Positions 1 to 64,000 of a DNA stretch of 64,000 nucleotides are shown here, piece by piece (the first letter of the stretch is position 1; each line of letters opens with the position of its first letter). The notes beneath the pieces are model-generated. The model made no database searches. It saw nothing but the letters and a program-made list of their open reading frames with translations, and was not told where the DNA came from. Made by a program: the position numbers and the translations under genes. Origin of the DNA: Alphaproteobacteria bacterium (GTDB lineage: Bacteria; Pseudomonadota; Alphaproteobacteria; CAAHEQ01; UBA3637); assembly GCA_017647405.1 (NCBI GenBank), contig JAGCKR010000041.1, positions 45,218 through 109,217 on the forward strand, in the 5' to 3' direction.

Positions 1-39
1 TAAAAATAATGCTAAAGTTTAACACAAAGGAGTTTAAAA

Positions 40-954
40 ATGGCACTAAATTTAACTAAAACCATAGTAAGTATATTGAAAAATAATCCTAACAAATACT
101 TTACAGCAAGGCAACTGGCAGAATGGATATGGGATAATAAACAAGATGAATGTAAAGCTAAAATGGAGAGAAGTAAAGCAACCGTTATTCCTGTTGATAC
201 TGTTGAGGCGCTAATAAATCAGCTTGTAGCTGAAATTGGTTCACAAAAAAACAATATTTTATCTTTATCATCCAATATTAAAATTACTGCTGAACGTCCA
301 AGAAAATATTATTATTCAGAAAAAAGTGATGCTCAGGAAATTAAAGATGCTGAGAAAGTCTCAAAAACAAATGGACAGCCAGAACATGATTCGTATCCGA
401 AATTATGCGAATATTTGCATAATGAGCTAAATATATATCCCAAAAGAATAGATGAAAAAAAATCTTCAAATTCAAAAGGCAACAATGGGAACAAATGGTT
501 GCATCCGGATATAGTAGGGCTAAAAAATCTTTCAGGTAGTTGGAATGCAGATGTTGTTTCTTGTGCTAGTAAACATGCTTTCAATAAAACATCATTATGG
601 TCATTTGAAGTAAAAATAAAGATTAATTTGTCAAATGTAAGAGAATATTTTTTCCAAACTGTTTCAAATTCAAGTTGGGCTAATTTTTCATATCTTGTAG
701 CTCAAACAATCGATGAAAAAGCCATGGATGAGTTGCGTATTTTATGTAGTGGCCATGATATTGGATTGATTCAATTAGATTGTGAAAACCCATCAGAAAG
801 CCAAATATTAATTCCCGCAACAGAGAAAAAAGAGCTTGACTGGGATATGATTGATAGAATTGTCAAGGAAAATCCTGATTTTAAGGATTTTATTAATTTA
901 ATCACAGAGTTTTATCAAACAGGAAAAATAAAAGATAAAGAATGGGATATTTAA
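40..954 (+). CDS. COG2958/HrgA-like protein: N-terminal winged-helix-like region plus C-terminal PD-(D/E)xK-like core
   Basis: 304-aa ORF. The N-terminus (KYFTARQLAEWIWDNKQDECKAKMERS ... LVAEIGSQ ... RPRKYYY) resembles the HrgA/COG2958 family as I remember it. The C-terminal half has a D ... E-x-K arrangement (LHPDIVGL ... WSFEVKIK) typical of restriction-endonuclease-fold proteins. Confidence 0.5.
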   Translation: MALNLTKTIVSILKNNPNKYFTARQLAEWIWDNKQDECKAKMERSKATVIPVDTVEALINQLVAEIGSQKNNILSLSSNIKITAERPRKYYYSEKSDAQEIKDAEKVSKTNGQPEHDSYPKLCEYLHNELNIYPKRIDEKKSSNSKGNNGNKWLHPDIVGLKNLSGSWNADVVSCASKHAFNKTSLWSFEVKIKINLSNVREYFFQTVSNSSWANFSYLVAQTIDEKAMDELRILCSGHDIGLIQLDCENPSESQILIPATEKKELDWDMIDRIVKENPDFKDFINLITEFYQTGKIKDKEWDI

Positions 955-956
955 CA

Positions 957-1190
957 TTCTTTTTTACATCAAAATCAACTCAAAGTCCCCCCCCTGCTAC
1001 CTCTGGGATAAAATTTTGACATCCCAAGACAGACGCATTGTAAAATAAGGATTTTTTGAAATGTGAGTCCGTGTAGAGCTGAAAAAGAGGTTTTTTGAAA
1101 AACACTGTACACGGACTAGATTAAATACTTGTAAAATAAAGAAAAAGTCGCTAAAAATAGCGACTTATCTGTTTTGGCTGGAGAAGTCTG
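957..1190. repeat. Copy A of a ~230-bp direct repeat (partner at 3226-3440)
   Basis: By-eye alignment with 3226-3440 gives roughly 80-85% identity. Shared blocks: ttttacatcaaa, ctctgggat..gacatcccaag, ggattttttgaaat.tgagtccgtgta.ggctgaaaaa, tttttgaaaaacac.gtacacggac, gtaaaataa, tcgcta...tagcgactta, tgttttggctgg. Three hairpins are conserved in both copies. Confidence 0.8.
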
Positions 1191-1226
1191 GTAATACACG
1201 GACTAAGTTTGATGTTTAAAATAATG

Positions 1227-1739
1227 TTATGAAACTGGGATCTGATGGATTTTTTTTACTGAATAATCTAAGGCTCGTAATCCTAAATGAATATTTTTTA
1301 AATGATCTCTTAGCGAAGAAAAACCCATACTACTATTGGTACAGGCTTCAGTATTTTTATGAGCATATTCATTTCTAAAACGCAATAAACAACCCAATGA
1401 TCCTTTAAATTTAGCATACTGTTCAGGAAATCTCTCTTTTAGTTTTTCTTCTAAGGAAGTCGCATTAAAGACACCTATGGATAAAGAGATACTTTTCATC
1501 ATTTTATCATACTCAAAAGAATATAACTTTTTAATATGCTCTTCCATAATTTTATAATCAGTGATAGGCTTATTTTTAGGATTATAGGAATATATTTCAT
1601 CTAAGCATTCTTCTATCCAACCACAAGTTTCTAACAATGCCATTCGCATTAAAAATAATTTCTTTACTGGATCTTCTGTTTTTAAGAAAAGATCTTCACA
1701 AAATTTTATATTATCATCAACGGATAGTCTATTTAGCAT
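1227..1739 (-). CDS. HEPN-domain protein (R-x4-H motif), partner of the DUF262 gene
   Basis: 170-aa ORF with RFRNEYAHKN near the C-terminus, which is the R-x4-6-H HEPN signature. All-helical-looking sequence. The start overlaps the stop of the upstream DUF262 ORF by 11 nt, suggesting translational coupling. Confidence 0.6.
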   Translation of the reverse strand: MLNRLSVDDNIKFCEDLFLKTEDPVKKLFLMRMALLETCGWIEECLDEIYSYNPKNKPITDYKIMEEHIKKLYSFEYDKMMKSISLSIGVFNATSLEEKLKERFPEQYAKFKGSLGCLLRFRNEYAHKNTEACTNSSMGFSSLRDHLKNIHLGLRALDYSVKKIHQIPVS

Positions 1740-2838
1740 GAAAAATTTCTTTTGATTTATTAAATCGCATTAACGTATTTTCTTTCTGCCATATAGCTCC
1801 AGAAAGACTTTCTGAACTAAACTCTATCGACGTCATAAGTAGATTATACCTAGCTGTCAAAAACGCAGAATCACATCCTATTAAAGACTCTATGTTTTGA
1901 GCAATCCCATATAGTACAGCGTCCATGATAACCTTGGATTTCTTTGTATACTCTATTTGTTTAGCTATTTCTAATGTCTTTATAAAAAGTTCTTTCTTCC
2001 TGTTTACTTCCATATCAGAATCATTCTTATGATCAATCATATACTGATTTAAAAATGTTGTTAAACGACCATTATAATTTTCTAATTGTTCACAAAATGC
2101 AAAAAACATTAAAATACGCTCTTGTCCTTTTAAACGATCATCATTTGCAACTGAAGGCAAAACAATTGCCCAATCAGAAAGTTCATCTAATATTTTTAAT
2201 AGGTTATTAAATCTTCCAAAGTAAATACAATTTCTAATCTCTTGATTGTTAAGTGCAGAACCCGTTGTGTTTAAACGATGAAATATTTTGTATATATACT
2301 CAAGATGTGAATTTCTTTCATAATCACAATACACCGACGTGATTGGAAGCATATTATTTCTTATCCTACTATATAATTCTGGAGTGTTTTTACGTATTTC
2401 TGAAACTTTTTTTCCAGATAATAATGGATCAACATCATTTAAATTAGATAAACGCCAATCTCTTTCAGGATGTTCTGCTTCTTCTAAAAAAGCCACAATA
2501 GTCGCAATACGTTGTTGTCCATCAATTACTTCATATTTTTCATTAGAAACACTTATGCATAAACTTGGTATTGGTAATCTCTTTGATAGGGAATCTAAGA
2601 AGCGCGTCCTATCGGCATTATTCCACACTACTCTACGTTGGTATGATGGTTGGGTATTGAGAGCGTTTTCTGATACCATTCGATATAACTCTGCACATGA
2701 TCGAACTTCATTGGTGCAAAAAATATCTTTAGGAGGCTGTTGTAATGTGTCATCCTCATAGTCGAACGAATCCTCTTTATTTATAGAGGTTTCACATCCG
2801 GAATTTATATATGTTTCAGTTGTATCAGAGGTTATCAT
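1729..2838 (-). CDS. DUF262 (ParB-like nuclease superfamily) protein
   Basis: 369-aa ORF with YQRRVVWNNADRTRFLDSLSKRLPIPSL and YEVIDGQQRIATIVAF. The DGQQR motif is the hallmark of DUF262/GmrSD-N-type domains. Confidence 0.75.
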   Translation of the reverse strand: MITSDTTETYINSGCETSINKEDSFDYEDDTLQQPPKDIFCTNEVRSCAELYRMVSENALNTQPSYQRRVVWNNADRTRFLDSLSKRLPIPSLCISVSNEKYEVIDGQQRIATIVAFLEEAEHPERDWRLSNLNDVDPLLSGKKVSEIRKNTPELYSRIRNNMLPITSVYCDYERNSHLEYIYKIFHRLNTTGSALNNQEIRNCIYFGRFNNLLKILDELSDWAIVLPSVANDDRLKGQERILMFFAFCEQLENYNGRLTTFLNQYMIDHKNDSDMEVNRKKELFIKTLEIAKQIEYTKKSKVIMDAVLYGIAQNIESLIGCDSAFLTARYNLLMTSIEFSSESLSGAIWQKENTLMRFNKSKEIFHAK

Positions 2839-2960
2839 CGTGTATCCTTTTTAAAATCTAATAGCCATCAGTATACCACTAATTTTTAATTTTATCAAGG
2901 CATTTTCTATTGTTTAATAGCACTCTTTTATACAAAAATTTATTAAAAACAAAAGAAGTG

Positions 2961-3230
2961 TCAAAAATAATTATCCACTTTATCAAACTCATCTAAATGA
3001 TTGATAGTAATTTCAGGCCATTGTTTGTAATCTGGGCAAGAAAGCAATTTGTCAAAGGGTTTATTTAGTTCGTACTCCAATGTTTTGCCGTTTAATTTGC
3101 AATCTTTTAACAGTAATTTTAACAATGCACTTTTTTGAGAAGTCGTCGCCATATCAAAAACATGTTTTAAATCACTTGCGATTGAAACAATATTTATAAT
3201 CTTATCCCACTTATAAGAACATCTTTTTAC
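2961..3230 (-). pseudogene. Possible C-terminal fragment of a large serine recombinase, truncated at the repeat boundary
   Basis: The readable part (KWDKIINIVSIASDLKHVFDMATTSQKSALLKLLLKDCKLNGKTLEYELNKPFDKLL) resembles the region after the recombinase domain in large serine recombinases (KR.LL..v.sN..L.g.kL.....kPF..L) as I recall it. The N-terminal 50 codons of the track ORF (2961..3380) run into repeat copy B and look spurious. Confidence 0.35.
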
Positions 3231-3440
3231 ATCAAATTTGAGTCTGAATACATCTGCCTCTCTCTGGGATGATTTTTTGACATCCCAAGTCAGAAGCATT
3301 GAAAACAAAGGATTTTTTGAAATATGAGTCCGTGTAAGGCTGAAAAAAGAGCTTTTTGAAAAACACAGTACACGGACCAATATAGTGATTGTAAAATAAT
3401 AAAAAAATCGCTATTTCTAGCGACTTATTTGTTTTGGCTG
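3226..3440. repeat. Copy B of the ~230-bp direct repeat; abuts and overlaps the 3' end of tRNA-Gln
   Basis: See copy A. The shared sequence ends in tgttttggctgg, whose last 7 nt are the CCA end plus discriminator and first acceptor bases of tRNA-Gln on the minus strand. Confidence 0.8.
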
Positions 3441-3509
3441 GGCTGGCTGGATTCGAACCAACGAATGACGGTATCAAAAACCGTTGCCTTACCACTTGGC
3501 GACAGCCCA
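3435..3509 (-). tRNA. tRNA-Gln (anticodon UUG)
   Basis: Reverse complement reads TGGGCTGTCGCCAAGTGGTAAGGCAACGGTTTTTGATACCGTCATTCGTTGGTTCGAATCCAGCCAGCCCAGCCA. Cloverleaf folds by hand. Anticodon stem ACGGT/ACCGT, loop TTTTGAT. T-loop GGTTCGAATCC. Encoded CCA. Confidence 0.9.
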
Positions 3510-3577
3510 ATTTTTCATTGGCAATAATGCTTATATAACATTTTGTTATAAATTGCAAGTGTTTTTTTCTGTTTTCT

Positions 3578-3606
3578 TAAAAAAAATATTCTAATTCAGA
3601 ATATTT
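3578..3606 (-). terminator. Rho-independent terminator (8-bp stem aatattct/agaatatt, T-run on the minus strand)
   Basis: aaaaaaaatattctaattcagaatattttt is a perfect hairpin flanked by A/T runs, downstream (minus sense) of the tRNA-Arg repeat block. Confidence 0.6.
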
Positions 3607-3620
3607 TTATGTTTTTAAAG

Positions 3621-3940
3621 CACTTGGCGAGATTATTCGCATGCGCTCACCCTAAAGGGCTGTTTCGCCAGGAGGCTCAACATTAACTTCGGCTAACGCC
3701 TTCGTTCCGAACGTCACTTCGTGAGTTCTTCTCCCGCCAATTACAAAAAAAACCACCCTTAAAGATGGTTTTTTATGGCGCACTTGGCGAGATTATTCGC
3801 ATGCGCTCACCCTAAAGGGCTGTTTCGCCAGGAGGCTCAATATTAACTTCGGCTAACGCCTTCGTTCCGAACGTCACTTCGTGAGTTCTTCTCCCGCCAA
3901 TTACAAAAAAAACCACCCTTAAAGATGGTTTTTTATGGCG
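3621..3940. repeat. Two tandem 160-bp units, each reproducing the 3'-terminal segment of tRNA-Arg
   Basis: 3621-3780 and 3781-3940 differ at one position that I can see (caacatt vs caatatt). Each unit starts cacttggcgagatt, identical to the tRNA-Arg 3' region. Unit 2 together with the preceding tggcg gives the full 19-nt tggcgcacttggcgagatt. The units are visibly more GC-rich than their surroundings and each contains a hairpin aaaaaaaaccacccttaaagatggtttttt. Confidence 0.9.
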
Positions 3941-4012
3941 CACTTGGCGAGATTCGAACTCACGACCCTTGCCTTCGGAGGGCAATACTCTATCCAGCTG
4001 AGCTACAAGTGC
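3936..4012 (-). tRNA. tRNA-Arg (anticodon CCG)
   Basis: Reverse complement reads GCACTTGTAGCTCAGCTGGATAGAGTATTGCCCTCCGAAGGCAAGGGTCGTGAGTTCGAATCTCGCCAAGTGCGCCA. Anticodon stem TTGCC/GGCAA, loop CTCCGAA. Encoded CCA. Confidence 0.9.
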
Positions 4013-4069
4013 CGATTTGTTGCCTCTTTTATATCGTATTTTCTTAAAAAAAGCAACAAGTTTCTCTTT

Positions 4070-5335
4070 TTATTGATTCATACTTTCAAAGAACTCATCA
4101 TTCGTTTTTGTTTGCTTTAATTTATCCATTAAAAATTCCATAGAATCTGTTACGCCCATTGGCATTAAAATACGGCGCAAAATCCAAACCTTTGGAAGCT
4201 TATTTTTATCCACAAGTAAATCTTCGTTTCTGGTGCCGGATTTGATAATATCGATAGCTGGGAAGATGCGTTTATCAGATACTTTGCGATCCAAAATGAT
4301 TTCGGAGTTACCTGTTCCTTTAAATTCTTCAAAAATAACTTCATCCATTCTGGAACCTGTTTCAATAAGGGCGGTTCCAAAAATTGTGAGTGAACCACCT
4401 TCTTCAACGTTACGGGCCGCACCGAAAAAGCGTTTTGGCTTTTGAAGAGCATTGGCATCAACACCACCGGTTAAAACTTTTCCAGAACTTGGGATAACAG
4501 TATTATATGCTCTTGAAAGTCTTGTGATTGAATCAAGCAAAATGATAACATCTTTTTTATGCTCAACCAAACGTTTGGCTTTTTCAATAACCATTTCTGC
4601 TACTTGAACGTGGCGGACTGCTGGTTCGTCAAATGTTGAACTAATCACTTCGCCTTTAATGGAACGAATCATATCAGTTACTTCTTCTGGTCGCTCATCA
4701 ATAAGTAAAACAATTAAATGGGCTTCCGGATGATTTTTTTCGATAGAATGAGCGATATTTTTAAGCATAACGGTTTTACCCGTTCTTGGAGGCGCCACAA
4801 TTAAACACCGTTGGCCTTTTCCTTGTGGACAAACAAGATCAATAATTCTTGGTGTCAAGTCTTTTGAGGCTTTCGGATCACCATTACCATATTCCATTAC
4901 AATTGGTTTATCAGGATAAAGCGGTGTTAAATCATCAAAGTTGACGCGATAGCGCAATTCTTCCGGTTCTTGATAGTTGACGGTATTAATTTTTGTAAGT
5001 GAAAAATATTTTTCGCCATTCTTAGGTGCAATAATTTCTCCAATAATGGTGTCTCCCGTTCTTAATCCCCATTTTTTGATATGATGTGGCGCAACATAAA
5101 TATCATCGGGGCCGGCTAAATAATTAGCTTCAGCGGATCGCAAAAAACCAAAGCCGTCCGCCATTACTTCCAAAACTCCTTCACCAATTAAAGAAGCTTC
5201 TGATTCTGAAAGTCTTTTTAAAATGGCATACATTAAGTCTTGCGTTCTTAAGGATGAAGCATTTTCAACCTCTAATTCTTCTGCATAGAGCAATAACTCG
5301 GCAGGAGTTTTTTTCTTTAAATCATTAAGTTGCAT
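4070..5335 (-). CDS. rho: Transcription termination factor Rho
   Basis: 421 aa. N-terminal [40 protein letters not shown] (Rho_N), then GFGFLR cold-shock-like RNA-binding region. Walker A PPRTGKT and [10 protein letters not shown]. Confidence 0.95.
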
Positions 5336-5533
5336 GTGAACCTTATCTAAAAAAATGGGAAATTAAAAATATAGGATAATTTGAATTGGCATAAAAAGAT
5401 GCGGCCAAACTTCATAGCTTTTATTTTAGCTGAAAAAAGTTTATCTGTCAATGAAATAATTAAAAATAACTGGACTTTAATGCATTTTTATGAGAAACTG
5501 AAAAAACCGACGAAAAAATGAAGGGGTGTTCAA

Positions 5534-6673
5534 ATGGAGCTTTGCGAATATCAAAATAAAAGATTGCTTAGAGAAAATAAGATCCCTGTTTTAAGCGGGG
5601 AGGTGGCTTATACGGTTGAAGAAGCTGTTGAAAAAGCCGAAAAAATAGGTGCAAAAAGTTGGCGTTTGCATGTTCAAGTTCCCAAAGGTGAAAAAATTTT
5701 AAAATATATTCCGGCAATAAAAGGAAGTTTAGATGCTCATTCTTTAAAAGATGTTGAAAAAATTGCCTTAGATTTGTTTCGAACGAAAGTTATAACGGCA
5801 TCAAAACGCGAATATCTTGTTCAACGAATTTATGTTGAAGAGTTATGTCAAATTGAAAAAAGGTTATCATTTTCAATGCGTGTGGATACACAGCGGCAAA
5901 AAATGATTTTTTCTTTTAACAAACAAAAAAATAAACCGCTTGAGTGTGAAATTCCCCTTAAAAAACCAACAGTTTTGTTTTGGTGTCGTATTTTAAAAAT
6001 GTTTGAATTTCAAGGAATGCAAAGCGCTTCTTTGTTGCCGATTTTAAAAAATATGTATGCTTTTTTTATGAAGTATAATGTTGTATCTATTGAATTTGAT
6101 CCTGTTGTTTTAACAAAAGAAGGTAAATGGATTGTTCTTGATAGTCAAATTACGTTTGATGATGAAGCGATGTTTTTGCATCCTGAACTTGCAAAGTTTC
6201 GTGAAATAGCCAAGGGAGAAGAGTCACAAGAACGAGCACGTTTATATAATTTTAGGTATCAGCCATTTGACGGTAATATCGCATGTTTGGTTAATGGTTC
6301 CGGTTTGGGGGCGGCTACACTTGATATGATTGTGGAGCAAGGAGGGCGTCCGGCTTGTTTGTTGGATGTTGGAACGGAGCCGACAAAAGAATCTGTTTTT
6401 CAGGCGTTAAAATTGGCGTTGAGTGAGCCAAATGTTGAAGGAATTTTTGTTAATATTTTTGGTGGGATTACGCGATGTGATGTGATTGCAGATGGGTTAA
6501 TTTCTGCTTCTCAGGAAATATCAGTTGGAATGCCATTGATTGTTCGAATGGATGGAACGAATGCGCAAGTTGGTACCAGGCTTTTGTTTGATTCTCGTTT
6601 GCCGTTAATTGTGATGAAAGATTTTGATGAAGCGGTTAAAACCGTTATTAAACAGGTGGAGGATTTGTTGTGA
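5534..6673 (+). CDS. SucC-like (succinyl-CoA ligase beta-subunit fold) protein with eroded ATP-grasp motifs
   Basis: 379 aa, colinear with SucC: MELCEYQNKRLL vs MNLHEYQAKQLF; LVNGSGLGAATLD and NIFGGITRCD conserved. The VVKxQV lysine and the AGGRGKAGGV glycine loop are replaced (RLHVQVPKGEKILKYIP). Confidence 0.65.
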   Translation: MELCEYQNKRLLRENKIPVLSGEVAYTVEEAVEKAEKIGAKSWRLHVQVPKGEKILKYIPAIKGSLDAHSLKDVEKIALDLFRTKVITASKREYLVQRIYVEELCQIEKRLSFSMRVDTQRQKMIFSFNKQKNKPLECEIPLKKPTVLFWCRILKMFEFQGMQSASLLPILKNMYAFFMKYNVVSIEFDPVVLTKEGKWIVLDSQITFDDEAMFLHPELAKFREIAKGEESQERARLYNFRYQPFDGNIACLVNGSGLGAATLDMIVEQGGRPACLLDVGTEPTKESVFQALKLALSEPNVEGIFVNIFGGITRCDVIADGLISASQEISVGMPLIVRMDGTNAQVGTRLLFDSRLPLIVMKDFDEAVKTVIKQVEDLL

Positions 6674-7560
6674 CAATAAAATTTCCAAACAAAAAAACGC
6701 CGATTTTGTATCAGGGGATTACGGCCAGTTCCGGATCTATGCATGTTGAAAAAGCCATTTTTTGCGGAACGAATGTTGTGGCTGGTGTCAGTAAAGATAA
6801 ATCTGTAACTATGTTTCAAAATATTCCTGTTTTTCAAACGGTTAAAGAGGCAGTGAAGAAAACAAAACCACAAATAAGTGTTATTTTTTCAAGTCCGCAA
6901 AGGGTTCTTCGGGATGTTGAAGAAGCAGCAAAAGCAAGAATTCCTCTGATTATTTGTCCAACGAATCATGTGCCTTATAAGGATGTGCTTGAAATGAAGC
7001 AGTTGGCACTTAAATATAAGGTGGAATTAATTGGGCCGTCGGCCCCTGGACTTGTGACGTCGGAACAATCTGTTGCTGGAACGGTACCGGCTCATTTATT
7101 TCATAAAGGAAATATTGGAATTGTTTCAAGATCCAGTTCATTAACATATGAAACTGTTCAACAGTTGGCAAAATTTAATTTGGGAGTTTCTTCTTGTGCG
7201 GCCATTGGATCGGCATCAATTTTGGGAACGGGTTTTATCCCTATTATTCAGGCATTTTTAAAAGATAATAAAACAAAAGCTATTTTGATTATTGGAAAAG
7301 CAAGTGGCAACTTTGAGTATGAATTGGCTTCTTACTTAAAAAAGAAAAAAAGCCATAAAAAAATTGCTCTTTATATTCCGGGGCGATTTGTTAAAAAAGA
7401 TGAAAAAACATTAACGGTTCAAAATAAGAATAATGAGATTTTATTAAAAGAAAAAGCTCTTGAAAAAGTGGGCGTTTATATTATTCATTCAGCAGGATCG
7501 ATTGGGCAGGAAATGCAAAAGCTTATGGGGTATGATGAGGAAAGAAATGACATTAAATGA
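6670..7560 (+). CDS. SucD-like (succinyl-CoA ligase alpha-subunit fold) protein lacking the phosphohistidine loop
   Basis: 296 aa, colinear with SucD (ILYQGITASSG, IGIVSRSSSLTYETV, GPSAPG). In my hand alignment the MGHAGA catalytic His segment aligns to TLTVQNK. GIGGDP becomes AIGSAS and GEIGG becomes GKASG. 4-nt overlap with the upstream ORF. Confidence 0.65.
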   Translation: MTIKFPNKKTPILYQGITASSGSMHVEKAIFCGTNVVAGVSKDKSVTMFQNIPVFQTVKEAVKKTKPQISVIFSSPQRVLRDVEEAAKARIPLIICPTNHVPYKDVLEMKQLALKYKVELIGPSAPGLVTSEQSVAGTVPAHLFHKGNIGIVSRSSSLTYETVQQLAKFNLGVSSCAAIGSASILGTGFIPIIQAFLKDNKTKAILIIGKASGNFEYELASYLKKKKSHKKIALYIPGRFVKKDEKTLTVQNKNNEILLKEKALEKVGVYIIHSAGSIGQEMQKLMGYDEERNDIK

Positions 7561-8089
7561 AGTTTTAGTCACAAAAATGAGCCATGATTTAGCTGGTTGT
7601 GCTGGTGCTTTAGATAATATGGCGGATCTGATTTTAATGGACGAAACATTTGTAAAAGAAGGGGCCCCCTTGCTAAAAAAAACAACCTTTTCCTTAATTT
7701 CAAGGTTAAAATTTTTTCGTTCTTTATTGGGACTTGAAACAAAAATAGATTTTGATTTAGCGGATAATTATTTAAAAACACTTTCAAATCCTGTTTCATT
7801 AGAAGGTGATGTTTCTAAAAAATTGCATTTGATGTTTGTTTTGTTGGCGGGTGAAATTTTGATTGATGGTGGTTCGTTACAGGTAAATGATGAAGGATTT
7901 GTTTGTATGGGAAAGATTCATGTGTCTGATGAGAAAAAATTTATTTTGCTTAATCGGGTAACGGATTTATCTGTTGAACATGTTTTATGGATTTGGTTGT
8001 CTAAGTGGATGATTGAAAATAAGTTAAAGGCAGATATTTACCATGTGAACGATGTTTTCTCTTTAAGATTTTTGTCTGAAACTTTGTAA
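7547..8089 (+). CDS. chpT: ChpT-type histidine phosphotransferase
   Basis: MTLNEVLVTKMSHDLAGCAGALDNMADLILMD matches the H-box pattern of ChpT-like HPt proteins (sr.CHDL..P.GAi.NG.ELL). I use the ATG at 7547; the track ORF starts at 7460 but its first 29 codons overlap the sucD-like gene. Confidence 0.65.
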   Translation: MTLNEVLVTKMSHDLAGCAGALDNMADLILMDETFVKEGAPLLKKTTFSLISRLKFFRSLLGLETKIDFDLADNYLKTLSNPVSLEGDVSKKLHLMFVLLAGEILIDGGSLQVNDEGFVCMGKIHVSDEKKFILLNRVTDLSVEHVLWIWLSKWMIENKLKADIYHVNDVFSLRFLSETL

Positions 8090-8199
8090 AATGGGCTGAT
8101 TTTAAAATATTTTTACTTGATTTTTTTAAGTTTTTTTGGCATAATTCTCTTCACTATAAACATAGGAAATCATTTTGTTAAAAAGTAAGGAAAAGAAAT

Positions 8200-11100
8200 A
8201 TGTCACAACAAAAATATTATCCACAGTTAAATTCGCGTATCAGTTTTCCGGAAATGGAAAAAGAAATAATTGCTTATTGGGAAAAAGAAAAAACATTCCA
8301 AAAGTCTATTGATATTCGAAAAGAAGCCGAAGAGTTTGTTTTTTATGATGGCCCTCCATTTGCTAATGGCTTGCCGCACTATGGGCATATTATGATTTCC
8401 TATGTTAAAGATACAATTGCCCGTTTCCAAACAATGAATGGTAAACGTGTTGAGCGTCGTTTAGGTTGGGACTGTCATGGTCTTCCGGCTGAAATGGCTG
8501 CTGAAAAAGAATTAGGTGTTTCGGGACATAAAGCTATTGAAGAGTTTGGTATTCAAAAATTTAATGATTTTTGCCGAACAAATGTTTTAAAATATTCAAC
8601 AATTTGGACGGATATGTTCCGTCGTATTGGTCGCTGGGTTGATTTTGATAATGATTATAAAACAATGGATTTATCATTTATGGAATCCATTATCAATAAC
8701 TTTAAACAGCTTTATGACAAAGGCCTTGTTTATGAAGATTATCGTGTTCAACCATATTCTTGGTGTGCTCAAACACCGGTTTCAAACTTTGAAGTGAATC
8801 TTGGATATCGCGATAAAACAGATACGGCGATTACGGTTTTATTCAAACTTGAAAATGGTATGAATGTTCTTGTGTGGACAACAACACCTTGGACATTGCC
8901 TTCTAACTTGATGTTAGCTGTTGGTGAAGATATTGATTATGCCATTATGCAAGAAGGCGATGAAAAATATATTTTAGCTGAAGCTTTATTGGGTCGTTAT
9001 AAACAACAATTACAACATGCAGAAAAAGTTGGAACAATGAAAGGTTCTGAATTGGTTGGTCTTTCATATACGCCAATGTTCCCATATTTCAAAAATTTGA
9101 AAGATGAAGGGTGCTTTAAAGTTTTAAAAGGCGAATTTGTTTCTGTTGAAGATGGAACGGGTGTTGTTCATATCGCACCAGGATTTGGTCAAGATGACTT
9201 TGATGTTTGTCGTGCTTTGAATCCGGAGTTTCCGGTTGTTTGTCCGGTAGATGAAGGTGGGTGTTTCACTGCTGAAGTACCTGATTATAAGGGGAAACAA
9301 GTGTTTGAAACAAATGATGAAATTATGGCATGGTTAAAAGAGAACCGCTTGTTGGTTAAAAAAGAGCAAATTACGCATAGCTATCCATATTGTTGGCGCA
9401 CGGATACGCCTCTTATTTATAAAGCAATGAGTGGATGGTTTGTAAAAGTTTCTGATTTTAGGGATGAAATGGTGGCATTAAATGAGCAAATCACATGGAC
9501 ACCGGATCATCTTAAAAATGGGCGTTTTGGAAAATGGCTTGAAGGCGCCAGAGACTGGTCAATTTCAAGAAACCGTTTTTGGGGAACCCCAATCCCTGTT
9601 TGGAAATCTGATAATCCTCAATTCCCTCGTATTGATGTTTTTGGTTCTATTGCTGAAATCAAAGAAAAAACAGGTATTGAAGTTACTGATTTACACCGTC
9701 CGATTATTGATGATGTTGTTTATAAAAATCCGGATGATCCATCAGGTCAAACAATGATGCGTCGTGTAACGGATGTATTTGACTGTTGGTTTGAATCAGG
9801 TTCTATGCCGGAAGGGCAATTACATTATCCGTTTGAAAATAAGAAATGGTTTGAAGATCATTTCCCAGCTGATTTTATTGTTGAAGCTATTGATCAAACC
9901 AGAGGTTGGTTCTATACATTGCATGTTTTAGGTACAGCTCTTCACCATAAACCGGCTTATAAAAATTGTTTATGCACTGGGTTGATTATGGCTGAAGGTG
10001 GTGTGAAGTTATCTAAAAAACTTAAAAACTATCCAGACCCATATGTTGTTTTGGATTCTATGGGGTCAGATGCCCTTCGTTGGTTCCTTGTTTCTTCACC
10101 GGTTATCAAAGGTGGTAACGTGATGATTGACCAAGAGGGTAAGGAAGTTGCTAAAGCTGCCCGTAAAGCATTAATGCCACTTTGGAATGCATTCTACTTC
10201 TTCTGTTTGTATGCAAATGCCGAAGGAAACAGAGCAACAAAAACAGTTGGATCTGATGATGTGTTAGATAGATATATTTTATCCAAAGTAAAAGTTTTGG
10301 CACAAGATGTTAAAAAATCAATGGAAGAATATGATATTAACCAAGCTTGTGCAGATTGTTCTGAATTTTTGGATATTTTAAATAACTGGTATATCCGTCG
10401 TTCACGCACGCGTTTCTGGGATGGAACGGATTTAACAGCCTTTAATGTGTTATACACAGTATTAATCACAATTACCAAAGTGATGGCACCGCTATTGCCA
10501 ATGATGTGTGAATATGTTTATCGTTCATTAACGGAAAAAGAATCTGTTCATTTAAGAACATATCCAGATGTTAGCGCTTTGACTGAAGATGTTGAATTAA
10601 TGGAAAAAATGGACTTAGTCCGCACCATTTCTTCAACAGCAAAAGCCATTCGTGAAGAACATCGTTTGCGTAATCGTTTGCCATTGCGTTCAATGACAAT
10701 TGCAGGAACAAGCGTTGAAAAACTTTATGAATTTGCTGAAGTTTTGAAAGAAGAAGTTAATGTGAAAGATATTGTTTTCAAAACAGATATTAATGAAGTT
10801 GCGGATACGTTCCTTTATTTGAAAACGCCACTTATTGGTAAAAGATTGGGTCGTTTTATGAAAGATATTATGGCGGAATCAAAAGGCAATAATTGGAAAC
10901 AAAATGAGGATGGAACATTGTCTATTGCCGGTCAAATTTTAATGGCAGAGGAATATGAATTACGTCTTGTTTTGAAAGAAGGTTTGCAAGGTCAGGCTTT
11001 ACCGGATAATACAGCGGTGATTCAATTGGATACAGAAATTATCCCTGAACTTGAAAAAGAAGGAATTGCTCGTGACTTTATCCGAATGATTCAATCTTTA

Positions 11101-11307
11101 AGAAAAGAAAAAGGTTTTGATGTTTCAGATCGCATTCAATTAACTTTTGCAACTGATTCTGCATTAGTTAAAGAAGCACTTGCCGAACATGAATCATATA
11201 TTAAAGATCAAGTTTTGGCTGTTGAAATTAAAGAATCAACAGATTCCTTGTTAAAACAAGAAGAATTGGGTGATTCAACAATTTCATTTGATGTTGTCAG
11301 AAACTAA
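8200..11307 (+). CDS. ileS: Isoleucine--tRNA ligase (long, type-2/eukaryote-like form)
   Basis: 1035 aa. HIGH-type motif PHYGHIM, KMSKS-type KLSKKLKN, WTTTPWTLPSN editing-domain block, WFESGSMP. Confidence 0.95.
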   Translation: MSQQKYYPQLNSRISFPEMEKEIIAYWEKEKTFQKSIDIRKEAEEFVFYDGPPFANGLPHYGHIMISYVKDTIARFQTMNGKRVERRLGWDCHGLPAEMAAEKELGVSGHKAIEEFGIQKFNDFCRTNVLKYSTIWTDMFRRIGRWVDFDNDYKTMDLSFMESIINNFKQLYDKGLVYEDYRVQPYSWCAQTPVSNFEVNLGYRDKTDTAITVLFKLENGMNVLVWTTTPWTLPSNLMLAVGEDIDYAIMQEGDEKYILAEALLGRYKQQLQHAEKVGTMKGSELVGLSYTPMFPYFKNLKDEGCFKVLKGEFVSVEDGTGVVHIAPGFGQDDFDVCRALNPEFPVVCPVDEGGCFTAEVPDYKGKQVFETNDEIMAWLKENRLLVKKEQITHSYPYCWRTDTPLIYKAMSGWFVKVSDFRDEMVALNEQITWTPDHLKNGRFGKWLEGARDWSISRNRFWGTPIPVWKSDNPQFPRIDVFGSIAEIKEKTGIEVTDLHRPIIDDVVYKNPDDPSGQTMMRRVTDVFDCWFESGSMPEGQLHYPFENKKWFEDHFPADFIVEAIDQTRGWFYTLHVLGTALHHKPAYKNCLCTGLIMAEGGVKLSKKLKNYPDPYVVLDSMGSDALRWFLVSSPVIKGGNVMIDQEGKEVAKAARKALMPLWNAFYFFCLYANAEGNRATKTVGSDDVLDRYILSKVKVLAQDVKKSMEEYDINQACADCSEFLDILNNWYIRRSRTRFWDGTDLTAFNVLYTVLITITKVMAPLLPMMCEYVYRSLTEKESVHLRTYPDVSALTEDVELMEKMDLVRTISSTAKAIREEHRLRNRLPLRSMTIAGTSVEKLYEFAEVLKEEVNVKDIVFKTDINEVADTFLYLKTPLIGKRLGRFMKDIMAESKGNNWKQNEDGTLSIAGQILMAEEYELRLVLKEGLQGQALPDNTAVIQLDTEIIPELEKEGIARDFIRMIQSLRKEKGFDVSDRIQLTFATDSALVKEALAEHESYIKDQVLAVEIKESTDSLLKQEELGDSTISFDVVRN

Positions 11308-11326
11308 AAATCATTTTGAATTTTTA

Positions 11327-11362
11327 ATACTCTGCGTTGAGAAACGCAGAGTATTTTTTTTG
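11327..11362 (+). terminator. Rho-independent terminator after ileS
   Basis: atactctgcg ttgagaaa cgcagagtat followed by a run of T. Confidence 0.8.
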
Positions 11363-11413
11363 TTTTAAAAAACTTTGATGTTTCGTAAACTTCTTCTTGC
11401 ATAAAAAACAAAA

Positions 11414-11428
11414 TTAACTTATTGTTAA
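11414..11428 (+). promoter_or_regulatory. Candidate CtrA box (TTAA-N7-TTAA) upstream of ctrA
   Basis: TTAACTTATTGTTAAG lies 37 nt upstream of the ctrA ATG. Confidence 0.3.
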
Positions 11429-11464
11429 GAAAGGTTAATAAATTCTATCTAAAAAAGGGGCGAT

Positions 11465-12151
11465 ATGCGTATTTTACTTATCGAAGATGACAAAACGGTT
11501 AGTCAAAATATTTCATTGATTTTAAAAAGAGAAAATATAGTTGTTGATTGTTCGTTTAAGGCGGAAGATGGACTTGAAGATGCACGTCATTATGAATATG
11601 ATTTAATTATTTTGGATTTGGGTTTGCCGGATATGGATGGATGTGAAGCAATCAGAAGATTACGTTCCATGCAAATTTCCACTCCGATTTTGGTGTTATC
11701 CGGTATGGCAGCAATTGATAAAAAGGTAAACGCTTTGGCATTTGGTTGTGATGATTATTTAACAAAACCATTTGATACAAGAGAATTGATTGCCAGAATC
11801 AATGCTCTTGTGCGTCGGTCAAAAGGATATTCAGAAAATATTATCAGAACAGGAGATATGGAAGTAAATTTAAACTCAAAAATAGTGACGATAACAGGAA
11901 AAACACTTCATTTAACAAGCAAAGAATATGCGCTTTTTGAATTGTTAGCTTTAAGAAAAGGTGCAACAATTAATAAAGAACAATTTTTAAACCACCTTTA
12001 TGGTGGAATGGATGAACCAGAAGGAAAAATTATTGATGTTTTTCTTTGCAAGATCAGAAGAAAAATTGAAAAACTTTCTCCACAAGAAGATTATATTCAA
12101 ACTGTTTGGGGCAGGGGATATATTTTAAAAGATTTACCGGTTCTTCAATAA
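11465..12151 (+). CDS. ctrA: Cell-cycle response regulator CtrA (OmpR family)
   Basis: 228 aa, nearly colinear with Caulobacter CtrA as remembered: DLGLPDMDG, LSGMAAIDKKV, DDYLTKPF, LTSKEYALFELLALRKGATINKEQFLNHLYGGMDEPEGKIIDVFLCKIRRK. Confidence 0.9.
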   Translation: MRILLIEDDKTVSQNISLILKRENIVVDCSFKAEDGLEDARHYEYDLIILDLGLPDMDGCEAIRRLRSMQISTPILVLSGMAAIDKKVNALAFGCDDYLTKPFDTRELIARINALVRRSKGYSENIIRTGDMEVNLNSKIVTITGKTLHLTSKEYALFELLALRKGATINKEQFLNHLYGGMDEPEGKIIDVFLCKIRRKIEKLSPQEDYIQTVWGRGYILKDLPVLQ

Positions 12152-12200
12152 AAAAGTAAAGTTTCTATAAAAAGTATTTTTAATCTTTTGGCCAATAACA

Positions 12201-12233
12201 AAAAACGCCTTCTTTTTTAGAAGGCGTTTTCGT
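12201..12233. terminator. Bidirectional terminator between ctrA and the convergent OMP gene
   Basis: aaaaacgccttc tttttta gaaggcgtttt, with A/T runs on both sides. Confidence 0.75.
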
Positions 12234-12249
12234 TTGAATTAAATTCAAA

Positions 12250-13095
12250 TTAGAAGCCAAGGCGTAATCTTAAACCGATTTGATTGCCGTGGATATCTTC
12301 TTTATGTTCTTCGCCATCAATGATGTATTTGCCGTAAGCACTTAAAGCAACATTTTTTGTGAAGTGATAAGCAGCTTCAAGACCATATGTGTAAAGACGT
12401 GTTTCGTCATATTCATCATATTCAACGCCTAATTGGTGATCCATTGAAACTTTCATTTTTGGGCAATATGAATATAACCCTGCTGTTCCTGTGTATTTGA
12501 GTTCATTATCATCATCTTGACTTTGGAAAACAGGAACTTCAACTGTACCTGCCAAATATGGTGTCCAGTAACCTAATTTATACCCAACTTTAGCACCAAC
12601 TTTGGCATATTTATATGCGCCAGATTGTTCATTATCTAAATCATCAAAGAAGCCATAATATGAGTGATTTTCTTCTTGACCATAAGCTAAGAGTGATTGA
12701 ACTTTTAAAGCGCCATCTGAAACAAGATTATATTTTGAAGTGATTTCAAAGTTAATATTTTTATCTTTTTTATCTGTTCCTCTTACTTCATAATCATAAT
12801 CATAATCAGAAATAGTTCCGTTAATAGTTCCTTTTGCCCAAGAATTTGAAGCTGTTACACCTAAAGACCAAGCATTTGATAAACCGTATTCTAATGTTTG
12901 TGTAGCAGTGTGTGAATAAACTTTTGCGCGAATACCAGCATAGTCATGTTTTAAAGTTCTTGTTGAATAATCATAAGATGTTGTTGAAAGAATGCCCCCT
13001 TCAGCTGGAACATAGAATGGGTTTGTTGATTCAACAGCCATTGCTGATGTTGCAAGGCTCATAACGCCTAACATTAAAAGTGTTTTTTTTAACAT
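12250..13095 (-). CDS. Outer-membrane beta-barrel protein (porin/Omp-like)
   Basis: Start taken at MLKKTLLMLGVMSLATSAMA (signal peptide, GGAG-type RBS upstream). Alternating beta-strand pattern and C-terminal LRLRLGF ending in Phe. Confidence 0.7.
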   Translation of the reverse strand: MLKKTLLMLGVMSLATSAMAVESTNPFYVPAEGGILSTTSYDYSTRTLKHDYAGIRAKVYSHTATQTLEYGLSNAWSLGVTASNSWAKGTINGTISDYDYDYEVRGTDKKDKNINFEITSKYNLVSDGALKVQSLLAYGQEENHSYYGFFDDLDNEQSGAYKYAKVGAKVGYKLGYWTPYLAGTVEVPVFQSQDDDNELKYTGTAGLYSYCPKMKVSMDHQLGVEYDEYDETRLYTYGLEAAYHFTKNVALSAYGKYIIDGEEHKEDIHGNQIGLRLRLGF

Positions 13096-13204
13096 AAATA
13101 ACTCCTTTTTATAAAAAAGTTTGATATTATTCATTTTGCAGGACCCTCCTGCTAATATCCACTTTAATCAATCATAATTAAATATGCAAGAAAAATATCT
13201 TTTT

Positions 13205-13265
13205 TTCATCGAATCGCGATTCTTTTTTTTTAGCGAATCGAATAAAAGTGATTCCGAATCGATTA
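13205..13265. promoter_or_regulatory. Cluster of five GANTC (CcrM-type) sites with a 12-bp palindrome
   Basis: catcGAATCgcGATTCttttttttagcGAATCgaataaaagtGATTCcGAATCgatt. GAATCGCGATTC is a perfect palindrome. Lies in the divergent intergenic region between the OMP gene and the small nrdD-C-like ORF. Confidence 0.5.
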
Positions 13266-13523
13266 AAATTATCTATCTTCTTTATAAACAAAGACTTTTT
13301 ATTTTTCTTGTCTTTTTTGGTCTTTTTTTTGGTCTAAAAAAACACCTTTTTTGTGTAATTAAATTTTTAAAAAAATATTTATTATTCAATTAGATATAAA
13401 AAATAAAAAAAAGCGTTTGACAATCAAAGTTCACTCTTTGTATGAATAAAATATAAGGTGTGCCCCTTAAAGGGATGGGCAAGCAAAAAAGATAAAAACA
13501 AAAATAGAAAGGAAACAAAAAAA

Positions 13524-13709
13524 ATGACGGATGCAGAAATCTTGAAAGCCAATGAAAATGAACGTCAATCAGTTGAATGTTGGACACGTGTAATGGGTTA
13601 TTTTCGTCCGTATAGCCACTTCAATAAAGGGAAAAAATCCGAATTTGAAGAAAGACAATGGTTTGTGGAAGAAAAAGCCTGTTGTTCTTGCGAAATTAAA
13701 GCAGCTTAA
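13524..13709 (+). CDS. Stand-alone 61-aa protein resembling the glycyl-radical C-terminus of class III (anaerobic) ribonucleotide reductase NrdD
   Basis: MTDAEILKANENERQSVECWTRVMGYFRPYSHFNKGKKSEFEERQWF. The RVxGY glycine-radical-type motif followed by (W/F)N.GK..E...R matches the NrdD C-terminus as I recall it. TTGACA-like promoter about 110 nt upstream and its own terminator downstream. Confidence 0.5.
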   Translation: MTDAEILKANENERQSVECWTRVMGYFRPYSHFNKGKKSEFEERQWFVEEKACCSCEIKAA

Positions 13710-13726
13710 AATCTCTCCTCTTGATG

Positions 13727-13755
13727 AAAATGCCCTTTTTAAGGGCATTTTTTTG
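13727..13755 (+). terminator. Rho-independent terminator after the small ORF
   Basis: aaaatgccctt ttt aagggcattttttt. Confidence 0.8.
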
Positions 13756-13803
13756 TTGTGAAAAATTTAAGTTTTTTATATTCTGAATAAAAAGGAGATT
13801 TTT

Positions 13804-14568
13804 ATGTTAAAAATAGTTTTGTTTTTATTATTTTTATGTTTTTTGCCCGTTTCTTCTTTTGCGAACTATAATGAAGTGGATTTAAGGGCAAAAAATGTTC
13901 CCGAACGATATGAAAAAAGGTTAAATGATTTAGTGAAATATCTCATTGAGCCATATAAGCGGAATGATGAATTGAAAGCTCGGGTAATTTTTGCATGGAT
14001 TGGATATCATATTGAATATGATATGTTTAAATATGATGTAATCACTGAAAAGAAAAAAGGCGCCAGATATACAAAGCGAAAAATGCGTACAGGAGATGCA
14101 TTTAAAACAAGAGTAGGGGTCTGTGGTGATATTGCGGATTTGTATGCGCGCATGGGAAAATTAGCTGGTTTAGAAGTTGAATATATTACCGGTTATGCCG
14201 GTAGTGATTTAACTATGGATGATTTGGAAGATTCCGGACATGCCTGGAATGCTGTTAAAATTAATAGAACATGGTATTTTGTTGATGCAACATGGGGAAT
14301 GAGTGGTGATTATACGGCTTTTGATGATGTTGATTCTTTGGCGGAGCATAGAAAAGAAATCAGAAAAAGAAAGCGCGGGGATGCAGAAGTGAGTCAAAAT
14401 CGCTCATTAAATAATGAATGGTTCTTGGTTCCTCCGGAACGAATGGTGAAAACTCATTTTCCGAAAAGAGAAAAAGATCAGCATTTAACTCGTTCGGTTG
14501 ATATGAAAAAGGTTTTTAGAGAAAATAAACGAAAAAAAGAACGTGAAAAACGAGGAAATAAAAGATGA
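13804..14568 (+). CDS. Secreted transglutaminase-like cysteine protease-fold protein
   Basis: Signal peptide MLKIVLFLLFLCFLPVSSFA. Cys-His-Asp core: GVCGDIADLY, GHAWNAV, YFVDATWG. Lys/Arg-rich tail. Confidence 0.75.
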   Translation: MLKIVLFLLFLCFLPVSSFANYNEVDLRAKNVPERYEKRLNDLVKYLIEPYKRNDELKARVIFAWIGYHIEYDMFKYDVITEKKKGARYTKRKMRTGDAFKTRVGVCGDIADLYARMGKLAGLEVEYITGYAGSDLTMDDLEDSGHAWNAVKINRTWYFVDATWGMSGDYTAFDDVDSLAEHRKEIRKRKRGDAEVSQNRSLNNEWFLVPPERMVKTHFPKREKDQHLTRSVDMKKVFRENKRKKEREKRGNKR

Positions 14569-15632
14569 TTTACTCTCAATCTGTTTTAACAATTGATTTA
14601 TCGGCATTAAAAGAAAATTATTTATTTTTAAAACAAACGGCAAAGGAAAGTATTGCCGCAGCTGTTGTGAAAAATAATGCATATGGTTTAGGCATAGAGC
14701 GAGTTGTTCCGGCATTACTGGATGTTGGATGTAATGATTTTTTTGTGGCATTAGCATGTGAGGGTGAACGTGTTCGAAAACAAGCGCCAAATGCGAATAT
14801 TTATGTTTTGCAAGGAATTGGGGATGATTCGTTAAAATTATTTCAAAATAATCACTTAACTCCGGTAATTTCTACGCCAGAAATGTTTAAATTTTGGATG
14901 GAAAATAAAATTGAAGATATCAAACCAATTTTAAATATTGAAACGGGATTGAATCGATTAGGTTTTCGAAAAAAAGATATTGAAGCTTTATCACAAGAGG
15001 ATAAAAATGAATTTGCGTATCTTTTATCGCATCTTTCATGTGCTGATGAGCCATATCATTTTATGAATAAGCATCAAATTGAAACATTTGATGAAATGAA
15101 AAAAATGTTGCCTCATTTAAATGCAACTCTTTCAGCTTCTGATGGTGTTTTTTTAGGAGAAAATTTTCAAAAGGATATGGTGCGTCTTGGGGCAGCCATG
15201 TATGGATTGAATACGGCGCCAGATAGAAAAAATAAAATGAGAGCTGTTGTTCATTTAAAAGCACCAGTTCTGCAGATAGTTGATGTTTCAGAAGGTGAAT
15301 ATATTGGTTATGGTGCTTCTTATAAAACCAAAAAACAGATGAAGATAGCCATTGTTTCAATTGGATATGCAGATGGATTGCCTCGCTCTTTAATGGGGCG
15401 AGGACGAGTCTTTTTTGAAGAACAGGAAATTCGGCTTGTGGGGCGTTTATCAATGGATAATTTGATGTGTGATGTAACGGGTATTAAGGATTTGAAAGAA
15501 GGGGTATTTGTGGATATTTTAAATGATCATTACACAGTGGATGACATGGGATGTGATGCTGGAACCATTGGTTATGAAATTTTAAACGGAATAGGTAAAT
15601 CTGGTCGATTTCAGATTATTGAAAAAAAATAA
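14565..15632 (+). CDS. alr: Alanine racemase
   Basis: 355 aa. PLP-lysine motif AAVVKNNAYGLG and C-terminal YEILNGIG; 4-nt overlap with the upstream gene. Confidence 0.9.
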   Translation: MIYSQSVLTIDLSALKENYLFLKQTAKESIAAAVVKNNAYGLGIERVVPALLDVGCNDFFVALACEGERVRKQAPNANIYVLQGIGDDSLKLFQNNHLTPVISTPEMFKFWMENKIEDIKPILNIETGLNRLGFRKKDIEALSQEDKNEFAYLLSHLSCADEPYHFMNKHQIETFDEMKKMLPHLNATLSASDGVFLGENFQKDMVRLGAAMYGLNTAPDRKNKMRAVVHLKAPVLQIVDVSEGEYIGYGASYKTKKQMKIAIVSIGYADGLPRSLMGRGRVFFEEQEIRLVGRLSMDNLMCDVTGIKDLKEGVFVDILNDHYTVDDMGCDAGTIGYEILNGIGKSGRFQIIEKK

Positions 15633-15665
15633 AAAAAAACGGCACTTAATAAAAGTGCCGTTTTA
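15632..15665. terminator. Bidirectional terminator between alr and the recombinase gene
   Basis: aaaaaaaaacggcactt aataaa agtgccgtttt. Confidence 0.75.
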
Positions 15666-15671
15666 AAATTT

Positions 15672-16268
15672 TTAGTATCCAGCCTCTCTTAAATAATTAT
15701 AAACCGTTTTTGAGCTGACACCTAAATGTTTAGCAATTTTTGTTTTGGCTAAACCTTGTTGATAAAGAAGAACAAGTTCTCTTTCTTTTCCATCAAGAAT
15801 GTGTTTTTTATTTTTAGAACCATTTGCGCGCCCAAGTTTTTTACCCATAGATTTTAATCTTGCCAAAGCTTCTTTTGTGCGTTGACTGATAAGGTTTCTT
15901 TCAATTTCAGCAGAAAGAGAAAAGGCAAAAGCAAGAACTTTGCTTTGAATGTCTGATCCTAATCGGTAATTATCTTTAATTGTCCAAACTTTAATGTTGC
16001 GCTGCATACAGTTATTTAAAATAGTCATTACTTGAAAGAGATTTCTTCCCAATCTTGAAATTTCGGTACAAATTAAAACATCTCCTGATTTTAATTTTTT
16101 AATGTATTTCCCAAGTTTTCGATATTCCACATCTTTTGTTCCACTAACAGTTTCAGTTATCCAGACAGAAACAAAAAGCTTTTCTTTTTTTGCAAATTCA
16201 AGGATTTCATATTCTTGGTTTTTAAGTGTTTGTTTATCAGTACTGACACGGATATATGCATAAATCAT
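15672..16268 (-). CDS. Small serine recombinase (resolvase/invertase family) with C-terminal HTH
   Basis: MIYAYIRVSTDKQ catalytic-Ser motif, ISRLGRN, C-terminal KIAKHLGVSSKTVYNYL. A GGAGG RBS precedes the second ATG (16268); the track ORF begins at 16280. Confidence 0.9.
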   Translation of the reverse strand: MIYAYIRVSTDKQTLKNQEYEILEFAKKEKLFVSVWITETVSGTKDVEYRKLGKYIKKLKSGDVLICTEISRLGRNLFQVMTILNNCMQRNIKVWTIKDNYRLGSDIQSKVLAFAFSLSAEIERNLISQRTKEALARLKSMGKKLGRANGSKNKKHILDGKERELVLLYQQGLAKTKIAKHLGVSSKTVYNYLREAGY

Positions 16269-16407
16269 TGTTTCCTCCATTTATAAATGCCCAATAACAA
16301 TCTCTAAACTTTTTATTTAGAGATACGATAAAAAGCATGTAAAATCTTTTAAAATTTTACACACTTTTTATTATATGCATAAAAAAATATTTTTTATAAA
16401 ATTATTT

Positions 16408-17364
16408 TTATTTATAAGCAATTAGGGCATTTCCACAAGTAATCCGATCACTATCTTCTTCATGGCTTGGAACAAAAACAATCACATCCCATCCCTTTTT
16501 GACGAGAGGTTGCTCAAATTCACGATAGACATCGTAATCATCGTAGCTTGTTGTAACATCAAAACCATTTTGAATAGCTGAATTTGTTTCATGAATCGGA
16601 GTGATTTTTACAATAAATTTTTGGGGGTCAAAAAGAGCTGTTAATCTATCAGCATCCAAAATTGTATCTTTTGTAACGGCAAAATTAAGCGTGTATTTCC
16701 GACCTTTTGGTTCTGGTAACTCTTTTGATAATTCAGAAATTTCTTCTAAAGACAGGCTTCTATCATTAAATTGTTTGTTTCGCTGTTCATTATCGGTTGA
16801 ATTAATTGAAAATTGAAGTCCGGCTTCTCCGTTATAGTCAATGTTTTTAATTTGACACCAATCTAAAATGAATTGTTTTAAATTTTTGTTGCTTTTAGGA
16901 AGCATGGTTGAAACAACCGGATGAATTGTTTTTGCACAGATATATTTATTTGTTAAATTTCTCAAGATATCTTTTGCAAAAGTCAAAACGTTTGGATTGA
17001 ATGTTGGTTCACCCATTCTGGCAAAATGAACATTAAATCTGTCAGTGTGGTTAACGGTTTCATTTTTTAGAATGGTTTCGATTTCATAGGTTAGTTCTTC
17101 AATACTTGCATTACCAAAAAATCCATATTTTGGGCAATCACAAAATTGACATTTCATCGGACATCCCTTTTGTGTGCTGATCGTTGCGACCCATTTTTTT
17201 GTTAGGTCAACTTCTTTATGTTTAACCCCGTTGATTTCTGTATGTAACCCTAAAAAATCAGCTTTAATATTATTTTCTTTTCCATAGTCTCCGACGGTTA
17301 AAAATTCTAAACGTTTTTCTACATCAACATAAATTTTTCCGGTGTGTGTTGTAACAGTTTGCAT
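16408..17364 (-). CDS. Radical SAM protein with RlmN/Cfr-like core architecture
   Basis: 318 aa. CPMKCQFCDC (CxxxCxxC), ARMGEPTFNP, LQFSINS, VKITPIHETN and C-terminal SDRITCGNALI parallel the RlmN/Cfr blocks (GCxxxCxFC, MGMGEP, LAISLHA, vNLIPfN, AACGQL). There is no N-terminal RlmN accessory domain, and the position of the upstream RlmN Cys (LCVSSQVGC) is Ile (ATISTQKGC). Confidence 0.6.
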   Translation of the reverse strand: MQTVTTHTGKIYVDVEKRLEFLTVGDYGKENNIKADFLGLHTEINGVKHKEVDLTKKWVATISTQKGCPMKCQFCDCPKYGFFGNASIEELTYEIETILKNETVNHTDRFNVHFARMGEPTFNPNVLTFAKDILRNLTNKYICAKTIHPVVSTMLPKSNKNLKQFILDWCQIKNIDYNGEAGLQFSINSTDNEQRNKQFNDRSLSLEEISELSKELPEPKGRKYTLNFAVTKDTILDADRLTALFDPQKFIVKITPIHETNSAIQNGFDVTTSYDDYDVYREFEQPLVKKGWDVIVFVPSHEEDSDRITCGNALIAYK

Positions 17365-17388
17365 GTTTTTCTCCTTTTGTTTTTATAA

Positions 17389-17949
17389 TCATTTTTCATT
17401 TTTTAATTGAAAAAGACCAAAAGTTGTTTCATTTTTTTTGTCATCTTCAATATTTTCTTTAATCAAAAATAATCCATAGAAAAGACCGGCGTTTTTTCGG
17501 CAAATAATAGCATGAGAGTCGGATATTTCACCTGTGGATAACTTTTTTGCAGCAAGAGCTGTATCTTCTGATTCAATTTCTTGTAAATATGGGAAAAATT
17601 TTTTTCTATAATTTTTTGTTTGTAAAAGAGCCTGAATATGCGAAGTAACAACATTGATTGCTGAAGTTTTTGTTTTTTTAAATAAGCAATGATGAATTGG
17701 AAGTGTCAAAGTATCAATTTGTTCATATTCTTTTGTTAAAGCAAGAGATGTTTCTAAAACTGGTCCGGCAATTTTATTTTGAATAGCCATAACTCCGAAA
17801 TCAATCTCTTTATTTTTTAATGCATTGATAACGTTTTGTGAGGATATAAGGGGGATAAATATGGCATTTTGAATACCTCTTTTTTTTACAAGAAGATGTG
17901 CTGCCTCTTCGGAATTTGAAAAAAAATCACCTTGATAGCCTATTTTCAT
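17389..17949 (-). CDS. Minimal prephenate dehydratase (PDT)-fold protein without ACT domain
   Basis: Start at MKIGYQGDFFSNSEEAA (compare iaYqGepGaySe.Aa). The C-terminal NETTFGLF aligns with the N.TRF motif. About 186 aa, so no regulatory ACT domain; the size is similar to BacA-type prephenate decarboxylases. Confidence 0.55.
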   Translation of the reverse strand: MKIGYQGDFFSNSEEAAHLLVKKRGIQNAIFIPLISSQNVINALKNKEIDFGVMAIQNKIAGPVLETSLALTKEYEQIDTLTLPIHHCLFKKTKTSAINVVTSHIQALLQTKNYRKKFFPYLQEIESEDTALAAKKLSTGEISDSHAIICRKNAGLFYGLFLIKENIEDDKKNETTFGLFQLKNEK

Positions 17950-18123
17950 TTTTTTATCCCTTGCTGTTATTAACAAAATGATATTAACATAAAAATAAAA
18001 AGATGTCAACAAGGTTTTTGATTATACTGTTTAAGCTATTCAAAACTTCTTGACTTTTAAAAGAAAATTCAATCATATTAAAAGAGAAAATTAAAATCTT
18101 TTTTACTATAACGGAGTTGTTTT

Positions 18124-19146
18124 ATGTTTAGTATTTCAGAGTTTATTAAAGTTAATAGAGTATATTTTATATGGGCTGTTTTTTTAAGCACTCTTTATCT
18201 TTTTCGTAGCATGTTTGGTCTTGTTTTTATGACCTTTATTATGTGTTTTATTTTTGCAAGTATCGGTCATAAAATAAGGCGCAAATATCATTGGAATAGA
18301 AGGGTGATTGTTGTGTCGCTTTATGCGTTTTTTTTACTTTGTGAAATTTTATTTATTGCAGTTGTTCCAAGCAAACTTGTTTCAGAAACCATCAGTTTTA
18401 CCGAACAGTTACCGAGTACCATTTATTTCTTTAAAAATTGGGTTGATGCTCAGGTGCAAGGAAATGAAATCCTTTCGATGATAGTGAATCAGCTTTCCTC
18501 AAATATTTCGCCTGATAAAGCTTTGATGAGGGCTTGGAGTGTGTCTTTATCGTTTTTAAATGCCGGACTTCATTATATTGGTTGGTTCTTTTTGGCAATG
18601 TTATTTAGTTTTTTAATTTTGTTAGATTTACCAAATTTATCGTTAGGTATCAGACGTCTTCGCGATACAAAACTTGCTGAAACATATCGTGAAATTGCGG
18701 GCAGTATTGTTTTATTTGCCAAAGTAGTTGGTGAAAATTTTAGAGCGCAGTTGATTATTTCTGCGATTAATACCTGCTTAACGGCTATTGGTCTTTATTT
18801 CTTAGGAATTAAAGCGATAGCACTTTTATGCACAATTGTTTTCATTTGTGGATTAATTCCTGTTTTAGGGATGATTATTTCATCTGTTCCGATTATTTTA
18901 ATGGCGGTAAATACTGGAGGGATGTCTTTGGGTTTATGGGCATTAGTTATGATTATTTTTATTCATCTTTTAGAAGCTTACGTTTTAAATCCGCGCATTG
19001 TTTCTTCTGTGATGCATATTAACCCTGTGATGACGCTTATTATTCTTTATATTGCTCATAGCTTTTTGGGCCTTTGGGGAATGCTTTTGGGGGTTCCGAT
19101 TGCGGTTTATTTTTATCGTAAAATTAATATTCCAAAAAATTGTTAA
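18124..19146 (+). CDS. AI-2E family transporter / PerM-like (UPF0118) permease
   Basis: 340 aa, polytopic membrane protein. The C-terminal half LIPVLGMIISSVPIILMA ... LLEAYVLNPRIVS ... HINPVMTLIIL is typical of the family. Confidence 0.75.
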   Translation: MFSISEFIKVNRVYFIWAVFLSTLYLFRSMFGLVFMTFIMCFIFASIGHKIRRKYHWNRRVIVVSLYAFFLLCEILFIAVVPSKLVSETISFTEQLPSTIYFFKNWVDAQVQGNEILSMIVNQLSSNISPDKALMRAWSVSLSFLNAGLHYIGWFFLAMLFSFLILLDLPNLSLGIRRLRDTKLAETYREIAGSIVLFAKVVGENFRAQLIISAINTCLTAIGLYFLGIKAIALLCTIVFICGLIPVLGMIISSVPIILMAVNTGGMSLGLWALVMIIFIHLLEAYVLNPRIVSSVMHINPVMTLIILYIAHSFLGLWGMLLGVPIAVYFYRKINIPKNC

Positions 19147-19155
19147 CTAAAATAT

Positions 19156-19188
19156 AAAAAAACTCTTTCAGCCCGAAAGAGTTTTTTT
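19156..19188. terminator. Bidirectional terminator
   Basis: aaaaaactctttc agccc gaaagagttttttt. Confidence 0.75.
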
Positions 19189-19204
19189 GATAATGAATAA
19201 TTAT

Positions 19205-19618
19205 TTATTTAGTGGACATATTGATATATGCTTGTTCATCAAGGTAATACATATCGCCGGTTATTGGGTCAATGATTAAATAACCAAGTAATCCGCCAAC
19301 CACTAAATTACCGGCATAATACCAACCACTCACATGCCAATCAATAATTTTTTGTTCGGTTTTATATCCGTTTTTTGAAGCAATAACCGTATATTTTTCG
19401 GGATTAAAATATCCGTTTGCAGATGTTTTTAAATTAATGGTTGTTGGGGTTTTGCCATTAAAAACAACTTCGCCATTTTTATTAAGAACTTTGATATCAA
19501 CTTGATCAATATTAGACCTGATGGAAACATTTTGAGAGTTTTCGCGCATAATGGTTGCACAAGCTGATAAAAATGTTAAAGTCAAACAAACTGTCAATGC
19601 AATAAAAATTTTTTTCAT
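19205..19618 (-). CDS. Small lipoprotein with PEGA-like beta-sandwich region
   Basis: Start at MKKIFIALTVCLTLTFLSAC (lipobox LSAC). VSIRSNIDQVDIKVLNKNGEVVFNGKTPTTINL ... YTVIASKNGYKTEQ resembles PEGA domains. Hydrophobic Gly-rich C-terminal segment. Confidence 0.55.
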   Translation of the reverse strand: MKKIFIALTVCLTLTFLSACATIMRENSQNVSIRSNIDQVDIKVLNKNGEVVFNGKTPTTINLKTSANGYFNPEKYTVIASKNGYKTEQKIIDWHVSGWYYAGNLVVGGLLGYLIIDPITGDMYYLDEQAYINMSTK

Positions 19619-19646
19619 TTTTTTATCCTTTAATAAAGTTAACAAC

Positions 19647-19834
19647 AAAAAAGCCGCCTTTAAAGAGGCGACTGGAAGTTGGTAACTATACGAGAATAGT
19701 GCGACATATTGACTTGGAAAGCTTATTTTGCCGCCTTCCAGTCATTTTTTGACCAGAAAGCGTGCAAAGTTTCGTCTTCACACAGACGTCTCGTAAGAGG
19801 TTACCACACCTCTTGGACACAGAACACTATATCC
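19647..19834 (-). ncRNA. Unclassified ~190-nt structured RNA: independent sRNA or terminator-containing 5' leader of the lipoprotein gene
   Basis: Sigma70-like promoter (TTGACA-18-TATAGT) at 19841-19870 on the minus strand. Intrinsic terminator gtcgcctctttaaaggcggctttttt ends about 29 nt before the lipoprotein ATG. Several hairpins and mutually exclusive long-range pairings can be drawn by hand. Confidence 0.45.
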
Positions 19835-19840
19835 ACCTAA

Positions 19841-19870
19841 ACTATAATTTAAGAGGTTAATGTTTGTCAA
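19841..19870 (-). promoter_or_regulatory. Sigma70-type promoter for the RNA element
   Basis: Minus strand reads TTGACAaacattaacctcttaaatTATAGT. Confidence 0.5.
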
Positions 19871-20071
19871 ATAGTTTTTGTTTGATTCAAAAAGATTATT
19901 ATTTGGTAATCAAAAGAGTGAATTAATTAATTAATAATAAGAGAGTTTTTTTGATTTTATATAAAAATTATACTCGTTCACACCAACTATCCGCTTGAAC
20001 CCGATAGGTTCTGTTTTTGTTCAGAAACTCCCAATAAAAAAAACACTCCCAAAAATTGGAAGCGTTTTTAT

Positions 20072-20146
20072 TGGCGACCCTAACGGGATTTGAACCCGTG
20101 TACCAACCTTGAGAGGGTTGTATCCTAACCACTAGATGATAGGGTC
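20072..20146 (-). tRNA. tRNA-Glu (anticodon CUC)
   Basis: Reverse complement reads GACCCTATCATCTAGTGGTTAGGATACAACCCTCTCAAGGTTGGTACACGGGTTCAAATCCCGTTAGGGTCGCCA. All four stems pair by hand. Anticodon loop CTCTCAA. Encoded CCA. Confidence 0.8.
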
Positions 20147-20188
20147 TTGATGAAAAACTTTTTATCATAAATTTAAAAAAAAATCAAA

Positions 20189-20220
20189 TAAAAAATAAGG
20201 CGGAATTTTTCCGCCTTATT
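20189..20220 (-). terminator. Rho-independent terminator after rne
   Basis: ataaggcgg aattttt ccgccttat, with a T-run on the minus strand. Confidence 0.75.
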
Positions 20221-20225
20221 TTTGT

Positions 20226-22607
20226 TTATTGATTAACCAACTTATTCCACCAACCTTTTTTTCTTGGTTCTTCTGTTTTGGTTAAATCTTCACCTTGAGG
20301 AATGTTTGATGGTTGTTCTTCTTTTTTTTCTTGAACAGCTTCTTTCTTTTCCTTTGGTGCTTGTTTCTTTTTCGTTGTTGTTTTTTTCGAAGTCGTTTTT
20401 TTGGGTTCTTTATCGGCTTTTATTTCCGGTTTAGATTCCTCTTTCTTGACTTCTTCTGTTACCACCTCTGTTTTGGAAGTTTCTTTTTTCTTTGATTCTT
20501 TTTTATTTGAATCACCTTCTTTTTTCGGATGTTTTTTCTTCCCTTTTAGTGATTGTTTTTTCTCTTCCTTTGGTGTGTCTTCTGATTTAACAGGTTCAAC
20601 AGGAGTGGCTGGTGTTTCTTCCGCTTTGAATTCCGAAAAATCTTTTTGTTCCACAACAGTGAATTTCTCTTCTGTTGTAATCGGTTGATTTTCAGCTTCC
20701 TCTTGAGCTGCTTGACGCTGTTTCATTCTGGCAAGCATGCGTTTTTCTTTGCGTCTTTTACGCCATTCACTGCGTCGTTTATTCTTATTGTTTTTCTTTT
20801 CTTGCTGAGCGTTATCAGGTTGCTCTTGTGGCTCAACTTCTTTTACTTCTTTTTGAGTTTCTGGAGCTGGTTGTTGTTTTTCATGTTTTTTATGCTCTTT
20901 ATCAAACGGCATGCGCAAGAAATCTTGTTTTCTTTTTTCCTTTTGTTCATGACGATTTTGATTATTTAAGTTAACATGCAAACGTTCGCCATCTTCTCTG
21001 ATTCTTTCTAATTTATAATCAGATGAACGTAACAATGTTTCATCCGGAATAATTTGGATGTTGACATTATATTTTGTTTCTAATGCAACCAAATGTGCAC
21101 GTTTGATATTTAATAAATAGGTAGCCACATTTGGTGGTAAAGAAATTAAAATTTTGTTACTGATGTTTTTAAAAGCAGCTTCTTCCAAAATATGTAATGC
21201 ATGCATGGCGCAAGATTCAACAGAGCGGATAACGCCTTTACCGCCACAATGCATACAAGGTTGATAACTGCTTTCCAAAAAGCTGGAATGTAAGCGTTGT
21301 CTGGACATTTCAACCAATCCGAAACCAGACATTTTCCCAACTTGAATACGTGCCCGATCTTTTTTGAGAGCCTCTTTTAACCGACGTTCAACGGCAGCAT
21401 TGTTTTTTGCTTCTTCCATATCAATAAAGTCAATTACAATAAGCCCAGCCATATCGCGTAAACGTAATTGTCTGGCAAGCTCATCGCAAGTTTCAAGATT
21501 TGTGCGTAATGCTGTTTCTTCAATATCATGTTCTTTTGTTGCTCTGCCAGAGTTTACATCAACGGCAACCAAGGCTTCTGTTTGATCGATAACCAAATAA
21601 CCGCCGGATTTCAGTTGCACGATATTGTTATGAATGCTTTCTAATTGTTGCTCAACTTGATGGGCAACAAAAATTGGTTCGACGCCTTTATATTGTTTAA
21701 TCTTTTTGGCCTGAGCCGGCATCAGCATTTTCATAAATTCTTTTGCAGATTTGAAAACAGCTTCGCCTTCAACCCAAATTTCATCGATATCCGGTGTGAA
21801 AACATCTCTTAAAGAACGTTTAACAATATCTCCTTCTTCATGGATAAGTTTTGGAGCTAATGATTCAAGAGTTTCTTCTCTGATTTTCATCCATGTTTTT
21901 ATAAGGTAATCATAATCACGTTTGATTTCCGTTTTTGTTTTTCCTTGACCGGCAGTACGAATGATAACGCTCATTCCATCTGGGATTGAAAACTTGTCAA
22001 TAATCGTGCGAAGAGCCTTTCTGTCCTTCACATTGGTGATTTTTCTTGAAATGCCACCACCTTTGCCATTGTTTGGCATTAAAACGCTGAAACGACCGGC
22101 CAAAGAAAGATATGTTGTGAGTGCAGCCCCTTTATTTCCACGTTCTTCTTTCACAACCTGAACAAGCATTACTTGGCCTTGACGGATGACTTCTTGAATT
22201 TTATATTTTTTAATGAAAGATGGATAGATTCTTGTGCGAATATCATTTTCTGTTTCAGAAACAACTTCAACATCGGAAGTTTGCTCATTTCCTTCTGTTT
22301 GGTCAAAATCATCTTCTTCTGCTTTTTTGAGCATAGCTTTTAAAGCTTCTCTATCAGCAACGGGAATTTGATAATAATCGGGGTGAATTTCGCTGAACGC
22401 TAAAAAACCATGACGATTGCCGCCATAATCTACAAAGGCGGCTTGTAGTGATGGTTCAACGCGAACAACTTTTGCTAAATAAATGTTTCCTTTGATTTGT
22501 TTTTTTGTGGAAGTATCAACATCTAATTCCTCCACTCTTGAGTTTTCTGACACAACAACACGGGTTTCCTCCGGATGTGTCGCATCGATAAGCATCTTTT
22601 TTGACAT
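20226..22607 (-). CDS. rne: Ribonuclease E (RNase E/G family) with Lys/Glu-rich disordered C-terminal tail
   Basis: 793 aa. MLIDATHPEETRVVV..., S1 domain GNIYLAKVVRVEPSLQAAFVDYGGNRHGFL, catalytic core VDVNSGR ... GLIVIDFIDM, CPxCxGxG zinc link (CMHCGGKG). Confidence 0.9.
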   Translation of the reverse strand: MSKKMLIDATHPEETRVVVSENSRVEELDVDTSTKKQIKGNIYLAKVVRVEPSLQAAFVDYGGNRHGFLAFSEIHPDYYQIPVADREALKAMLKKAEEDDFDQTEGNEQTSDVEVVSETENDIRTRIYPSFIKKYKIQEVIRQGQVMLVQVVKEERGNKGAALTTYLSLAGRFSVLMPNNGKGGGISRKITNVKDRKALRTIIDKFSIPDGMSVIIRTAGQGKTKTEIKRDYDYLIKTWMKIREETLESLAPKLIHEEGDIVKRSLRDVFTPDIDEIWVEGEAVFKSAKEFMKMLMPAQAKKIKQYKGVEPIFVAHQVEQQLESIHNNIVQLKSGGYLVIDQTEALVAVDVNSGRATKEHDIEETALRTNLETCDELARQLRLRDMAGLIVIDFIDMEEAKNNAAVERRLKEALKKDRARIQVGKMSGFGLVEMSRQRLHSSFLESSYQPCMHCGGKGVIRSVESCAMHALHILEEAAFKNISNKILISLPPNVATYLLNIKRAHLVALETKYNVNIQIIPDETLLRSSDYKLERIREDGERLHVNLNNQNRHEQKEKRKQDFLRMPFDKEHKKHEKQQPAPETQKEVKEVEPQEQPDNAQQEKKNNKNKRRSEWRKRRKEKRMLARMKQRQAAQEEAENQPITTEEKFTVVEQKDFSEFKAEETPATPVEPVKSEDTPKEEKKQSLKGKKKHPKKEGDSNKKESKKKETSKTEVVTEEVKKEESKPEIKADKEPKKTTSKKTTTKKKQAPKEKKEAVQEKKEEQPSNIPQGEDLTKTEEPRKKGWWNKLVNQ

Positions 22608-22855
22608 AAAATAAATCCCTTTGACAATTTAAAATAACGCACATTCTGTTTCAAAAAGAATGGCACTGTAACAAAACATAATCCGATGTCTATCAGATAA
22701 AAAACATTCTGAAAATAATTTGACGTTATAAAAGCACTCATTGCTAACCCATCGGATTAAAAAATAACTCTTGGGCAATCATTTTTGATTGCATTTTTCA
22801 TTATATAGGTATAAAAGAAAATAAGCAAGTTTTTTTATACAAAAAATAGGGTCTA

Positions 22856-24058
22856 ATGAAAATTAAAACGTTTTTACTCTTTGTTTTAAGTATATTATTC
22901 ATTGCGGGCAATGTTTTTGCCACAACGATTTCTGACGTTCGACTTTCCACATTTTCAAATGGGACCGGGCGAATTGTTATCGAATCGGAGAAAAAAATTG
23001 ACCCAAAAATTTTTACGCTTGAAAATCCCAAACGGTTAGTGATGGATATTCCGAAAACAGATATTTTAGCAGCTGTTCAAAAAAAGGATTTTAAAACAAG
23101 TTCCGTTGTTTCAAGGGTAAGGTTTGGAAAGCCTCAACAAGGGGTTTCCCGAATCGTTATTGATTTGGGAAATAATATAACGGAAAGTCATTTTACTTTG
23201 CCACCGGAAAATAATAAAGGGATTTGGCGTTTTGTGTTGGATTTAAAGCCGAGTAATCCGGTTAAATCCGTCGATTATAAAACAACGGCCTCGGCAAAAG
23301 TTTTATCAGATGCATCTAATGCGCAAGCTAAAAAGCCGGTTAAAACAGCTTCGAAATCACAAAGTGGGTTATTGCCGTTTAGTAAGTCTAAAAAAATCAT
23401 TGTGCTAGATGCAGGTCATGGTGGTCAAGATCCGGGAGCTATTTCAAAAAATGGGCATTTTGAAAAAGATTTAACCCTTAAAATGGCAAAAGAAACAAAA
23501 GTTCTGTTAGAAAGGGCTGGATATAAAGTTGTTTTAACTCGTGATAGAGATATTTTTATCACACTTCGCGGACGTGTTAAAAAAGCACATGAAGCCAAAG
23601 CGGATTTATTTATTTCCATTCATGCCGATAGTGCCAGAAATACGAAAGCACGTGGTCTTTCTATTTATACCATTTCTGAAAAAGCATCGGATAAGGAAGC
23701 TGCTGCTTTGGCGGAGCGTGAAAATAAATCAGATATTTTGCTTGGTATGGATTTGGATGATTATCAACAGGAAGTGAGTTCTGTTTTAATTGATTTGGCC
23801 AAACAAGACACGATGAAAGAATCCAGATTGTATGCTGATTCTGTGGTAAAAGAAATGCAACGAACGGTTCAACTTTTGCCAAATGCACATCGTTTTGCTG
23901 GTTTTGCTGTTTTAAAATCGCCGAATATTCCGTCAGTTTTGTTAGAAATGGGATATATGTCTAATCATCATGAAGAACGCGAAATGCAAAAAGTTGCCTA
24001 TCGTAAAAAATTGGGTCAGGCTTTAGTGCGCGCTGTGGATGCTTATTTTGGAAGGTAA
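22856..24058 (+). CDS. amiC: N-acetylmuramoyl-L-alanine amidase with N-terminal AMIN domain
   Basis: Signal peptide, AMIN-like RIVIESEKKI ... RLVMDIP, and Amidase_3 core IVLDAGHGGQDPGA ... DLFISIHAD ... PSVLLEMGYMSN. Confidence 0.85.
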   Translation: MKIKTFLLFVLSILFIAGNVFATTISDVRLSTFSNGTGRIVIESEKKIDPKIFTLENPKRLVMDIPKTDILAAVQKKDFKTSSVVSRVRFGKPQQGVSRIVIDLGNNITESHFTLPPENNKGIWRFVLDLKPSNPVKSVDYKTTASAKVLSDASNAQAKKPVKTASKSQSGLLPFSKSKKIIVLDAGHGGQDPGAISKNGHFEKDLTLKMAKETKVLLERAGYKVVLTRDRDIFITLRGRVKKAHEAKADLFISIHADSARNTKARGLSIYTISEKASDKEAAALAERENKSDILLGMDLDDYQQEVSSVLIDLAKQDTMKESRLYADSVVKEMQRTVQLLPNAHRFAGFAVLKSPNIPSVLLEMGYMSNHHEEREMQKVAYRKKLGQALVRAVDAYFGR

Positions 24059-24186
24059 TGGGTGCTTTTTTTTGTGTTCAAATAAAAAAGTATTTTGAAA
24101 AATTAAAGAAAAGTTTATATAAAATCATTTGTCAATCTGTGAATTTTTTAGGGGAATATTTTTTTTATAATCATTTAAAATAAAAA

Positions 24187-24564
24187 ATGCTAATTCCAGG
24201 GGTGGTTGAGACATATAATTGGATGAAGGAATGGAGATATGATGCAACACAACCAAAATCTGGTTTTAAGAAAGAGCCTTTGGGTTCACATAATGATAAA
24301 TCTCCTTTAGGATCAACTCTTAATTTATGCGCCTTTCAGATCAGTGTTTTAACACCGCAAAAAGCACAAGTTTTAGAGGTAATGATTGATGATGCTCGGA
24401 AAGGATCTAACAGAGCGCAATTTGAAATAGAATTAAGAAATTTTTATAATGAACATCCGGCAGTTGAAAGAAGAATGAATTCCTATCATCGTCAAAGAGA
24501 ACAGCAAGAAAGAACAATCCTGTCTATTGATTCTTCATTAAGTTCACGCAACTTGGGAAGATGA
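24187..24564 (+). CDS. Hypothetical protein
   Basis: 125-aa ORF followed by a terminator, with no recognisable motif and a weak RBS; the start is uncertain. Confidence 0.3.
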   Translation: MLIPGVVETYNWMKEWRYDATQPKSGFKKEPLGSHNDKSPLGSTLNLCAFQISVLTPQKAQVLEVMIDDARKGSNRAQFEIELRNFYNEHPAVERRMNSYHRQREQQERTILSIDSSLSSRNLGR

Positions 24565-24577
24565 ATTAATCAAACAA

Positions 24578-24608
24578 TAAAAAAGGCGGTTTAAAACCGC
24601 CTTTTTTA
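24578..24608. terminator. Bidirectional terminator
   Basis: aaaaaaggcggt ttaaa accgcctttttt. Confidence 0.8.
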
Positions 24609-24613
24609 GTTTT

Positions 24614-26242
24614 TTAAGTTACCACATTTGGGGCGTCTTTACCGGTATAATCTTTTATGCCCATAATTTCATTTGCAGCCATAATAAAATCACTTAAAGC
24701 TTCAACAGCATCCATAGAGAATTTATCTTGCTCATTTGTTTCGGCATAATAATACATTCTGAGTGTGGCGCCACTGCTTCCTGTTCCTGATAAACGAGAA
24801 AAAATGCGACCATCTTCGAATTGAATGATATATCCTTGATTGTTTGCCGTATCTCCTGTTATTGGATCAATGTAATTGAAAATACCTGTTTCAATGATTT
24901 TATGCCCAAAAAATGTTTGTCCAACCAAAGAATTAAGTTTTTCTTTTAGAGCATTCATCATTTGATTTGTTGGTTCAACTTCCAGCCCTTCATAACTTTG
25001 CGTTGAGGTAAATACTCGACCATATTGATGCCATAAATCGAAGTTTAATTCTTCAACGGATTTTCCGGTAATGGCAATAATATTTAACCAAAATAAAATT
25101 GCCCAGATGCCATCTTTTTCACAAAGATGAAAAGAGCCTGTTCCAAAACTTTCTTCACCGCAGAGAGAAATTTTATTAGCATTTAAAAGAGAGCTGAAAA
25201 ATTTCCAGCCTGTTGGAGTAGCATAAATAGGTAAATTTCTTTTGCACATCACTTTATCCACCGCCGGAGCTGTTGGCATAGATCTGGCAACACCATAAAA
25301 TTTACCTTTATAAAAAGGAATTTGTTCCATATATTCGGCAATGATTGCTAAACTATCTGATGGAGCAACAAAAAACTTTTTACCCAAAATCATATAGCGG
25401 TCACCATCGCCATCAGAGGCTGCTCCAAAATCAGGAGCATCATCTTGATACATTTTATCCACAAAATGCTTGGCATAGGTTAAGTTTGGTTCAGGATGTA
25501 ATCCGCCAAAATCAGGAAGGGGTGTTTTATTTAAAACAGTTCCTTCTTCGGCGCCGAGCAATGTTTCAAAAATATAGGAAGCATAAGGTCCGGTAACAGC
25601 ATTTAAAGCATCATAAGACATTTTGAAGCCGTTTTTAAAAAGATTGGAGATTGCTTCAAAATCAAAAATTTCTTGCATGTAAGAGGCATAATCCCTTACT
25701 GAATCAACGACCTCAATTACTGTTGATCCAATTACTTGTTCCCCAATTTCCGACAGTTTTATGTCATTGATATTTACTGTCCAATAATGGTCAATAATTT
25801 TGGTTTGTTCTGTTATTTTATCAGAAATACTTTGTGGGGCAGGGGCTCCATCTGCAGTATCAAATTTAATGCCGAAATCACCGTTTGGACCACCGGGATT
25901 ATGACTGGCAGAAAGAATAATTCCACCAAAAGCACCGCGTTTAACAATTAAATGAGAGGCTGCCGGTGTGGATAAAATTCCATTTTGACCGATAATTAAA
26001 CGGCCAAATTGATTAGCAATAGCAATTTTGATGATTTTTTGAATAGCGGTATTGTTGAAATAACGCCCGTCACCACCGATGACAAGCGTTTTTCCTTCAA
26101 ACCCTTCTAATGAATTGAAAATGGCTTGAACAAAATTTTCAAGATAATTTTCTTGCTTAACAACAGAAATCTTTTTTCTTAAACCACTTGTGCCACATGT
26201 TTGATCGGTATATGGGGTGGTTTTAATCGATTGAATATCCAT
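24614..26242 (-). CDS. pgm: Phosphoglucomutase (alpha-D-phosphohexomutase family)
   Basis: 542 aa. Active-site LSASHNPGGPNGDFGIKF, metal loop ASDGDGDR, sugar loop GEESFG. Confidence 0.9.
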   Translation of the reverse strand: MDIQSIKTTPYTDQTCGTSGLRKKISVVKQENYLENFVQAIFNSLEGFEGKTLVIGGDGRYFNNTAIQKIIKIAIANQFGRLIIGQNGILSTPAASHLIVKRGAFGGIILSASHNPGGPNGDFGIKFDTADGAPAPQSISDKITEQTKIIDHYWTVNINDIKLSEIGEQVIGSTVIEVVDSVRDYASYMQEIFDFEAISNLFKNGFKMSYDALNAVTGPYASYIFETLLGAEEGTVLNKTPLPDFGGLHPEPNLTYAKHFVDKMYQDDAPDFGAASDGDGDRYMILGKKFFVAPSDSLAIIAEYMEQIPFYKGKFYGVARSMPTAPAVDKVMCKRNLPIYATPTGWKFFSSLLNANKISLCGEESFGTGSFHLCEKDGIWAILFWLNIIAITGKSVEELNFDLWHQYGRVFTSTQSYEGLEVEPTNQMMNALKEKLNSLVGQTFFGHKIIETGIFNYIDPITGDTANNQGYIIQFEDGRIFSRLSGTGSSGATLRMYYYAETNEQDKFSMDAVEALSDFIMAANEIMGIKDYTGKDAPNVVT

Positions 26243-26271
26243 TTAGTCTCCTTGCAAAATGAAAAATGTTA

Positions 26272-27078
26272 TTAAACATTTATATCATTTGCAGGGGCTG
26301 TTTGCAAGTCTCTTTGAAAAATATTTTGAAGAACATTGATGATTTCTTGACGTCCGCTTAATGCAGATGGAGATGTGTGCATATTAAGGCCGTTTTCTTT
26401 TAAATCCATCATTGTTAAGCCTTTTAAGAATAACTCACGATAGATAACACGATCTGAAACACCGGCAGATAATGTGTAATGAATTCGGCGGGAAAGAGCA
26501 TTTAAAAGCGTTGTCATCAACTGAGAGTTTTTGCTCTTCGTATATGTTAAACGGTTTCTAACAATCAACCAATGAAGAGGCGGTTTGCGTTCAATCATAC
26601 GTTGTTGACGTGTTGACCAAACTTTTTGAGAAAAGTGACTTGGTCCTTTAATACGCAAAGATCCGGTATCCACTTGAGCCAAAACATCCAAATCAATTAA
26701 ACTGTCATTGAGTGGAGTAATGAGTGTATCTGCTAAAACCATGGCTTCTTGAGAATAATCACTGCTGCTACCCGGTGTATCAACGATCACAAAATCAGCA
26801 GTTTCTTTTGCTTTTTCAATTTGCCCACGAATGGTATAAATTTTTGCCATTTCATCTGTCCAATGTGTATGAACAGGCATTGGAATCGGGGTGCCCATAT
26901 TCTTTAAAAATTGTTCTCTGTTTTCAAGATAATGAGTGAGAGAGCCTTGTGGATAATCTAAGTCAAAAGAAACAACTTTTTTTCCTAAGCGCAATAAAGC
27001 AACAATAATATGCATGGCAAGAGTGGATTTTCCAGTGCCACCCTTTTCATTTGCAAATACGATAACATGAGCAGTCAT
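26272..27078 (-). CDS. mipZ: ParA-like division-site ATPase MipZ
   Basis: VIVFANEKGGTGKSTLAMHI deviant Walker A. IVDTPG, WLIVRNRL and DRVIYRELF are colinear with Caulobacter MipZ as remembered. Confidence 0.75.
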   Translation of the reverse strand: MTAHVIVFANEKGGTGKSTLAMHIIVALLRLGKKVVSFDLDYPQGSLTHYLENREQFLKNMGTPIPMPVHTHWTDEMAKIYTIRGQIEKAKETADFVIVDTPGSSSDYSQEAMVLADTLITPLNDSLIDLDVLAQVDTGSLRIKGPSHFSQKVWSTRQQRMIERKPPLHWLIVRNRLTYTKSKNSQLMTTLLNALSRRIHYTLSAGVSDRVIYRELFLKGLTMMDLKENGLNMHTSPSALSGRQEIINVLQNIFQRDLQTAPANDINV

Positions 27079-27295
27079 TTTTTATTCCCTCAAATTTAAG
27101 TGGTCAAAATAAGCAATTGTTTATTAAAGCCAAAAAAAATGTTTTCCACGATAAAGAAAACAATTGCTTATAAAAATTTTCTTCAATTTTTTGTTATAAT
27201 TATCATAATTTTTGCTAAAAGTCAATAAGGATATTGAAAAAAGAAATAAGTTATGGTATGCACAAAAAAATAAAGAATAAAGTTTATGATAGGTT

Positions 27296-27326
27296 CTTGA
27301 ATTTTAAATAAAACTGCTTATATATG
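27296..27326 (+). promoter_or_regulatory. Candidate alphaproteobacterial sigma32 (RpoH) heat-shock promoter for htpG
   Basis: CTTG-N17-CTTATATATG fits the remembered alpha-type consensus CTTG-N17/18-CYTATNTNNG. Lies 27 nt upstream of the htpG ATG. Confidence 0.4.
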
Positions 27327-27352
27327 TATGCATGAAATGAAAGGATAAAAAG

Positions 27353-29209
27353 ATGACAGAAGAAAAAATTGAGTTTAAGGCTGAGGTAAGCAAGGTTTTA
27401 GATATTGTGATTCATTCATTATATTCAAATAAAGAGATTTTTTTAAGAGAATTAATTTCAAATGCTTCTGATGCTTCTGATAAATTAAGATATGCTCTTT
27501 TATTGCATCCGGAATTAGCTTCAAAAACAGGTGAGTTTAAAATTATTTTAACGCCGGATAAATTAAATAAAACATTAACAATAACCGATAACGGTATTGG
27601 AATGAATAAAGAAGATTTAATCAATCATTTGGGAACGATTGCCAGATCCGGTTCTGCTGAATTTATTAAATCATTAACGGGCGATAAACAAAAAGATATG
27701 GCGTTGATTGGGCAATTTGGTGTTGGTTTTTATTCGGCATTTATGGTGGCAGATAAGGTAATAGTTAAAACTAAAAAAGCCGGTGATGACAAAGGATACA
27801 TTTGGCAATCAACCGGTGCAGATTCTTTTACGATTGAAGAAGATGATTCATTGCCGATCGGAACAAGCATTATTCTTTCATTGAAGAAAGATGATGAAGA
27901 GTTTTTAGAACCTATTCGCTTGCGTCATTTAGTGCGTCAATATTCAGATCATATTTCCATTCCAATTATTTTAAAAGAGGGTGCAAAAGAAGAAACTATT
28001 AACTCGGCAAGTGCGTTGTGGACAAGGCCTAAATCAGAAATTACGACAGAGCAATATAAAGACTTTTATCAATCTGTTTCGCATGCGTTTGATGAACCAT
28101 GGATGACGATGCATTATAAGGCAGAGGGAACAATTGATTATACAGCACTTTTATTTGTGCCGACCAAACCGCCATTCAATCTTTTTCAGCCGGATAGAAA
28201 ATCAAATCTTCAACTTTATGTAAATCGAGTGTTTATTTCTGATGATTTGCCGGAATTGATGCCATTTTTCTTAAGATTTATGACTGGTGTGATTGATACG
28301 AATGATTTGCCTCTTAATGTATCACGTGAAATGCTTCAAAAAACACCGGTGATGCAAAAAATTAAAAAGGGAATTGTTAAACGCATTTTAAATGAACTTA
28401 AAAAACGATCTGAAGATAAAGAAGATTATAAAAAATTCTGGGACTCTTTTGGTATCGTCTTTAAAGAAGGATTGTATGAGCCGATTGATGAACGTGCAGA
28501 AGTTGCAGATCTTTGTCGTTTTAATCAAACAGCTTCAGATGATTTAATTAGTTTTGATGAGTATGTTTCTTCTATGAAAGAAGGACAAGAAAATATTTAT
28601 TATTTGACTGGAACGAATATTGACTCACTTAAAAATAATCCGCAATTGGAAGGATTTGCTGCGCGGGGTATTAATGTGTTACTTTTAACAGATCCGATTG
28701 ATGAATTCTGGATTCAAACATATACGGAACACAAAGGTAAAAAAATTATTTCTGTGATGCATGCCGGTGCTGATTTGGAAAAAATTAAACTTGAAAATGA
28801 ACCAACGGAAAAAGCACTTGATAAGGATAAAGAAAAAGAGCTTTTAAAGCGTATTAAAGAAACATTAAAAGAAAGCGTTAAAGATGTTCAGGTAACAGAT
28901 CGATTAACAAAAAGTCCGTTTGCACTTATTACCCCAAGTGGGATGATGAGTTTGAATTTGGAACGATTGATGAAAGCACATGGGCAACAAATTGCGATGA
29001 ATAGTGATCGGATTTTGGAAATTAATCCTCGTCATGAAGTTATCCACAAGTTGGCTGATATGCTGGGTAATAAAGAGGTGGATGAAAAAATTAATGATGC
29101 AATTTTAGTTTTATTTGATCAAACGTTGATTGCTGAAGGTGAGCCATTGAAAGATCCGGCAGCTTTTTCAAAACGATTAACAAATTTCGTTTTAAACGGA
29201 TTAGCATAA
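27353..29209 (+). CDS. htpG: Molecular chaperone HtpG (Hsp90)
   Basis: 618 aa. FKAEVSKVLDIVIHSLYSNKEIFLRELISNASDA, GQFGVGFYSAFMVA. Confidence 0.95.
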   Translation: MTEEKIEFKAEVSKVLDIVIHSLYSNKEIFLRELISNASDASDKLRYALLLHPELASKTGEFKIILTPDKLNKTLTITDNGIGMNKEDLINHLGTIARSGSAEFIKSLTGDKQKDMALIGQFGVGFYSAFMVADKVIVKTKKAGDDKGYIWQSTGADSFTIEEDDSLPIGTSIILSLKKDDEEFLEPIRLRHLVRQYSDHISIPIILKEGAKEETINSASALWTRPKSEITTEQYKDFYQSVSHAFDEPWMTMHYKAEGTIDYTALLFVPTKPPFNLFQPDRKSNLQLYVNRVFISDDLPELMPFFLRFMTGVIDTNDLPLNVSREMLQKTPVMQKIKKGIVKRILNELKKRSEDKEDYKKFWDSFGIVFKEGLYEPIDERAEVADLCRFNQTASDDLISFDEYVSSMKEGQENIYYLTGTNIDSLKNNPQLEGFAARGINVLLLTDPIDEFWIQTYTEHKGKKIISVMHAGADLEKIKLENEPTEKALDKDKEKELLKRIKETLKESVKDVQVTDRLTKSPFALITPSGMMSLNLERLMKAHGQQIAMNSDRILEINPRHEVIHKLADMLGNKEVDEKINDAILVLFDQTLIAEGEPLKDPAAFSKRLTNFVLNGLA

Positions 29210-29314
29210 AACAAAAAATGGGGCGCCGTAAAAAAGCGCCTCTTTTTATATCCGAAAGAAGAGAATTGTTTTTTCATTTTTGATACTCCATTTAAATAAA
29301 AAAAGGAGTGTTAA

Positions 29315-30049
29315 ATGAGTGAAGATGAAAATAATTTAAATCAAAAAGTTTCTTGCTTGAGAATAGGGGATAAAGCTCCTTCATTTGAGGCAGATTCAAC
29401 AATGGGAAAAATTTCTTTTCCGGTTGATTTTGAAGGGCATTGGGTCATTTTATTTTCACATCCTTCGGATTTTAGTCCGGTATGCACAACTGAATTTATT
29501 TTCTTTGCTGAAATGATGAAAGAGTTTGAAAGTTTGAATACAAAATTAATCGGGTTATCAGTTGATGGGCTTTCAAGTCATTTAGAATGGCTTTATAAAA
29601 TTGAAACAGAGATCTCTTTTCATGGAATTACAAATACAAAAATTAAATTTCCACTGATTGCGGATTTATCTGGAGAGATTGCTTCTTTATATGGAATGAT
29701 TCATCCAAATGTTTCGCTTGTTAAAGCGGTTCGTAGTGTGTTTTTTATTGATCCTCAAGGGGTTATTCGGTCGATTTTATTTTATCCTTTTTCAACGGGA
29801 AGAAATTTTGATGAAATTAGAAGAATTTTAATCAGTTTGCAACTTTCTGACAAATTAAATATTTCAACGCCTGCTAATTGGCAACCTGGGGATGAAGTTG
29901 TTCGAAAAGCACCGGATACTATTGCAGATTTGGAAAAGGACCAAAAGAAAAATCAAAATAAATCCGGTGCTTGGTTTTTATCATTAGAAGAGCTTTCAAA
30001 AGAGGATGTTGAAATGGCTCTGCGTGTGAGAAAGCATAAGCTTAATTAA
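29315..30049 (+). CDS. 1-Cys/Prx6-type peroxiredoxin
   Basis: WVILFSHPSDFSPVCTTEF peroxidatic-Cys motif; 244 aa with a C-terminal extension. Confidence 0.85.
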   Translation: MSEDENNLNQKVSCLRIGDKAPSFEADSTMGKISFPVDFEGHWVILFSHPSDFSPVCTTEFIFFAEMMKEFESLNTKLIGLSVDGLSSHLEWLYKIETEISFHGITNTKIKFPLIADLSGEIASLYGMIHPNVSLVKAVRSVFFIDPQGVIRSILFYPFSTGRNFDEIRRILISLQLSDKLNISTPANWQPGDEVVRKAPDTIADLEKDQKKNQNKSGAWFLSLEELSKEDVEMALRVRKHKLN

Positions 30050-30329
30050 TTGTTTTTCGCTTATATGGATTGCCGTAGCTTAGACTGACCGGAGCATTTT
30101 CACTAATCATACAATCAAAAAGAAAGTATGGCTCTGCCTGACCCGAAAAAAGTTCATCCAAATAATATTTTATTTCTTCTTCAACTGATTGTTCCAGTTC
30201 CCGTGGGGGAATTTTATGGAGTGGACATTTAAAATCAATCATTAAATCATCTTGAATGCGTTGCAATCTTTTTTGAATGCCTCGTTCTATGATTTCATAT
30301 CGTTTAGCTTTTTCTTCTTGTGTTAACAT
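30042..30329 (-). CDS. Hypothetical 95-aa protein (separate transcription unit downstream of the virB terminator)
   Basis: ORF with a GGAGG RBS (aaaggaggctaaATG on the minus strand) and no recognisable motif. Confidence 0.4.
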   Translation of the reverse strand: MLTQEEKAKRYEIIERGIQKRLQRIQDDLMIDFKCPLHKIPPRELEQSVEEEIKYYLDELFSGQAEPYFLFDCMISENAPVSLSYGNPYKRKTIN

Positions 30330-30416
30330 TTAGCCTCCTTTATGCTATTGTTGAATGTTTTTGTTGTATATTATACATATAATACATAAAATAAATAAGT
30401 CAATAGTATAAGGTAT

Positions 30417-30455
30417 AAAAAAAAGAGATTTTATAAAAAATATAAAATCTCTTTT
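30417..30455 (-). terminator. Strong rho-independent terminator closing the virB operon
   Basis: aaagagattttata aaaaa tataaaatctcttt: a 13-14-bp perfect stem with a T-run on the minus strand, about 27 nt after the virB11 stop. Confidence 0.85.
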
Positions 30456-30481
30456 GAGGAAGCATATTTCTAAATGGTGTA

Positions 30482-31471
30482 TTAAGTAACCTCTGTAACG
30501 GCGCGGATGTTTCCATCTCTGTTAATTTGAACAACGCGCAGTTTCTCTTTCATTTCACGATATGTTTTTTCTCGATCCGTTGTTGGATAGGAATGCAAAA
30601 TTCGGCCAATAAATGCTTTATAAGCAGCATCAGGATTTTCAGCGTGGATGGTGGCAAAACAGTTGTCATGCCCAGATCCCATTAATTCCCACAACGCGCC
30701 GGCATTTGATGTTGAAATTTCGCCACCAATAATAGCATCTGGTGTGAAACGAACAGCAAGGTCAATCACTTTTTTATAATCAAAGTTATTCGTTAATTCT
30801 GTACGTGGTAAAACGATGTGTACACGGTTTTTATGTGGCACAATGAGTTCTCGGGTATCTTCAATCGTTAAGATGCGTTTATGCGGGTCTAAAACCTTTA
30901 TAAGGTTATTTAAAAAGGTTGTTTTACCCGTCGCTGTTGCCCCTGAAATTAAAACGTGGTCTCCGCGTTTAATTGAAAGCATTAAACGCTCAAAAGGATC
31001 ATCCGGATCTTCAACTTGTTTCAAGCGATTAAGTGGGCGTAATCTTTCACCGACTGAAAGACCGAAATCGCTCATGGAAATGTTTACATCTTCTTTATAA
31101 ACACGAATAGCCATAGCGATTCCACCGGTTAAATCGTTGTTGTCATACATAACGTTTCTGCCAGCAATCCCAGTAAAACGATGTCCGCCGGGGAGGGTGG
31201 CATAAACGGTTGGTGTTCCTTGTGTCGGGTCAAAAGCATAATCATAGGAATTCGCAATAATATACATGATATTATTAAGGTATTCCCTTGTTAATTTGGG
31301 GTCATCATAATAATGCCACGGGTGCGCATGCCTACCTCTTAGACGTAACCAAATGCCGCCTGGAGAATCAATAGCAACTTCTTCAACATTATCTTGGTTA
31401 TACCAATAAGCTATCGGCCTGAGGGCTGATTCTAAAACCTTATAGGTATCTGCAATTGATATTTCCCCCAT
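30482..31471 (-). CDS. virB11: Type IV secretion ATPase VirB11
   Basis: 329 aa. Walker A SGATATGKTTFLN, TIEDTREL, GGEISTSNAGALWELMGSGH, ATIHA. Confidence 0.9.
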   Translation of the reverse strand: MGEISIADTYKVLESALRPIAYWYNQDNVEEVAIDSPGGIWLRLRGRHAHPWHYYDDPKLTREYLNNIMYIIANSYDYAFDPTQGTPTVYATLPGGHRFTGIAGRNVMYDNNDLTGGIAMAIRVYKEDVNISMSDFGLSVGERLRPLNRLKQVEDPDDPFERLMLSIKRGDHVLISGATATGKTTFLNNLIKVLDPHKRILTIEDTRELIVPHKNRVHIVLPRTELTNNFDYKKVIDLAVRFTPDAIIGGEISTSNAGALWELMGSGHDNCFATIHAENPDAAYKAFIGRILHSYPTTDREKTYREMKEKLRVVQINRDGNIRAVTEVT

Positions 31472-31484
31472 TTTTTACCCTTTT

Positions 31485-34400
31485 TTAAAATAACTTATCC
31501 GATGAGCCTGTTTTTGGAAGAACCGGTGTTACTTTTCTTTCTTTAACAGGTTGTTTTTCAACGCTGTCACCTGTATAGATAGGTTGATTATCTTCTTCTT
31601 TATCAGATGATTTTTTATCATCGGCATGATATTTATCAGATGGTTGGTAATATTTGCTATCATCAGCAGCTGGTGTTTCATCTGTTGTTTTATCATCCTC
31701 TTCTTCAACAACCTCTTCTTCTACTTCTTCCTCTTCTTCTTTTTGGGAAGCCGTTCTGTTGTCAACCCATGAAGAGGTATCAGGTTTTTGTGCTTCCATT
31801 GATGGTTCTTCGGCTTCAGCAACATCATCTTCTTCAGATCTTAGCCACAAATCTTCATTCGGGAAGACGGTTAAGCGAGTTCCTGATGGCACGTAAATCA
31901 CAACAGGAATATTTGCAGAATCTTGAACAAGTTGATCAAAGATTGTTTGCATAGATTCAATGAAGTTTTCACGGGCATCATTTGCAGCTTCTGTTTTTGA
32001 AGATGTAATTGTATTTCCATATTGATCTTGATACATATCGGCATTTGTTGCCATCATATATGAAATAGCAGAAGTGACAACACTTGTCATAATTGGTTTA
32101 CCGAATTTCTTAACCAATTCATCATCAAGATAGGCTGCAACACCGCCACGACCTTGAGCATCACCAGATTTTCCTTCAAAGGAGAACGCTCCGCCATCCG
32201 GACGAATTAAACGTTGCCAGGTAATTTCAAGTTTGGCTGCTCGTTTATCACTGCCTTGTTCACCTGCAAACGTTCCGATTAATCTAGAGCCTGCTGGAAT
32301 GATAATATTTCTTCCTTTTTCAGAATAAATATGTCTTTCAACAATAGCAGTTACAGGTGCATCTGAATATCTAGAGTCAATAGATCTTGTTAAAACAGCT
32401 GGAATAGCTTTATCTTTTAAGATCATACGAGACATATCAACCGGATATGAAGAAACGATTTTATTAACACCGATTGATTTCCAGTTAGCATCAGCTTTTT
32501 TGCGCGCCATAGCTTTGATTTTTGAATTTGGTGTAATCAACCCTCTGGAGCTCATTCCCGCTTTCATGCCTTCTCTTTTTTTGGTTAACAATTCTTGCAT
32601 TTGTTGAACTTGTTCCGGTGTGGGTTTCATTTTTTTATCAGCAAAATTTGGTCTGATACGGCCTTGTTCATCACCTGTTGTGCTTAATGGACGCCCATCC
32701 ATAGAATAAGGACGACCATCTTGAACATATCCAATCATAATACCGTTATCATCTAAAATGGATCCATCCGGTGTGACTTCATATAATTTACTTCCAAACG
32801 GAATACGACGTGTGCCGGCTTTTCCATAACCGCCTTTGCCACTTACTAATGATTCAAGTTCTTCAGCAGAAAGCGCTTGACGTAATTTTTCTAATTCTTC
32901 CGGTGTTAAGAAATCTTCCAAAGCAGCCAAACCTTTTTCAGCAAGAGCTTGACGTAATTTTTCTAATTCTTCCGGTGTGAGATATTTACTTAATTCTTTC
33001 CATACATTGGATGCGCTTGTTTTTATGCCACATTTATCTAGGCGAACATCAACACCTTTGATTTGCCCCATTGATTGACCATCTTTATCAAACAACATAC
33101 CATCTTCACGAATAGTTGCATAAATTTCGCCATTCAGATCAATGATAGAGCCATTCGGTGTAATTGTGGCAATTTTTTCATTTTGAAGATTGAAAACATC
33201 ACAACCTGAAATTTTACCAAACACGTTTCCATTGGCATCAACAAGCAATCCGCTTTCAATATCGATTGGTAACTCACCATTGTCAGAAAGTTCACCAATG
33301 CGATTTCCATTAGCATCAACGATTTCACCTGTTGGCAAAACTTGAGCAATAAATTCACCTTTGTTATTTGTGATAATGCCATCAGCAGAGAAAGTACCTT
33401 TGATGTTGCCATTTTCGTCAAAAATCAATTCTTTATCTCTACCTGTATTCCAACCGATAACATTACCATTTTCATCGATAACTTTACCGTCTGCTGTTAA
33501 TGTTCCGATTTTCTCACCATTTATATCAACAACAGAGCCATCTAAAGTGACACGACCTTTGGGTTTGCCGTCTTCACCAAGGATAAGTCCGCGTTCTTGT
33601 GTAGCCCCAATTACTTCGCCTGTTTTATGGTCAACAACGGTTCCATCATTTCGGCTACATCCGATATTAATTCCATTGGTGTCAACAACGGTTGAGTCTG
33701 GCATGGTTCTACCGATATATTTTCCTTCGGGTGACATAACAATACCATTTCTAGTAACGCGACCGATTTTTTCGCCGGCAGAATTAATGGCCCATTTATT
33801 TGGTAAAATTCGACCAACAACTGTTCCTTTTGCATCGATAACTTGTCCGTTAAAGGCGGCTTGTCCAACAACTTTACAGTCATTTGTGATTAAATAGGAG
33901 GGGATAAGAGCACCGGTGATTTTGTATGTGCCTTCTTTAACGGTTCCATTAACAGCGATTTTACCCTTTAATTCACCATTAGGCAAAACAATCTGCCCAT
34001 TATGAATTAATGTTCCCATAAACGAGCCTTCTTGAGAGATAGCTGTATAGAATGGTAAAACAGCACCTGCTAACGGTTCATTCTTCCCTAATATTGTTCC
34101 GTCATCTAAAATGCGAAGTGTTTTATTATCAGTTGCATCTAAAATATCCCCTGATAAGGTTGTTCTTCCCAAAACTTCACCGCGATAACTAAAAGGTAAC
34201 CCTTGTTGAACAAGACCACCTTTTTGAGGCATGGTGTTGAATAAAGAACGTTCTCGAATACCGGCCACAGATCCATCACTTAATGCTCTTCCGGTCATTT
34301 GATTGTCTTTACCGATAACGGCTCCATCGGCTGCAACTGTTCCAAGAATTTTGGCATAATCATCAACCGCAACTCCAAATGGTGCTTTACCACCAGCCCA

Positions 34401-37400
34401 TACGTTATCTGTTGTCAACGCAACACCAAGAGGCATTTGAACGGCAATATTTTTTTCATCTTGATTTGTGATAACCGCAGCTGTTTGTGTTTTACCAATT
34501 AAAAGTCCCGATTTACCAACGAATGTAGAGACAGGTAATGTCATACCTCGGATAAGATCTTTTTCGTTATAAAGAGCTCTGGTACCGGCAACAACAGATT
34601 CTTTTTTGCCTCTTAAGAAGATTGTTCCGTTTAAGCTTTCACGCCCAACTGTATTCAATGCATTTGAAACAGCAGGTCCGGCATTTAAAACATTTCCTTG
34701 AATTTGTTTGATTAAATTGGTGGTTAACCCATTCATCATAACAGAACCAACAGGTTTTGAACTGCCGAGACTTAAAATGCTTCCGTTTGTTGAAACAAGA
34801 CCAATTGTTTTAGCGGCACTGTTTTCAGAAACAAACAAATCTTTATCTGTTAATCTGGCAATGAAGTTACCATCTTTTGTAACAGTTTGTGGTGCAATAA
34901 CAAGACCTTTAATCTTGCCTTTTGCATCAATAGCTTCCCCATATTCATTAATCAAATATGTTGTTTGATTGTTATCTGTAAATCCAACAGAATTAAGAGG
35001 AATAAATGTTCCGGTGATATCTCCCTTGCTATTTGCAATGCGATTATCTGATAATGCATATCCTAAAACAGATTTTCCAAGACTGATTCGCCCATCTGAT
35101 TGCAAGATACCGGCAAATTTACCAGAGTTATCCACCGCAACACCTTGTGGTAAAACTCGGCCGACAACTTCATCCATATTGTTATAAATGAAATCAGAAG
35201 CATAAAGATATCCTTTATCTTTTTCTGTTTGGATCGTGTTGTTAATAGACATATAACCCAATAAAGCACCATTTGGTTTGACAGCCAATCCGGTTTTAAC
35301 AAGATAACCGATTTGTGTGCCAGCTTTATCAAGAGCAATGCCATTTGTCATCAGTCTACCGATTGATCTTGCGTTTTTCCCAAGTAAATCAGCATCAAAA
35401 CTTGTCCACCCGATTAATTCATTTTTTGTGTCAACATAAATACCGAACGGAAGCATTCTACCGATAACACCGTCATTTTCATTAATAACTAATCCAAACG
35501 GAGTTGCTTGACCGGCAATATTACCATTTTTATCCATAATGGCACCGGTGACGCTTGGATAACCGATTAATTCTTCACCCGAAAAGGCAACGGACAAACG
35601 TTTAAAGACGCCACCGATGATTTTTTCATCTGATGAAATAGCAATTCCGTTCGCAAGAATTTTACCGATAACGGTCTTCTTTGGAGAAACAACTTCCCCT
35701 TTGGGAGTAACAGATCCAATTTCTTTTCCAAGAACAGATAAAACTGTTCCCTGTGGCATGATAAATCCAAGAACTTTTCCGTCTTTATCTGTTACGGTTC
35801 CGTTTGCTCTGATTGCACCGATAACATCGCCATCTGTGTTTTTAAGGGTACCATCAACCGTCATTGTTCCGAGATAATTATTATCTACATCAAGGAAAGA
35901 TGTTTTATCAGGAATAAGTGTACCGATAATTTGTTGTGTTTCACCACTGATAGCTGTGAGATTTGGTAATATACGTGCAAATTTTTCACCTTCTTGATTC
36001 AAACCATATCCAATTTTTGAATTATAGCGGCCAAGAATTAAACCTTCCGGTGAAACGATAACACCATCTGGTGGAATAACACCCAAAAATTTTCCTTTTT
36101 CATCAGAAACGATTCCGTTGGAATCAATAGTACCGATAACATTACCATTTTGGTCAATCACTTTATTGCCCATAACTGACCAGCCAGTTGGTGTTCCGTC
36201 TGCGCCTAACACAACGCCGCCAGATCCGCTTGTCCCTGTTTCACCAACAAGGGTACCAAGAACTTCTTTTCCATCAAGAGAAATAACAGAACCGTCTTCT
36301 TGTAAACAACCGATTATTTTACCTTTTAAGTCCATAACTTTACCATCTAAACGAACACGTCCGATGATAACTCCTTCAGCATTTTTAACAACGCCTTTAA
36401 TTGCCATGGCTCCGATAATTTTTCCGTCATTATTAACAACGGTTCTATCAGGTGTGATACATCCAAATGGTTCATTATTACTATCTGTTAAATCACCGCC
36501 TAAAGTGACAAGACCCAACAAACGACAACCATCAGCGATTGCTGATGCTCTTGGAACAACAACGCCGATGATGCGGTTTTGATCATTTCGTACATAGCTG
36601 TCTGTCATCACTTTTCCGACTTGTTCACCCGAATCGTTAATAGCAATTCCGTTTGGGAAAACTGAACCGATTTGTTGACATCCAAAACCAATAACACGAC
36701 CTTTGGGTAAAATAGCTCCGATTGGTTTTTTGCCTGCCGTCACGGATCCATCTGGATTAATGCAGCCGATAATGGCTCCTTGTGGTCCAACGGCTTTTCC
36801 TTCAGAATTTACAAAACCGATAATTTGGCCTTTTTCATTAATAATCAGACTAAGAGGAATAGCCCCGCCAATATCTGTTCCGGCATTATCAATAACGCTA
36901 CCATCGATAAGTGTTTTTCCAACAGTTTGGTTATAAGAATCACGCACTTCACCATTTTGCATGATTTTGCCGGTTAATTGACAGCCAGGAGCAACGGCAA
37001 CGCCTTGTGGAATTGTTCCCCCAATAAGTTCATTTGCGCTGTTAACAACCAATCCATTTGGTTTCACTGTTCCAAGAACATTATTTGACGCATCCATTAC
37101 TGTTCCGTCCGGAATAATGCCCCCGATAACATTTCCTGTTAAATCGGCAACCAATCCCCATGGAGTTAAAACACCCATGACACGATTATTTAAATTTGCA
37201 ACGGCTCCGTTTGCGAGTGGTTTACCGATAACAGCTCCTTTTTCATTCACAATTGTACCGTCTTTTAAAAGTTTACCAATAATTGTTCCTGTCATATCCA
37301 TTGCAGAAACGATTGGAACAGCGGCACCTAAAACAGTCAATTCGGAATCAACAATCGTGTCATCGCCTAATAAACGGCCAATTTTTTCGCCATTTTCATT

Positions 37401-38240
37401 GATAACATCTCCATTTGGATTAATTTTCCCCATAATTTCGTTTTTAAGATTGAGAGGCAATTTTTCCGGAATGGCAATAGCAACAATTTTTCCGTCTTTA
37501 TTAACATATAAGCCGTTTTCTGTTTTTTTGATAACTTCGCCATCGATAACAATAGAACCATCTTCGTTAACAGGGTATAACTTGCCGTCTAAACCCATGG
37601 CGTATGTTGGTTCTTTTTGAGCATCATCTTTCGAAACTGTTTCACAAATAACGCAATCTTTTGAATCTGTTGACTGTGCTTTAACCTGAACGGTTTTTTC
37701 ATGAGTTCTGTCTGAAAAACCAGCAGCTTCAGCAGAATCTTCTTCCCATTGAATTGTTAAAACGTTTTGAATTTGTCTTAAAGAAACAGGATTCCATAAT
37801 ACTTTGATGAAGCATTCTTGACCAACTGCAAGAGATTTAGTTTCACCACATGTTGTTTCTATTGAAAAACCGTCTTGTTGATTTTCAAGAAATGTTGCAC
37901 CTTTATAAAGAACGGGACCATTTTCAGCGGTTAACTTAATAAGAGCTTCTACTTGTGAACCGATAACAACGTTGTTCATATCAATTTGCTCTGGAACAAC
38001 TTTTAAAGAGGCCTCTCCACGAGAAAATGGATCAACTTCTTTACTTGGATCTTCCTGTTCTGTTTTATATTCAGGGATCCAGTTAATGGGTTCAACCGTA
38101 TTTTGAACCGGCGCTTTGTCGGAAATAAAGGAAAGCGCTACAAAAAATATAATAAGAAGAAATAATCCACCGAACAAAAGTGTTCTATTGCTTTTTTTTA
38201 CATATTGCTCACTAGAGCTTAATCCTCTGTTTTCTTTCAT
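31485..38240 (-). CDS. virB10: Giant VirB10/TrbI-family protein (2251 aa) with a ~1500-residue internal repeat array
   Basis: TM helix LLFGGLFLLIIFFVALSFI near the N-terminus. C-terminal TrbI/VirB10 core (nt ~31850-32460): SSYPVDMSRMILKDKAIPAVLTRSIDS, IIIPAGSRLIGTF, ITWQRLIRPDGG, GRGGVAAYLDDE, VIYVPSGTRLTVFPNEDLW. Located between virB9 and virB11. See findings for the repeat array. Confidence 0.85.
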   Translation of the reverse strand: MKENRGLSSSEQYVKKSNRTLLFGGLFLLIIFFVALSFISDKAPVQNTVEPINWIPEYKTEQEDPSKEVDPFSRGEASLKVVPEQIDMNNVVIGSQVEALIKLTAENGPVLYKGATFLENQQDGFSIETTCGETKSLAVGQECFIKVLWNPVSLRQIQNVLTIQWEEDSAEAAGFSDRTHEKTVQVKAQSTDSKDCVICETVSKDDAQKEPTYAMGLDGKLYPVNEDGSIVIDGEVIKKTENGLYVNKDGKIVAIAIPEKLPLNLKNEIMGKINPNGDVINENGEKIGRLLGDDTIVDSELTVLGAAVPIVSAMDMTGTIIGKLLKDGTIVNEKGAVIGKPLANGAVANLNNRVMGVLTPWGLVADLTGNVIGGIIPDGTVMDASNNVLGTVKPNGLVVNSANELIGGTIPQGVAVAPGCQLTGKIMQNGEVRDSYNQTVGKTLIDGSVIDNAGTDIGGAIPLSLIINEKGQIIGFVNSEGKAVGPQGAIIGCINPDGSVTAGKKPIGAILPKGRVIGFGCQQIGSVFPNGIAINDSGEQVGKVMTDSYVRNDQNRIIGVVVPRASAIADGCRLLGLVTLGGDLTDSNNEPFGCITPDRTVVNNDGKIIGAMAIKGVVKNAEGVIIGRVRLDGKVMDLKGKIIGCLQEDGSVISLDGKEVLGTLVGETGTSGSGGVVLGADGTPTGWSVMGNKVIDQNGNVIGTIDSNGIVSDEKGKFLGVIPPDGVIVSPEGLILGRYNSKIGYGLNQEGEKFARILPNLTAISGETQQIIGTLIPDKTSFLDVDNNYLGTMTVDGTLKNTDGDVIGAIRANGTVTDKDGKVLGFIMPQGTVLSVLGKEIGSVTPKGEVVSPKKTVIGKILANGIAISSDEKIIGGVFKRLSVAFSGEELIGYPSVTGAIMDKNGNIAGQATPFGLVINENDGVIGRMLPFGIYVDTKNELIGWTSFDADLLGKNARSIGRLMTNGIALDKAGTQIGYLVKTGLAVKPNGALLGYMSINNTIQTEKDKGYLYASDFIYNNMDEVVGRVLPQGVAVDNSGKFAGILQSDGRISLGKSVLGYALSDNRIANSKGDITGTFIPLNSVGFTDNNQTTYLINEYGEAIDAKGKIKGLVIAPQTVTKDGNFIARLTDKDLFVSENSAAKTIGLVSTNGSILSLGSSKPVGSVMMNGLTTNLIKQIQGNVLNAGPAVSNALNTVGRESLNGTIFLRGKKESVVAGTRALYNEKDLIRGMTLPVSTFVGKSGLLIGKTQTAAVITNQDEKNIAVQMPLGVALTTDNVWAGGKAPFGVAVDDYAKILGTVAADGAVIGKDNQMTGRALSDGSVAGIRERSLFNTMPQKGGLVQQGLPFSYRGEVLGRTTLSGDILDATDNKTLRILDDGTILGKNEPLAGAVLPFYTAISQEGSFMGTLIHNGQIVLPNGELKGKIAVNGTVKEGTYKITGALIPSYLITNDCKVVGQAAFNGQVIDAKGTVVGRILPNKWAINSAGEKIGRVTRNGIVMSPEGKYIGRTMPDSTVVDTNGINIGCSRNDGTVVDHKTGEVIGATQERGLILGEDGKPKGRVTLDGSVVDINGEKIGTLTADGKVIDENGNVIGWNTGRDKELIFDENGNIKGTFSADGIITNNKGEFIAQVLPTGEIVDANGNRIGELSDNGELPIDIESGLLVDANGNVFGKISGCDVFNLQNEKIATITPNGSIIDLNGEIYATIREDGMLFDKDGQSMGQIKGVDVRLDKCGIKTSASNVWKELSKYLTPEELEKLRQALAEKGLAALEDFLTPEELEKLRQALSAEELESLVSGKGGYGKAGTRRIPFGSKLYEVTPDGSILDDNGIMIGYVQDGRPYSMDGRPLSTTGDEQGRIRPNFADKKMKPTPEQVQQMQELLTKKREGMKAGMSSRGLITPNSKIKAMARKKADANWKSIGVNKIVSSYPVDMSRMILKDKAIPAVLTRSIDSRYSDAPVTAIVERHIYSEKGRNIIIPAGSRLIGTFAGEQGSDKRAAKLEITWQRLIRPDGGAFSFEGKSGDAQGRGGVAAYLDDELVKKFGKPIMTSVVTSAISYMMATNADMYQDQYGNTITSSKTEAANDARENFIESMQTIFDQLVQDSANIPVVIYVPSGTRLTVFPNEDLWLRSEEDDVAEAEEPSMEAQKPDTSSWVDNRTASQKEEEEEVEEEVVEEEDDKTTDETPAADDSKYYQPSDKYHADDKKSSDKEEDNQPIYTGDSVEKQPVKERKVTPVLPKTGSSDKLF

Positions 38241-38296
38241 TGCTAACCCATTTCTTTAATGTCGGAACAAATACTTAAACGTTTTTCAAAGAATTT

Positions 38297-40039
38297 TTAT
38301 TGAACACGAACAACTGAACAGCCAAAACCACGACGTCCCAATCTTTTGCACAATTTATCAGCCAATGTGATATCTTTAATTGGGCCGACCCGTAAACGGA
38401 ACAATTCACGCATATTGCTGTCTGCTGTTGCATCAACGGAATAATATGGTTCATAACCTCTTAAAACATCTGAATTTTTTTCAAGGATTTTTTCCCAGAT
38501 GCTTTCAAGTTCCGTTATATCCGCATGTGTTCCAAGTTCAATAGAAATTGTTTCACTGGATGCAAGAGCGGAATTTCTTTGTGTTGAAATAGGCATTTGA
38601 CTCATAACACCCACAATGCCGGCAGAAGCTTTTGGTGAATTCATCACATTTGTTGGAATGGATTGAATTGGTGCCATATTTGAGGTGTAAAAAGAATTAT
38701 TTTGTTGTTCAAAACCAGCCAAATAATTTGGAGCATAAGAATCATATGTCATGCCTTGTTCATAATTTGCTCCCATTTGTGGCGTATAGCCGTTTTGGTT
38801 ATATCCGCCCATCATTTGTGGTGTTGGAGCAAGTGAACTTTTTATGTTTGGTTTAGTTTCTGTAGGTTTATTGGTTATAGCAGTTGGATCATATGCAGGT
38901 GAATCACTGCTCATCACACTTGGACGGCCTGTATATGGTGAAACAGTCATATTTTCAGAACCACTATAATCTGTGTATTCCAAACCAGCACTTGGATCTC
39001 TTCTGAGTTTTAAGCAAATCAATTTTTTACCATTTCTTAAAACTAAATCCCCAATGGCTTCTACAACAATTAAGCGACTGTTTGGACCCGTTGTTCTAAA
39101 TCCGACTGGTACTTCAGTATCCTGAACCAGAAGGCTGACAACTGGTCTTTGAGTCATTGTTAATGCTTTTGGTCCTAAATCAATATAGGTAAAAATATTA
39201 TCGCGCCAAACGTTATCTGGTGCAATATCAACATCAGATGGATTTGGAATATAAATATCAATATCGAAGCGAATGTTTTCAGGATCAACAGGGATGCTTT
39301 GCAACCAATCTTTTGGTCCTGTTGAAGCCGTGTTAATCCCTAATTGTGGGTTTTGTCCGCCACTGCGACCCATTGCCCATCCGGGAGCTTTATTGGAATT
39401 TAAAAAGCCATTGCCGACAGCTCTGTTTGTGGCGCCGTTTGTAGCTCCTAAACGTCCACCATTTTCAACCGGTGTGTAACGCGGGCCAACCAAAATATCA
39501 ACAACAGATTGTGAAATTTTATCGGCATTATATGTTTCGCTTCTTAAATAAAAAACATAACGATTACCGGAGCGACCAAAAATAATCATATTACTGTCAA
39601 CACCAATATAAGATGGGTCAGCATATAAAAGAAGAGAATTTGGTGCAGCAATTTCGCCCCCAAAAGATTCAGGTGATCCGATATGAACTTTTTCAATTAA
39701 TTCCCATGTTGGTAAGTTAATAAGAGTCATCATACCTTCTCTTATGCGAATAGGTAAAATTACATCCGGTGACCAAGCATATTTTGAATATCCTGGTTTG
39801 GATTGCCCTTCACCTAAATGCGCCATTGGATCATTCCATGCTTTTTGTTGCATTCCCAGTGAATGCAAATAATTTGGGTTAACAGATTCATAATCGCCGT
39901 TTGTTTGAGCAATAGCGTCGCTTAAACGTTCACTTTCAACATCTGTAGGCAACCCTTCAGAATGTGCAACAACAGAAAATAAAACAAAAAAAGCAGCTGT
40001 TGACAGCCAACCTTGTCTGTGAAGTTTTTGTTTGAACAT
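38297..40039 (-). CDS. virB9: VirB9-family protein with long low-complexity linker and C-terminal SPOR-like domain
   Basis: Start at MFKQKLHRQGWLSTAAFFVLFSVVAHS (GGAG RBS; the track starts at 40078). VirB9/CagX-like blocks IFGRSGNRYVFYLRSE, IFTYIDLG, PVVSLLVQD ... LIVVEAIGDLVLRNGKKLICLKL. C-terminal LFRLRVGPIKDITLADKLCKRLGRRGFGCSVVRV resembles SPOR. Confidence 0.8.
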   Translation of the reverse strand: MFKQKLHRQGWLSTAAFFVLFSVVAHSEGLPTDVESERLSDAIAQTNGDYESVNPNYLHSLGMQQKAWNDPMAHLGEGQSKPGYSKYAWSPDVILPIRIREGMMTLINLPTWELIEKVHIGSPESFGGEIAAPNSLLLYADPSYIGVDSNMIIFGRSGNRYVFYLRSETYNADKISQSVVDILVGPRYTPVENGGRLGATNGATNRAVGNGFLNSNKAPGWAMGRSGGQNPQLGINTASTGPKDWLQSIPVDPENIRFDIDIYIPNPSDVDIAPDNVWRDNIFTYIDLGPKALTMTQRPVVSLLVQDTEVPVGFRTTGPNSRLIVVEAIGDLVLRNGKKLICLKLRRDPSAGLEYTDYSGSENMTVSPYTGRPSVMSSDSPAYDPTAITNKPTETKPNIKSSLAPTPQMMGGYNQNGYTPQMGANYEQGMTYDSYAPNYLAGFEQQNNSFYTSNMAPIQSIPTNVMNSPKASAGIVGVMSQMPISTQRNSALASSETISIELGTHADITELESIWEKILEKNSDVLRGYEPYYSVDATADSNMRELFRLRVGPIKDITLADKLCKRLGRRGFGCSVVRVQ

Positions 40040-40196
40040 AGAATCTCTCCTCTTTATTTTTGTAATATATTTACACAATAGAACAAAAATATTTAAAAAG
40101 TCTACAAAAAAATGAAAAAAGATGAGATTTTAATGTAAAAAAATTTTTAAGCGTTTTTTTATATCGTTTTTCAAGAGGGAAAAATGCAAAAAATGA

Positions 40197-40892
40197 TTAA
40201 GATTCAGGTTTTTTTATCACAAGTTGATGGACTTTAAAGCCAAGGGGATTTTTAAGTCTTTGTTCCCAAGTTAAATCCCTGAGTTGTTCGAATGCAACAT
40301 TTAGAGTAACAACCCAAGTGGATTCTTTTGGTTCTTGAGAAAGGTGTTTCATTTCTGTGAATTTAACTTCAGCACGCCAAATATTTTCGCGATTGTTTGT
40401 TTTGTATGGTTGAACAAATAAAATTTGAACATTTCGTGTCAAACCTTCCTCTTTGGCTTGTTTGATCCAATCATCGGCATATTCAGTAAATTTTGCATAA
40501 ACTGTTGGAGCGCTCATCCAGTTTACATCGCCATCGATGCTGGATCTTCTTTCCAGTTCTTGAACATTTGAACCGATGCTGAAATACGAAAGTAAATATT
40601 GTCTGATAAAAGATTCTGTCAGTGTTCGAATATTGATCTGATTTAAATTTGGTTTAACAATATTAATAACCTGTTCGTTTTTATTGAGTGTTGTTAGAAA
40701 AAACGGTTGAACTCTGACAATCGGTACCAATGATACAAGAGCATTAATAAGCATAATTGTTGTAAGAGATGAAACAACAAGAACAAGCGCAAAAACCCTT
40801 GCCATCCAAAGATAACGTCGTTCTTTAACAGCTTCTTCTGATAAATCTTGCCCTTCTTTTTTTTTGTTAGGTATCTGATTGCCCATGTTCAT
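40197..40892 (-). CDS. virB8: VirB8-family protein (copy 1)
   Basis: 231 aa, bitopic: cytoplasmic N-terminus, TM ARVFALVLVVSSLTTIMLINALV, then an NTF2-like periplasmic domain (ESFIRQYLLSYFS ... NIWRAEVKFTE). Confidence 0.8.
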   Translation of the reverse strand: MNMGNQIPNKKKEGQDLSEEAVKERRYLWMARVFALVLVVSSLTTIMLINALVSLVPIVRVQPFFLTTLNKNEQVINIVKPNLNQINIRTLTESFIRQYLLSYFSIGSNVQELERRSSIDGDVNWMSAPTVYAKFTEYADDWIKQAKEEGLTRNVQILFVQPYKTNNRENIWRAEVKFTEMKHLSQEPKESTWVVTLNVAFEQLRDLTWEQRLKNPLGFKVHQLVIKKPES

Positions 40893-40911
40893 AAGGCTAA
40901 ATCCTTATAGA

Positions 40912-41091
40912 TTAAGATAACCAATCGGGAAGGGCTGGTGCTTTTTCAAGCTCAAGACAAGCACAAGGTGATTTTTTAAGTTCTGAATAATCCGGACCGA
41001 TGCCCACTGGTTCTTTTTCGTAAACACTTCCACAGGCAGCAGCTAAAACAGTTAATCCTAAAATAAATAAAATAACAAAATATTTTTTCAT
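40912..41091 (-). CDS. virB7: VirB7-like small lipoprotein (59 aa; below the ORF-track size cut-off)
   Basis: Hand translation: MKKYFVILFILGLTVLAAACGSVYEKEPVGIGPDYSELKKSPCACLELEKAPALPDWLS. Lipobox LAAAC. Sits between two virB8 paralogs, as rvhB7 does in Rickettsiales. Confidence 0.7.
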   Translation of the reverse strand: MKKYFVILFILGLTVLAAACGSVYEKEPVGIGPDYSELKKSPCACLELEKAPALPDWLS

Positions 41092-41179
41092 TTTTCCCTC
41101 TTATTTTTGTGATTCACAAATCTAGTTTATCTAAACAAAAACAATTAATCAACCAAAAAAAACATTATTTTGAAATATT

Positions 41180-41857
41180 TTATTTTTTAATGTCTTCATC
41201 GTATTTTTCAACATAAAATCCAAATGGATTTGATAAGATTCTTGAATAAACGTGTCTGTTTGGATGATGATTGATTGTTATGGTTGCAATACGTTTTTGA
41301 ATTTTTGGTTTAACAACAGGATCATATGGATTGAATAAAAAGACATCAAATTCAACGGTGTATATATTTCCTAGTTTAGAAATGCGTGTAATATCGACAC
41401 TTCTAGTTTCTCTTGTTGAAGTTATCTGTTCGATTTTTTCTTTCATATTTTTTGCAAATTTTGAATAAACTGATGGAGAGGAAAGTTTTCTGATATCTCC
41501 GGCTGCCCCCCATCTGGAATTCATTTCAATTTTGTCTGGAAAGTGGGAAATGCGTTTATCAATATAATATCTGATAAGCATTTCATCTAATAATTCGCGG
41601 TTGATGCGATTACTGTTTGCTGTTGAATTAAGCAATCCTTTTACAGGTAATGTATCAATCTGAATATGGTCTAATGTATGCATAGGTGAGGGCAAAATTT
41701 GCGCAATCATTTTCAATTTTGGTGCCATTTGAACAAGTGTTAAAACAATGAATAAATTGATGGCAATAGAAATTGAAGCAATGGTCATCCAAAGCTTTGC
41801 CCAGTAAACAGCAAATTGACTGCGTGCTTTTTGGTTTTTAATCAAAGATGAAATCAT
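41180..41857 (-). CDS. virB8: VirB8-family protein (copy 2, divergent paralog)
   Basis: 225 aa with the same bitopic layout (TM WMTIASISIAINLFIVLTLV; EMLIRYYIDKRIS ... NIYTVEFDVFLF). The start abuts the stop of the upstream ORF. Confidence 0.75.
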   Translation of the reverse strand: MISSLIKNQKARSQFAVYWAKLWMTIASISIAINLFIVLTLVQMAPKLKMIAQILPSPMHTLDHIQIDTLPVKGLLNSTANSNRINRELLDEMLIRYYIDKRISHFPDKIEMNSRWGAAGDIRKLSSPSVYSKFAKNMKEKIEQITSTRETRSVDITRISKLGNIYTVEFDVFLFNPYDPVVKPKIQKRIATITINHHPNRHVYSRILSNPFGFYVEKYDEDIKK

Positions 41858-43396
41858 TTAAAGGCCTCCATTAAGGCAGCTTTTATTTATTTTTTTGTTA
41901 AATTCTTTTTTGATGTCATTTTTATTTTTTTTCTTGATTTCTTCAAAAAGCGCGTTTTCTGCATTTTTTTCTTTTATCAGGTGATCAATTTCCTGTGCAT
42001 TTATAATTGTGAAGTTAACTTCACCATTAATATCTTTTTCAAGCGCATTCACATAGTGATAACTCTTATAAGCTTTTGAGGACATCATAATTTGTTTAAG
42101 GTTTCGATAGTCTTCAGAATCTTTGGGTAAAGTGTCGAGCATTTTTAGTTGCTCTGAATATGACATTTTTAAATAATCATTAAATTTATTTGGTTTACTT
42201 TTTGAGTTGAAAAGATCTGAATGATTTTTTGTTATACGATCGCGAACAATTTGAATATTTTTGCTTTTGGCAGAAACTAATTCTTCCTCAATTTTTGAAA
42301 GAGAGGCAACATCATTTGCATCAATGCTTGATTGAATGCCTATTTCTTTGAGTTGATTGTTTATTTTATTAACAATTTTTGATTTGCCCTCTTGAACAAT
42401 ATTTAACACATTTTCAGCAGTTGTTTTTTCTTTTTTAACAGCTTGATAAACATTTAATCTATTATTTTGTTCATCAACGCCTTTATGTCTTGCCTCTTCA
42501 TTTAAGACAAGTGTTTTAGGCTGAAAAATTTTTGCCATTTCACCATTTTCATTATATGTTGTAAATCCGCTTTGAATAAATTGTTTCCATGGTACAGGCC
42601 ATTCAGGAAAAACGGTTTTTGATTTTGCCGGATCTTCATTAAACCACATAATTTCATGTGCTGGCGGTAAGGCTTTTGGAGGTTTGGGAAATGATTTTTG
42701 AGCGGGTGTTAATTTACTAACAGTTTCGGGAGGTAATGTTTTTAAAAAAGCGTTATAAGCTGCTTCATTTTGTTCGAAAGAATTTGCAGCTGAAATACCG
42801 GCAATTCTTCCTGTCCTTCCAAGAATTTGATTGATGCTGGTTAAAAATGAATTCACCTGTTCCGAATAAATATATTTTTGGTCTTCCCACAAATCAAAAG
42901 ATTTTCCTTTTTTTAATGTGCCGTATTTTTCAGGTGTTGCATAAACATCTTTTAAAACTTCTCTTCCTAGATACCAATTAGCAAACAATTCTGCATTGGC
43001 ATCTTCACCGGTACTTGTTTTTTTAGGAGCGCTTGATAAAATATCAACTGTTAATTTTAATTCTTTTTCATCATATTCTTGAGTAATATTTTGCCAAGCT
43101 TCTTTTGGGTTTTCGTAGACATCGGAAAGTAATTTTATATTGCAAGCTTCCATTGCATTATATTTTTGATTGACAAGATCAAGTCTTAGTTTTTCATTAT
43201 CCTCTTTTTCATATGTATCTTTTAAAGATTTTAATTTCGTTTGCAGCGCATGAACTTGCTCAAGATACATAATTTCTGCGGTATAATCTGTTGTTTCTTG
43301 TTCAGATGTTGTTTGTTCAACAGAGGGGGCAGTTGCATAACAGTTGAATGAAAAAAATGAAATACTTGCTACTGTCAAAAATAAAAAATGTTTCAT
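41858..43396 (-). CDS. Secreted Lys/Glu-rich helical protein, unknown family (T4SS-linked gene 7 of 7)
   Basis: Start moved to MKHFLFLTVASISFFSFNCYA (signal peptide); the track start at 43471 overlaps the upstream gene. 512 aa. The stop is directly adjacent to the virB8 copy 2 start. Confidence 0.6.
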   Translation of the reverse strand: MKHFLFLTVASISFFSFNCYATAPSVEQTTSEQETTDYTAEIMYLEQVHALQTKLKSLKDTYEKEDNEKLRLDLVNQKYNAMEACNIKLLSDVYENPKEAWQNITQEYDEKELKLTVDILSSAPKKTSTGEDANAELFANWYLGREVLKDVYATPEKYGTLKKGKSFDLWEDQKYIYSEQVNSFLTSINQILGRTGRIAGISAANSFEQNEAAYNAFLKTLPPETVSKLTPAQKSFPKPPKALPPAHEIMWFNEDPAKSKTVFPEWPVPWKQFIQSGFTTYNENGEMAKIFQPKTLVLNEEARHKGVDEQNNRLNVYQAVKKEKTTAENVLNIVQEGKSKIVNKINNQLKEIGIQSSIDANDVASLSKIEEELVSAKSKNIQIVRDRITKNHSDLFNSKSKPNKFNDYLKMSYSEQLKMLDTLPKDSEDYRNLKQIMMSSKAYKSYHYVNALEKDINGEVNFTIINAQEIDHLIKEKNAENALFEEIKKKNKNDIKKEFNKKINKSCLNGGL

Positions 43397-43400
43397 TCTA

Positions 43401-43973
43401 TTATTCCTCCGGTAAGTCGTTTTCTGTTGGATCCCAATATGTTTTATGTCGTTTTGCTGTTGCAAGACCAATTAATGCATTATATTGTAATTGTGTGGCT
43501 CTCAATTGTTTTTGAATGAGTAATAATTTTGCCCATGCAATTTTAATGGCTGCAGTTGTTAGTAATAATTTAACTTTGTTTTCATTTGATTCCAAAGAGT
43601 TACTTCTTGATGCGGCTCTGGAAGAATTGTCAATTTTCTTTTCCATATCCTCAATAATGTTAAAGATTTTTTTTGTGTTATATTTTAACACTAATATTCT
43701 GGCCATCATTTGAAGGTTAGCTTGTTGTCGGATATATTCTCTTTTTTTTACAAAATCATAGTCCCCCTCATGATCTCCATAAGGATCGTCTGCATATAAT
43801 CTCATGTTGCTTTTCATAATATTTTCAACTTTAGAGGTGCCAGGATCAGCTCTGCGAATAATAACTTCTTTAGGCGCCTTATTCCCTGCAACAAGTTGTT
43901 CTGCATAACTGGTTGAACAAAAAGCGAATCCCGCGATGATTAAGATGATAAATAACGGTAAATTTTTTCTCAT
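43401..43973 (-). CDS. Secreted helical protein, unknown family (gene 6 of 7)
   Basis: Signal peptide MRKNLPLFIILIIAGFAFCSTSYA. 190 aa with a long C-terminal amphipathic helix KVKLLLTTAAIKIAWAKLLLIQKQLRATQLQYNALIG. Confidence 0.6.
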   Translation of the reverse strand: MRKNLPLFIILIIAGFAFCSTSYAEQLVAGNKAPKEVIIRRADPGTSKVENIMKSNMRLYADDPYGDHEGDYDFVKKREYIRQQANLQMMARILVLKYNTKKIFNIIEDMEKKIDNSSRAASRSNSLESNENKVKLLLTTAAIKIAWAKLLLIQKQLRATQLQYNALIGLATAKRHKTYWDPTENDLPEE

Positions 43974-44287
43974 TTTTGTTCTCCCAATAAATCGACGGCT
44001 GTTTCTTTGGCTGTTTCTCTTGCTTCTTTGAAAACTGCAGAAGCTCCATCTTGTAATGTTGATATGGTTTTATTCACCAGTGCTGTTGCCTGTTGTTTAT
44101 AATGATTATATTGCTTTTGCCCTTCTGAAATTCCTCTTGATACCATATCACCAACACTGCCCGGTTCCAAAACCGGACCGCCAACACTTTGAATCCAACA
44201 GGCATCACAAGGGATGCAGATACCTCCTTCAGCTGAAAAAGATGCCGCAGTTAAAAATAAAAACAAAATAGAATAAATTATTTTCAT
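43970..44287 (-). CDS. Small secreted Cys-containing protein, unknown family (gene 5 of 7)
   Basis: Signal peptide MKIIYSILFLFLTAASFSA, then GGICIPCDACWIQSVGGP (three Cys). 105 aa; 4-nt overlaps on both sides. Confidence 0.55.
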   Translation of the reverse strand: MKIIYSILFLFLTAASFSAEGGICIPCDACWIQSVGGPVLEPGSVGDMVSRGISEGQKQYNHYKQQATALVNKTISTLQDGASAVFKEARETAKETAVDLLGEQK

Positions 44288-52952: not shown

Positions 52953-53855
52953 TTAAAGTCCTTCCCGCCTACTATACGATAAAGGATGAGAATTTTCAAC
53001 AGTCTTTTTTAATCTATCTTGTAAAATATGTGTGTAAATTTCCGTTGTGGTGATATTTGCATGGCCCAACATTTTTTGAACCGATCGCAAATCGGCGTCA
53101 TGTTGAATGAGATGGCTGGCAAAAGAGTGTCTAAAAACATGGGGTGAAACCCGAGATAACGGCATTCCTTTTTCGGTGGCAATTGTTTTCATAGCTTTAA
53201 AAAAACCATCGCGTGTTATATGCCCTGTTTTTGAACTGGAAGGGAAAAGCCATTTTGAATTTTTCTTTTTTTCATTTTTACTTCGTTCATCTAGCCAATT
53301 TTTTAAGGATTCTCTGGCATTTTCATTAAGAGGAACAATCCGTTCTTTATTTCCTTTTCCGATAATAGTTAGTGTTGATAAATCGTGTGTAACAACCGTT
53401 ATCGGTAATCCAACAAGTTCACTAACGCGCATACCTGTTGCGTAAAGTAATTCAAACATAAAATAAATTTGTTTGTTTTTTTCTTGAGCTCCTTTAATTA
53501 ATAAATCTATTTCAGCTTCTGTTAAATATTTTGGAAGTGATTTATTTAATTTAGGAGATTGAAGATAATCCGCAGGATTTTTTTTGATAATATCTTCTGA
53601 GTATAAAAAACGATAAAATTCTCGCATGGCACAAAGACGTCTTGCCCCTGTTTTGGCACTTAAACGTGAAGATTTTAAAAATGCGATATAATCTTGTAAA
53701 TCTTCTTTTGTTGCTTTTTCTAATCGTGTTTTTTTTGAATCTAAAAAATTATAAAGCTCTTTTAAGTCACGACGATACGCAATCACGGTGTTTCCTGCCG
53801 CGCCGCGTTCAGCTAAAATCATTTCTAAAAAAGCATCGATTAATTTTAAGCTCAT
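52953..53855 (-). CDS. xerD: Tyrosine recombinase XerD (XerC/D family)
   Basis: 300 aa. N-terminal FLEMILAERGAAGNTVIAYRRDL, C-terminal HVFRHSFASHLIQHDADLRSVQKMLGHANITTTEIYTH. Confidence 0.8.
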   Translation of the reverse strand: MSLKLIDAFLEMILAERGAAGNTVIAYRRDLKELYNFLDSKKTRLEKATKEDLQDYIAFLKSSRLSAKTGARRLCAMREFYRFLYSEDIIKKNPADYLQSPKLNKSLPKYLTEAEIDLLIKGAQEKNKQIYFMFELLYATGMRVSELVGLPITVVTHDLSTLTIIGKGNKERIVPLNENARESLKNWLDERSKNEKKKNSKWLFPSSSKTGHITRDGFFKAMKTIATEKGMPLSRVSPHVFRHSFASHLIQHDADLRSVQKMLGHANITTTEIYTHILQDRLKKTVENSHPLSYSRREGL

Positions 53856-55369
53856 TGATAAAGCGTTCCTTCAAGTTCAAGGGGTAAAGAAATATCTTGA
53901 GGATAATTTTGTTTGATAAAAAAGAGTAAAGAATGTTTATCTGTAACCGTTTCATCATTCAAATCAAAAATAGCTTTAATTAAGTTTTCACCTGTTTTTT
54001 CTGACTGATCTTGATTCATATAATCAAAAATCATGAGAGGCGGTCTGTTGGGTTTTGTATTTGGGAGTGTTTCGTAAAATATTTGAGCTGATTTTTGCCA
54101 AAATTGAGAGCAATTTTCTTTTGTTAAATCAGAGCAAAAGTGATTGAGTAAAGATTCTGTTTCATCAGGAATGCCGGCTCCTAATTTTTGCATGCCGGGG
54201 ATAAGTAAAAGCCGTTGTTTTTGATAGGAATCATCTTTTTCATTTTTTAAAATTTGATACCATTCATTTGCTTTTTCTAAATTATTATGAAGGATATAAA
54301 TTTGTGCAGCGTAAAAAGCAAGATCTTTATACTCTTGTTGAGGTAAAATGCCGTCTAATTTTTGGATAATCAAAGGCGCAAGAGAAAGCCCCAATTTATC
54401 TTGAATGGCAATTTTAATAAATGTTTTGAGCCATTCGGCTTTTGCAAAAGGATCGGTTTCTGCTTTAATTTTTTGATAAATTTCAGCGCGGCGCAGATGA
54501 TTTTTATCGATATTTGAATCGAGTAATGGTAACTGATAAATACTTGCCAGTTCGTCTGCTGTTAAATTTATTTTTTCGGCATAATTAATGCGATCTTCAA
54601 TTTTTGGTGCCGGTAAATTAACAAATATTTTTTTAATACCATCAGATTGTTTTTCTAAATCGAAGGATTGATTTTTTAATCTGGAAATTAAAAAGATATG
54701 TTCAATGTTGACGGTTTCTTCGTTTGGAATATTTGTGTCAAGTTCCAAAAGAATATTTTCTGCAAGAGCTGAAAAAAGAGGGTTATTTATCTCTTGATTA
54801 TCGCGATAAATTTCATAGGACAAAACGGCTTTGTTTCTTTCTTCTTTTTCCAAAAAAAGATTGATTCTTGTTTCATCTGTTTGGCGTGTTTGATCCATAT
54901 CTTGGATTATTTTTTCAACTTCCTCAAAATGACCGAGGGCAAGGTGAATATTTGCTTTTATAAGAAAAAGATTTTGATTTAAACTTTGCATAGGTATTAA
55001 ATCAATCAATTCAATAGCTTCTTTAAAAGCTCCCACACGAACAAGAGCTTCAATCCGTTTGATTAAGAATAAGTTTTCACTTTGTGTATTGATAAAATCA
55101 AATCCGGTTGAATCTTGTGTTAAAAGAGTGATTAATATTTTTTTTGAGGCAGGTGAAAGTTTTGTTGTTCCTATTTTATCAATCAAAGGAAAAAGAGTTT
55201 CCGGATTGCTTTTATGCCATAAATTTTTCGCGAGTTTATCATGTGAACCAAGCGTGTCTAACGAAAAATGAGAAAGCTCATTCACCGTTACTCCCGAATC
55301 AATTAAAGAAGCATGCGTCGAATAGCTTAAAAAACAGGAAACACAAAAAAGAAGAAGATTTTTTTTCAT
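53852..55369 (-). CDS. Secreted helical-repeat (TPR-like?) hypothetical protein
   Basis: 505 aa with signal peptide MKKNLLLFCVSCFLSYSTHA and an all-alpha-looking sequence; no motif recognised. 4-nt overlap with xerD. Confidence 0.5.
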   Translation of the reverse strand: MKKNLLLFCVSCFLSYSTHASLIDSGVTVNELSHFSLDTLGSHDKLAKNLWHKSNPETLFPLIDKIGTTKLSPASKKILITLLTQDSTGFDFINTQSENLFLIKRIEALVRVGAFKEAIELIDLIPMQSLNQNLFLIKANIHLALGHFEEVEKIIQDMDQTRQTDETRINLFLEKEERNKAVLSYEIYRDNQEINNPLFSALAENILLELDTNIPNEETVNIEHIFLISRLKNQSFDLEKQSDGIKKIFVNLPAPKIEDRINYAEKINLTADELASIYQLPLLDSNIDKNHLRRAEIYQKIKAETDPFAKAEWLKTFIKIAIQDKLGLSLAPLIIQKLDGILPQQEYKDLAFYAAQIYILHNNLEKANEWYQILKNEKDDSYQKQRLLLIPGMQKLGAGIPDETESLLNHFCSDLTKENCSQFWQKSAQIFYETLPNTKPNRPPLMIFDYMNQDQSEKTGENLIKAIFDLNDETVTDKHSLLFFIKQNYPQDISLPLELEGTLYQ

Positions 55370-55512
55370 TAATTTAACGGTGTTGTGATTTCTTTTTCAA
55401 TATGAGTGATTTCAGCTTTCGGTTCAATAAATGCTAAAATAACGAAAAAACCGATAAGAAGAAGGGCCGTTACTTTGAGCAAAAGATGTTTTTTTTCTTC
55501 TTTATGGATCAT
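55369..55512 (-). CDS. 47-aa single-pass membrane peptide (below the ORF-track cut-off)
   Basis: Hand translation: MIHKEEKKHLLLKVTALLLIGFFVILAFIEPKAEITHIEKEITTPLN. GGAG RBS. Its stop overlaps the ATG of the 505-aa ORF (TAATG). Confidence 0.45.
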   Translation of the reverse strand: MIHKEEKKHLLLKVTALLLIGFFVILAFIEPKAEITHIEKEITTPLN

Positions 55513-55602
55513 TTTATTCTCCTTTACACTGGACAGATTGAATAAATCTTGCTATGATATTCAGTAATACTATATTTAATTCAGAATTGTCAAGAAAAGA
55601 AC

Positions 55603-56232
55603 ATGAAACAAAAATTAATAGAACCTAAAATCATTTTACTTGTTGGAATGATGGGGGTTGGGAAAACGAGTTTAGGACGTATTTTGTCTAAAAAACTGCA
55701 ATTGCCGTTTTATGACAGTGATAAAGAAATTGAAAAATCAACCGGTTTTTTGATTAATGAATTATTTTCTAAATGTGGGATGGAAGAGTTTCGCTTAGGT
55801 GAAGAGCGGGTGATGCAACGGTTACTGAATGGAGAGCCTTGTGTTTTATCTTCTGGTGGTGGCGCTTTTTTGTCTGAAAAGACAAGGAAGCTAGCTGCTC
55901 AAAAAGCCATATCAATATGGATTAAGGCTTCAAGTGATGTTATTTCAAGAAGAACACAAGGTCGTACTCACAGGCCATTGGTACCGGCTGCGGATAATCA
56001 CAAAACAATTGAACGACTTGTTCATGAAAGATATCCTGTTTATTCTGAGGCGGATATTATGGTTGAATCGTTTAAGGAATCGCCATATAGAACGGTGAGC
56101 CGTCTTTTAAAAGAGCTTGAAAAAAGAAATATTATTGAAGTTGTTGAAGATAAAAATCAGGCGCCGCTTCCTAAGTATAAGAAAAGGAAACGGCTACCCA
56201 AACCATTAAGGAAAAAAATAAAACATGATTGA
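55603..56232 (+). CDS. aroK: Shikimate kinase with basic C-terminal extension
   Basis: Walker A LVGMMGVGKTSLGRIL, FYDSDKEIE, LSSGGGAF; Lys/Arg-rich last ~35 aa. Confidence 0.85.
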   Translation: MKQKLIEPKIILLVGMMGVGKTSLGRILSKKLQLPFYDSDKEIEKSTGFLINELFSKCGMEEFRLGEERVMQRLLNGEPCVLSSGGGAFLSEKTRKLAAQKAISIWIKASSDVISRRTQGRTHRPLVPAADNHKTIERLVHERYPVYSEADIMVESFKESPYRTVSRLLKELEKRNIIEVVEDKNQAPLPKYKKRKRLPKPLRKKIKHD

Positions 56233-57487
56233 TTGTTGTTTAATTATTTTATTATTAATTCTTTCATTCTATTTTTCTGGAACAGAAACAGCAATGACAG
56301 CTGTTTCCATGCCTCGACTTTATGAACTTGGGAAAAAAGGAGATTGGCGGGCGCAAAAAATTTTGATGTTAAAGAAAGATTCTCCGAAATTGTTAGGAAC
56401 ATTGTTGTTTGGAAATAATGTGGTAAACATTGCTTTAACAGCATTATCAACAGCTTTGATGATAGATTTTTTTGGAGAAGAATATGGTGTTTTGATTGCC
56501 ACATTTGGTGTGAGTGTTATTGTTTTGTTGTTTTCGGAAATTATGCCTAAAACATATGCGTTGAATAATCCTTTATCCTTTGCGCTGATAAGTGTTCCAC
56601 TTTTGAGTTTTTTTGTTTTTTGTTTTTCGCCGATTGTTAAGGCCTTTGGTATTTTTTCTAAGACAATTATTAAAGTTTTACCACAAGGAGATCAACAAGT
56701 TGATGCCGAAACGGTGAAGGCTGAAATTCGCGGAACGATTTTAATGCCATCAGAAGGCGATGCCGTTATCAGTCAGGAAAAGGTGATGCTTAAAAGTGTG
56801 TTGGATTTAAGCGATGTGACGGTGGAAGATATTATGGTTCACAGAAGTCATGTTGTTTCTTTGAATGCGTCTTTACCATTGCCTGAAATTTTTGAATTTT
56901 TAAGTCGTTCGCCCTATAGTCGTATTCCGCTTTGGAAAGGGGAACCTGATAATATTATTGGTGTGTTGCATGCAAAAGCATTGTTAAAATTAATGAATGT
57001 TTATTATCGTGGAAAAATGAAAGTTTCTGTGGCGGATTATGTGACGAAACCATGGTTTGTTTTAAATACAACATCTTTATTGGATCAGCTTCATGCCTTT
57101 AAGAGAAGACGCGAACATTTTGCTCTTGTGGTTGATGAATATGGCGTGATTGAGGGTTTAGTAACTCTGGAAGATATTTTAGAAGAAATTGTTGGTGATA
57201 TTTCAGATGAAAATGATGTGCCGACTGAATCAAATTTGCAAGTTGTTAAAACGGATGCCGGCGGTTTTCGTTTGGATGGACAAACAACAATTAGAGATAT
57301 TAATCGGCATTTTAAGTGGGAATTATCGGATGAAAAAGCCTCTACATTGGCGGGATATATTCTTTATGAAGTGGAAAGAATCCCTTCTGTTGGGGAAACT
57401 TTTGTTATTAATGGTTTTTCATTCACGATTGTTTCTAAAAATAAAAACAGATTGGCGGTTATAGATATTTTACCACCTGCTTCTTAA
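56225..57487 (+). CDS. CNNM/CorC/TlyC-family protein (DUF21 + CBS pair + CorC_HlyC)
   Basis: 420 aa. N-terminal four-TM DUF21 (SGTETAMTAVS), CBS region VEDIMVHRSHV ... IGVLHAKALL, C-terminal transporter-associated domain. Confidence 0.8.
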   Translation: MIDCCLIILLLILSFYFSGTETAMTAVSMPRLYELGKKGDWRAQKILMLKKDSPKLLGTLLFGNNVVNIALTALSTALMIDFFGEEYGVLIATFGVSVIVLLFSEIMPKTYALNNPLSFALISVPLLSFFVFCFSPIVKAFGIFSKTIIKVLPQGDQQVDAETVKAEIRGTILMPSEGDAVISQEKVMLKSVLDLSDVTVEDIMVHRSHVVSLNASLPLPEIFEFLSRSPYSRIPLWKGEPDNIIGVLHAKALLKLMNVYYRGKMKVSVADYVTKPWFVLNTTSLLDQLHAFKRRREHFALVVDEYGVIEGLVTLEDILEEIVGDISDENDVPTESNLQVVKTDAGGFRLDGQTTIRDINRHFKWELSDEKASTLAGYILYEVERIPSVGETFVINGFSFTIVSKNKNRLAVIDILPPAS

Positions 57488-58059
57488 TTTTTATAGCGGG
57501 TTAAAACAATGATTTTTTGAACACTAACGGTGTTTTTAATAACAGCGAGAACTTTTTTCAATTCTTCCTCGTTTTCGCTGATGCCCATCAGATAAATAAC
57601 ACCATTTTCCATTGTGATTTTATAATTAACCGAGGAAACGCCTTTGATCAAAGATAACTCGTATCTGATTTTTGCTGAAATAGCGGCATCTTCATTCACA
57701 ATACTCATTTTTGGTGGTGTATCTAAACGGATATAATTATAAACTTTTTTAACGCCATTTGTTTTCCAAACAGTTTCTATAACTTCATCAATTAAGGCCG
57801 TTTGGGGTAGGGCGCCGTTTAATAAAACATATCCTTCAAAAACGGTTACTTCTATATCAAGAAAATATTTAATGTCTTTTTGTGCCAGATTTCTTCGAAT
57901 AGCCAGATTGATTTTTGTGTCATTATAATCATCTTGCAAGGACCTATCATCCAACACAAGAGAAGTGACTTTATGTCCGGCATTATAAATGGTTCCGATA
58001 AATTGGCATCCGGTGAGGAATAAACAAAAACAAGAGCAAAAAAGAACTCTTTTTTTCAT
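57484..58059 (-). CDS. Dual BON-domain lipoprotein (DolP/YraP/OsmY-like)
   Basis: Start at MKKRVLFCSCFCLFLTGC (lipobox). Two BON-like segments (IEVTVFEGYVLLNGALP; YKITMENGVIYLMGIS). ATGA overlap with yraN. Confidence 0.7.
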   Translation of the reverse strand: MKKRVLFCSCFCLFLTGCQFIGTIYNAGHKVTSLVLDDRSLQDDYNDTKINLAIRRNLAQKDIKYFLDIEVTVFEGYVLLNGALPQTALIDEVIETVWKTNGVKKVYNYIRLDTPPKMSIVNEDAAISAKIRYELSLIKGVSSVNYKITMENGVIYLMGISENEEELKKVLAVIKNTVSVQKIIVLTRYKN

Positions 58060-58421
58060 AAAACTCTCCAAGCATCTTTTAAATGTTTAGGCCAAAAACT
58101 TTTATCTTTAAATAAAACGGCGTCATATCGAACATTAAAATTTTGAAAATGTGGATATTTTTTTAAAAAAACAGCTGAGGATTTAACAACTCTTAATTGA
58201 TTGTTCATATCAATGGCTTCAGCTGCTTGTAGATAAGTTTTTCTTTTTTTTACTTCTATAAAAATAATGGTTTTACCTTTTTTCATCACAAGATCTATTT
58301 CGCCGGCGCCAGTTCCATTTTTAACGGTAAAATTTTTTTTAAGAAGTCGATATCCTTTGCATCTTAAATAAAAAAGAGCGATTTTTTCGGTAAAATGAAT
58401 ATTTTTAAATTTTTTTGCCAT
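58056..58421 (-). CDS. yraN: YraN-family (UPF0102) endonuclease-fold protein
   Basis: GEIDLVMKKGKTIIFIEVKKRK motif. Start taken at MAKKFKNIHF (the track starts at 58469, overlapping rsmI more deeply). Confidence 0.7.
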   Translation of the reverse strand: MAKKFKNIHFTEKIALFYLRCKGYRLLKKNFTVKNGTGAGEIDLVMKKGKTIIFIEVKKRKTYLQAAEAIDMNNQLRVVKSSAVFLKKYPHFQNFNVRYDAVLFKDKSFWPKHLKDAWRVL

Positions 58422-59232
58422 TTTTAATATCCAATGTTTTTTTATAAATTTCTTTTTTAGAATATCCACTTATTTTTGAAACAATTTCAGCTGTATCTTT
58501 AACTGATGAAGACTCAAGTGTTTTTAAGATAAGTTCATCAAGATCTAACACTTCTTCTTTTTTACTGTTGCGATCAATAACTAGAACGAGTTCTCCTTTG
58601 GGTTGACCGTTTTCTTCATAATAAGAAATAAGATTAGAAACGGTGTCGGTTTTGGTTTCTTCAAATTTTTTTGTGATTTCTCGAACAACTGCCATTTCCC
58701 GATTACCCAATACTTCTAAAATATCTGTTAATGAATCGGTTAATCTGTTTGCTGTTTCATAAAAGATAAGTGTTGCCGGAACAGATTTAAACACATTTAA
58801 ATGTTTTTTTCTGGCAGCTTGTTTATTTGGTAAAAAGCCGGCAAACAAAAATGTGTCTGACGGAAGGCCTGAAAGTTGAAGGGCTGATAAAACGGCATTT
58901 GCCCCCGGAACGGTTGTGACCTCTAATCCTTTTTGCCTGCAACTTCGAACCAAACGATAACCTGGATCGGAAATAAGAGGAGTGCCTGCATCACTAACAA
59001 GGGCAACGGTTAATCCTTTTTCTAGGTAAGAAATAATTTTTGGGCACATGTCATCGGCATTATGTTCATGATAAGCAATCAATTTGTTTGCTTTAACGCC
59101 GATAAGTGAAAATAAAGAAGAGCTTGTTCTTGTGTCTTCACAAGCGATAATATCCGCATTGTTTAGTGTGTCAATCGCTCTTTTAGATATATCTGATAAA
59201 TTGCCAATCGGCGTTGATACCAAAATAAGCAT
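58405..59232 (-). CDS. rsmI: 16S rRNA (cytidine1402-2'-O)-methyltransferase RsmI
   Basis: MLILVSTPIGNLSDISKRAIDTLNNADIIACEDTR, SDAGTPLISDPG. Confidence 0.9.
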   Translation of the reverse strand: MLILVSTPIGNLSDISKRAIDTLNNADIIACEDTRTSSSLFSLIGVKANKLIAYHEHNADDMCPKIISYLEKGLTVALVSDAGTPLISDPGYRLVRSCRQKGLEVTTVPGANAVLSALQLSGLPSDTFLFAGFLPNKQAARKKHLNVFKSVPATLIFYETANRLTDSLTDILEVLGNREMAVVREITKKFEETKTDTVSNLISYYEENGQPKGELVLVIDRNSKKEEVLDLDELILKTLESSSVKDTAEIVSKISGYSKKEIYKKTLDIKNGKKI

Positions 59233-59316
59233 GTGAATCCTTTTGAATATAATACTTGAAAATTTTTAATATTTTCAGTATACCAAATAAAAAGAAAGAA
59301 GAAAAGGAATAATTTA

Positions 59317-60492
59317 ATGTTAAAAAAAATACTGTTTGGTTTATTGTGTGTTTTTGTTACCGGTTGTTCGGTTCAAAAGAAATATCCCTCTGGTTTAGAG
59401 AGTGTTTTTCAAGAAGAAAAAAAGGAAAAAACAAAAACGGCGGTGATTTTGCCTTTGTCGGGTAATTCGGCATCAATGGGAGATTCTTTTCGTAATGCAA
59501 TTTTAATGGCGCAGTTAGAACGCTCAACTGATGAAGTGACTGAAGTTGAATTTTATGATTCAAAAGGAACGCCGGAAGGGGCGCGTGAGGCATTTTTAAA
59601 GGCCAAGGATAATGGGTCTGATATTGTGTTAGGTCCTGTTTTTTCAAGCAGTGTTAAAATGATTAAAGAAATGGAACCGGATATTCCAGTTATTTCTTTT
59701 ACATCGGATACATCCGTTTTGGGTGATGGTGTTTATTCTATGGCATTGTTAATTGAAGAACAAATTAAAAGAATTGTGAAATTTGCCTGTGAAAAAGGAG
59801 AGTTTCGTTTTGCTATATTAGGACCAAATGATAAAACGGGGGCTATGGTTTTAAAATCATTTGAAAAGGCAATGATGAATTGTTCAGGAATGCAGTTGAC
59901 TCACATTTCTCTTTATGATTCAAATAATTCGGATTTGATGGCTGCTGTTCAAAAAATTGCGCCGCCACTTATTGATTTGAAGAAAAAGGATTTGACTGAA
60001 GAAGAAAAAGAATTGGCTCAAAATCCAACGGCAGATCGTATTGAATTTGATGCTTTATTTGTTTTTGAACAAGGCGTAAAACTTCAACAATTAGCTTCAC
60101 TTCTTTCTTATTATGATGTGACACCAAATCTAATTTCATTTTACGGTTTGGCAACTCTTCGCGGTCAACAATCCAGAGAACTTATCGGGGCTTATTTTGC
60201 GGATTTACCTCAAACACATTTAAATATTTTTAAGCAAAATTATCAAGAAGCATTTTTCACAAAACCGATATCTGTTTCCGCTCTTGGATATGATGGTATT
60301 TCACTAATTAGTTATCTATCTCAACAATCAAGATTAAATGAAAAATCTCTTTTAAGCACAGATGGTTTTGTTGGTCTTAATGGGCGTTTCAGATTTAACG
60401 AAGATGGGACAAATGACAGACTTCTTGAAATGTTTCAAATTAGGGGAACAAATCGGATTATTAAAGTTGTTCCGGCAGATGCTTCTTTTTAA
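59317..60492 (+). CDS. LpoA-like penicillin-binding-protein activator / type-I periplasmic-binding-fold lipoprotein
   Basis: Lipobox VTGCS; TAVILPLSGNSASMGDSFRNAILMA. Divergent from rsmI, as in the rsmI/lpoA-yraN-dolP neighbourhood of other proteobacteria. Confidence 0.6.
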   Translation: MLKKILFGLLCVFVTGCSVQKKYPSGLESVFQEEKKEKTKTAVILPLSGNSASMGDSFRNAILMAQLERSTDEVTEVEFYDSKGTPEGAREAFLKAKDNGSDIVLGPVFSSSVKMIKEMEPDIPVISFTSDTSVLGDGVYSMALLIEEQIKRIVKFACEKGEFRFAILGPNDKTGAMVLKSFEKAMMNCSGMQLTHISLYDSNNSDLMAAVQKIAPPLIDLKKKDLTEEEKELAQNPTADRIEFDALFVFEQGVKLQQLASLLSYYDVTPNLISFYGLATLRGQQSRELIGAYFADLPQTHLNIFKQNYQEAFFTKPISVSALGYDGISLISYLSQQSRLNEKSLLSTDGFVGLNGRFRFNEDGTNDRLLEMFQIRGTNRIIKVVPADASF

Positions 60493-60495
60493 TTC

Positions 60496-61581
60496 TTAAG
60501 ATAATAATAAAATGAGTTTATTAAGAACGAGTCGTCCTTTAAGGGTGGTGAATATTTTATTATTTTTAATTTGAACCCATTCGTTTTTAATGGCGGTTTC
60601 AAGCTTGTGTGGTTGTATATGTTTAAGAGGATATCCTTCTTGAATAAGTCTTAATCCCATTAAAAGTTTTTCTTCATTTTTTTCTTCGATTGTCAATGTT
60701 GAAAAGGAAGGACCTTCGGCTAGCCAATCTAAAACTTTTTTACTATTGTATGTTGCGATAAGATCCATTCTGCCATGGGCAGCAGGTCCAATGCCTATAT
60801 AATTTTTGCCTCTCCAATAAAGAAGATTGTGTTTGCATTCTTCATTTTTAAAAGCATGATTTGATATTTCATAAGCCGGCAAATTGGCCTCTTGCATGAT
60901 TTCTTGTGTCAGTCGATATAAGCGAACAGCTTGTGAGTCTGAAATTTGAGGAATATTGTTTTTATAAAATACTGTTCCTTCTTCAAGTGTTAATTGATAT
61001 AAAGAATAATGTTTTAAGCCAAGTGAAATTGCTTTTTTTAATTCCTGTTCCCAAGATTTTAAAGATTGGCGCGGTCGGGCATAGATTAAATCAATATTAA
61101 TACGATTAAAAATATTCTTTGCTTCATCAATGCGTTGCAGTGCTGTTTGAACGGAATGCTTGCGCCCTAAAAAAAATAAATCTTTTTCATTTAAAGATTG
61201 AACGCCAAGAGATAAACGATTAAGCCCGGATTGATGAAAATTTTTCATTTTTTCTTTTGTTATGGCGTCTGGATTTGCTTCCAGTGAAATCTCAATATTA
61301 GAAGATATTTGAAAATTTTTTGTAATTTCATTTAATAGATTATTAAAAAGTTTTTCACTCATTAAAGAGGGGGTTCCACCTCCAAAAAAGATGGATGTTA
61401 AAGGTGGAAAATAATGAAATTTTTCTTTAAAAACAATAAGGTCACGTTTATATCCTTTAAATAAAAGAGTTTCATCTATTTTTTTTGAAACTGAGCTTGC
61501 AAAATCACAATAAGGACACTTACTTAAACAGTAAGGCCAGTGAATATATAATCCAAAATCTTCTTTTTTAGGTATTATCAT
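60496..61581 (-). CDS. hemW: Radical SAM heme chaperone HemW (HemN-like, oxygen-independent coproporphyrinogen oxidase family)
   Basis: LYIHWPYCLSKCPYCDF, FFGGGTPS, RLSLGVQS. Confidence 0.85.
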   Translation of the reverse strand: MIIPKKEDFGLYIHWPYCLSKCPYCDFASSVSKKIDETLLFKGYKRDLIVFKEKFHYFPPLTSIFFGGGTPSLMSEKLFNNLLNEITKNFQISSNIEISLEANPDAITKEKMKNFHQSGLNRLSLGVQSLNEKDLFFLGRKHSVQTALQRIDEAKNIFNRINIDLIYARPRQSLKSWEQELKKAISLGLKHYSLYQLTLEEGTVFYKNNIPQISDSQAVRLYRLTQEIMQEANLPAYEISNHAFKNEECKHNLLYWRGKNYIGIGPAAHGRMDLIATYNSKKVLDWLAEGPSFSTLTIEEKNEEKLLMGLRLIQEGYPLKHIQPHKLETAIKNEWVQIKNNKIFTTLKGRLVLNKLILLLS

Positions 61582-61659
61582 TCTCTTCTTGACATTTTCT
61601 TTAAAAAGCAGTAAGGTGAAACTCGTATAGGTTTAATTATTAACAGGAAAGAAAAGACA

Positions 61660-62205
61660 ATGCAAATATTAATTTCCGGACAACAAATCAATTTAGGTGA
61701 TAATTTCAGAGTTTATGCCGAAGGGGCAATTGATTCATCTGTTTCAAAATACTTTGATGAAGCAGTGAGTGCCGATGTTCGTGTAACAAGAGACGGCAGT
61801 GATATTAAAACGGAATTAACTGTTCACCCGAAAACAGGGGCTGTTATCCGTTCATCTGCAACATCTGCTGATGCTTATGCTTCTTTAGATGGTGCTGTTT
61901 CCAGATTATCACGTCAATTGCGTAAATATAAACATAAATTAGTGGAACACAAAAGTGTTGTTGAAATGGCTGATATGTCAGTTATTGAAGCGGTTGCTGA
62001 ATCTGAAGAAGCTGTTGATGCACCGGTAATTATTGCTGAAATGCAAACGGAAATTCCGGTTTGTACAGTTAGTGAAGCTGTTATGCGTATGGATTTGGAA
62101 AATTTGCCGGCTTTATTGTTTAAAAACACAGCACATGGCGGATTAAACATGGTTTATCGTCGTTCTGATGGTAATATCGGTTGGGTTGATCCGAAACAAA
62201 AATAG
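61660..62205 (+). CDS. hpf: Ribosome hibernation promoting factor (long HPF / sigma54 modulation protein family)
   Basis: 181 aa. N-terminal MQILISGQQINLGDNFRVYAE ... LRKYKHKL and a C-terminal dimerisation domain; precedes ptsN. Confidence 0.8.
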   Translation: MQILISGQQINLGDNFRVYAEGAIDSSVSKYFDEAVSADVRVTRDGSDIKTELTVHPKTGAVIRSSATSADAYASLDGAVSRLSRQLRKYKHKLVEHKSVVEMADMSVIEAVAESEEAVDAPVIIAEMQTEIPVCTVSEAVMRMDLENLPALLFKNTAHGGLNMVYRRSDGNIGWVDPKQK

Positions 62206-62213
62206 GATTTATA

Positions 62214-62666
62214 ATGAAAATAACGGATATTCTGTCTAAGGAAAGTGTTATTGCTGACTTGACGGCAGACAGTAAGAAAAATTTGCTTGAAGAATTGGCT
62301 GGTTTGGCATCAAAAGAAACAGGCGTTGATTCAAGAACAATTTTGGAAGCATTGGTTGAACGAGAACGTTTAGGAACAACCGGTGTTGGTAGAGGTGTTG
62401 CGTTGCCACACACAAGATTGCTTGGTCTTGAAAAAATCTTTTGTGCTTTTGTCAGAACAAATCCGGTTGATTTCGAAGCAGTTGACGGTAAATTAGTTGA
62501 TCTTGTTTTTCTTTTGTTAGTGCCTGAGGAATCAGGGGCTGATCATTTGAAGGCTTTGTCTTGTTTGTCAAAGTTATTAAGAGATGAAACTGTTACGGCA
62601 ACTCTTCGAAAAGCAGTAAATGAAGATGAAATTTATCAGATTATTTGTGAAAACGATATTTTGTAA
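62214..62666 (+). CDS. ptsN: PTS IIA-Ntr nitrogen regulatory protein
   Basis: 150 aa. ERERLGTTGVGRGVALPH with the phosphorylatable His. Confidence 0.85.
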   Translation: MKITDILSKESVIADLTADSKKNLLEELAGLASKETGVDSRTILEALVERERLGTTGVGRGVALPHTRLLGLEKIFCAFVRTNPVDFEAVDGKLVDLVFLLLVPEESGADHLKALSCLSKLLRDETVTATLRKAVNEDEIYQIICENDIL

Positions 62667-62689
62667 AAATTGAATTGCTTCAAAATAAA

Positions 62690-62726
62690 AAAGGGCTTTT
62701 GTAAGGATACAAAGGCTCTTTTTTTA
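62690..62726 (+). terminator. Probable rho-independent terminator after ptsN
   Basis: Imperfect hairpin gggcttttgt aagga tacaaaggctc followed by a T-run. Confidence 0.5.
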
Positions 62727-62809
62727 TTAAAGAATCCTTGACAATTTTAGGAAAAAAAGGCATTCTTCGTTGGTAGAACAAAAACAGTATATTTAAGACA
62801 GAGTTAAGC

Positions 62810-64000
62810 ATGGATTTATTTGATATTGAAGAGCCTGATTTTGAAAACGAGGCTAAGAATTTTCTTTCAAAACCGCATTTTTTAGATGAATTGAATCAAG
62901 AGCAACGGCAGGCTGTTGAAACAACAGAAGGTCCGGTTCTTGTTTTATCGGGAGCAGGTACCGGTAAAACGAAAGTTTTGACAACGCGGATAGCCTATAT
63001 TTTACACCAACAAAAAGCAAGACCTTGGCAAATTTTGGCTGTTACTTTTACCAATAAGGCATCAAAGGAAATGAAAGAGCGTTTGGAAAAAATGATCGGA
63101 GGAGATGCTTTTTCTGTTTGGCTTGGAACATTTCACTCTATTGGTATCAGGATTTTAAGAAAACATGGGGGATTGTTGGGATTGGAACAGAATTTTATTG
63201 TTTTGGATCCAGACGATCAGGAACGTCTTTTGAAGCAAATGATGCAAGAAGACGGTATTGATATTAAAAAGCATACGCCTGCCGGTCTTTTAGATGTGAT
63301 TCAACGTTGGAAAGATAAAGGGCTTTTGCCTCATGGGGTGACAACGGCACAAAATAGTGGATATTGCGAAGGACGTGCGCTTTATTTTTATGAAAAATAC
63401 CAAAAGCGTTTAAAGGAATTAAATGCGGTTGATTTTGGTGATTTATTGTTGTTGCCATTGGCATTATTTCAGTCTTATCCGGATGTTTTGGAAGAATATC
63501 AAAAGCAATTTCGTTATATTTTAGTTGATGAGTATCAAGATACAAATGTTGCGCAATATTTGTTACTTCGAATGTTGGCAAAGGGGTATGGGAATATTTG
63601 TTGTGTTGGAGATGATGATCAGTCGATTTATTCTTGGAGAGGTGCTGAGGTTGAAAATATTTTAACATTCCAAAAAATTTTTCCACAAGCCCTTGTGATA
63701 CGTCTTGAACGAAATTATCGATCAACAGCGCATATTTTGGGGGCGGCATCTGGATTAATTTCAAATAATCAGGGGCGGTTGGGAAAAACATTAAAACCAG
63801 CTGATGAACTTCAGGGAATGGGTGAAAAGGTTAAAGTAACGGGATTTTGGTCCGGTTCACAGGAGGCAGAATCTGTCGTAACTTCAATTTTAAAAGAGCA
63901 ACAAAAGGGTGTTGCGTTAAGTGATATGGCTATTTTGGTGCGAGCAACATTTCAAACGCGTCAATTTGAAGAAGTTTTGATGCGCACGGGGATTCCATAT
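62810..64000 (+). CDS. uvrD: UvrD/Rep/PcrA-family DNA helicase II (5' part; runs off the window)
   Basis: Not in the ORF track because no stop lies within the window. Hand translation from the ATG at 62810: MDLFDIEEPDFENEAKNFLSKPHFLDELNQEQRQAVETTEGPVLVLSGAGTGKTKVLTTR..., later ILVDEYQDTN and GDDDQSIYSWRGA. Confidence 0.85.
   Translation, partial: MDLFDIEEPDFENEAKNFLSKPHFLDELNQEQRQAVETTEGPVLVLSGAGTGKTKVLTTRIAYILHQQKARPWQILAVTFTNKASKEMKERLEKMIGGDAFSVWLGTFHSIGIRILRKHGGLLGLEQNFIVLDPDDQERLLKQMMQEDGIDIKKHTPAGLLDVIQRWKDKGLLPHGVTTAQNSGYCEGRALYFYEKYQKRLKELNAVDFGDLLLLPLALFQSYPDVLEEYQKQFRYILVDEYQDTNVAQYLLLRMLAKGYGNICCVGDDDQSIYSWRGAEVENILTFQKIFPQALVIRLERNYRSTAHILGAASGLISNNQGRLGKTLKPADELQGMGEKVKVTGFWSGSQEAESVVTSILKEQQKGVALSDMAILVRATFQTRQFEEVLMRTGIPY

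Follow-up and report, generated by a model that had tools for sequence, protein, structure and literature searches.

Gene locus and domain organization

The 64-kb window, that is the whole stretch of DNA analyzed (64,000 nucleotides), comes from an uncultured, low-GC gut alphaproteobacterium. It contains a locus with the gene order virB8, a small lipoprotein ORF (virB7-like), virB8, virB9, virB10 and virB11 (Table 1). No virB4, virB6, virD4 or pilin genes are found within the window. Gene calls on the source contig include the lipoprotein ORF, whose place in the sister loci L009–L012 is taken by a 62-aa ORF. The virB11 gene is syntenic with the giant virB10 in all related loci. The partner VirB9 is likewise enlarged and carries a SPOR domain; its ORF has 593 aa, of which gene callers give 580 aa.

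Table 1. Features of the virB locus and of the giant VirB10 (positions in the window; aa numbering of VirB10).
Feature	Position (nt)	Strand	Basis or remark
virB11 ATPase	30482..31471	-	PF00437 T2SSE E 1e-18; 13 nt downstream of virB10
Complete giant virB10 ORF	31485..38240	-	Uninterrupted; 2251 aa + stop, 239 kDa
Acidic tail, probably disordered, aa 2136-2251, ending in conserved ...LF	31488..31835	-	pI 4.15; pLDDT <50
TrbI/VirB10 C-terminal barrel with two long antenna helices (aa 2034-2064, 2081-2109)	31836..32441	-	PF03743, PDB, Foldseek
Linker, partly helical, aa 1847-1933	32442..32702	-	AF2 helices, low to medium pLDDT
Two extra hairpin units, aa 1811-1846, directly N-terminal of the core linker	32703..32810	-	GSIxDxxGxxIGY motif conserved
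Helical insert, lineage-specific, aa ~1734-1800, with duplicated LTPEELEKLRQAL	32841..33041	-	AF2 helices
Array of ~88-90 17-aa beta-hairpin units (beta-flower/DUF3659 type), aa 213-1728	33057..37604	-	Pfam, AF2, lag-17 signal
Invariant QSTDSKDCVICE motif (CxxC), aa 189-200	37641..37676	-	Sequence alignment
Ig-like (PapD/ASH/MSP-like) beta-sandwich, aa 78-191	37668..38009	-	AF2 pLDDT ~80-88; Foldseek
Conserved cytoplasmic N-tail (SSSEQYVKKSNR) and single TM helix, aa ~21-39	38124..38240	-	Sequence; AF2 helix 9-39
Enlarged virB9/CagX homologue, C-terminal SPOR peptidoglycan-binding domain	38297..40078	-	PF03524 E 2.9e-12, PF05036 E 1.4e-6
virB8 copy 2	40197..40892	-	PF04335 E 3.8e-15
59-aa lipoprotein ORF, lipobox LAAAC	40912..41091	-	VirB7-like by size and position
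virB8 copy 1	41180..41857	-	PF04335 E 1.1e-10

Judged by its sequence, the giant ORF is a VirB10 homologue of about five times the canonical size with a canonical core. The core matches PF03743 (TrbI/VirB10) with 113.8 bits (E 1.2e-32, aa 1940–2133). PDB sequence matches are obtained with ComB10 (5e-16), X. citri VirB10, TrwE and CagY, and Foldseek matches with 6gyb, 2bhv, 7o3j, 3jqo, 6odi and 7muq, so that fold and sequence matches together span ComB10, VirB10, TrwE, TraF, CagY and DotG. The score for the NCBIfam equivalog is under the cut-off (112.6 bits vs 220). An initial annotation of this DNA had already read the ORF as an uninterrupted VirB10 of this size with its core at nt ~31850–32460. 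The intact ORF, the Pfam match and the surrounding virB locus bear this out, and the Pfam match with its flanks gives nearly the same boundaries. Its single N-terminal TM helix and its "beta-sandwich-like" segment are likewise recovered as a hydrophobic helix and a predicted Ig-like domain. Its tail is indeed acidic, with a length of 116 aa instead of the ~130 aa proposed.

In the N-tail, Met1, Ser8 and Ser10 are each at least 90% conserved. The Ig-like domain matches 6fvi, 2e6j, 1m1s and Caf1M in Foldseek (TM normalised to target 0.6–0.7), and its conserved Cys131 and Cys143 co-occur in 119 of 120 sequences. Both cysteines of the following CxxC motif, Cys196 and Cys199, are present in all 120, and the motif region has low pLDDT. 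The helical insert between the array and the two extra units shows an occupancy of only 0.18 in the 120-sequence alignment and contains a 40-nt DNA duplicate (32867–32906 and 32939–32978, 95% identical). The acidic tail is poorly conserved save for its terminal Phe.

Repeat unit and fold class

Residue identity at a lag of 17 is 0.191, compared with 0.076 ± 0.007 in 2000 shuffles (z = 16.9), and the autocorrelation peaks at all multiples of 17. The AF2 secondary structure contains ~180 strands, corresponding to ~90 units, nearly all of 17 aa (range 15–20). The degenerate repeat with Gly/Asp/Asn spacing noticed initially is thus confirmed as a unit of ~17 residues, in a number above the original estimate of more than 70. 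The unit consensus is G-x-[LVI]-x-x-[DN]-G-x-[VI]-[VI]-[DN]-x-x-G-x-[VI]-[IL]; its three conserved glycines follow a 6/7/4 spacing. The array matches PF21785 (215.9 bits), PF21784 (70.1 bits) and DUF3659 (PF12396, 45.7 bits), all exceeding the gathering thresholds. In the AF2 model (pLDDT ~85–95) strands of five and three residues alternate as beta-hairpins, and the pTM of 0.75 for aa 1–1150 is higher than independent beads on a string would give. By profile match and predicted structure, the repeats are beta-flower-type beta-hairpins, a repeat class that has already been catalogued (Durairaj 2023, PMC10584680). A beta-roll or beta-solenoid, the rod suggested in the initial annotation, is rejected on the basis of these Pfam matches and the AF2 hairpins.

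Conservation of the array and its cysteine pairs

Over 120 homologues of 2100–2600 aa align across the array nearly gap-free; column occupancy is ~1.0 over aa 251–1650 in 120 of them, down to ~31% identity. In a codon comparison with five species, 1517 of 1518 array codons are aligned to each. No change in the number of repeat units is seen in either comparison. The dN/dS ratio against the five species is 0.09–0.2 for the array and 0.04–0.07 for the TrbI/VirB10 core, and the gene is under purifying selection from end to end.

The source is a metagenome scaffold, and short-read MAGs often misassemble repeat-rich genes. Even so, the chance that the ORF results from misassembly, or that the gene is decaying or non-functional, is negligible. 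DNA tandem repeats were searched for in the giant virB10 and none were found; copies within the array are only 60–79% identical, with no near-identical repetition. The identical 2251-aa protein is called on seven contigs, and intact orthologues of 2197–2538 aa exist in seven independent MAGs, besides the more than 120 clusters. The selection over the entire length and the gap-free homologues also speak against an artefact, which the initial annotation had named as the outcome that would overturn it.

Most of the invariant residues in the array are glycines, hydrophobic residues or cysteines, a pattern that, at the sequence level, is typical of structural constraint. All 14 cysteines of the protein fall into seven pairs, and four pairs are exactly 73 residues apart (420–493, 521–594, 572–645 and 1455–1528). 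Cys420 and Cys493 are both present in 109 of the 120 sequences and both absent from 11. For Cys521–594, both are found in 106, neither in 13 and only one in a single sequence, while the pairs 572–645 and 1455–1528 are complete in all 120. This joint gain and loss of the i/i+73 cysteines suggests that they form disulfide staples and that the array lies in the periplasm. Because the intervals 521–594 and 572–645 overlap, separate closed 5-petal barrels are ruled out and a continuous stack is favoured.

Distribution and the two-gene version

The gene and its homologues stem from gut MAGs of animals and humans that carry the label "Alphaproteobacteria bacterium", with sheep rectum and roe deer colon among the sources; the endosymbiont source assumed at first has no support here. 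The homologues are automatically annotated as "DUF3659 domain-containing" or "TrbI/VirB10 family". With hundreds of 90% clusters the architecture is common in the clade, as the initial annotation had considered possible; as to whether it was already described, our literature searches found no paper on a repeat-VirB10 of this kind. The giant beta-hairpin-repeat VirB10 is confirmed as real, strongly conserved and common in its clade.

Repeat-less VirB10 relatives of 500–630 aa carry the same N-tail, TM helix and Ig-like domain. This comparison suggests that the array is an insertion between an ancestral Ig-like domain and the core. In the sister class (L009–L012) the protein is encoded as two adjacent genes, 1–10 nt apart. 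The N-piece (1146–1289 aa) is an inner-membrane protein with the anchor, the Ig domain, the QSTDSKDCVICE motif and repeats, and is homologous to aa 7–1065 of the giant protein (E 9e-92). The C-piece (1404–1569 aa) has an AxA-type signal peptide followed by repeats and the core, and is homologous to aa 815–2140 (E 1e-127). This natural two-gene version implies that hairpin arrays bind one another without covalent links.

Proposed role of the array

We favour, with some reserve, the view that the protein is the VirB10 of a chromosomal VirB-type (type IVA) T4SS with a rigid, fixed-length periplasmic hairpin scaffold. The N-tail and TM helix are predicted to anchor it in the inner membrane, and the TrbI barrel and two-helix antenna to build the outer-membrane portion of the core complex, as they do in other VirB10 proteins. 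The ~90 17-residue beta-flower hairpins, which lie between the core and the ancestral Ig-like domain, would pack in the periplasm into a single rigid, uninterrupted stack or spiral, each layer holding ~4 to 4.3 hairpins, and disulfides would staple hairpin n to hairpin n+4. Such an array could serve as a fixed-length structural scaffold (a strut, cage wall or extended stalk) that would enlarge the core complex within the periplasm and physically couple its inner- and outer-membrane halves. This proposed role is argued from conservation and topology. If the usual ~14 VirB10 copies are present, the giant subunit alone adds about 3.3 MDa. With ~21 layers, a straight stack would probably exceed the width of a normal periplasm. 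The Foldseek RMSDs of 26–28 Å between the predicted model and compact proteins are a hint that the model might curve or be compact instead of forming a straight rod.

The array could instead be a ligand-binding module, a multivalent peptidoglycan, glycan or lipid binder fixing the machine in the wall or membrane. The SPOR domain of the neighbouring VirB9 suggests that wall anchoring matters for this machine, and conserved D/N-x-x-G motifs lie on the exposed hairpin tips. We nonetheless regard this as unlikely: no binding-site signature was found in the array, its invariant residues follow the structural pattern described above, and multivalent binders can usually gain or lose units without harm. 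Binding and scaffolding are compatible with each other. It is quite improbable that the array lies outside the cell and contacts a host or prey cell as an adhesin, sheath or needle-like extension, an idea once put forward for the repeat region of CagY. CagY does offer the precedent of a giant VirB10 whose repeats are reportedly surface-exposed (PMC2581425, PMC2194252), disulfides fit an extracellular location too, and a long rigid stack could in principle extend past the envelope. However, the array is C-terminal to the inner-membrane anchor and N-terminal to the outer-membrane barrel, which makes a periplasmic topology the default, and the N-piece array of the split class is tethered to the inner membrane. 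Surface repeats also usually vary in number and evolve fast, whereas here the number is fixed, dN/dS is low and recombinogenic DNA repeats are absent. Together with the co-varying cysteine pairs, this disfavours the projection from the cell that the initial annotation had allowed for.

Comparison with known systems

With canonical VirB10/TrbI/ComB10 proteins (A. tumefaciens VirB10, pKM101 TraF, R388 TrwE, X. citri VirB10 and H. pylori ComB10) the giant VirB10 shares the C-terminal TrbI barrel, the two-helix antenna, a cytoplasmic N-tail, a single TM helix and the gene position between virB9 and virB11. In contrast, it is five times longer, and the Ig-like domain and ~90 hairpins stand in place of a short Pro-rich periplasmic linker. 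DotG/IcmE of the Legionella/Coxiella Dot/Icm type IVB system has a VirB10-like C-terminal domain (Foldseek 7muq_AG, TM normalised to target 0.59) and an N-terminal repeat expansion as well. DotG is about half the size of the giant VirB10 and its repeats are pentapeptide repeats, whereas our Pfam profile search finds no pentapeptide-repeat family in the giant VirB10 at E <= 0.01; the locus is VirB-type (virB8/9/11), that of DotG dot/icm.

The initial annotation took DotG/IcmE as the only precedent and missed CagY of the H. pylori Cag T4SS, the textbook giant repeat VirB10 orthologue, in which a VirB10 core likewise follows a very large repeat region in an enlarged core complex. CagY differs in kind, since its repeats are alpha-helical modules from direct DNA repeats, whose in-frame recombination tunes function or immune evasion (PMC2581425, PMC2194252, PMC5954226), while the giant VirB10 has beta-hairpins, no DNA-level repeats and a fixed unit number.

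The beta-flower proteins (PF21784/PF21785/PF21786, clan CL0395 with Tubby; DUF3659, PF12396) share this hairpin repeat, including [DNEQ]xxG at its tips. Those described are small single domains of 8–12 strands (~96 aa) without known function (PMC10584680), whereas the giant VirB10 has ~180 strands in one long array inside a secretion-machine subunit, and its overlapping disulfide intervals speak against separate, closed flowers.

The Rickettsiales vir homolog (rvh) T4SS is likewise a chromosomal VirB-type locus among housekeeping genes, in which two virB8 genes, with a single small ORF between them, are followed by virB9, virB10 and virB11; the R. typhi VirB10 has 481 aa (PMC2653234). In the locus of the giant VirB10, by contrast, both virB8 copies lie on the same strand and virB11 is not followed by virD4, and its host belongs to a gut MAG lineage for which Rickettsiales membership has no support.

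RHS/YD-repeat shells (Rhs effectors, teneurins, TcB/TcC) also consist of a long run of hairpins (~20 residues) as a continuous antiparallel ribbon, but the unit here has 17 aa, the YD motif is absent and PF05593 gives no match to the giant VirB10 at E <= 0.01. Over long ranges, Foldseek matches the array to RHS/YD proteins alone (8h8b, 6fb3, 6sup), and these matches are weak (probability <= 0.28, TM 0.07); some homologues of the giant VirB10 carry precomputed PF05593 matches.

Overall structure of the giant VirB10

The initial annotation of this DNA described a giant VirB10 with a long repeat. Our analysis agrees: the reading frame is intact, the core is recognised by Pfam and the repeat has a period of 17 residues. 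PF03743 (TrbI/VirB10) matches aa 1940-2133 with 113.8 bits (E 1.2e-32, cut-off 35) over profile positions 2-188 of 188, in the place where the core had been located before. The NCBIfam equivalog domain for T4SS_VirB10 (NF038091) reaches 112.6 bits, which is below its cut-off of 220. The protein is therefore a divergent member of the VirB10/TrbI family to which an equivalog-level name does not apply. A sequence search of the PDB returns ComB10 (5e-16), then X. citri VirB10, TrwE and CagY.

The structure was predicted with AlphaFold2 (AF2) in two overlapping halves, using alignments of 33 sequences. Mean pLDDT and pTM are 82.7 and 0.75 for aa 1-1150, and 74.6 and 0.58 for aa 1101-2251. The predicted domains are listed in the table. 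Near the N-terminus KKSNR is followed by LLFGGLFLLIIFFVALSFI; a short cytoplasmic N-tail and one TM helix are predicted, and the protein would be bitopic, as is the VirB10/TrbI family. The N-terminal sandwich resembles PapD-like/ASH/MSP Ig-like domains (6fvi, 2e6j, 1m1s and Caf1M; Foldseek, target-normalised TM 0.6-0.7). The core, modelled with medium confidence, matches the VirB10 structures 6gyb_C, 2bhv, 7o3j, 3jqo and 6odi (Foldseek probability 1.00, target-normalised TM 0.45-0.59) and also 7muq.

Two short motifs are found outside the array and the core. The segment QSTDSKDCVICE after the Ig-like domain (aa 189-200; window 37641-37676, minus strand) has low pLDDT and carries a CxxC present in 120/120 homologues. 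Possible roles are a redox centre, metal binding or a disulfide between subunits. At window 31488-31500 (minus strand) the variable acidic tail closes with a conserved ...PVLPKxxxxxxLF, whose terminal Phe is found in ~87% of homologues and which may be a docking or sorting motif.

Features of the giant VirB10 (window nucleotides for the gene, amino acids for the protein) and of its split counterparts (locus nucleotides)
Feature	Position	Strand	Basis and remarks
Giant virB10 ORF	31485..38240	-	Uninterrupted; 2251 aa, 239 kDa
Helix with TM segment	aa 9-39		AF2
Beta-sandwich	aa 78-191		AF2
Array	aa 213-1728		AF2; ~180 short strands alternating 5/3 residues, i.e. ~90 beta-hairpins
Lineage-specific helical insert	between array and aa 1811		AF2; duplicated LTPEELEKLRQAL inside
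Two further hairpins	aa 1811-1846		AF2
Partly helical linker	after aa 1846, ahead of barrel		AF2
Barrel with two ~30-residue helices	aa 2034-2064, 2081-2109		AF2
Acidic tail	aa 2136-2251		AF2 and composition; pI 4.15, predicted disordered
Cys pair	aa 420-493		120 homologues: both 109, neither 11
Cys pair	aa 521-594		120 homologues: both 106, neither 13, one sequence with a single Cys
Cys pair	aa 572-645		120 homologues: both 120, neither 0
Cys pair	aa 1455-1528		120 homologues: both 120, neither 0
Split virB10 gene pairs	L009:6559-14710; L010; L011:4121-12218; L012:4313-12215		Genes 1-10 nt apart

The array is predicted to consist of beta-hairpins

Residue identity within the protein at a lag of 17 is 0.191; 2000 shuffles gave 0.076 +/- 0.007 (z = 16.9), and each multiple of 17 shows a further peak. 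Units follow the consensus G-x-[LVI]-x-x-[DN]-G-x-[VI]-[VI]-[DN]-x-x-G-x-[VI]-[IL], with three conserved glycines spaced 6/7/4. Units were counted from the AF2 strands, and the resulting ~90 exceed the more than 70 estimated initially; a 17-aa HMM recovered ~50, an undercount because such short profiles are weak. Pfam matches are PF21785 '5-fold beta-flower' (215.9 bits, cut-off 38, 10 stretches), PF21784 '4-fold beta-flower' (70.1 bits, cut-off 25) and PF12396 DUF3659 (45.7 bits, cut-off 24.8). The repeat class is thus already catalogued in Pfam. The beta-flower fold is known from AlphaFold models, with no assigned function (Durairaj et al. 2023, PMC10584680). Its barrel is shallow, with 8, 10 or 12 short strands, hairpin 'petals' and [DNEQ]xxG tips; the fold belongs to the same clan as Tubby (CL0395), and its closed barrels have 4-, 5- or 6-fold symmetry (PMC10584680). 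The [DN]-x-x-G of the array unit fits this tip motif, and the array strands, predicted with pLDDT ~85-95, alternate between 5 and 3 residues. The beta-solenoid or beta-roll suggested earlier was wrong in detail, since both the Pfam matches and the AF2 model identify the units as beta-hairpins.

All 14 cysteines of the protein fall into seven pairs, and the four pairs of the array are exactly 73 residues apart. We read these i/i+73 cysteines as disulfides from hairpin n to hairpin n+4. On this reading the array would lie in an oxidising compartment and hairpins ~4.3 units apart would be in contact. Since the intervals 521-594 and 572-645 overlap, a string of separate closed five-petal barrels is improbable. 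No 4- or 5-unit super-period is found either: the profile autocorrelation falls monotonically, without a peak at 68 or 85 aa. Both observations oppose discrete beta-flowers. A continuous spiral or covalently stapled stack of ~4-hairpin layers would fit, and the pTM of the N-terminal half over its 1150 residues agrees with a continuous stack. Foldseek detects no solved analogue of the array in the PDB; long-range matches are confined to weak ones with RHS/teneurin/TcB-TcC hairpin shells.

The array is conserved in length

In the DNA, neither Tandem Repeats Finder nor repeat seeding detects a tandem array. Dispersed DNA copies are 60-79% identical and spaced in multiples of 51 nt, and this pattern excludes recent expansion and assembly collapse. 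The contig is a 172,691-bp scaffold (ENA analysis ERZ28653801, sample SAMN15830184), and seven contigs encode the identical protein. A protein search gave 233 matches at E <= 1e-5. The 120 matches listed all combine beta-flower-type repeats with TrbI, at lengths of 2063-2609 aa (median 2202) and identities down to ~31%. In a MAFFT alignment of these 120 homologues the column occupancy is ~1.0 over aa 251-1650, which means that the unit number is essentially invariant and every unit has a positional orthologue. Against five related species, 1517/1518 array codons align, and dN/dS is 0.09-0.2 in the array and 0.04-0.07 in the core. An assembly artefact, which the initial annotation had kept in view, is rejected by the identical protein on seven contigs, the listed homologues with their retained array length, the absence of DNA repeats and the low dN/dS. 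Taken together, the comparisons indicate an array that is old, of fixed length and under purifying selection.

An exhaustive HMMER search with aa 1800-2251 collected 4893 relatives. The nearest relatives without repeats have 500-630 aa, and in many of them the N-tail, TM helix and Ig-like domain recur. We derive from this an ancestor in which a TM helix and an Ig-like domain were followed by a linker and the core. The array would then have grown between the Ig-like domain and the core, and proteins that have this N-terminus at lengths of 1498 and 1930 aa resemble intermediates.

A split VirB10 in a sister class

A second large class of ~1400-1570 aa accounts for 996 matches, and by their locus tags some of its MAGs look like human-gut sets. 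It was considered as a variant with a smaller array and rejected, as it is the C-terminal piece of a split gene in the four loci examined (L009-L012). The upstream gene encodes an N-piece of 1146-1289 aa with N-tail, TM helix, Ig-like domain, CxxC and a long run of 17-aa repeats, ending in a conserved ...QEVAxNRRN. The downstream gene encodes a C-piece of 1404-1569 aa with a cleavable-looking signal peptide of AxA type, xEITAIxFNGD, repeats and the TrbI core. In BLASTP the N-piece aligns to aa 7-1065 of the giant VirB10 (E 9e-92) and the C-piece to aa 815-2140 (E 1e-127). As judged from these alignments, this VirB10 exists both as a fused protein, as in the window, and as an inner-membrane piece plus a secreted outer-membrane piece. 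If the split form is to span the envelope in the manner of other VirB10 proteins, its two arrays have to associate within the periplasm.

An apparent polymorphism in unit number within the sister class (1552 vs 1569 aa) is only an alternative start-codon call, which accounts for the 17-aa difference. The CxxC motif of the N-pieces reads EDCNFCE. Directly upstream of the first virB8, the split-class loci (L009:1-3099, L011:1-563, L012:1-828) contain a very large gene of 1417-1443 aa without a Pfam match.

Comparison with known repeat-bearing systems

DotG/IcmE carries pentapeptide repeats in a dot/icm type IVB context. By comparison, the giant VirB10 has no match to a pentapeptide family (Pfam, E <= 0.01), and its neighbours are VirB8, VirB9 and VirB11. 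DotG was rightly named as a precedent at the outset, but it is not the sole one: CagY, the closest functional precedent, had been missed. Like the protein studied here, CagY is a giant VirB10 with repeats. These are alpha-helical (PMC2581425) and encoded by recombining DNA repeats of variable number (PMC2581425, PMC2194252, PMC5954226). In contrast, alpha-helical modules are absent from our array, which is all-beta in the confident AF2 model, and recombining direct DNA repeats with size variation are likewise absent. The giant VirB10 does not group with the RHS/YD repeat proteins and their cocoon-like shells: Pfam finds no PF05593 match in it, and Foldseek compares the array with 8h8b, 6fb3 and 6sup at a probability of at most 0.28 and a TM of 0.07.

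Possible role of the array

VirB10 reaches across both membranes and serves as the gate of type IV secretion. In the giant VirB10 the array would be periplasmic and would form a rigid, disulfide-stapled stack. As a scaffold of fixed length, it would enlarge the periplasmic part of the core complex and couple both halves of the protein. At the usual ~14 copies, VirB10 alone would amount to ~3.3 MDa. A rough geometric guess of ~21 layers of 15-20 Å each gives 30-45 nm for a straight array. This is more than a typical periplasm width, and the array is therefore likely to be tilted, curved or arranged as a cage. The Foldseek RMSDs to compact proteins are only 26-28 Å, which hints at a curved array. 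It is possible, if doubtful, that the ~90 stapled hairpins make a rigid tube or rod, that ~14 copies assemble a multi-megadalton periplasmic cage or conduit wall, and that the array is a self-docking module, which would join the inner- and outer-membrane halves covalently in the fused form and non-covalently in the split form. The array might also be a multivalent binder of cell wall, glycan or lipid, which is not exclusive of a scaffold. A surface-exposed adhesin or sheath, as was once proposed for CagY, is disfavoured by the predicted topology, the fixed unit number and the low dN/dS.

The architecture is common in public MAG data, which the initial annotation had named, together with an earlier description, as grounds for refutation, and it is annotated automatically as 'DUF3659 domain-containing protein' or 'TrbI/VirB10 family protein'. 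In the literature on VirB10, DUF3659 and gut Alphaproteobacteria secretion we found no published description of a giant beta-flower VirB10 and no study of the carriers' secretion systems or biology; none of the beta-flower papers listed deals with T4SS. The ~1500 conserved extra residues of fixed length, if rigid, imply a core built very differently from those solved for R388, pKM101, Xanthomonas, Cag and Dot/Icm, and they place the beta-flower fold inside a known machine. Should the self-docking cage or conduit be real, the beta-flower/DUF3659 repeat would for the first time have a function, and the type IVA systems of these abundant gut Alphaproteobacteria would form a new architectural class, unlike every T4SS core solved so far. 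The fused and split forms provide a natural experiment on communication between the VirB10 halves. Widespread in the guts of ruminants and humans, the carriers are uncultured Alphaproteobacteria, and an elaborated, dedicated T4SS is a strong lead to their interaction with hosts or other microbes. The protein should be of interest to T4SS structural biologists and repeat-protein researchers, and the proposed stapled stack of 17-residue hairpins is an attractive model for designing rigid rods from protein.

Genomic context and host

The gene order is virB8, a 59-aa lipoprotein ORF, virB8, virB9, giant virB10 and virB11, and the position of virB10 between virB9 and virB11 is kept in the related loci L001-L012. 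The virB locus is embedded among the housekeeping genes for FolD, SurA, LptD, HtpG, AhpC, RNase E, IleRS and Rho. In the rvh system of Rickettsiales the order is virB9-virB10-virB11-virD4, with proliferated virB6 and virB4 elsewhere. In contrast, virB11 is followed here by AhpC and HtpG without virD4, and neither virB4 nor virB6 is found within the 64-kb window. The duplicated virB8 and the small lipoprotein ORF in between are present. Two virB8 genes around a small ORF are the hallmark of Rickettsia rvh, in which VirB10 has 481 aa (PMC2653234). The related loci all come from MAGs labelled 'Alphaproteobacteria bacterium', with sheep rectum and roe deer colon among the sources, and the synteny is shared by them. 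An endosymbiont had been presumed as the source; no sign of this is seen in these gut MAGs, for which an RF32/CAG-239 affiliation would be a tentative guess.

Several neighbouring genes are unusual. The VirB9/CagX homologue (window 38297-40078, minus strand) has 580-593 aa, roughly double what is usual, and carries a C-terminal SPOR peptidoglycan-binding domain; precomputed Pfam lists contain no SPOR match for the split-class VirB9 of 539-559 aa. The 59-aa ORF between both virB8 genes (40912-41091, minus strand) has the lipoprotein signal LAAAC and is a VirB7-like candidate; a 62-aa ORF occupies the same place in L009-L012. Upstream of virB8, seven ORFs of 105-537 aa (41858-47587, minus strand) have signal-peptide-like N-termini and no Pfam or NCBIfam match; L005 and L007 contain this run in synteny. 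The seven may encode T4SS components that have escaped recognition (VirB5-, VirB2- or VirB6-like), or else substrates for secretion. Two ORFs of 105 aa and 190 aa with a 4-nt overlap (43401-44287, minus strand) correspond to one reading frame in L001 and L004. The second has its own signal-peptide-like start, and this start fails to align with the relatives; the gene appears split or rearranged in this genome.

Further along, an LptF/LptG-type inner-membrane permease (aa 7-345) and a complete LptD (LptD_N 409-483, LptD 649-1022) are joined in frame within a single 1090-aa ORF (49680-52952, minus strand), and the former LptD signal peptide MKNSLYLFLIGTICFMGTTTQAQ persists inside it as a hydrophobic stretch. 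The ORF could yield an LPS exporter that crosses the envelope as one chain, or a precursor that is cut into two proteins. Between this ORF and a TPR protein lies a 300-aa tyrosine recombinase (52953-53855, minus strand; Phage_integrase plus SAM-like N-domain), which by size and context is probably a housekeeping XerC/XerD and not a mobile-element integrase.
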